Shown here one piece after another: positions 1-32,000 of a stretch of 32,000 nt of DNA. The position numbers were made by a program, and so were the translations under genes. Under the pieces are notes generated by a model that did not search any database, was not told the DNA's origin, and was given only the letters and a program-made list of their open reading frames with translations. Positions within the stretch are counted from its first letter, which is position 1, and the number at the start of each line of letters is the position of its first letter. This DNA is from Pseudodesulfovibrio mercurii. Lineage in GTDB: Bacteria > Desulfobacterota > Desulfovibrionia > Desulfovibrionales > Desulfovibrionaceae. The stretch lies in NCBI RefSeq assembly GCF_000189295.2, contig NC_016803.1, positions 3,510,001 to 3,542,000 on the forward strand, written 5' to 3'.

Positions 1-1
1 T

Positions 2-187
2 GCCAAGGTCATGGAATTGCTCATAGTTGCTACTGGTTGGTACTTGATCGTCGTGACGTTGCTGAGTTTTTTCCAAGTGGGAATCGAGCGCAGATTCAAT
101 CGTGGGCACTCGTTCTCCGCCCGTCGGAGCCTGTTTGCTGTCTTCAAGTCTAATGTTTTGGGTAAAAAGCAACAGGGGAGAGCCTAG
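2..187 (+). CDS. amino-acid ABC transporter permease, C-terminal fragment (gene begins upstream of window)
   Basis: Frame 2 is open from the window edge to TAG at 185-187. The hydrophobic stretch [27 protein letters not shown] resembles the last TM helix and ERR tail of polar amino-acid ABC permeases. The stop lies 2 nt before the ATPase start, which fits an operon. Confidence 0.6.
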
Positions 188-189
188 TC

Positions 190-960
190 ATGCCTCAAAC
201 CGAACCGATGCTTCGGGCATTGAATGTCCATAAATCCTTTGGCGAACACGAGATTCTCAAAGGAATCACTCTCGAAGTGAACAAGGGCGAGGTCCTGTGC
301 CTGCTTGGGCCTTCCGGCTCCGGAAAGAGCACGTTTCTTCGTTGCATCAATCACTTGGAAAGGATTAATGCCGGCCGGATTTATGTCGGCGGCGAATTGG
401 TGGGGATAAACGAGCGCAATGGCCGACTGTACGAGCAGAATGAAAACGAGCTCTGCAGGATGCGCATGAAAATCGGGATGGTTTTTCAGAGTTTCAATCT
501 CTTCCCGCACATGACCGCACTGGAAAACGTCATGGAAGGCCCGGTTACCGTGTTGAAGAAGGACCCGGAAGAGGTAAGGGCCCGCGCTTACGAGTTGTTG
601 GAAAAGGTGGGACTCCGCGATTGGGCGGATCGATTTCCCAAACAACTTTCCGGCGGCCAACAGCAACGTGTCGCCATCGCCCGTTCCCTGGCCATGGAGC
701 CCGAACTCATGCTGTTCGATGAACCGACCAGCGCCTTGGATCCTGAACTGGTGGGGGACGTCCTCAAGGTCATGCGCGACCTTGCCGAAAGCGGCATGAC
801 CATGGTCGTGGTCACCCACGAGATGGAATTTGCCAAGAACGTGGCGCACAAAGTTGTCTTCATGGACGAGGGCAACGTGTTGGAACAAGGGACCCCGATC
901 GATATATTCGAGAGCCCCCGGCATGAGCGCACAAAGGCTTTTCTGGGTTCCATCGATTGA
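190..960 (+). CDS. polar amino-acid ABC transporter ATP-binding protein (GlnQ/HisP-like)
   Basis: Walker [11 protein letters not shown]-loop, ABC signature [14 protein letters not shown], Walker [14 protein letters not shown]-loop VVVTHEM. The 256-aa length is typical. Confidence 0.95.
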
Positions 961-1150
961 TCCCAGCTTCCGGGAGCGAAAAGTGCCCCTCAATTTCGTA
1001 ATAATTACGGCCAATACGGGATCAGGTGTTTGCCGGAAGGCGCAACCCTTCGTGAGGATGAATGGATTGTTGTCCCTTCAGGCCCATGCCTTCTGCCGTA
1101 TTACGTATGAACTGTAACCCATTCCATAAAAGGTGAGAGGAGAGAGAGTC

Positions 1151-1999
1151 TTGAAGAAATTCACCGCCATTGTTCTGTGTTTGCTCGTCTTGGGTCTGGT
1201 CGGGACGGCCTTTGCCGGCGAAAGCCGCGATCTGCTGCCTGACTCCATCAAGGAAAGCGGAAAAATCATTGTCGGCATCAACGGTATTTTCCCGCCCATG
1301 GAATTCAAGGAGCCCGGTACCGATACCCTGGTCGGCATCGATGTGGAGCTGGTCGAGGCCATCGCCAAGGAGTTGGGCGTCAAGATCCAGTACGATGACC
1401 AGCAGTTCGACCAGCTGATCAACTCCATCAACACCAAGCGTGTCGACATGGTCATCTCCGGCATGTCCGACAGCGCTGTCCGCCGTGAGTCCTTGGACTT
1501 CATCGACTACTTCAATTCCGGGACCCAGTGCTTCACCACAAAGGCCCTTGCGGGTGAGATTACCGACCTCGAGGCCCTGGACGGAAAGACCCTGGCCGTT
1601 TCCGCTGCAACGGACTACCTGACCACCATGCAGAAATGGAATGAGGACAACCTGGTTTCCAAGGGCAAGGCGGGCATCAACATCATGGCCGTCGACTCTG
1701 CCGCCTCCGCCCGCATGCAGATGTTGCAGGGCCGCGCTCAGGCCTCCGCTCTGAGCCCCGAGGCGTTGGGCTGGGCCAATGTGCAGCAGAAGGGGGCTTT
1801 TGTGGCCGTCGGACCGCTGCTGGAGTCCAATCCTTACGGCATCGCTTTCAGCAAGAACAACGCCCAGCTGCGTGACGCGGTGTACGCGGCGCTGCAGAAG
1901 GTCTTCGCCGACGGCACCTATATGGCGATCATGAAGAAGTGGGGAGCCGAGTCCGGTGCTCTGACTCAACCGCTGATCAACGGTAAAGCCGTCAATTAG
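1151..1999 (+). CDS. amino-acid ABC transporter substrate-binding protein (SBP family 3)
   Basis: The ORF track opens at GTG 1133. TTG 1151 follows the purine-rich SD GAGAGGAGAGAGAG and gives a classic signal peptide, (M)KKFTAIVLCLLVLGLVGTAFA. Family-3 SBP-like segments are present (IVGINGIFPPMEF, VDMVISGMSDS, YGIAFSKNN). Confidence 0.85.
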   Translation: MKKFTAIVLCLLVLGLVGTAFAGESRDLLPDSIKESGKIIVGINGIFPPMEFKEPGTDTLVGIDVELVEAIAKELGVKIQYDDQQFDQLINSINTKRVDMVISGMSDSAVRRESLDFIDYFNSGTQCFTTKALAGEITDLEALDGKTLAVSAATDYLTTMQKWNEDNLVSKGKAGINIMAVDSAASARMQMLQGRAQASALSPEALGWANVQQKGAFVAVGPLLESNPYGIAFSKNNAQLRDAVYAALQKVFADGTYMAIMKKWGAESGALTQPLINGKAVN

Positions 2000-2088
2000 G
2001 TCTCGTGGAATTGTCTGGAGGAGCCACTCTTGTCCAAGGGTGGCTTCTCCTTGTCTGACAACAGGAATTTTTCCCCTGACAGGGAGAT

Positions 2089-2772
2089 ATGAAAGATACA
2101 TTTACGCTTGGTATACTGACCCTCGGTCAATCGCCCCGTACGGATGTGGAGCCCTCTCTGCGCGGAATCCTGGGGCCCGATGTGCGGTTCGTACAGCGGG
2201 GCGGGCTTGACGGATTGTCCGAGGAATCCATCAGAAACCTTGCTCCCGTCGAGGGAGAACCGGGCATAGAGACCTGCGTGCTTCGGGAGAACGGTGAGCC
2301 CAAAGGTGTGTGCATCGCGAAAAGGCATTTGCTTCCGCGTCTGATCGCCGCGGGGCGGGAGCTTGAAACGCTGTGCGATATATTTTTTCTGCTCTGTTCC
2401 GGTGAATTCCCGGCGCTCAAGCACGCCGTGCCCCGGCTCATAGAGCCCATTACGTTTATCCGTTGCGTTGTCGCGGCAGTGGCCCGGCACTCGCACCTGT
2501 GTGTAATCGGGCCGGAGTCCGACATGCCCGCCGCCCCGGCGCAGTGGCAGCCCTACGCCGCACGGGTGTCGACAGCGGTTTCTTCTCCGTATGACGGAAA
2601 AGAGCGCCTCTCCGAGGCGGCGCGCACGGCAAAGGCGTCCGGGGCGAAGTATATTTTGTTGGACGACATGGGCTTCACGGAGGAGCAGCGCCAATTGGTG
2701 CGCAGCGTGTCGGGGATCGCGACATTGAATGCGACCAGCATCATGGCCCGCGCCCTTCAGGAGCTCATGTGA
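2089..2772 (+). CDS. AroM-family protein (Asp/Glu/hydantoin-racemase-like fold)
   Basis: 227 aa. N-terminal GILTLGQSPRTD and C-terminal ILLDDMGF...ATLNATSIMARALQEL match my recollection of E. coli AroM (ILTIG..P; IMLDCLGF...VLLSN.LIARL..EL). Confidence 0.6.
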   Translation: MKDTFTLGILTLGQSPRTDVEPSLRGILGPDVRFVQRGGLDGLSEESIRNLAPVEGEPGIETCVLRENGEPKGVCIAKRHLLPRLIAAGRELETLCDIFFLLCSGEFPALKHAVPRLIEPITFIRCVVAAVARHSHLCVIGPESDMPAAPAQWQPYAARVSTAVSSPYDGKERLSEAARTAKASGAKYILLDDMGFTEEQRQLVRSVSGIATLNATSIMARALQELM

Positions 2773-2806
2773 GTCTGTTTTTCAAGTTGGTCCAGTGGAG
2801 GATGAA

Positions 2807-4060
2807 ATGAAAGGCAACCTGACCATAGTGCATGCGAAGAGTCTGGCCTGTGTTTCCGACGGCAATCAACCGAGGGCGGGAAGGGCCCAGGGGGAGTTGA
2901 ACATCATCCCCGACGGGGCCGTGGCCATCCGGGAGGGGAAGATCGTCGCCGTGGGGCGGACCGACCGTGTCCTGCACGATTTTCGCGATGATGCCCCTGT
3001 TTTGGACGCCACCGGCAAAACTGTCCTGCCGGGACTGGTGGAATGCCATTCGCATCCGATCTTTGCCGGAAACCGTCACTGGGAATACGTCCGCAGGCTC
3101 GAGGGAGCCGACGGCAGGGAGATTCGGGAAGAGGGCGGCGGCATCTGGTCCACTATCGAGAACACCCGCAGGGCCGACGATGAAGCTCTCGTGCGCCAGG
3201 CGGTACGGGCCTTTGAACAGATTGCGTCCGGCGGCGTGACCACGCTTGAGGTGAAATCCGGTTACGGGTTGGACAGGGATGGGGAACTGCGTCTTTTGCG
3301 TTTGCTCAAAGAGGCCTCCAAACAGACCCGGATGGATATCGTGTTCACCTTTCTCGGGGCGCACATTGCTCCTCAGGACGGTCGCAGTGCCGAAGCGTTC
3401 GTGGCAAGCGTCAAGAACGAGATGCTTCCGGCGGTACTGGAGCAGGGCATCGCGGAGTCCCAGGACCTCTCTTGTGAGAACGGTGACTTTTCCAAGGAGC
3501 AGGCGAAAGAACTTATTGAGTGTTCTCACGCTTTGGGGTTACCTGTGCGTGTTCATGCGGATGCCTCTTCCGATTCCCTTGGCTGGCGTACCGCCGTCGA
3601 GGGAAACGCGCTTTCCGCGGATCATCTGACCTATACGCCGGATGCCGAAATCCAGGCCGTGGGAGCCACGCGCACCGTTGCCGTGCTGTTGCCGATAGCC
3701 GAGCAATTCTATCTTGATGACAGAAAGGCCAACGGACGGCTGTTCATGGAGAACAACGTGCCCGTGGCCGTGGCTACCGATTACTGTTCGTCCTTTCAGG
3801 CCACCTCTTTGCCGCTGACCATCGCTGCGGCGTGTTCCTGGTTTCGGTTTACGCCCGCGCAGGCTATTGTCGGCGCAACCTTGAACGCCGCATACGCGCT
3901 GGGTAAAAATCGGGATCGGGGTTCATTGGATGTGGGGAAACGCGGCGATGTAACAATTTTCAATTGTGAACATCCAAACCAGCTGGGGACGGCAATCGGT
4001 GCCCCCCTGGTAGAGGCGGCGATTTCTCAGGGGAACGTTATCTGGCAAGCGACAAAGTAG
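2807..4060 (+). CDS. hutI: imidazolonepropionase-like amidohydrolase
   Basis: HutI-type motifs are present: PGLVECHSHPIFAG (HxH metal site), GGGIWSTIENTR, TLEVKSGYGL, VHADA...SADHL, GSLDVGKRGD. I chose ATG 2807 (preceded by GGAGGA) over the 2729 ORF start, which overlaps the AroM gene. The canonical ATDFNPGS motif is altered (ATDYCSSF) and no hutU/hutH gene is nearby, so the substrate may differ. Confidence 0.75.
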   Translation: MKGNLTIVHAKSLACVSDGNQPRAGRAQGELNIIPDGAVAIREGKIVAVGRTDRVLHDFRDDAPVLDATGKTVLPGLVECHSHPIFAGNRHWEYVRRLEGADGREIREEGGGIWSTIENTRRADDEALVRQAVRAFEQIASGGVTTLEVKSGYGLDRDGELRLLRLLKEASKQTRMDIVFTFLGAHIAPQDGRSAEAFVASVKNEMLPAVLEQGIAESQDLSCENGDFSKEQAKELIECSHALGLPVRVHADASSDSLGWRTAVEGNALSADHLTYTPDAEIQAVGATRTVAVLLPIAEQFYLDDRKANGRLFMENNVPVAVATDYCSSFQATSLPLTIAAACSWFRFTPAQAIVGATLNAAYALGKNRDRGSLDVGKRGDVTIFNCEHPNQLGTAIGAPLVEAAISQGNVIWQATK

Positions 4061-4067
4061 GGGAATA

Positions 4068-4757
4068 ATGCAAACCGATCTGACGAAAAGGGCCGAGGTG
4101 AGCGGCGTTGAAAAAATAGCCGAGACACTGCGGCGCGCCATTTTCAAGGGAGCCTTTCTGCCTGGGGATCAACTCAAGGAAGTTGAGCTTTCCCGCTCTC
4201 TTGGAGTTTCCCGAGGATCGGTGCGGGAGGCCCTGCGTATCCTGTCGACGGAAGAGCTTGTGGTGCATTTGCCAAACAAGGGGGCCTCGGTTCGGAAATT
4301 GAGTCTTGATGAAATAGACGACATTTTCCTGACCCGCCATATCCTGGAAATCAAGGCCTGTGAGTGCATTTCCACGGCCCCCGATCACTTGTTGCGCGCC
4401 CTGGAAGACAGCACGTCCGCGTATGAAGCCGTCGCAAACCAGGATGACCAGGTGGTTATCGCCAATGCGCACATCAATTACCACAAGGCCCTTGTGGGAC
4501 TGACGGGGAGCCTGAAGCTCGTGGAACTGGAAGAAAGCCTGATGCAGACCCTGCAGGTCATCATCGCCTGTATCGAGAACGATCGGGATGACACGCAAAA
4601 TGAGGTCGCCAATCATCGCCAGATGACGGAGATGGTCCTCGCGGGCGACGTGGAAGGCGCAAAGAAATGGGTGGATGACTATATCCCCAACGGAAAAGAT
4701 TTCGTAATAGATCAGATCCGCTCCCAGGAGCAAGCACCCCGCCTGGGCCGAAGATAA
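4068..4757 (+). CDS. GntR-family transcriptional regulator (FadR/FCD subfamily)
   Basis: N-terminal winged HTH (LPGDQLKEVELSRSLGVSRGSVREALRILSTEELV) followed by an all-helical C-terminal domain of about 150 aa with NYHKALV, typical of FCD domains. Confidence 0.85.
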   Translation: MQTDLTKRAEVSGVEKIAETLRRAIFKGAFLPGDQLKEVELSRSLGVSRGSVREALRILSTEELVVHLPNKGASVRKLSLDEIDDIFLTRHILEIKACECISTAPDHLLRALEDSTSAYEAVANQDDQVVIANAHINYHKALVGLTGSLKLVELEESLMQTLQVIIACIENDRDDTQNEVANHRQMTEMVLAGDVEGAKKWVDDYIPNGKDFVIDQIRSQEQAPRLGRR

Positions 4758-4790
4758 GAAGACGCCAGAACAGTCCGTCTAATGAAAAAG

Positions 4791-4818
4791 CCTCACAGCG
4801 TCATAACACGCTGTGAGG
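4791..4818. terminator. bidirectional rho-independent terminator hairpin
   Basis: CCTCACAGCG-TCATAACA-CGCTGTGAGG is a 10-bp perfect stem. It is followed by CTTTATCTTT on + (end of the GntR gene) and by CTTTTTCATT on -. Confidence 0.7.
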
Positions 4819-4830
4819 CTTTATCTTTCC

Positions 4831-4876
4831 TGGAGCCAGGAATCGGAATTGAACCGACGACCTACTGATTACGAAG
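4831..4876 (-). repeat. displaced tRNA-Thr 3' half (pseudo-tRNA, distal att site)
   Basis: TGGAGCCAGGAATCGGAATTGAACCGACGACCTACTGATTACGAAG comprises CCA, the acceptor 3' strand, the T-arm, the variable region and the anticodon stem/loop. Sequence beyond the anticodon loop is unrelated AT-rich DNA, so there is no D-arm or 5' acceptor strand. Confidence 0.9.
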
Positions 4877-5096
4877 AAAATGTCTGGAAAATACGTGTTG
4901 AAATAATTGAACCTATTTCGATAAATTTTGTATAGTGGGGCAAAAGGGGGTATCTTGGTGTACACTAAGTATGCCAGAATAAAATTCATAAATTTTTGGA
5001 GGTTAGTTTTATTTTCTGATTTATTATGCTTAATGGTTTATCCAGAATTTGCGTGCTCCCAAACGGTTAGAGGGACGACTTACTGGCTTTTGAAAA
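4877..5096. repeat. att-arm repeat X (copy 1)
   Basis: About 220 bp that align by eye at roughly 80% with 6651-6873. It contains degenerate GTATACC-type motifs (4930-4975) and ends in ACGACTTACTGG, a decayed copy of the tRNA core. Confidence 0.7.
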
Positions 5097-5332
5097 TGTA
5101 TGGATGATAGGCGCATAATTAATTCAACTTGCTTTGTCTTTAGTTTGTTGGGGAGAAATAGTTTATCCTCGTATCTACAGGATATGAAGAGGAATTATTA
5201 AATGGGCGGGAAAGTTTGTTTGTATTCTTACCCGTGTATAGATTAATTAAAGAGTAGGCCTAGCGCGGTAGCCTCGCCTGCAACGGATAGGTGTGTACAT
5301 CTGGTAAACATGACGAGCAGAACGGGGGTGTT

Positions 5333-6247
5333 ATGTTCAACAAAATAAGAAATACGATCTCTGATAAAATAGATCGGAATAAAGAAATTAAAGAGATCAA
5401 AGATGGATACCAAAAGCAATACGGTGTGTTGGTGGAGGAGTTCCTGGATAAGATCGGAACTGATTCTTTGAAACCATTTGGCCTCAATTACCATCTGGAT
5501 AAAGAGTTGGATGTCGACCTTAATAAATGTGGCTGGATGTTGTTTGCCCGGTCAAAGGTTAGTCGACTGGGTTCGGGCATTGTTGGTGGCGCTGTTGAGT
5601 TGTTTGCCCTAGCTCACGATGTCGCTGGGCCGGTTTGGGACAACAACTTGTCGGAGGATATGAGACCCTTCACTGAAAGGTGCAGAGAAAAAGTAAGTGA
5701 CAGCTTGATATCAATCGTTCCAGCTAATGGATATTGGAGTATAAATGTTGTTGGAGAAGTCTTTAAAACCGATAATCTTGCGGCAGAATCACTCAATAAT
5801 ATGTACGATGTGTTAACAACTTACATCAATAGCGTATGCTTTGATGTGGTTGATTATCAGCTACCAGATTTTAAATCTGCAACACCAAAATGTATTATTG
5901 AATCATTTTTTGAATCAAGACAAGGCATGATGTTCAAATGCCCACGTGAATCATCTTTGTTTTGGGAATCTTCTAAGCAAGAAAAAAAATATTATCAATA
6001 CTGCCATGAGTTGTTTGGTTTGAGAGTCAAGACAAAAAGAAATGTAGAAAAAACTTCATATGATGTGAACGGACTCTCATATAAAGAAAATGTAACTGGG
6101 AAATGGGCATCCGTTGTTGTCTCCGGTGTAATTAGAACGATAGTAAATGGTACTATGATTGATCAGGAATTTCCTGCGACAAAGTATAATTTAAAATTCG
6201 ATGACTGCGGGTGGTGTATTGTCGACTACGATCATGTAGATGCATAG
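5333..6247 (+). CDS. hypothetical protein (304 aa, AT-rich orphan)
   Basis: Long ORF in AT-rich DNA. ATG 5333 is preceded by GGGGGTG, whereas the track start at 5291 is GTG. No motif recognised, and no TM segment or signal peptide is obvious. Confidence 0.6.
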   Translation: MFNKIRNTISDKIDRNKEIKEIKDGYQKQYGVLVEEFLDKIGTDSLKPFGLNYHLDKELDVDLNKCGWMLFARSKVSRLGSGIVGGAVELFALAHDVAGPVWDNNLSEDMRPFTERCREKVSDSLISIVPANGYWSINVVGEVFKTDNLAAESLNNMYDVLTTYINSVCFDVVDYQLPDFKSATPKCIIESFFESRQGMMFKCPRESSLFWESSKQEKKYYQYCHELFGLRVKTKRNVEKTSYDVNGLSYKENVTGKWASVVVSGVIRTIVNGTMIDQEFPATKYNLKFDDCGWCIVDYDHVDA

Positions 6248-6299
6248 AAATAGGTGTCATTTAGAAGTGGGTACACTTTGTTGGACCACTGAATTGTGA

Positions 6300-6555
6300 T
6301 ATTAAGTGCTTGTCAAAAGCCGTTGCAGGACTTCAACCTGGATGCTTGTCTCAACTTCCCCAGCGTAGCGGCTCGCGGCAGGATACGCCACCAGTTCCAA
6401 GCAAAGCCCCTTCCTTGCGTCCAGGGCGATCTCACGTGCGATCTCATCAGCCTTTTTGTTGAGCGGATGGACCTTGTAGAAGTTCCCCTCATGGAGATAG
6501 TGCAGGACCGGGACCTGAAGGACGCGGAGAGCAGGACGCAGTCTTTGGCCTCAGG
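6300..6555 (-). pseudogene. decayed fragment (a) of a homologue of the 401-aa gene at 8632-9837
   Basis: DNA aligns by eye with 8628-8830 (the 3' end of the 401-aa gene). It then jumps to the equivalent of about 9372-9420 (GACGCGGAGAGCAGG.CGCAGTC..TGGCCTC). This indicates an internal deletion plus 5' truncation, and no intact frame remains on the minus strand. Confidence 0.7.
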
Positions 6556-6564
6556 TTAAATACT

Positions 6565-6594
6565 AAAAAAGCGCTTATGATTTTTCATAAGCGC
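6565..6594 (-). terminator. rho-independent terminator copy (tRNA 3'-flank type)
   Basis: GCGCTTATGA-TTTT-TCATAAGCGC is preceded on + by AAAAAA, which gives a U-run on the minus strand. It is near-identical to the hairpin at 25801-25830 downstream of the intact tRNA. Confidence 0.7.
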
Positions 6595-6604
6595 TTGATT
6601 TCGC

Positions 6605-6650
6605 TGGAGCCAGGAATCGGAATTGAACCGACGACCTACTGATTACGAAG
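6605..6650 (-). repeat. displaced tRNA-Thr 3' half, copy 2 (junction between the two tandem elements)
   Basis: 46/46 identical to 4831-4876. It is followed by repeat X'. Confidence 0.9.
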
Positions 6651-6873
6651 AAAATGTCTGGAAAATAAGTGCTGAAATAATTGAACTTATTTTGCCAATT
6701 TTTGTATACCGGGACCAAAAGGCGTATCCTGGTATACACTCGGTATACCAAGGAAAAATACATGATTTTAGGGCGTTTACTTTTGATTTTTTGATTTGTT
6801 ATGATTTAAGGTTTTCCCAGAATTTGCGTGATCCCAAGCGGTTAGAGTCACGACTTACTGATTAACGATCAGT
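6651..6873. repeat. att-arm repeat X' (copy 2) with putative arm-type integrase sites
   Basis: GTATACC at 6704-6710 and 6743-6749, with variants at 6724-6730 and 6732-6738. The same TTTGTATACC...GTATACCAAGG arrangement occurs at 25771-25797. The repeat ends in GACTTACTGATTAACGATCAGT (6852-6873), a decayed anticodon-arm copy. Confidence 0.65.
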
Positions 6874-6940
6874 CCGTCATGATCTGCGATCCATTGCAAA
6901 ACATGCAAGACGAATAGCACCGGGAAGCGCCTACAGCCGT

Positions 6941-7085
6941 CAGACCGTGAAGAAGCTCTTTTCGTGGAGATAGTGCAAGGTGTGCCATATGGCGAAGGTG
7001 TCCTCGTCCTCGAAGTCGTGATGGGTTGCGCAAGATCCGTCTCTGAAAACGCTTTGAGCGGCTTCGTGTGCCAATCTTTTCGTTT
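6941..7085 (-). pseudogene. decayed fragment (b) of a homologue of the 401-aa gene
   Basis: Aligns by eye with about 8793-8985 (GAAGAAGCTC..TTC.TGGA.ATAGTGCA.GG.GTG.CA.AT.GCGAAGGTGTCCTCGTCCT.GAA.TCGTGA) and carries an internal deletion of about 60 bp. No intact frame remains. Confidence 0.65.
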
Positions 7086-7210
7086 TCCCAACATACTCTC
7101 ACGTCTGAAAACCAAAGGGTTAGGAAGGTGGCTTGCTGGCGAACTCGTTAGCTGTGTACGAATCCAACCTGAGGTACATTTGTAACCAGTTACCCTTTGG
7201 TTATGTTGTG

Positions 7211-7900
7211 TTAATATGAAAAGGCTACCCGCTCAATGCGATTTAAGACCCTGTTGCCCATGAAAAAACACAATGCTGCTACTATAGCAGCAGTGTTGGT
7301 GTCTCCAAAGTAAAAAGATATTCCTGCTATAAGTCCAGTAATAATTATGTAAGCTGCCCATAAATTTTTCTTCCGCTGTTTTTGTTTATAGTTTTCTTTG
7401 TCCAAATCTTTGAGATATGATGTTAATAAGTCGCTAGTAATTGGATTTGATATGGTTTGCGCGTGTTTAAAAAAAGCAACTCTACAAAGAGTGTCTCCGT
7501 ATTTCATTTTAATAGGATGTGAGCCATTGTTTGCAATGGTTATCAAAAGTTCTCCACCTTCCCAGTTAGGGTCAACAAATGTTGATATACTGGATACACC
7601 CTTAAGTGAAAGACGTGCTTGAGAAGCAACAAGGCCCGTAATATCTCTTGTAGAGGGCATAAATATTTTTTCTAGAGTGGCAAATGTGCATTTATCTCCT
7701 GGATATATCATGACATGGTCATGGTTTTTTTTCAGTTCAGTGAAGCTGCATTGGTCTCCACAGACGTAGAGCTCACCAACTCGAAAGTCGTAAGTACTCA
7801 TTTTTAGATTGTTATCAAAGTCAGCGTTAATGATACGAACTTTATCAGATCTGCTAGGATCATTCGTCAATAATGATTTAAGGTCGTTATTCGCTATCAT
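7211..7900 (-). CDS. dCTP deaminase/dUTPase-fold protein with C-terminal two-helix membrane anchor
   Basis: Motifs in family order: YDFRVGE, ASQARLSLKGV, FVDPNWEGGELLITIANNG, KYGDTLCRVAFF. These compare with E. coli Dcd VDVRLG, RSSLARLG, IDPGWSG..VLEFYN and G..IG.LSF as I recall them. The C-terminus has the basic stretch KQKQRKKN followed by LWAAYIIITGLIAGISFYF and AAIVAALCFFMG. ATG 7900 is preceded by an AGGAG that overlaps the upstream stop codon. Confidence 0.6.
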   Translation of the reverse strand: MIANNDLKSLLTNDPSRSDKVRIINADFDNNLKMSTYDFRVGELYVCGDQCSFTELKKNHDHVMIYPGDKCTFATLEKIFMPSTRDITGLVASQARLSLKGVSSISTFVDPNWEGGELLITIANNGSHPIKMKYGDTLCRVAFFKHAQTISNPITSDLLTSYLKDLDKENYKQKQRKKNLWAAYIIITGLIAGISFYFGDTNTAAIVAALCFFMGNRVLNRIERVAFSY

Positions 7901-7910
7901 TATTATACTC

Positions 7911-8426
7911 CTAAGACCAATATTTACCAACATCATCACTAATAGAATATTTCTTCCGTTTTAAAAGCTCTTCACTGTCAGCGTCAGAATTGTGAAAAAC
8001 ATCATCGTTGTTGTTAAATCTGTAAAAGTATAGCTTTCCTAAGATGTCACCCTTATTAAGGCTAATTGTATTTTGTGATGTATTTAAGAGTAAAACTTCA
8101 AGTCTACCTTCAAATAACGGATCAATGTATGCTGAAGCGAACATGACAACTTTTTTTAGATTTAAAGTTGATTTTGTAGAGATGGACACAATAATATTAT
8201 CTGGAATATTAAAACGTTCGAAACTTATCACGGCAACACTCTCTTGAGGTTGGAGGGTGATAGATTGCATTTCTCGATTTTTGTCATTAAATATAAAATC
8301 GCCGATGCGAAAATGGTAAAATACGCTGTGAAGATTTGACTCTTCGAAATGGGTTATCATTTCGTAGTCGCGGGTTGCTAGAATTTTGATGTTAGTTTTT
8401 GTCAGTAAATCCATAAAATACTCCAT
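7911..8426 (-). CDS. dCTP deaminase/dUTPase-fold protein (soluble paralogue)
   Basis: YHFRIGD, STKSTLNLKKV, YIDPLFEGRLEVLLLNTS and NKGDILGKLYFY occur in the same order as the Dcd/Dut core motifs. The alternative start ATG 8414 has a GGAG 8 nt upstream and may be the true start. The gene is AT-rich. Confidence 0.6.
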   Translation of the reverse strand: MEYFMDLLTKTNIKILATRDYEMITHFEESNLHSVFYHFRIGDFIFNDKNREMQSITLQPQESVAVISFERFNIPDNIIVSISTKSTLNLKKVVMFASAYIDPLFEGRLEVLLLNTSQNTISLNKGDILGKLYFYRFNNNDDVFHNSDADSEELLKRKKYSISDDVGKYWS

Positions 8427-8537
8427 TTTTTTATTTTTAATTCTATATCAAAAATGAGTTCGTGATTCAAGGCCTTTTGGCGGTGAAAGAACAAGTTTCT
8501 AGGGAGATATTTTTGACCTTCTAACTATCTTTTTATT

Positions 8538-8565
8538 ATTTTATAATTTAGTCAGTTGGTTGCAA
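8538..8565 (-). promoter_or_regulatory. putative sigma70-type promoter for the Dcd-fold gene pair
   Basis: On the minus strand: TTGCAA, a 16-nt spacer, then TAAAAT, about 110 nt upstream of the first ATG in AT-rich DNA. Confidence 0.35.
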
Positions 8566-8631
8566 TTGTTGTTTCACCCTATTGGCGGGAAATATCGACT
8601 CGCGTAGCAGCGGAGCCTGTTGAGTCTAATA

Positions 8632-9837
8632 TTATGGAGCCAACAGTCGCCCCAGTACTTCAGCCAGGATGCCTGTCTCAGCCTTTCCAGCGTAGCGGCT
8701 TGCCGCAGGATACGCCATTTGCTCCAAGCAAAGCCCATTCCTGGCGTCCAGGGCGATCTTCCGTGTGATCTCATCAGCATTTTGATTGAGCGGATGGACC
8801 TTGTAGAAGCTCCCTTCATGGAAATGGTACAGGGCGTGGCAGATAGCGAAGGTGTCCTCGTCCTGGAAATCGTGACAGGCAGCGGCGATGGCAGTCCTGC
8901 CGATCGCAAGTTCCTCGTACATGTCGGGATCGGAACAGGCGTCCCTAAAAACTCCCTGAGCGGCATCGTGCGCTAAACCCTTTGCCTCCTCGAACGATCC
9001 AGCAACCATAGCCGCGTCGATAACGCGCCGTGCGCCCTTGTGAACGACATTTTCCGCGATGTCCTTCCCTGCTGATGCCAGGGCCTCCAAGAGGAACACT
9101 TTCATCTCCTTTTCGTTGATCTCGACAATCTCGTATCGGATAAGGCCTAAGAGTTCGTCAGCGATGGTGTAGGCCACGTGCCAGATCTCGGCTTCGACGG
9201 CGGCCAGGACGTGCTTGGACGTGACGCCGTATGTTGCGCCAAAGGAGATCGCTCCGCCTTGCTCCCAGGCGTAGCGCAGGGCGTGCCCCTTGTTTCCCTT
9301 GCAGGCGTATGTGCTGACTCGGGCCGTTATGCTGTGGTGTAGCTGCATAGCTTCGACCGCACGGTTCAGGGCCGGGATCAGCTTGAGGGACGCGGAGAGC
9401 AGGGCGCAGTCCCTGGCCTCCTTCGCCACGCTCATTTCCCCGTGTGACAGGCGCTCCCTCATGATGGGCTGAGCCACTTCCCAGAGGCGTCCCTGGAGTT
9501 CCTCGTGGTCCAGTTCCCCGTGCGCGCAGAGATGGGCCATGCGCATGAGGTCTCTGAGGCCATCCTGGCAGACTTCGGCGTTTTCCCATAAGGGCATGAC
9601 GCGGTACGCCGCGTCTAGGACAAGCAACCTGAGCGTCTTGTCGATGAAATTTTCTTGCTTGTAGGATGCGGCATCCATGGCTTCCATGCAGGCGTGGAGT
9701 CCCAGGTTTTCGAGGATGAACGAGAAAGAGGGCTGGCCGTCCTCGGAATCCGTCAGAAGGGCGAGCTTGGCCTTTGCGGTTGGCTGCATCCCGTCGTTGA
9801 CGAGCTTACCATTCGCGATGGAAAGGGGATTTTTCAT
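8632..9837 (-). CDS. hypothetical protein (401 aa, Ala-rich, probably all-helical), conserved integrase neighbour
   Basis: Long ORF with island-typical GC, and two decayed homologous fragments lie nearby. The segment LDAAYRVMPLWENAEVCQDGLRDLMRMAHLCAHGEL faintly recalls Imm5-like 'putative immunity protein' repeats, but this is a weak, from-memory impression. Confidence 0.6.
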   Translation of the reverse strand: MKNPLSIANGKLVNDGMQPTAKAKLALLTDSEDGQPSFSFILENLGLHACMEAMDAASYKQENFIDKTLRLLVLDAAYRVMPLWENAEVCQDGLRDLMRMAHLCAHGELDHEELQGRLWEVAQPIMRERLSHGEMSVAKEARDCALLSASLKLIPALNRAVEAMQLHHSITARVSTYACKGNKGHALRYAWEQGGAISFGATYGVTSKHVLAAVEAEIWHVAYTIADELLGLIRYEIVEINEKEMKVFLLEALASAGKDIAENVVHKGARRVIDAAMVAGSFEEAKGLAHDAAQGVFRDACSDPDMYEELAIGRTAIAAACHDFQDEDTFAICHALYHFHEGSFYKVHPLNQNADEITRKIALDARNGLCLEQMAYPAASRYAGKAETGILAEVLGRLLAP

Positions 9838-9903
9838 TGTTGTGTCCAGGCTTGGAAAGATAGCGCTCGGGGCAACAAGACAGCACCCAAGCTGTTAGTG
9901 GGC

Positions 9904-10926
9904 TTAGTTCTCGGACAGCTTTTCGATAGCTTCTTTTTCGCCGTCGCCGATCAGGTGGTAGTACACATTGAACAGCATCGCCGGGCCGGAGTGGCCCATG
10001 ACGGAGGCCACCGCCTTGATATCGGCCTTTTTGGCTATCAGGCTGGAGGCGAAGTAGTGTCGGAGATGGTAGGGCACCACTTTCTTGTCGATGCCTGAGT
10101 TTTTCACGGCGGTGCGGAATGCCTTAATGTAGCTTTGGACAGGCTCGCCCTTGTACTCGACTATGTATTCGGAAGTCGCCGTCTTCTGCCATTCCCTGAT
10201 TTCCTCAAGGATGTCGTCGAGAAGGTGGACGTACCTGTCGCTCCTGGCCGCCTTGGTTCCGCGAATCCTGACGAGCTTGTTGTGGAAGTCCACGTCGCTG
10301 TACTTGATCTTGAGTAGTTCGCTCTTGCCCGGACGGCAGCCCGTTTTCATGATCAGCCTGATCGCCTTGTAGACGTGCAGCGGCGAGTGGGCGAGGATGG
10401 CATCGATGTCGTCCTTGTCGATGGGCAAGTCGCGGTGCTTCTCGCGTTTCAGCACGCGCTTTCGCCAAGCCGCCATCGGGTTCTTTTCGATGTACTCGAA
10501 CTCAACGCCGAAGTTGAACATGACGTTCAGGTACGTGATGTAGCGGTTGAACGAGCTAGGCGACAGGTCTGCGTATTCAAGGGCCAACACGTTGAAGTCC
10601 TCGGCCTTGAGCTTGTGGATCGGCGCGTGGTTGAGCGCAGGGAGGTACGAGTTGTTCAGCCTGTTCGCCATCTCGGTGAGGAACTTCCGTTCACGGCCAC
10701 GGGCCTTCTCGTGGTTGAGGTAGATCTGTCCGAGCTCGTCCAGGTAGATGTGCCCCGTCCTGATCTCTTCCTTGCGAGCCTTCATCAGGTTGATCTCTGC
10801 GTTGCGCTCGTGGGCTGCCTTCTTGGCCTCGGTCCCTTTCCCGTAATACTCCTTCTTCGGGCTCTTGCTGTGGGCGACGCGGTACTGGACGAACCAGCGC
10901 CCGTCTTTGGTGATTCCTACCGCCAT
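9904..10926 (-). CDS. int: tyrosine-type site-specific integrase
   Basis: Catalytic signature TGCRPGKSE (Arg), HLRHYFAS (H-x-x-R), GHSGPAMLFNVYYH (His, Tyr). I used ATG 10926 (MAVGITKDGRWFVQY...) because the 41-codon upstream extension in the track overlaps the Xis-like gene. Confidence 0.9.
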   Translation of the reverse strand: MAVGITKDGRWFVQYRVAHSKSPKKEYYGKGTEAKKAAHERNAEINLMKARKEEIRTGHIYLDELGQIYLNHEKARGRERKFLTEMANRLNNSYLPALNHAPIHKLKAEDFNVLALEYADLSPSSFNRYITYLNVMFNFGVEFEYIEKNPMAAWRKRVLKREKHRDLPIDKDDIDAILAHSPLHVYKAIRLIMKTGCRPGKSELLKIKYSDVDFHNKLVRIRGTKAARSDRYVHLLDDILEEIREWQKTATSEYIVEYKGEPVQSYIKAFRTAVKNSGIDKKVVPYHLRHYFASSLIAKKADIKAVASVMGHSGPAMLFNVYYHLIGDGEKEAIEKLSEN

Positions 10927-10928
10927 CC

Positions 10929-11165
10929 CTACACCTCCACCGGGACGAACCCGGCCTTGCGCACGCGCAGGGGATTGAAGAAGTCGCCGGGGCAAGCCAT
11001 GAAGCTGTCCAGGTCTACCTTGCGGTACCTGTCCCTGTTCGGGCCGCACTTCGGGATGTCATACTCCTTAGCGAACTGCCTGAATTTCGCGGTGCTGTAT
11101 CCGCAGTATTCAGCTGCCTCGCGCTGGTTGAAGAAGTGTCTTTCGACATGGAGCGGTCTGCTCAT
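10929..11165 (-). CDS. AlpA/Xis-like helix-turn-helix DNA-binding protein (putative excisionase)
   Basis: 78 aa. FFNQREAAEYCGYSTAKFRQFAKEYDIP is HTH-like. The gene ends 2 nt before the integrase start. Confidence 0.6.
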   Translation of the reverse strand: MSRPLHVERHFFNQREAAEYCGYSTAKFRQFAKEYDIPKCGPNRDRYRKVDLDSFMACPGDFFNPLRVRKAGFVPVEV

Positions 11166-11196
11166 CGTTGGTAACCTCCAGTTTTATGGTTGATGG

Positions 11197-11221
11197 AAAA
11201 ACGGGGAGAGTCGCTCTCTCC
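11197..11221 (-). terminator. putative rho-independent terminator after the small recombinase gene
   Basis: Minus strand reads GGAGAG-AGCGA-CTCTCC followed by CCGTTTTTCC. Confidence 0.45.
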
Positions 11222-11271
11222 ATTTTCATAGGACTAAAAATCGGGGGCCTAAGTAAACTTGCCTCGCCCAA

Positions 11272-11871
11272 TTAAATTGAATTCTTTAGGATACTGACCA
11301 CTTCCGTGTCGCTGATGCCAAGGTAGCGCATGGTGACGGCTGGCGAGGCGTGATTGAAACGCTTGCACAGGACCTCGAAGCCGACGCCGAAGTGGACGCG
11401 TTGCACGTAGCCGAAGGTTTTGCGCAGGCTGTGGGCTCCGTAGTTGCCTTTGAGGCCAGCATCGCGGCACCACGATTTGGCCATGCGGTTGACGGACTGG
11501 ATGGTCAGGGGCGTGTTCTCTCCCTTCTGTGAACGGAACAGGTACTCGCCGTCGCTAAGCGAGCCTGACGCGAGGAACCGCGTCAGTGCCGCGTGGACTG
11601 AATCGTTGACGGCAAGGACGTTAATCTTGCCAGTCTTGGACTCCTTGATGGCGATGGTGTCGTCGACGTTCTTGCCGCGAAGGTCTCCGACCTTGAGCCG
11701 CAGGAGGTCTCCGCAACGGATGCCGTTGTTGGTCGCAATGACGAACAACAACAGGTCACGCGGCTTGCCGTGGAGCATCGTTTTGATGGCCGAGATTGCG
11801 TCCAGGGAGCGGATGGGCTCGACGGTGATGGAACTTCCCTTGGGCGGGTGGTTGTCGTTTCTGGGACTCAT
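11272..11871 (-). CDS. small tyrosine recombinase (catalytic domain only, 199 aa)
   Basis: NNGIRCGDLLRL (Arg), HSLRKTFGY (H-x-x-R), HASPAVTMRYLGI (His, Tyr). There is no N-terminal arm- or core-binding extension. Confidence 0.8.
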   Translation of the reverse strand: MSPRNDNHPPKGSSITVEPIRSLDAISAIKTMLHGKPRDLLLFVIATNNGIRCGDLLRLKVGDLRGKNVDDTIAIKESKTGKINVLAVNDSVHAALTRFLASGSLSDGEYLFRSQKGENTPLTIQSVNRMAKSWCRDAGLKGNYGAHSLRKTFGYVQRVHFGVGFEVLCKRFNHASPAVTMRYLGISDTEVVSILKNSI

Positions 11872-11875
11872 TTTC

Positions 11876-12009
11876 GAATGTTAAGTATCCATCTGTTTTT
11901 GCGTGCTTTTTTAACATTCTCAAGACGGACGTTTTTGGGAAGTCGATAAGCTGTCAAAATCACAGCCGTTTTTTTGAGAATGTTAACTAATAGGAAAAAC
12001 TTAACATTA
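11876..12009. promoter_or_regulatory. four alternating GAATGTTAA / TTAACATTC motifs (operator-like) upstream of the small recombinase gene
   Basis: GAATGTTAA at 11876-11884 and 11978-11986. The inverse TTAACATT(C/A) is at 11911-11919 and 12001-12009. The 11-mers GAGAATGTTAA (11976-11986) and TTAACATTCTC (11911-11921) are perfect inverted copies. The first motif sits 5 nt upstream of the start codon. Confidence 0.5.
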
Positions 12010-12350
12010 CCCGATAGTTGCCGTGAACGTGGGTCGAGATGAAAAATGCTAATTTTTTTGGAAAAGTGCGGAAAAGCACATCCGTGGAAACAGTGTTCCG
12101 ATAAATAATAGCAAGCAGAGGTGAAGCGGCGGGAGCGATTCAGCCTGGGTGGATTTCTTTCAAGAAATACAGCAATGAGCATCGCTCATCGGTTGGGTGG
12201 GCAACGCCCACCTCTTCCGGTGAGCGTGGTCATGCGCGCAGCGCACAATGGCCCATTCAATGGATTCCGAATCGTAATTGGCTGAATGGAACTTGATGGG
12301 TGGGGCAACCAAACAGCGCGTGTGTTTCAAAATAGCCATCCCTGAAATGC

Positions 12351-12384
12351 AAAAAAAGCATTTGCAGGCCATGCCTACAAATGC
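12351..12384 (-). terminator. rho-independent terminator after the zinc-finger gene
   Basis: Minus strand reads GCATTTGTAGG-CATGG-CCTGCAAATGC (one mismatch) followed by TTTTTTT. Confidence 0.75.
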
Positions 12385-12417
12385 CCATTTCTGTTTGCCT
12401 TAGGTGAAGTTGGCTGA

Positions 12418-13005
12418 CTATCTGAACTTATTCACGCACTCCCTAAGCAATTCTTTGTCCTTGATGTCCTCTAGCCAATAAGTCGACCCCGTCATCATGT
12501 CTTTCCTGAGCTGGTCGACGTTAAGCGACCTCCTCAAGAACGCCACGATCTCATTCCAGGCTTTGGGCGAGACTCTCTCGAACTGGCCGTTCAGAACTCT
12601 CGAGAAATGAGATCGGCTGTATCCGCACTGATTCTGGTAATAGGACGCGCCCATGCGATCGGATTTGTAGAAGGCGAAGTAGGCGCGGGCTTGGGCCAGG
12701 AAGTCGAGATCCTTAGCCAGCTTACGAATAGCCTCATACCATGAACGTCGAGCGTCGCTCTCAACATCGCTGAGGTGCATGCGCATCAAGATGACCTTGA
12801 CCTCATCCACACCTTCGACTTGCTCGACGAGGTTGATGGCGTTGCCTGCCCATCCGCATGCGTGGCACCGAGCGACGCCGTTGTCGTGGTACTCCCTGAA
12901 CGCGTGCTTGCCGCAGAACGGGCAGACGAGGTTACCGCCCTTGACGGTCGAGTCGAGGCCGAGATCGGTGAAAAGTTCCTGAAAATTTATGTCGTTCAAC
13001 ATCAT
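12418..13005 (-). CDS. CHC2 (DnaG/primase-type) zinc-finger protein with HTH-like C-terminal region
   Basis: CPFCGKHAFREYHDNGVARCHACGW is a CHC2 zinc finger. The C-terminal segment CGYSRSHFSRVLNGQ is HTH-like. No Toprim or AEP catalytic motif was seen. Confidence 0.65.
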   Translation of the reverse strand: MMLNDINFQELFTDLGLDSTVKGGNLVCPFCGKHAFREYHDNGVARCHACGWAGNAINLVEQVEGVDEVKVILMRMHLSDVESDARRSWYEAIRKLAKDLDFLAQARAYFAFYKSDRMGASYYQNQCGYSRSHFSRVLNGQFERVSPKAWNEIVAFLRRSLNVDQLRKDMMTGSTYWLEDIKDKELLRECVNKFR

Positions 13006-13241
13006 TTTCTCCGTATTACATATAATAATTTAGAACGTGTGCTAGGCAGGTGGACGATCCTCATGCCTCTCAGATATTATTTATGTGGACTGAAAGATTT
13101 TTCAGGGGGCGGATACGCGTCGTAGTGACAGCGACTCAGGAGGTGCCCTTATTGGATTTTTGGGTTTGCAGAACGAAAATGCTGACGAAATGGAAAGGGC
13201 CTTCAGAGGAATCCCTAAAGGCCCTTATTGGTTAATCCAAT

Positions 13242-13268
13242 GAGAAAGCCCCCGGCTTTGCCGGGGGC
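13242..13268 (-). terminator. rho-independent terminator after the helicase gene
   Basis: Minus strand reads GCCCCCGG-CAAAG-CCGGGGGC followed by TTTCTCATT. It lies 20 nt after the stop at 13289. Confidence 0.7.
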
Positions 13269-13288
13269 GTTATGACTGGGGATTGGAC

Positions 13289-14782
13289 TTAGTCGTTGAG
13301 CAGGTCGTCCAGGTCGTCGAAGCCTCGGGATTCGGATTTGGAGGAGTCGTCGAAGAACTCGCCTTCGTCCGCCTCAAAATCGTCCCATATGCCCGTCATC
13401 TTGACGTGTTTCTCGAAAATCTGGCGTGCATCATCGCGGGAGGGAAGGACGAAGCCGCGCTGGTTTCCGATTCTGGTTCTTGGAAATCCAAAGAGCTTAT
13501 GGATCTCCTTGGTGATGGCACCGGCGTCAGCTATTTTGTTGGCACCGGTGCGCACATCGCAGTCCCTCAGGTTATGTCGCCAGTCATTGTAGCAAAGGTA
13601 CAGATCCTCCGAGGAAACCTTGGTTTTCCACTTGATACAGGGGTGGTCGTCACCGATGTGGAGAAACTTTTCGTACGTCCATCGTTGGAATGGATTCAAG
13701 CTGTGGAGCATTTGGTTGAAGAGGCCTTTCGTCCTGGGGGGAGTCCTGAGCTTGTCCATGTCGATCTTCCAGCTCATCAAGGCGTGGAGGAACGCTTCAA
13801 TCCCGCCGTTGTTGATTTCATGGCGGAGACCCTTGAAGTACTCCTGGTCTTGTGCCCTGTCGGATGAGCTTTCTAGAACCAAGTATCGACGCTCGTCCGT
13901 CGATGCCGCGATGACGTGTTCGTTGTTCGACAAAAACACCACCCTCATGAAGGTTTCTTTTTCCCGAATATCAACACCCTTTGGTTCGATTTCCATCAGC
14001 TCCTCAGTGATCATCGATTTGACAACCTCGTTGGCCTCATGGTCCCCGTGAAAGAACGCCTCTTCGTTGACCACTAACAGCTTTGTCGCAAGGTGCGCGT
14101 TGAAGTTACCTGAGAGGTGGTTACGGTGCGAAACCTTGCAATATAGGCTTCCTAGTATCGGTTTAAATATGCATTCGAATATAGTCGACTTTCCGGTTCC
14201 CCTTCCACCGGTGACGACTAATGCCACGCCCGGCTTCTCCCAAGGTTTTTGTACAAGGTGCGCCATCCAGTTCATAACTGCCCCGAACAACTCCTCGTCT
14301 CCGTTACACCATATGTCGCGAAGATGCGTCTGAATGCGAGACCAATCGCCCGCTTTCGGTTCCTTTGATAGACCAGGGTACATGTTGAAAAAACGTGTGG
14401 CTACATCCTTGGACAAGGGGCGGGGACTGAACACGGTTTTGAGTTTCTGGTTCTTGTATTTCCACTTACACCAGTATTTAGCGATCTGCATCGGCTTCCA
14501 TGACTCGCCGTTTGAGGTCATGTGCTTAACCAAGATCGTGTCGGCCTCGTGCCTGTCGTACAGGTCGAGCTTCTTCATCGCGTTGATTTCTTTGGCTCCG
14601 CGATGGTCGTGGGTACGCTCCATGATCATCATGGCCCCGTCGTGCATGGCCTGGCAGTACATCTCGTTCATGCACAGGAGGGCTTGTAGTCCCTCTGGCC
14701 TGACATTGTCGTCCGTGATCATCCCCTGGTCGTAGTTTGGGTTCAGGATTTTCTGGATCATTTCCTTTGACGTTTCATTCAT
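13289..14782 (-). CDS. SF3 helicase / phage-plasmid primase P4-family C-terminal (D5/DUF5906-like) protein
   Basis: Walker A VVTGGRGTGKST, Walker B LLVVNEEAF, motif C VVFLSNN, and a downstream DERRY segment. The architecture is typical of P4-alpha/D5-type NTPases of integrative elements. Confidence 0.8.
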   Translation of the reverse strand: MNETSKEMIQKILNPNYDQGMITDDNVRPEGLQALLCMNEMYCQAMHDGAMMIMERTHDHRGAKEINAMKKLDLYDRHEADTILVKHMTSNGESWKPMQIAKYWCKWKYKNQKLKTVFSPRPLSKDVATRFFNMYPGLSKEPKAGDWSRIQTHLRDIWCNGDEELFGAVMNWMAHLVQKPWEKPGVALVVTGGRGTGKSTIFECIFKPILGSLYCKVSHRNHLSGNFNAHLATKLLVVNEEAFFHGDHEANEVVKSMITEELMEIEPKGVDIREKETFMRVVFLSNNEHVIAASTDERRYLVLESSSDRAQDQEYFKGLRHEINNGGIEAFLHALMSWKIDMDKLRTPPRTKGLFNQMLHSLNPFQRWTYEKFLHIGDDHPCIKWKTKVSSEDLYLCYNDWRHNLRDCDVRTGANKIADAGAITKEIHKLFGFPRTRIGNQRGFVLPSRDDARQIFEKHVKMTGIWDDFEADEGEFFDDSSKSESRGFDDLDDLLND

Positions 14783-14954
14783 GCAGGTTTCCGTCCTACA
14801 ATTTCGTTAGTGCCGGGTGCTACCCTCCGACTCCTTGTCGGTGGCACACTCCTGCGAAGCGTCAGCGCGAGTGCGGCTGACCGTTATATTTAGTTGAACT
14901 CCCCATGTTGGAGAGCATTTTTGGATAAAAATTATTTTGCGGGAGCGTTGTGCT

Positions 14955-14982
14955 GTGCCCCGGGTGCGGGCACCCGGGGCAC
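14955..14982. other. very stable GC hairpin in the helicase upstream region
   Basis: GTGCCCCGGGTG-CGGG-CACCCGGGGCAC is a 12-bp perfect stem. No U-run follows on either strand. Confidence 0.5.
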
Positions 14983-15045
14983 GCTCGCCACTGGCAGTCC
15001 CCAATCCAGTTTGGCCTGTTTATACGGTGTTGTTTTAAATGTTTT

Positions 15046-15121
15046 TGATGGCATAAGTGGCATTGATGGCTAATTGCTTAGGATGGTTAATTAAAATTGT
15101 TTCCTGATGGTGGTTGAATGG
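15046..15121. repeat. iteron-like (T)GATGG repeats, candidate replication origin or operator
   Basis: TGATGG at 15046, 15064 and 15105; GGATGG at 15081; GAATGG at 15116. Spacing is about 11-24 bp. The repeats lie in the non-coding 450 bp upstream of the SF3 helicase gene. Confidence 0.35.
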
Positions 15122-15229
15122 TTGGTCGTGGTGGCTGAGGACGCCGTTGGGAATCGGATTGCAGGGGAAGATGACCGCCGCAGTAGTGGCCCTGACCTTC
15201 CCAGGTCGGGGCCACCTATTACTTGACCG

Positions 15230-16078
15230 TTACGCAGCCTGGCCTATGGAAATCACCTGCTTCTTGCGGATGTGTCTCTTTCGGGGCCAAGTGCTCATTC
15301 TCCACGAGTCGGTTTGGTGTAGCCCAACGATGTGGGTGTTAAGCGCCTGGTACCAGGCCAGATAGTAGGCAATGTCGCCTGGCCGGAGGCCTCTGCTTCC
15401 CAAGCCCATAGCCTCGCGGATGGGATTGGGGTCGATTTCACGCGCCTCGTATCTGCCTGCGATGCCTCTGACCGTTTCGTCCTGTAGAGAACGGATGATT
15501 CCCATAGTCCAGCCTGTCGGAAGGTTTAGGCTTGCTGCTGTGTCTGCGAGGCTGTGTGCCAGTAACTGGTGGGTGTGGGCTGCGTATTCGGCCCCGCAGC
15601 CTACACAGTCCTGCTTCATGACCGTTATGGCAGATCCTACAGACTCCCAGTAACCTCGATCCGCGCGGCTGACGGCAACTTCAACAGGGAAGTGACCCCA
15701 TCGTGTAAAGTCCTCGATGACGTACTGTGCGATGCCATGGCTGATGCTCAGGGCGATTGCGTTGGGCTGATACACGCCGAGCTGATTAAGGGCTATGCAC
15801 GTTGGCACGACGGAGTTAACCATCGCCTCCTCGAGCTTGGAGTTGATACGGGGAAGGAGCACATGAGCGACTGCGGCAGCTGCAGCCGAGTGAGCCCCTC
15901 CTTCTGCCCATGCTTCCTTGACGATTTCCTGATCGAGGCCATCCATGTTGTTGGCGGCTTGGGCCGCGACGTTGCCGTATCTCCTATACGCCTTGATCAG
16001 GGCGTTACGCTTAGGGGCATCGCTTTCTGAGATGTCGTCAATATCCCCCATCATGCCCACTTTTAATATCTCTTTCAT
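15230..16078 (-). CDS. hypothetical protein (282 aa)
   Basis: ATG 16078 (MKEILKVGMMGD...) is preceded by AAGAGG. The 83-codon upstream extension in the track is low-complexity and lacks an SD. No family recognised. Confidence 0.6.
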   Translation of the reverse strand: MKEILKVGMMGDIDDISESDAPKRNALIKAYRRYGNVAAQAANNMDGLDQEIVKEAWAEGGAHSAAAAAVAHVLLPRINSKLEEAMVNSVVPTCIALNQLGVYQPNAIALSISHGIAQYVIEDFTRWGHFPVEVAVSRADRGYWESVGSAITVMKQDCVGCGAEYAAHTHQLLAHSLADTAASLNLPTGWTMGIIRSLQDETVRGIAGRYEAREIDPNPIREAMGLGSRGLRPGDIAYYLAWYQALNTHIVGLHQTDSWRMSTWPRKRHIRKKQVISIGQAA

Positions 16079-16514
16079 TTTGTACCTCTTGTTGTGTTTT
16101 TCGTTTTTAATATGCTCACCGCTGTTGTGTGACTGATTATTCGATATTTTGGTCTTTGCCGGTTCCTCCCTGCGCTGTTTTCGTTTTTGACTTTGATCAC
16201 GGTAAAACCCGCGGATTTTTTTCGACGCTTCTCGGTAACTGCAGTTTTGGGAGACGGGAGGGGAGCGCTCAAAATTTTCCCTGCCGCCATTATTATGAAT
16301 ATAGGGTAAACAGAGACAAATGATCACATCGCTCAGAGTTAGTAGATAGTAGCTTTAGCGGATTCCTCTCCATCGGCGTTATTTTTTGAACACTATGCTC
16401 ATGTGCTTGGTAGGAATCTTAGTTGGATGAAAGTCTTCGCGTCGGGGTGTACGAAACCTAAAGGGCGAGATAATGACGTCTCCTTAGATCTCAAGCTAAA
16501 ACAAGGAGATGAGT

Positions 16515-16946
16515 ATGGATCATGTCGAAAAAGCGATGAGGATCGTGGAAGCGCAGGCTGGGGTCAGGCCCATGACTGCCGACGAGGCGTGTCAGATGGT
16601 CAAGAATCTCAGCGACGGCCTGCGCGAGCTGGCTAACGGGGAGGCCGCGCCGACCCGGCAGGAGCCGCCCGTCGACCCCAAGCGGGCGATCAGGAACAAG
16701 TCCATTGTGTGCCTGGAGTGCGGACGGACCTTCAAGACCCTTTCGAAGAGGCACCTGGAGTCGCACGGGCTGACGCCCGACGAGTACCGGGCCAAGTGGG
16801 GATACAAGAAGCGGACTCCGCTTTCCTGCCGGGAGACGGCCAAGGCCCGCTCAGAGCGCATGAAGGAGATGAAGCTCTGGACGCGGACGGGCAAGAAACC
16901 TGACGACAAGAAGAAGCCCGCGAAGGCCGCAGGCAAGGATGCCTAA
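16515..16946 (+). CDS. MucR/Ros-family zinc-finger transcriptional regulator
   Basis: CLECGRTFKTLSKRHLESHGLTPDEYRAKWGY is the Ros/MucR C2H2-type signature. AAGGAG lies 6 nt upstream of ATG 16515, whereas ATG 16509 abuts the SD. Confidence 0.85.
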   Translation: MDHVEKAMRIVEAQAGVRPMTADEACQMVKNLSDGLRELANGEAAPTRQEPPVDPKRAIRNKSIVCLECGRTFKTLSKRHLESHGLTPDEYRAKWGYKKRTPLSCRETAKARSERMKEMKLWTRTGKKPDDKKKPAKAAGKDA

Positions 16947-16950
16947 ATTG

Positions 16951-16986
16951 GAAGGCCCGCCGTGATCACGGCGGGCCTTCTCTTTG
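16951..16986 (+). terminator. rho-independent terminator after the MucR gene
   Basis: GAAGGCCCGCCG-TGATCA-CGGCGGGCCTTC followed by TCTTTG. Confidence 0.75.
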
Positions 16987-17081
16987 CCAGGGACCGGGCA
17001 GGGGCACGTTGGCTCCTCGACCGGTCATGGTTCACCAACTTTTTGAGAATACGCGCCCAGGCGGCGCGGCAGGAGCGATAT

Positions 17082-17408
17082 ATGACGAGCAAGGCCAAGG
17101 GGCTGATCCCCAGGATGCCCCGGCTTTATGAGACCGAGGACACGCCCGCCGAGGAGAAACTGATCTGGATTCATTTCTTCATGGGCGAGTCCCACTGGTA
17201 TGCCGCCGAGTTCGACGGGAAGGATACCTTTTTTGGCTACGCCATCCTGAACGGCGACATGCAGAACGCGGAGTGGGGGTATTTTTCGCTGTCGGAGCTG
17301 ACTGAGCTTCGGGTGGGGCCGTTCGTGGTTTGCATCGAGGACGGCTGGCAGGTGCGGGAGTTCACGGAGATCATGACTGAACGGCACAGGGAGGCTCTGC
17401 ATGGCTGA
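17082..17408 (+). CDS. DUF2958-family protein
   Basis: MPRLYETED....KLIWIHFF.GESHWYAAEFDG.DTFFGYAILNGD.QNAEWGYFSLSEL matches the DUF2958 consensus as I recall it. ATG 17082 is preceded by AGGAGCG, and the longer track ORF runs through the MucR terminator. Confidence 0.75.
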   Translation: MTSKAKGLIPRMPRLYETEDTPAEEKLIWIHFFMGESHWYAAEFDGKDTFFGYAILNGDMQNAEWGYFSLSELTELRVGPFVVCIEDGWQVREFTEIMTERHREALHG

Positions 17409-17709
17409 GGGATGGAGGAAGCACGAGTCTCAAATGCCCAGGCTGGGCGAATCCGAGGGCGTCCTCTTCGAGGACAAGGAGATATGGCTTCACTTCTTCC
17501 GTCTTGACTCGGACTCCCATTGGATGGCGACGGAGGCTAATGGAAAGGGGCTTTACTTCGGGTACGTCGTCCAAGACGGCGACTTCGAAAACGCCAAGTG
17601 GGGGTACTTCACCCTTGCTGAGATAGCGATGGTGCCGGGGCTGTTGGTTCTGTGCAGGAAGACGGTGAAGCGGTTTGTGGACGTTATCGCGGAAGTGATG
17701 GCGGGATAG
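17401..17709 (+). CDS. DUF2958-family protein (second, tandem copy)
   Basis: MPRLGESEGVLFEDKEIWLHFF..DSHWMATEANGKGLYFGYVVQDGDFENAKWGYFTLAEI. The gene overlaps the upstream gene by 8 nt (ATGGCTGA), suggesting translational coupling. Confidence 0.75.
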   Translation: MAEGWRKHESQMPRLGESEGVLFEDKEIWLHFFRLDSDSHWMATEANGKGLYFGYVVQDGDFENAKWGYFTLAEIAMVPGLLVLCRKTVKRFVDVIAEVMAG

Positions 17710-17732
17710 GAATCACATTGCCTCGCAAATTG

Positions 17733-18587
17733 TTAGCCTTCCATCGTATTCGCAGTCTGAATCGCTTTTAAATTCATCCCGTTAGGACTCTTCCAACAGG
17801 TCCTGCCATTCGAGCTTCTTCCTAGAATAACGCCAGCAGCGGTACTTGGTGATGAGAAAATATAGTCTTCGGTGAACACATAGTGCCCATTCCGACCTTC
17901 AAGTACGCCTTTTTTGACTAGATCAGTCCTTAAATTGGTGAGGTATTGGTGGATGGAGGGGACTTCTTCAGTTACAGCTTCGGAGCCTTTAAGAACAACG
18001 AACCCTCTACTTGTTTCGTAGCCTTTAGCTTTGATGCCTTTGGCTTTGATGTGAAGCAGTTCCCTTGCCCCTCTGGTTTGATCCGGCTTCTCAAAAACGG
18101 ACAGTCCTATCAGCGGGAAAACTTTGAGCATGTCCTGGATGAAGCTTTCCATGTCGGCCACATCTGCCTCAGAGAGAGTCGGCTTACTTGAGTCATTGGA
18201 ATTATCCAGATTGCACTGCTTGGCATCTTTCGCCAACTTGATGAGGCGGCTTTCCAGGTACTTCACATGGGCTTTGTTGAGGCTCTGGTTGCTGGTGACA
18301 AAATGCACACCCCAGGTCCAAAAATCCTTTTTGACATAGTGGCTGTCCAGCCGAGGACGTACTGGATCGCCTTCGCCGATGTAGATCGTCGGCAGACTGC
18401 TTTCTTCTGAAGTCCCGACGAGCACATAGACGCCCGTACGTTGGAACTCTTCCCGCTTGAGGGCATCTTTGTAGCCGGAGCGTGAAAAGACCACTCCCAA
18501 GCCAGTCCAGTTGGACTTTTCAATCAACCGCAGACCGTCAGGGTCACCATCGGGAAGGAACATACGTATGGAATAGGGGATCGACAT
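17733..18587 (-). CDS. GIY-YIG-like nuclease domain protein with DUF4357-type C-terminal domain
   Basis: GVYVLVG....PTIYIGEG is GIY-YIG-like. The C-terminal segment FSSPSTAAGVILGRSSNGRTCWK resembles DUF4357. The gene starts 18 nt after the hsdM stop, on the same strand. Confidence 0.65.
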   Translation of the reverse strand: MSIPYSIRMFLPDGDPDGLRLIEKSNWTGLGVVFSRSGYKDALKREEFQRTGVYVLVGTSEESSLPTIYIGEGDPVRPRLDSHYVKKDFWTWGVHFVTSNQSLNKAHVKYLESRLIKLAKDAKQCNLDNSNDSSKPTLSEADVADMESFIQDMLKVFPLIGLSVFEKPDQTRGARELLHIKAKGIKAKGYETSRGFVVLKGSEAVTEEVPSIHQYLTNLRTDLVKKGVLEGRNGHYVFTEDYIFSSPSTAAGVILGRSSNGRTCWKSPNGMNLKAIQTANTMEG

Positions 18588-18605
18588 AAGAAGCTCCGGT
18601 CATGC

Positions 18606-20228
18606 TTACGGTAAAAGCGGCAGGCCCAGTTCCTTAAGAAACCCGTTGTGTTTTTCCTTGGCCGCCTTGGCCGCCTTCTCCGCCTCGACGAGTTTGTCGT
18701 GGGTCGCCTTCAGGTCGATCTCTGGTTCCTGCTCGGCCGTGCTGACATAGCGCGAGATATTCAGGTTATAGTCGTTGTCTCTGATTTCTTTCAGCCCAAC
18801 GCTCCGGGCGTACCGTTCAATCTTCTCTGGCCGCTGCTGGTAGGTATCGATGATCTTGTCGATGTGCTCGGCGTTCAGATAGTTTTGCCGCTTTCCTTTT
18901 TCGAAATGCTCGGCAGCGTTTATGATCAGGACATCATCGGGTTTCTTGCATTTTTTGAGTACGAGGATACACACGGGAATACCCGTCGAGTAGAACAGGT
19001 TCGCCGGTAGTCCAATAACCGTATCGATGTGTCCGTCTTCGAGCAGTTTCCGACGAATCGCGGCCTCTTTGCCTCCACGAAACAGGACGCCGTGTGGCAG
19101 GATGATCGCCATCACGCCTTCATCCTTGAGGTAGTGAAACCCATGCAGGAGAAAGGCGAAGTCGGCTGCGCTCTTAGGTGCCAGCCCGTAGTTCTTGAAC
19201 CGCATATCTTCACCGAGAGCCTCATTCGGTTCCCAGCGGTAGCTGAATGGGGGATTGGCTACTACCGCATCGAACGTCGGCTTCTTTGCGGGGTTTTGTT
19301 CGCGGAGCTTGTCCCAGTCGTTGGTCAACGTGTCGCCGTGAAAAATCTCGAATTCGGAATCCTTCACCCCGTGCAGCAGCATGTTCATGCGGCAAAGGTT
19401 GTAGGTCGTGATGTTTTTTTCCTGTCCGTAGATCATACCGACGCTGCCACCGGCATTGACCATTTTGTGACGGACGTTCAGCAACAGCGACCCCGACCCG
19501 CAGGCAAAATCCATCACGCTTGCCAGCTTTTTTCGGGGGCCAGTCTTGGGATCTTGGCCGTCGAGAGTGACGATGGCGGACAATATGTCGCTGATACGCT
19601 GGGGCGTATAAAATTCCCCCGCCTTTTTGCCTGACCCTGCGGCGAACTGGCCGATTAAGTACTCGTAGGCATCGCCCAGCGTGTCGGAATCGGTCGTAAA
19701 ATCCGCAAGTCCATCGGCGATTTTGGTGATGATCGTGCAAAGTTTGTCATTGCGGTTCTGATAGGTCTTACCCAGTTTCTCCGAGCCGAGGTTGATTTCG
19801 GAAAACAGCCCGGAGAAGGTGCTTTCGAACGACTCGTTCTCGATGTACTTGAAACCTTCCTGCAATGTGTTCAGCAGTTCATCGTTCTGTGTCTTGGCCA
19901 TGTAGGCGATATTCGTCCACAAGTGGTCCGGCTTGATGACGTAATGGGCCTTGCGGCGCATCTGTTTTTCAAATGCGGCTATATCGCCGGGATTATTGTC
20001 GTACCACACCGACAGGGGGGTGCGGCCTCCGTTATCCACCGCATTCGGGTCGGGATAATCCTTCCCTAACTCCTTCTTTGCCGCTTGCTCGTAATTGTCT
20101 GAGAGATAGCGCAGGAACAGGAATGCGAGCATGTAATCACGGAAATCGTCCGCGTTCATCGCGCCGCGCAGCTGGTCGGCGATGTCCCAGAGTATTTGGC
20201 CGAGTCGTTTCTGGTTGCTTTCAGTCAT
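18606..20228 (-). CDS. hsdM: type I restriction-modification system methyltransferase subunit
   Basis: HsdM N-terminal domain (LWDIADQLRG...FLRYLS), SAM motif I DFACGSGSLLL, catalytic motif IV NPPF (VVANPPFSYRW). The gene shares a 4-nt ATGA overlap with the upstream gene. Confidence 0.95.
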   Translation of the reverse strand: MTESNQKRLGQILWDIADQLRGAMNADDFRDYMLAFLFLRYLSDNYEQAAKKELGKDYPDPNAVDNGGRTPLSVWYDNNPGDIAAFEKQMRRKAHYVIKPDHLWTNIAYMAKTQNDELLNTLQEGFKYIENESFESTFSGLFSEINLGSEKLGKTYQNRNDKLCTIITKIADGLADFTTDSDTLGDAYEYLIGQFAAGSGKKAGEFYTPQRISDILSAIVTLDGQDPKTGPRKKLASVMDFACGSGSLLLNVRHKMVNAGGSVGMIYGQEKNITTYNLCRMNMLLHGVKDSEFEIFHGDTLTNDWDKLREQNPAKKPTFDAVVANPPFSYRWEPNEALGEDMRFKNYGLAPKSAADFAFLLHGFHYLKDEGVMAIILPHGVLFRGGKEAAIRRKLLEDGHIDTVIGLPANLFYSTGIPVCILVLKKCKKPDDVLIINAAEHFEKGKRQNYLNAEHIDKIIDTYQQRPEKIERYARSVGLKEIRDNDYNLNISRYVSTAEQEPEIDLKATHDKLVEAEKAAKAAKEKHNGFLKELGLPLLP

Positions 20229-21364
20229 ATAGTCTCTTCCGTGTCGGTTTCATTGAATAATATCGGATTAAACGGGTAGCGCTCGAGGAACTCGTGCAGG
20301 ATGGTGCGAAAATGCTCCTTATTCTCCTCCATCATCTCGCGCGGCTCATAGAGCGAGTAATTGCCGTGACTCAGCAGGTTGACGATTCGAGTATGCAGAA
20401 CGCCGTCGATATCGTCATCGTGTCGTTTGATGCAGTCGGAGAAATTTGCATAGCCGTGAAAACTGGCCGTTTTCTCCATGATCGCGCGGAGCATGTTGAA
20501 GTGGTGCGTGTAGATGTTCCCGCTGCGCTCCGCCTCGTATAGCTCGGCCAGCGCGGCCACGTGATGGAAGAACGGCGTGTCTCCGGTGTTATGGAGAAGA
20601 TACCCCGGTGCTGATCGATTTTGAGCCAGAAAAAAACGGTTTGGGTTCTTTTTCCTCGGCTTCAATTCATTGCATAGCACGTTGAAAAATAAAGTGTGGT
20701 GAGTTGAAATAACTGTCTTTAACGTACTATCCGCTCTCTTGAGCGTCCTCGCCAGATGGGTCGCCACAGCGATGGCGTTCTGTTCATCCAGTGACGAAAT
20801 CGGGTCATCGATGTAGATGTATTTCACCCAGCTGTAGGCTTCGGCTCCGTCAAGAGCAAGCTGGACAATGGCGAGGAAGAAGCACCAGATGAAGATGTTT
20901 TCTTCGCCGCGCGACACCTTGATATTGTCAACGGTGTCGATTCTGGCGTCTTCGCCTTCGCCGGTCGTGACAGTGCGAGAGAAGCGTATCTTCCATTCAT
21001 CCGTGTCGATTCGAAAATCGAAATCCGCGTAGCGGTCGAGCAATGGGCGGATGCGGTTGTCCATCTCCAGTTCTCCAAGGCCAGCGAAGAACTTGGAATC
21101 GGCGTTGAGCTTCAGTGTGCGCTCACTGTCCCCTTCCAGGTCATTATCCCAGGTGAATAGATCTTCAGTGAAGGCGTTGAAGTAGAGAGTGTCGTGTTTT
21201 CCCTCATTGTTATCGTCCTTGCCGAGGCTCTTGAACTCCGTGGACAGGCGCGTTTTCCCCGTACCGTTGTAGGCGTAGAGCAGGATGAACTTTTTCTTTT
21301 CCAACTCGCCGCGCATGTGTTTGGCCAGATCGGACAGATCGTTGAAGGGGACAGGTTCAGGCAT
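20225..21364 (-). CDS. prrC: PrrC-like protein: AAA_13/ABC-type ATPase N-domain plus C-terminal anticodon-nuclease-like domain
   Basis: Walker A YNGTGKTRLS, YFNAFTEDLF box, ABC-signature-like SRGEEN, Walker B IYIDDPISSLD. The C-terminal region carries R-x3-E (LRAIMEK) and NLLSH 36 residues later, which recalls the Arg-Glu-His triad of E. coli PrrC. It is embedded between hsdS and hsdM, and size (379 aa) and context match PrrC. Confidence 0.6.
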   Translation of the reverse strand: MPEPVPFNDLSDLAKHMRGELEKKKFILLYAYNGTGKTRLSTEFKSLGKDDNNEGKHDTLYFNAFTEDLFTWDNDLEGDSERTLKLNADSKFFAGLGELEMDNRIRPLLDRYADFDFRIDTDEWKIRFSRTVTTGEGEDARIDTVDNIKVSRGEENIFIWCFFLAIVQLALDGAEAYSWVKYIYIDDPISSLDEQNAIAVATHLARTLKRADSTLKTVISTHHTLFFNVLCNELKPRKKNPNRFFLAQNRSAPGYLLHNTGDTPFFHHVAALAELYEAERSGNIYTHHFNMLRAIMEKTASFHGYANFSDCIKRHDDDIDGVLHTRIVNLLSHGNYSLYEPREMMEENKEHFRTILHEFLERYPFNPILFNETDTEETI

Positions 21365-21367
21365 GAC

Positions 21368-22573
21368 CTACTGCTCCTCCGGCGCGGGGAAAAGCTGTTG
21401 CATTAGGCCGCGTTTGTGGGTCTTGAGGGCGTCGATCATTGCCTCCTGTGCGGCGATGCTGTCGTCTGTGGCGGTGAGACAGTCGGCAATCTTTTGTTGT
21501 TCTAAGCGCAGAGGCTTATAAACTATAAATGGTATTATGTGTTTGTTGTTGATTTGCGGGATTGTTGATGTGTCTGCAATCTGAGAAAGCCCAACACAAG
21601 AAAGATAGTAGAAAAGAAATTCCAATTCCGTCGCGTCGTGGGGGATAATCGCCATAAGATTTGTGTCAAACAGAATTCCAACCGATGTTATTCTAATTTT
21701 GTTCAACTCAATCGCTGCACCTCGTTTGGGGAACAAAAGCGCTCCCTCTGAAACAACACCTTTTGCATCATTGCAGTACTCTCTGCTATTGACTTGATAT
21801 TTCGTGCAGTTGTTCAAGTCCTCCACTTTAATAAAGGGGTATCTGCCATCGCTAGAAAGAGCATATTGGGATGGGCTCTTCCCGCTAGAAATGCTTACCA
21901 GATCACCGAGTTTGCATTTGCTCCAACCCGGTTTATTCCGAAATTCCGGGAAGCGAAGTCGGGGTTGAGTTTGGCCCTCTTGGGGGAAGAGTTGCTGCAT
22001 TAGGCCGCACTTGTGGTCACGTAGGACCTCTAACTTACTCACTTCGTTGGCGATGAATTCGTCCAGCGAACTGAGACAGTTGGCGATCTTTTTCTGCTCG
22101 GCTTCAACTTCTGGATAGAAGATTTGGGCACCCTTCAAAATGGAAAAGTGTCTCTTATAACTTTCCATCTCAAGCGGGTGGGCGCAGAGAAAGTGATACA
22201 AGAATTCAGTGCTGGGAGTACGCTTCGGCTTAAAAATCTTTATCCCATCGGCCCCTTGAGCAAACGGCCGATTGATCAATTTTAGTACACAAGTATGGTC
22301 TCCGAAAACAATTAGGGGCAAAGGATTGTCAATTAGTGTGTCAACATCATTCGTCCAACCGCATTGAACGTCAGGCGATTGATCAATGATAGGGAATCGA
22401 CCTTCGCGGAGGTATCGAGAAGTCTTGATTTTTTTGGGAGGCGAAACGATTTCGACTAAATCACCCAAAAAAGCTTCCTCCCAACCTGAATCGTTTCGAA
22501 ACTCCGGAAACCGCAGTTTCGGCATCAATGCGTGTTTGTTTTTTTCTCCCATCGTATCTGCCTTACTGCTCAT
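21368..22573 (-). CDS. hsdS: type I restriction-modification specificity subunit
   Basis: Two target-recognition domains are separated by duplicated conserved regions (LRFPEFRN..GW....LGDLV twice; LMQQLFP twice). The alternative start ATG 22552, preceded by TAAGG, would remove the 11-nt overlap with hsdR. Confidence 0.9.
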   Translation of the reverse strand: MSSKADTMGEKNKHALMPKLRFPEFRNDSGWEEAFLGDLVEIVSPPKKIKTSRYLREGRFPIIDQSPDVQCGWTNDVDTLIDNPLPLIVFGDHTCVLKLINRPFAQGADGIKIFKPKRTPSTEFLYHFLCAHPLEMESYKRHFSILKGAQIFYPEVEAEQKKIANCLSSLDEFIANEVSKLEVLRDHKCGLMQQLFPQEGQTQPRLRFPEFRNKPGWSKCKLGDLVSISSGKSPSQYALSSDGRYPFIKVEDLNNCTKYQVNSREYCNDAKGVVSEGALLFPKRGAAIELNKIRITSVGILFDTNLMAIIPHDATELEFLFYYLSCVGLSQIADTSTIPQINNKHIIPFIVYKPLRLEQQKIADCLTATDDSIAAQEAMIDALKTHKRGLMQQLFPAPEEQ

Positions 22574-25500
22574 ATGCGTTCAATCCGGAGATAGCCCGGC
22601 CGTCTGCGCGTTTTTTCAAAAGCGGTACCAGATCGTCCATCAGCGCCAGTTCTTTCTCGCGCCGTTCGCGCCAGCCCAGGTCGAGAGGTTCCAGGAGATC
22701 AGTGAGCTGTTCGCCGTCAAAAATCATACGGTCGAGGATGGCATCCACAAAGGTTTGCAGCGCTTCGTTCGTCAGCCCGTGCTTGTGGGCTATAGCTGCG
22801 AGTTCAGATGCGTGGCGTTCTCCTTTGAAGATTTGGTAGCCGACACGAACATCTTCTTCGGTAAGGGGTTTGCCGGTTTCGAGCGTCCGTACGTACTCCG
22901 TAATCTCGTCGAGTTCGCCCATGAACTTCGCGTCGGACCGAATGAGGCGAACGAGCTCTTCTCGTTTCATTTCCTGTTGACCCGGCGCCTGTCCGCTGAA
23001 GCGGGAGATAAGGCTCATGATGTAGTCATAATCAATGTCGGCGGAGGCGAAGAGGACGAACTCGAAATCGAGCTGGTCGATTACGTCCTGCGTGGCCCTG
23101 TCGCTGTCTCCGACTGTTGCACTGCCTCCTGCTTTGTCCTGCCTGGCTTTGAGGCGTTTGGCGGTTTCGAGGTAGACGCCACGGAAAGCCCGGGCATCGT
23201 CCTTGGGAAGGGCCTGCTCAATCTCCTTACGTTGCTCTTCAGTGAGGTCGGTGTACTGGTCAAGCTGAGTCGTAAGACGCTGAATCTCTTTAAACTGCTT
23301 GACAAAGGCGGCGCGGGCCTCGTCACCCTTGAGGTTGGGGACGGCTTCGGGACGCGGGTCGAGGCCTTGAGACTGGAGGAAGTCGTCGAGTTCCTGCTTG
23401 GCGGCCTTGAGTTGCTCTATGACCACGGGGGCCTCGTCGACCAGCCAGATTTCCCTCGCCTGTTCGGCCCTTGCGCCGGAGAACAGACGGATAGCTTCAT
23501 CGACCCTGTCCCGCTGCCCACGGAAGTCAAGGATGTGGCCGTAAGGCTTTGCCGAGTTAAGGACGCGGTTAGTGCGGGAAAATGCCTGGATCAGGCCGTG
23601 ATACCTGAGGTTCTTGTCGACGTAGAGGGTGTTCAGGTACTTAGAGTCAAAACCGGTCAGGAGCATGTCGACAACAATAGTGATGTCGATCTTTTCCGCG
23701 CCCTTTTTGGGGAGGTCTCGGTTGGGGAATTTCTGGTCCTTTATGCGCTGCTGGACGTCCTGGTAGTATGCGTCGAACTCGCCAATGGAATGATTCGTGC
23801 CATAGCTGGCGTTGTAGTCGGCGATGATGGCCTTGAGGGCTTCCTTTTTCTTTTCCGGCTCCTGCTGGTTATCTTCAAGCTCCTGGGGCAGGTCTTCCTG
23901 AAGCTGCTTGACGTCGGGATTGCCCTCTGCTGGCGGAGAGAAGACGGCGGCAACTCTGACCGGGACATAGTCTGTATCGGCTGCCTGGTGCTCGGCCTGA
24001 ATCTGCTTGAAAAGCTCGTAGTATTCGATGGCGTCGTTGATCGAGGCGGTGGCGAAGATCGCGTTGAAACGGCGCTCGCCGGTAGCCGCGTCGTGTTTGG
24101 CTAGGATTGCGTCGATAACGGCACGTTTGGCGACGGGGGTGCCGGGCTTGGGCAGGTTCTCTCCGTCAGGTTTGAAGTAGTCGACATGAAAACGAAGGAC
24201 GTTCTTGTCCTCGATGGCGTTGGTGATGGTGTAAGCAGGGAATTCGTTTTGAAAAAGGTCCTTGGTGGTGCGGAGCGTCTGGATATTTCCATCGATCTGC
24301 CGGGTAGTGGCGTTCTCGGGAAAGATCGGCGTGCCGGTGAAGCCGAAGAGCTGTGCCTTGGGGAAGAAATTTTTGATGGTCTGGTGGGTCTGGCCGAACT
24401 GAGAGCGGTGGCACTCATCGAAGATAAAAGCCATACGCTTGTCCCTGAGCGGTTCAAGGCGTTCCTTGAAGGTGGCCTTCCCATTCTTTTTGTCGGACTT
24501 GTTGTATTTGCTGGTTTCGTCGAGGGCGAGGCCAAGCTTCTGAATGGTCGTGACGATGACTTTGTCAGCATAGTCGTCGGAGATAAGGCGGCGTACAAGG
24601 GCGGCGGTGTTGGTGTTTTCCTCGACGCAGCCCTCCTGGAAGCGGTTGAACTCTTCGCGGGTCTGACGGTCGAGGTCTTTGCGGTCGACGACAAAGAGGC
24701 ACTTGTGGATGTCGGGATTGAGTTTGAGGAGCGTGGAGGCCTTGAAGGAGGTGAGGGTCTTGCCCGAGCCTGTGGTATGCCAGACATAGCCGTTCCCCCG
24801 GTTTTCACGGATGCTTTGGTCGATGTTCTTGACGGCGTATATCTGGTAGGGGCGCATCATGAGCATCTTCCGCTCTGATGCGACGAGGACCATGTAGCGG
24901 TTGATCGTCGTGGCAAGGGTGCACTTGGGCAGAAAGGACTCGGCGAAGTCACTCAGGTGTGTGATCTTGTTATTGTCTTCATCCGCGTGTTGGTAGATGG
25001 GCAGAAAACTTTCATCGGCGTCGAAAGCAAAATGGCGGTCGTTGTTGTTGGCGAAATAATAGGTCTCGGTCTGGTTGGAGACGATGAAGAGCTGAACGAA
25101 ACAGAGCAGGGTCTTGGTATAGCCGTTGCCGGGGTCTTTCTTGTAGTCCACTATCTGCTGCATGGCCCGGCGGGGGCTGATGCCGAGGGTCTTGAGTTCG
25201 ATCTGAACAACGGGGATGCCGTTGATCAGCAACATCACGTCGTAGCGTTGGAAGCTGTTGTCAGTGTTGATGCGGAGCTGGTTAACGACTTCGAAAGTGT
25301 TTTTGCACCAGTCCTTGATGTTCACGAGGGTGTAGTTGAGCGGGGTTCCGTCATCACGGGTAAAATCATTGATCTCGCGGAGCATGGTAGCGGCGGTGAA
25401 GACGTCGGGAGAGATAATTTCATCGAGGAGACGTTTGAATTCGCCGTCGGTGAGCTGGACGCGGTTGAGGGCCTGAAAATGCTCGCGAAAGTTGCTTTCA

Positions 25501-25592
25501 AGGGTAGCGCGGTCGCGGATGTCGTCGCGATATGTGTATTTAAGATCAGTCAGTTCGCCGATCAAGCCTTGCTCTATTTGTTGTTCTGTCAT
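22563..25592 (-). CDS. hsdR: type I restriction endonuclease subunit R
   Basis: 1009 aa. SF2 motif I HTTGSGKTLTS, motif II FIFDECHRSQ, motif III-like TGTPIF. The N-terminal nuclease region and long C-terminal helical domain are typical of HsdR. Confidence 0.95.
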   Translation of the reverse strand: MTEQQIEQGLIGELTDLKYTYRDDIRDRATLESNFREHFQALNRVQLTDGEFKRLLDEIISPDVFTAATMLREINDFTRDDGTPLNYTLVNIKDWCKNTFEVVNQLRINTDNSFQRYDVMLLINGIPVVQIELKTLGISPRRAMQQIVDYKKDPGNGYTKTLLCFVQLFIVSNQTETYYFANNNDRHFAFDADESFLPIYQHADEDNNKITHLSDFAESFLPKCTLATTINRYMVLVASERKMLMMRPYQIYAVKNIDQSIRENRGNGYVWHTTGSGKTLTSFKASTLLKLNPDIHKCLFVVDRKDLDRQTREEFNRFQEGCVEENTNTAALVRRLISDDYADKVIVTTIQKLGLALDETSKYNKSDKKNGKATFKERLEPLRDKRMAFIFDECHRSQFGQTHQTIKNFFPKAQLFGFTGTPIFPENATTRQIDGNIQTLRTTKDLFQNEFPAYTITNAIEDKNVLRFHVDYFKPDGENLPKPGTPVAKRAVIDAILAKHDAATGERRFNAIFATASINDAIEYYELFKQIQAEHQAADTDYVPVRVAAVFSPPAEGNPDVKQLQEDLPQELEDNQQEPEKKKEALKAIIADYNASYGTNHSIGEFDAYYQDVQQRIKDQKFPNRDLPKKGAEKIDITIVVDMLLTGFDSKYLNTLYVDKNLRYHGLIQAFSRTNRVLNSAKPYGHILDFRGQRDRVDEAIRLFSGARAEQAREIWLVDEAPVVIEQLKAAKQELDDFLQSQGLDPRPEAVPNLKGDEARAAFVKQFKEIQRLTTQLDQYTDLTEEQRKEIEQALPKDDARAFRGVYLETAKRLKARQDKAGGSATVGDSDRATQDVIDQLDFEFVLFASADIDYDYIMSLISRFSGQAPGQQEMKREELVRLIRSDAKFMGELDEITEYVRTLETGKPLTEEDVRVGYQIFKGERHASELAAIAHKHGLTNEALQTFVDAILDRMIFDGEQLTDLLEPLDLGWRERREKELALMDDLVPLLKKRADGRAISGLNAYEQ

Positions 25593-25730
25593 TTGGAATC
25601 CGTAGGCTATAACATGATGATCTTTTCAGGCCAGATTGAAAACTTTAAGCGTGCTTCGTAAAGGCCGTCAAGAGTTAGCAAATATCCCTTCAAATCAAAA
25701 GCATATGTGTCAAAATTCTTGGGCACAGGA

Positions 25731-25797
25731 TATACACCCCCGGCCACCCCAGGGCATCCCCTTGTCCCAATTTGTATACCAGGGCGTATACCAAGGC
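25731..25797. promoter_or_regulatory. putative arm-type integrase binding repeats at the tRNA-proximal island end
   Basis: TATACAC at 25731-25737, and GTATACC at 25774-25780 and 25786-25792. The string TTTGTATACC.GG...GTATACCAAGG parallels 6701-6752 at the other end. Confidence 0.5.
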
Positions 25798-25800
25798 ATG

Positions 25801-25830
25801 AAAAAAGCGCTTATGATTTCTCATAAGCGC
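25801..25830 (-). terminator. rho-independent terminator of tRNA-Thr
   Basis: GCGCTTATGA-TTTC-TCATAAGCGC is preceded on + by AAAAAA, giving a U-run on the minus strand. It lies 10 nt after the tRNA 3' end. Confidence 0.75.
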
Positions 25831-25840
25831 TTGATTTCGT

Positions 25841-25916
<76 letters not shown>

Positions 25917-25932
25917 GAAACGGGAATCGATT

Positions 25933-25960
25933 TTTATCCCAGGTGACCGGGGGTGGTCAA
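25933..25960 (-). promoter_or_regulatory. putative sigma70 promoter of tRNA-Thr
   Basis: Minus strand reads TTGACC, a 16-nt spacer, then GATAAA, ending about 16 nt upstream of the mature 5' end. Confidence 0.4.
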
Positions 25961-26179
25961 GGTAAAAAGCGCGTTGGGGACGGCCGGAAAATATGAGGGG
26001 GTGTGGGGCCGGCCGAGGGGGCGGGAAGGGCGGGAGCGCCGGGGTTTGGCCGGACGGGCGGCGGGGCGCGGGCGAAATAAGAGGGTGGCTTTTCCTGGGG
26101 AGGTTGGTATTGTGGGTTGCCTGGACGGTTTGTTCAAGAAATCAATGGACTGCCTGAGCGTTAACGGGAGACTTGTAGG

Positions 26180-29100
26180 GTGAGAAAGGGACGGACCATC
26201 GGCGGAGCCGGGTTGCTGGGCATGGTGGCCGTTTCCTGGATCTCCATTCTGGTCATCGGCGGGACCTGGCTGTACTCCATGTACGCCGACTTTCAGGCCG
26301 ACGCCGACCGGATTCGGGAGGAGCGCTACGCCGAGCGCCGCAGCCTGGTCAAGGGCGAGGTGGACGACGCCATCGAGCTGATCGCACGGCTCCGGCGGTC
26401 CGCCGCCGACACCCTGGGGCGCAGGCTCGATTCCAGGATGCGCGACGTCCGGGCCCTGAACGAAGTGTTGGCGCGCGACCTTGCCAAGGGGACCGACGGC
26501 ACGGTGCTGCGCATCGCCACGGTCCGGCTCATGGCCGCCCTGGACCGCAGCGAGGCGCGACTCTACGCCATCCGCGACAATACCATCTATCTCTTTTCCC
26601 CCTTTCCCAAATGGGTTGACCGCGAGGACGCCCTGACCCAGGTGGAGGCCGAACTTGAGGGCGTGACCAACGGGCAGCGCAGGCTGGACCTCAAGGTGGC
26701 CGACGGCATGAACGGCTACACCCTGCTGGTCAAGGTCAACGAGTTCGGGGCCCATGGGCTGCGCGTGGTGGCCGGGGCCTGTCTCGAGATGGCCGAGGAA
26801 ACGGTCAAGGAAACGGCCCTGCGGCAGTTGGCGGACATCCGCTACGCCAAGAACGGTTCCCTGTTCGGCGGGACCATGGAAGGGGTATCCATCCTCGGCC
26901 CGGTGCCCGGCCGGAACATGTGGGCCGTCACCGACGCAAACGGCGTGAAGATCGTCCAGGAACTCATCGCCGCGGCCAAGCGCGGCGGGGAGTTCGTGAA
27001 CTACGTCATGCCGCCCCTGAGCGGGGAGCGCAACGAGCCCAAGGTCAGCTATGCCCGGCTCGTTCCGGACTGGGGCTGGTACATCGGCACCGGGGCCTTC
27101 GTGGGCGACATCGAAGGGGTCGTCGAGCTCAAGCGCAAGCAGCTCGAACAGCACATCCAGGACCGTGGCCTGCTCATCCTGTCCGGCATGGCCGCGCTCA
27201 GTCTGCTGGCCCTGTACCTGTCGCGCCGCCTGGCCCGGAACATTGAGAACAACGTGGCCTCCTTCACCACGGTCTGGAAGCGGGCCGCCTCGGGCCGGGG
27301 CGAGATCGACGTGGCCTCCCTGGACTATGCGGAGTTCAAGACCCTGGCCGAGGCCGCCAACCACATGGTCGCCGAGCGCCAGACCGCGCAGGAGGCCCTG
27401 TCCGAGAGCCTGGAGCGGTTCAGCTCCCTGGTCGCGAACGTGCCGGGCATCATCTACCACAGCGATTTCAGGGGCGTCTGGGTGAACCGGTACATCAGCG
27501 ACACGGTTCTGGACGTGACCGGTTACCCGGCCGAGGACTTCATGGAGGGCGGCGGCCGGACCTTCCAGTCCATCATCCACCCCGAGGACCGGGAGTGGGT
27601 GGCCCAATCCCTGCGCCAGGGGCTGGAGCACCGCCAGACCTACCTGGCGGACTACCGGATCATCCGCCGAGACGGCGAGATCCGCTGGGTTTCCGAGCGC
27701 GGGCGAATCCTCCACGACGAGCAGGGCGGGCCGGAGCGCCTCGACGGCGTGGTCTTCGACGTGACCGACCGCAAGCACGCCGAGGAGGAGTACTACAACC
27801 ACATCCATTTCCTGGAGACCCTGGACCGCATCGACCGGGCCATGCACGTCGGGACCTCCACCCGCGAGATGCTCGGGACCACGGTGGAGGCCATCCGGGT
27901 CGCCTTCGGGGCCGACCGGGCCTGGCTGCTCAAACCGTGCGACCCCGAGGCGGACGAGTTCCGCGTGGTGGTCAACGAGACCTCTCCCGAGTTCGTCGTC
28001 GAAGAAGAGGTGGTCCTGGCCGTGGACGACAATATCCGCAGAGACATGAGGATGCTGCTGGACAGCCCGGTGCCCCTGGCCTTCGACCCCTTCAGCGGGC
28101 GGACGGTCCCCAGGGAGATCACCGACCGGTACGACATCCGCTCACAGCTCATGTTCGCCATCCGGCCCAGGGTCGGCCCGGCGCTGGTCCTGGGGCTGCA
28201 CCATTGCCGGGAGCCGCGCGTCTGGACCAGCGAGGAGATCCGTCTGTTCACCGAGGCGGGCCGCCGTCTGGCCGACGGGCTCAACGTGGCCCTGATCCTG
28301 GACGAACTGACCGAGAGCGAGGAGCGGTTCCGGACCTTTTCCGAGCAGACCATGCTCGGCCTGTGCGTCCTCCAGGAGAACAGGGTCATCTTCATCAACC
28401 GGGCCGCGGCCGACATCGTCGAGGCCCCGGTGGAGGAGCTCATGGCCCTGCCGCCCGGCGGGTTCGTCCGCTACCTGCACCCGGACGACAGCGACTTCGT
28501 CGTGGAGCAGGCCCGGCGCAAGCAGGCCGGGGAGGCCGACACGGTCTCGGCCTACAGCTGGCGGGCGGTGACCGGCACGGGCCGGGTCAAGTGGGTGGAA
28601 ATTCACTCCCGGACCACCCGGGTCAACGGCAAGTCCGCCGACCTCGTCTCACTGGTGGACATCACCGCCCTGAAGCGGGCCGAGGAGGACCTGGAGGCGA
28701 TCATCGCCGAGCGCACCTCGGCCCTGGCCCTCAAGGCCGAGGAACTGAAGCGGGCCAACACGGAGCTGACCCGGCTCGACGACCTCAAGTCCTCCTTCCT
28801 GACCACCGTGTCCCACACCATGCGCACGCCGCTGACCTCGGTGCTCGGCTACGGCGCCCTGGCGCGCAAGGAGCTGGACCGGGCCCTGGGCGGCGCGGGC
28901 AACAGCGAGAGCCTGCATCGCGCCCTGGGCAACCTGGACGTTTTGGAGGCCGAGGGGCGGCGGTTGAACCTGCTGGTGGAGCAGTTCATGGAGCTGGCCG
29001 ACATGGAGGCGGGCGGCGACCTGCGCACCGAGGCGACCTATCCCGTGGCCGCGACCATCCGGCGGGCCGTGGAGGACGCCCGCGCCGAGTGTATCGGCCG

Positions 29101-29503
29101 CGATCGCCTCGAGGTGACCTTGGACATGGAGGAGAACCTGCCGGAACTGAACGTCTTGCCGGAGCACCTGGAGCGGGTCCTGGGCCACCTGCTGGGCAAC
29201 GCCTGCCATTTCACCCGCGACGGGAAGATTTCCGTGCGCGTGGCCAGCCCAGACGGCAAGGGGCTGGAACTGACCGTGGCCGACACGGGCAAGGGCATCC
29301 CCGAGGAGGAGCTCGAGGCCATCTTCAAGCCGTTCCACCAGGTGGACACCGGCGACACCCTAGTGGACGAGATCAAGGGCGCCGGGCTCGGCCTGGCCCT
29401 GTGCCGCATGGTCGTCGAGAAGCTGGGCGGCCGGGTCTGGGCCCGGTCCGAAGGGGGCAGGGGCGCGGTCTTCCACGTGATCCTGCCCGGCGGCCGGGAC
29501 TGA
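26180..29503 (+). CDS. multidomain sensor histidine kinase (TM - sCache - TM - HAMP-like - PAS - GAF - PAS - HisKA - HATPase)
   Basis: N-terminal TM helix. Cache-type periplasmic segment (GGEFVNYVMP....PKVSYARLVPDWGWYIGTGAFVGDIE). Second TM helix. PAS-like segments (FSSLVANVPGIIYHSD; FRTFSEQTMLGLCVL). H-box SHTMRTPLTSV, N-box LLGNACHFT, G-boxes DTGKGIP and GAGLGLALCRMVV. GTG 26180 is preceded by GGGAGA. Confidence 0.9.
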   Translation: MRKGRTIGGAGLLGMVAVSWISILVIGGTWLYSMYADFQADADRIREERYAERRSLVKGEVDDAIELIARLRRSAADTLGRRLDSRMRDVRALNEVLARDLAKGTDGTVLRIATVRLMAALDRSEARLYAIRDNTIYLFSPFPKWVDREDALTQVEAELEGVTNGQRRLDLKVADGMNGYTLLVKVNEFGAHGLRVVAGACLEMAEETVKETALRQLADIRYAKNGSLFGGTMEGVSILGPVPGRNMWAVTDANGVKIVQELIAAAKRGGEFVNYVMPPLSGERNEPKVSYARLVPDWGWYIGTGAFVGDIEGVVELKRKQLEQHIQDRGLLILSGMAALSLLALYLSRRLARNIENNVASFTTVWKRAASGRGEIDVASLDYAEFKTLAEAANHMVAERQTAQEALSESLERFSSLVANVPGIIYHSDFRGVWVNRYISDTVLDVTGYPAEDFMEGGGRTFQSIIHPEDREWVAQSLRQGLEHRQTYLADYRIIRRDGEIRWVSERGRILHDEQGGPERLDGVVFDVTDRKHAEEEYYNHIHFLETLDRIDRAMHVGTSTREMLGTTVEAIRVAFGADRAWLLKPCDPEADEFRVVVNETSPEFVVEEEVVLAVDDNIRRDMRMLLDSPVPLAFDPFSGRTVPREITDRYDIRSQLMFAIRPRVGPALVLGLHHCREPRVWTSEEIRLFTEAGRRLADGLNVALILDELTESEERFRTFSEQTMLGLCVLQENRVIFINRAAADIVEAPVEELMALPPGGFVRYLHPDDSDFVVEQARRKQAGEADTVSAYSWRAVTGTGRVKWVEIHSRTTRVNGKSADLVSLVDITALKRAEEDLEAIIAERTSALALKAEELKRANTELTRLDDLKSSFLTTVSHTMRTPLTSVLGYGALARKELDRALGGAGNSESLHRALGNLDVLEAEGRRLNLLVEQFMELADMEAGGDLRTEATYPVAATIRRAVEDARAECIGRDRLEVTLDMEENLPELNVLPEHLERVLGHLLGNACHFTRDGKISVRVASPDGKGLELTVADTGKGIPEEELEAIFKPFHQVDTGDTLVDEIKGAGLGLALCRMVVEKLGGRVWARSEGGRGAVFHVILPGGRD

Positions 29504-31552
29504 TCAGCCCAGTTCCATGACCAGGTTGGACCACGGGTCCACGCGCACCTCGGCCCCGGGCGGGACCACGATGGTCGAGGTGTATTCCGTGACCACGGCC
29601 GGGCCGGTGAACCGGTTGCCCGGCTTCAGGGCCGCCCGGTCCAGCACGGCGGCCTCGCTTTCGACACCCCCGAAAATTATCCACCGCACGCCCAGGCGCG
29701 CCGCCTCGGGCACGGCCTCGCCGTCCGGGGGCGACGGCGCGATCTCTCGTTCCTCCGCCATGCCCCGGCTGCGCAGCCGGACGTTGACCACCTCCACGGG
29801 CTTGTCCGCGTTGCGGTAGCCGTAGCGCTGCTCGTGCAGGGCCTGGAAGGCCTCGGTCATGTCCGGGCCGAAGGGGACCACGATCTCGAAGGACTGGCCC
29901 CGATAGCGCATGTCCAGGAACCGCTCGTGGACCACCCGGTCGTCCGGCACGCCCTCAAGGGCCAGCTCGTCGCGGCCGTCCCGCTCCAGTTCGGCGAAGG
30001 CCGCTTCCATGGCCTCAAGGGGGAAGTCGTCGGCCGAGCGCATGACCGTGCGCGAGTAGTCCTTGACCACGTCGGCCATGAGCATGCCCGTGGCCGAGAG
30101 GATGCCGGGATCCACCGGCACCAGGACGCGCGGCATGCCCAGCAGCCGGGCCAGTTCGGCGCAGTGCATGCCGCCCGCGCCGCCGAAGGAGAGGAGGGTG
30201 AACTCGCGCGGGTCGAATCCCTTTTCCACGGAGATGACCCGGATGGCCCGCTCCATGTTGGCGTTGGCCACGGCCAGGATGCCCTCGGCCAGTTCGGCGG
30301 GCGGCAGCCCCAGCTCCCCGGCCAGACGCTCCACGCCGCGCCGGGCGCCGTCCTCGTCCAGGGTCATGGCCCCGCCCAGGAAGCGGTCGGGCACGATGCG
30401 TCCGAGGTACAGGTTGGCGTCGGTCACGGTGACGCGCGTCCCGCCCCGGCCGTAGCAGATGGGGCCGGGGTCCGCGCCCGCGCTCTCCGGGCCCACGGCC
30501 AGGGACCCGCCGGGGTCCGGGGCGGCGATGGACCCGCCGCCCGCGCCCACGGTGTGGATGTCGATCATGGGCACTTTGACCGGATAGCCGGAGATGGACG
30601 AGGCCATGGTCAGGGGCAGGGCGCCGTCCATGAGGCTGACATCGGTGCTGGTGCCGCCCATGTCGAAGGTGATCAATTTGTCGAACCCGGCGGCGCGGGC
30701 CAGGGCCAGCGCGCCCACCGCGCCCCCGGCCGGGCCTGACAGGATGGTCCGCACGGACTCGCGCATGGCCGTGTCCGCCGAGATGGACCCACCGTTGGAC
30801 TGCATGATGCGCAGCGCCGGGCCGCGCCCGGTTCCGGCTTCATCCTCGGCTTTGGGCCCGGACTCGTGCCCGCCGAGACCCTGTTGCAGGGCGGTCAGGT
30901 AGCGGGTCATGATCGGCGAGACGTAGGCGTTGACCACCGTGGTCGAGGTCCGCTCGAACTCGCGGAACTCGGCCAGGATATCGCTCGACAGGGACACGGG
31001 CAGGCCGAGCGCGCGGAGCTTTTCGCCCATGCGCCGCTCATGGCCCGGGTCGAGGAAGGAGAAGAGCAGGCAGACGGCCACGGACCGCGCCCCGGACGTC
31101 CGGATGCGCTCGACGACCTCCCCGGCCGCGTCCTCGTCCCAGGGGACCAGGGTCTCGCCTTGGGCGGTGATCCGGCCCGGCAGGCCGAAGCGCAGGGCAG
31201 GGGGCACGATGTGCGGCCGGCGCCGGTAGTGCAGGTCGTACAGGTCGGCGCGGTTCTGGCGGCCGATCTCGATGACGTCGGTGAACCCCACGTTGGTCAC
31301 CAGGGCCGTGGGCACGCCCTTGCGTTCCAGGATGGCGTTGGTGGCCACGGTGGAGCCGTGCACCACGGCCAGGTCCGCGTCGCCGAGGGTCGCGCCGGGC
31401 AGTCGCTCCGCCAGGATGCGGCGCAGGCCGGAAAGGACCGCCTCGGCCGGGTTGTGCGGGGTGGACAGGGTCTTGAACGTGCCGGTCTCCCGGCCGTGGA
31501 CGTAGGTGAAGTCGGTGAAGGTGCCGCCGGTATCGACGCCGATGAAGAGCAT
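29504..31552 (-). CDS. hydantoinase/oxoprolinase family protein (HyuA-type, N-methylhydantoinase A / acetone carboxylase beta-like)
   Basis: N-terminal MLFIGVDTGGTFTDF and a second ASKHA phosphate motif TFDMGGTSTDVS. The 682-aa length is typical of hydantoinase A. Confidence 0.9.
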   Translation of the reverse strand: MLFIGVDTGGTFTDFTYVHGRETGTFKTLSTPHNPAEAVLSGLRRILAERLPGATLGDADLAVVHGSTVATNAILERKGVPTALVTNVGFTDVIEIGRQNRADLYDLHYRRRPHIVPPALRFGLPGRITAQGETLVPWDEDAAGEVVERIRTSGARSVAVCLLFSFLDPGHERRMGEKLRALGLPVSLSSDILAEFREFERTSTTVVNAYVSPIMTRYLTALQQGLGGHESGPKAEDEAGTGRGPALRIMQSNGGSISADTAMRESVRTILSGPAGGAVGALALARAAGFDKLITFDMGGTSTDVSLMDGALPLTMASSISGYPVKVPMIDIHTVGAGGGSIAAPDPGGSLAVGPESAGADPGPICYGRGGTRVTVTDANLYLGRIVPDRFLGGAMTLDEDGARRGVERLAGELGLPPAELAEGILAVANANMERAIRVISVEKGFDPREFTLLSFGGAGGMHCAELARLLGMPRVLVPVDPGILSATGMLMADVVKDYSRTVMRSADDFPLEAMEAAFAELERDGRDELALEGVPDDRVVHERFLDMRYRGQSFEIVVPFGPDMTEAFQALHEQRYGYRNADKPVEVVNVRLRSRGMAEEREIAPSPPDGEAVPEAARLGVRWIIFGGVESEAAVLDRAALKPGNRFTGPAVVTEYTSTIVVPPGAEVRVDPWSNLVMELG

Positions 31553-31615
31553 GAGACCTCCTGGGGATGCGCGAGGCGACGATACAGGAATCGGGCGCGC
31601 TTCGCCAGGACCGGG

Positions 31616-31990
31616 TCAGGAGGCCGAGAGCCGGTCCATGGCCTCTGTCTCGTCGGTGAAGACGAGATAGGCGGTGCTCCGGTTGGCCGCGATGGTCTCG
31701 TATCGGCGGTGCTGGGCCAGATGCTCCGGGGCGCAGAGGGCCGCCAGGCGCAGGCCGTCCAGCTGGAAATGCCGGTCGGCCGCGTATTCGGCCAGTTCAA
31801 GCAGGTCGTGGTAGTCCAGATGGAAGACGGCCCGCCGGTAGTCGAGGAGGATTCCGCGCAGCCCGTATTGCCTGGCGGCGGCCCGGTATCGGGTCGAAAA
31901 GTGGATGATCTCGTCGATGGATCGGATGTCGCCCACGACCGTCACCCGCAGGTGGTCGGCGCAGGGCATGATCGATACGCTTGCTGTCAT
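31616..31990 (-). CDS. hypothetical protein (124 aa)
   Basis: ORF with host-like GC, upstream of and co-oriented with the hydantoinase gene. No motif recognised. Confidence 0.45.
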   Translation of the reverse strand: MTASVSIMPCADHLRVTVVGDIRSIDEIIHFSTRYRAAARQYGLRGILLDYRRAVFHLDYHDLLELAEYAADRHFQLDGLRLAALCAPEHLAQHRRYETIAANRSTAYLVFTDETEAMDRLSAS

Positions 31991-32000
31991 GACTACACCC

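Follow-up and report, generated by a model that had tools for sequence, protein, structure and literature searches.

The stretch of DNA that was analysed (the window) comprises 32,000 nucleotides of the Pseudodesulfovibrio mercurii genome. It contains two neighbouring genes, A and B, which are carried by a P4-like island. The features of the locus are as follows.

8414-7911, minus strand: gene A, 167 aa, soluble Dcd/Dut-fold protein, matching NCBI protein P0002
7901-7913, minus strand: A/B junction, with the TAG stop codon of A (7913-7911) inside the sequence AGGAG (7912-7908)
7900-7211, minus strand: gene B (DND132_3141), 229 aa, member of the DCD-2TM family described below
7466-7900, minus strand: residues 1-145 of B, Dcd/Dut beta-barrel domain
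7367-7387, minus strand: residues 172-178 of B, basic patch KQKQRKK, directly before the first hydrophobic helix
7307-7363, minus strand: residues 180-198 of B, first transmembrane helix LWAAYIIITGLIAGISFYF, Kyte-Doolittle value 1.86 over 19 residues
7256-7291, minus strand: residues 204-215 of B, second hydrophobic helix AAIVAALCFFMG, short
6604-6649, minus strand: att-like partial copy of the tRNA-Thr 3' end, identical to 4830-4875, marking the distal end of the island
6943-7030, no strand assigned: fragment matching the 401-aa gene in its 3' part, 78% identical (compare 8797-8884)
8632-9837, minus strand: 401-aa island backbone gene, GC content about 57-60%, between the pair and the integrase
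9904-11049, minus strand: tyrosine integrase of the island

The initial annotation had placed two co-oriented genes where the window is richest in AT, and this was borne out. Both open reading frames lie on the minus strand, and the GC contents of 36.6% (7501-8000) and 32.6% (8001-8500) are the minima of the window, the flanking regions ranging from 52 to 73%. Gene A starts with the ATG at 8414, preceded by GGAG 6 nt upstream; an alternative ATG is located further upstream at 8426. The stop codon of A and the ATG of B are separated by 10 nt, and the Shine-Dalgarno sequence lies 7 nt from the ATG of B. As the stop codon of A is part of the Shine-Dalgarno sequence of B, translational coupling of the two genes is indicated, just as had been proposed. 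Promoter-like and terminator-like sites around the pair were not clearly above chance, and a comparison of the upstream regions of P. mercurii and P. indicus revealed no convincing shared regulatory DNA.

The pair had also been described as lying between the att site and the integrase of an island. An att-like sequence and the integrase were indeed present at the two sides, and an intact tRNA-Thr gene related to the partial copy was found at 25841-25916, but the 401-aa gene intervenes before the integrase. Since the fragment at 6943-7030 matches this gene, the AT-rich pair lies between two copies, in the cargo slot of the island. The cassette is of foreign origin and was acquired horizontally. 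The same island carries a type I restriction-modification system about 10 kb from the pair, an AAA_13 gene inside it and a primase/VapE-like gene. The viral contigs searched contained no relatives of the 401-aa gene. An integron cassette was considered and rejected, as the integrase scored 66.8 bits compared with 265 (integron-integrase model), and no inverted or direct repeats around the pair mark out a cassette. The region around the pair is a patchwork of island fragments, and the corresponding slot of a remnant sister island is occupied by another AT-rich orphan gene.

Both proteins belong to the Dcd/Dut fold, as the initial annotation had held on the basis of motifs, all of which were found. 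The Pfam model PF22769 (DCD) gave 41 bits for A and 34.5 bits for B at a gathering threshold of 27. AlphaFold2 models reached a pLDDT of 84.3 (A) and 86.8 (B) with confident barrels in both, and Foldseek comparison with Dcd/Dut structures yielded E values of 7e-10 for A and 4e-10 for B, the best TM values normalised to the target being up to 0.77 and up to 0.85, respectively. The top structural matches of B were the Thermococcales dUTPases 9ln3 and 8y1w (0.83-0.85, normalised to the target), while A matched Dcd-Dut and Dcd structures as well as the same Thermococcales enzymes. By sequence, the best PDB matches of A and B alike were 9ln0 and 8y1w (E values of 1e-9 to 1e-11). The more specific models were all missed. 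For TIGR02274 (dCTP deaminase, cut-off 92.8) the scores were 49.4 bits for A and 43.3 bits for B, for TIGR00576 (dUTPase, cut-off 102.55) 30.8 and 14.2, and for PF00692 (trimeric dUTPase) 21.4 and 21.9, just below the cut-off of 22.

The positions of Ser111, Arg115 and Glu138 of E. coli Dcd, which the initial annotation had numbered correctly, are occupied by Ser, Leu and Leu in A and by Ala, Leu and Thr in B. The suspected loss of deaminase residues was thus real, with Arg115 and Glu138 absent from both proteins. The C-terminal lid of Dcd (Y171, R174, K178, Q182) is also absent from both, and the motif-III Asp (D128 of Dcd) is present in both (IDP in A, VDP in B). Because Glu138, Arg115 and the lid are missing and the scores lie below the TIGR02274 cut-off, A and B are not deaminases. 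For the same residues and the missed curated cut-offs, a canonical housekeeping dcd-dut pair was rejected.

E. coli Dcd and the Dcd-Dut enzymes of M. tuberculosis and M. jannaschii share the fold and the Pfam family with A and B. The best sequence matches of both, the dUTPase of Thermococcus pacificus (8y1w) and the thermostable dUTPase P45 (9ln0/9ln3), are archaeal Dcd-like dUTPases that have in common with A and B the beta-barrel, the (V/I)DPxW motif with its catalytic-type Asp and a hydrophobic residue at the position of the deaminase Glu. However, the archaeal enzymes are soluble proteins of about 155 aa that keep R-S-S..A-R and the C-terminal lid. In B, R-S-S..A-R is replaced by SQAR..SL and the lid, which closes the active site in Dcd and Dut, by a linker to the membrane, the basic patch and the hairpin; Arg115 and the lid are both absent from A.

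The basic patch followed by two hydrophobic helices at the end of B, which had been noted before, was partly substantiated. Helix 180-198 is a robust transmembrane segment, whereas helix 204-215 is weaker and clears the relaxed hydropathy threshold only. The two helices pair as a hairpin in the AlphaFold2 model. By the positive-inside rule, the side of the membrane facing the basic patch would be cytoplasmic.

This layout is shared by a family for which the name DCD-2TM is coined here: a DCD barrel, a linker, a basic patch and a C-terminal hydrophobic hairpin, 217-256 aa in total. B fits this layout, while A, being soluble and 167 aa long, does not. At 50% identity and E<1e-10 the family comprised 49 representatives; its top matches measured 217-256 aa, each with barrel, basic patch and hydrophobic tail, and a window of transmembrane grade was present in 31 of 32 aligned members. 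Hosts were Cyanobacteria, Bacteroidota, Nitrospirota, Gammaproteobacteria, Patescibacteria and Bathyarchaeota. DCD-2TM is a widespread family that is covered by no curated family of Pfam, NCBIfam, PHROGs or PADLOC, and the literature library searched contained nothing on it or on a membrane-anchored dUTPase-like family. The position of Dcd Glu138 is T, S or A throughout the family and never Glu. The motif-III Asp is kept in all members, and six other barrel residues are likewise invariant; B retains the complete set (D38, G42, E77, S93, T107, D110, N124) and departs from the family at the near-invariant positions G36, V95 and T140. The phosphate-binding sequence R110-S111-S112 of Dcd reads SKVS across the family and is further altered to SQAR in B. 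Conservation in the tail was 72% for G193, 74% for F197, 68% for A205 and 81% for G215, beyond what hydrophobicity requires, which points to a specific packing of the helices and not just to anchoring. Fusions joined DCD-2TM to an NDT-like domain (P0058) or a NUDIX-like domain (P0093), and two DCD domains to a transmembrane hairpin (P0022, P0130). DCD-2TM was absent from the viral contigs searched, the plasmids searched gave zero matches to relatives, and the phage genomes searched gave barrel-only matches to Dcd/Dut of phages and archaeal viruses but no full-length DCD-2TM.

Similarity scores put protein A nearer to DCD-2TM (40-46 bits with this clade, as opposed to 28 bits or less with canonical Dcd), and judged by its sequence it is a paralogue of the clade of B. 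The Asp of the YD(L/F)RVG strand, presumably the equivalent of dUTPase motif I, is invariant across the DCD-2TM family and is replaced by His in A. With the deaminase residues, the lid and this family-invariant Asp missing, A is likely to be a partner with little or no catalytic activity, and it looks like a pseudo-enzyme. The part following the barrel is disordered in the AlphaFold2 model. Single-sequence and profile searches for further A-type proteins, together with two scans of metagenomes, found only the protein of P. indicus.

Outside P. mercurii, the A+B pair was found in P. indicus only, with 63% identity for A and 48% for B. There the two genes overlap by 1 nt, and A has Leu at the Asp position of the YD(L/F)RVG motif. 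The pair, intact and coupled in this species as well, is under selection. Conservation of the pair, which had been suggested as a check, therefore extends to this second species only, where the genes lie between serC/serA and an oxidase gene, with no integrase or defence gene nearby.

To characterise the neighbourhoods of relatives of B, 139 neighbours at ±2 genes were counted in 37 genomes. They included 22 dCMP deaminases, 22 ThyA-like proteins, 13 CobO, at least 10 deoxyribosyltransferase-like proteins, 7 DCD, 2 Dut and 1 ThyX. Counted by locus, ThyA-like/PterinBD genes were present at 24, dCMP deaminase genes at 22 and NDT-like genes at 20 of the 37. A canonical Dcd gene lies directly upstream of the DCD-2TM gene at five loci (L010, L011, L012, L015, L027); upstream genes at other loci are a long-form Dcd in L017, ThyX in L013 and, immediately upstream, Dut in L005, and the canonical Dut argues against a simple replacement of dUTPase at the latter locus. 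The genes of the closest relatives of B (P0004, with 41% identity, P0013 and P0010) are located downstream of a soluble DCD gene, with ThyA-like genes next to them. Their soluble partners are true Dcd enzymes with S111, R115, E138 and the lid (TIGR02274 scores of 92.8-117.6 bits), and they hold the position that A occupies in P. mercurii. In the window and in P. indicus, A is the only linked pyrimidine gene, and neither ThyA, dCMP deaminase nor a true Dcd adjoins the pair in the window. Contrary to the initial annotation, a tail such as that of B does occur in housekeeping dcd/dut-type genes.

No matches to PADLOC models were obtained for A, B and their neighbours in the window, A and B giving none at E<=1. 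Among the neighbours in the 37 genomes, one match each to SIR2 and PDC-M11B was found besides a dCTPase match (E=2.5e-97). PDB sequence searches gave no identification of the SIR2 and PDC-M11B neighbours. The dCTPase match belongs to a locus of the Bacteroidota (L008), where a gene 11 nt downstream of the DCD-2TM gene encodes a protein of 570 aa. This protein combines a P-loop-like motif with a CDA domain and is, by elimination, the one matched. At another locus (L006) a DCD-2TM relative is situated beside a phage terminase gene in a prophage. The ±2 neighbours of the relatives of B were thus mostly metabolic, with isolated defence-type matches and no evident enrichment of defence genes, and the role in defence or abortive infection suggested by the initial annotation was not supported at the level of the family. 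What speaks for it is the island in the window with its restriction-modification system, the kinase-deaminase of L008 and the relative in a prophage. The known defensive dCTP deaminases are, as was stated, of another fold, consisting of a zinc-dependent CDA domain and a kinase. Defensive nucleotide depleters (the kinase-CDA enzymes of Tal et al., AvcD and dGTPases) act on deoxynucleotide pools, as is proposed for the pair considered here, and they are often borne on mobile islands; A and B differ from the kinase-CDA enzymes in fold, and the DCD-2TM neighbourhoods are metabolic.

As the DCD-2TM relatives sit in thymidine-nucleotide operons, a metabolic role is more likely for A and B than a new phage-defence system. 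The reading given an even chance here is that the island carries, as cargo, a membrane-tethered trimer resembling dUTP/dCTP pyrophosphatases together with a soluble partner. The pair would be a divergent version of the recurrent arrangement of a soluble DCD-fold gene followed by DCD-2TM, serving pyrimidine deoxynucleotide metabolism. B would form a trimer of the Dcd/Dut type that the C-terminal hairpin keeps at the membrane, on its cytoplasmic side. By analogy with the dUTPases of Thermococcales, it would most likely bind and hydrolyse dUTP, and perhaps dCTP, to the monophosphate and pyrophosphate; as the phosphate motif is altered and the lid replaced, catalysis by B is only predicted. A may have taken the place of the true dCTP deaminase of the related operons and could act as a regulatory or nucleotide-binding subunit or enter mixed trimers with B, made in a fixed ratio through translational coupling. 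Counted against this reading is that AT-rich cargo beside a type I restriction-modification system fits defence as well as metabolism.

An anti-phage or abortive-infection module co-opted from the metabolic DCD-2TM family is unlikely but has several observations in its favour. Such a module might deplete dUTP/dCTP in the course of an infection, or A might sense an abnormal pyrimidine dNTP pool and B act at the membrane. The position of the pair between an att-like site and an integrase, the further genes of the island listed above, the other AT-rich orphan in the slot of the sister island, the direct coupling to a kinase-CDA protein in L008, the terminase gene in L006 and the pseudo-enzyme-like appearance of A would all agree with it, and dCMP deaminases and dGTPases are metabolic families that have been co-opted for defence before. 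Against it stand the lack of PADLOC matches for A and B, the overwhelmingly thymidylate-pathway neighbours in the 37 genomes with but single SIR2 and PDC-M11B matches, the housekeeping surroundings of the only other A+B locus, and the lack of relatives in the viral contigs, phage genomes and plasmids searched; the DCD-2TM protein of L008 is equally well explained as a dUTPase that clears the dUTP formed by the deaminase. Lower still is the probability assigned to a module for defence or abortive infection that has newly evolved from the metabolic enzyme family, in which A would control the B trimer after reading either the pool of pyrimidine dNTPs or a phage product, and a six-helix bundle of B would perturb the membrane or B would locally destroy dUTP/dCTP. 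This combination would also have the DCD-2TM hairpin do more than anchor the protein.

A non-enzymatic membrane-associated sensor or regulator, with A and B binding pyrimidine dNTPs without turnover and acting through the hairpin, is similarly improbable. Changes in the phosphate-binding and lid motifs run through the family and go further in A and B, and the conserved tail positions also count in its favour; yet the invariance of the motif-III Asp and of six barrel residues, which includes B, is typical of active enzymes, and the steady linkage or fusion to enzymes of the same pathway fits a catalytic step. Least probable is that the pair has no function and hitch-hikes on the island as what is left of a decaying thymidylate operon. 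Although the metabolic partner genes are missing at the window locus, the surroundings are patchy and A and B depart from the consensus at several near-invariant positions, the reading frames are intact, coupled and paired in a second species at the identities given, the core motifs are kept, and both barrels are modelled with confidence.

If A and B are a membrane-tethered dUTP/dCTP pyrophosphatase-like enzyme and its partner, the thymidylate operons of many bacteria, including those of nearly all filamentous cyanobacteria in the sample, encode a dUTPase-like enzyme tethered to the membrane. This would bear on the supply of dUMP, on keeping uracil out of DNA and on the reason for a membrane location. 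In P. mercurii the deaminase partner would have been exchanged for a probable pseudo-enzyme and the module placed on mobile DNA, which gives a starting point for asking whether pool enzymes of the Dcd/Dut fold are recruited for conflict in the way of CDA-fold deaminases and dGTPases.

The dCTPase-dUTPase gp56 of phage T4 is a soluble, phage-encoded enzyme of the T4 set for dNTP synthesis. Acting as a pyrophosphatase, it converts dCTP and dUTP to the monophosphates, on which dCMP deaminase and an enzyme of the ThyA type then draw. The same set of partners is present in the DCD-2TM operons of cyanobacteria.

In Pseudodesulfovibrio mercurii ND132, the source strain of the window, two genes (A, then B) occupy minus strand 8414-7211, and the product of B is identical to DND132_3141.

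8414, minus strand: ATG, most likely the start of gene A, with GGAG 6 nt upstream
7913-7911, minus strand: TAG, stop codon of gene A, within AGGAG
7900, minus strand: start of gene B, 10 nt past the stop of A

Translation from 8414 gives 167 aa, as in the NCBI protein, with an N-terminus that aligns with the Pseudodesulfovibrio indicus orthologue. The pair has the lowest GC content in the window (32.6-36.6% versus 52-73%). The initial annotation had described two coupled genes in AT-rich DNA, both with a Dcd/Dut fold. The coupling and composition were confirmed and every motif quoted was found; the fold was also right, as A and B both passed the Pfam DCD gathering threshold and their models matched this fold. 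Both were far below the cut-offs of the curated dCTP-deaminase and dUTPase equivalogs. Family alignments gave confident AlphaFold2 models (pLDDT 86.8 for B and 84.3 for A). With Foldseek against the PDB, B matched the Thermococcales dUTPases 9ln3 and 8y1w best (TM normalised to target 0.83-0.85), with Dcd and bifunctional Dcd-Dut enzymes next; A matched the same set. Thermococcales dUTPases were also the best sequence matches of both proteins. In the model of B, a barrel (residues 1-145) leads into a long helix (157-197), and another helix (201-228) is predicted to fold back on it. By hydropathy the first transmembrane (TM) segment (180-198) was robust and the second shorter and weaker. The last ~25 residues of A were predicted to be disordered.

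Catalytic positions were read against the real E. coli dcd gene, which bore out the residue numbering of the initial annotation.

Residues of A, B and the DCD-2TM family (B and its relatives) at E. coli Dcd positions
Ser111: A Ser; B Ala; family A/V
Arg115: A Leu; B Leu; family L/A/S
Glu138: A Leu; B Thr; family T/S/A
Asp128 (motif III): A Asp; B Asp; family Asp, invariant

The C-terminal lid (Y171/R174/K178/Q182) is missing from both proteins. Judged by these residues, neither A nor B can be a dCTP deaminase, and the loss of deamination suspected initially was upheld, with Glu138 and Arg115 replaced and the lid missing. The family-invariant Asp of the YD(L/F)RVG motif is His in A and Leu in its P. 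indicus counterpart. Because this Asp is replaced, the deaminase residues and lid are gone and the tail is predicted to be disordered, A looks catalytically compromised.

An exhaustive HMMER search gave 435 cluster representatives with E<1e-3, of which 49 had E<1e-10. The top matches were 217-256 aa long and shared the layout of B (barrel, linker, basic patch, hydrophobic hairpin), with a TM-grade hydrophobic window in 31 of the 32 aligned members. All seven invariant barrel residues are kept in B, and in the tail G193, F197, A205 and G215 are conserved beyond hydrophobicity. No model in Pfam, NCBIfam, PHROG or PADLOC covered the family at full length, and literature searches found no published description. 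The architecture had been called unnamed, which is half right: the family has no name but is widespread and for the most part metabolic. Internal duplication has given proteins P0022 and P0130 two non-deaminase DCD barrels, with one TM hairpin per chain; a design of two barrels per anchor therefore arose more than once. P0059 joins a DCD barrel to an AAA+ ATPase and has no TM segment.

A genome scan yielded 37 loci, in Cyanobacteria, Bacteroidota, Nitrospirota, Gammaproteobacteria, Patescibacteria, Bacillota, Chloroflexota, Desulfobacterota and Bathyarchaeota. The gene is part of a conserved four-gene operon in most cyanobacteria.

Gene 1: ~499-aa ThyA-like protein (methanogen thymidylate-synthase type) with a fused pterin-binding domain
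Gene 2: ~183-aa dCMP deaminase
Gene 3: DCD-2TM
Gene 4: ~155-aa nucleoside-2-deoxyribosyltransferase-like (NDT-like) protein

This arrangement is seen in Rivularia (L022, 5939-9333) and about 20 other cyanobacterial loci, usually with cobO adjoining. In the ~499-aa protein an MtrA-like N-terminus is combined with a methanogen-type thymidylate synthase core (129 bits against TIGR03283, below cut-off) and with a PterinBD-DUF4346 domain; a literature search found no paper mentioning DUF4346. Neighbour clustering placed ThyA-like genes in 24 loci, dCMP deaminase in 22 and NDT-like genes in 20. A Pfam scan of all 139 neighbours within two genes on either side gave 22 each of dCMP_cyt_deam_1, Thymidylat_synt and PterinBD, 13 CobO, 10 Nuc_deoxyrib_tr, seven DCD, two each of dUTPase and HD, and one each of Thy1 (ThyX), IMPDH and GMP synthase. 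Canonical Dcd is immediately upstream in five loci (L010, L011, L012, L015 and L027), and non-cyanobacterial neighbours include Dut (L005), ThyX (L013), long-form Dcd (L017) and a HAD hydrolase. Domain fusions to DCD-2TM (NDT-like in P0058, NUDIX-like in P0093) agree with these neighbourhoods and give the same pathway picture. Several loci have a gene for a ~204-aa protein coupled to DCD-2TM on its downstream side. Such a protein immediately adjoins DCD-2TM in several non-cyanobacterial lineages (L007 8176-8820, L009 722-1345, L017 8731-9339, L019 7180-7869, L053 785-1399) and overlaps the DCD-2TM stop codon in L053; it had no Pfam or NCBIfam match, apart from a weak NUDIX score of 21.8 bits in L017. 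On the cyanobacterial metagenome contig L044 (4868-6871) three DCD-fold genes are clustered, encoding canonical Dcd (194 aa), a Dut-like protein (177 aa, transcribed divergently) and DCD-2TM (249 aa), and a ThyA-like/PterinBD gene adjoins them.

The closest relatives of B, P0004 (41% identity), P0013 and P0010, are each encoded directly downstream of a soluble DCD gene and beside ThyA-like genes; the tandem is therefore recurrent. These soluble partners have S111/R115/E138 and the lid and reach the TIGR02274 cut-off, features by which they are genuine Dcd. The classical route in such operons would run from dCTP to dUTP (Dcd), to dUMP and to dTMP, with DCD-2TM at the dUTPase step. Unlike these partners, A is nearer the DCD-2TM clade (40-46 bits) than canonical Dcd (at most 28 bits). 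Apart from P. mercurii and P. indicus, no source of A-type proteins turned up in two metagenome scans or in a profile search covering 5.8 billion proteins. The P. indicus pair shows 63% identity for A and 48% for B, a one-base overlap of the genes and the same tail; it forms a two-gene insert of lower GC, with serC/serA on one side, an FAD/FeS oxidase on the other and no integrase nearby. On balance, with about even confidence, we read B as a membrane-tethered dUTP/dCTP pyrophosphatase-like trimer and A as a soluble, probably non-catalytic paralogue, carried as island cargo.

The island region has the following features.

4830-4875 and 6604-6649: identical partial tRNA-Thr 3' copies (att-like) with shared flanks
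10929-11165: HTH_17 excisionase-like gene
11272-11871: partial integrase, a second tyrosine-recombinase ORF that is truncated (199 aa; 66.5 bits for Phage_integrase)
17733-18587: DUF4357 protein
18606-25592: type I R-M system (hsdM 18606-20228, hsdS 21368-22573, hsdR 22563-25592)
20225-21364: AAA_13 protein, 379 aa, between hsdS and hsdM
25841-25916: intact tRNA-Thr(CGT)

The tRNA gene and its two partial copies thus delimit a ~19-kb island and the remnant of a sister island. A VapE/DUF5906 primase-helicase-like gene, a CHC2 zinc-finger protein and the integrase are also present. With the AAA_13 gene inside it, the R-M system calls to mind the layout of type I R-M loci in which PrrC/RloC-type anticodon nucleases are embedded. 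On one side of A and B is the distal att-like site and on the other a 401-aa backbone gene; the pair is bordered by a fragment and by the full copy of the 3' end of that gene. The equivalent slot of the remnant holds a different AT-rich orphan ORF (5291-6247, 318 aa) with no family match. The slot of A and B is a variable one for cargo, in a mobile element where defence genes are found as well, the strongest point for the defence module proposed initially.

A co-opted defence role for A and B appears unlikely, but it has other points in its favour. In L008 (7220-9623, Bacteroidota MAG) the gene that starts 11 nt after DCD-2TM encodes a protein of 570 aa, with a P-loop-like motif (GLTGYTGSGNST, residues 23-34) and a CDA deaminase domain (365-522), an architecture matching the 576-aa defensive kinase-deaminase of Tal et al. 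By elimination among neighbours, it is the probable source of a PADLOC dCTPase match (E=2.5e-97). L008 may pair a defence-type dCTP deaminase with a dUTPase-like partner of its own, but clearance by DCD-2TM of the dUTP made by the deaminase explains it equally well. The L006 copy seems to lie in a prophage, since a phage terminase large subunit adjoins it, and single neighbours match the PADLOC SIR2 and PDC-M11B models; these are isolated cases. Of most interest are the DCD-2TM family itself, so far undescribed, and its unexplained membrane attachment, more than any new defence system.

In L006 (5366-8564, Bacteroidales chromosome) the terminase is 51% identical to that of an uncultured phage and 33% to those of Microcystis phages. 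In the window, the islands are in tandem, as seen at 4791-7115 and 25801-25916; their end repeats (4830-5085 and 6604-6860) are 83-85% identical, and pieces of the 401-aa gene occur at 6314-6552 and 6943-7030. The truncated recombinase ORF, just past the HTH_17 gene, may have been left behind by another integration.
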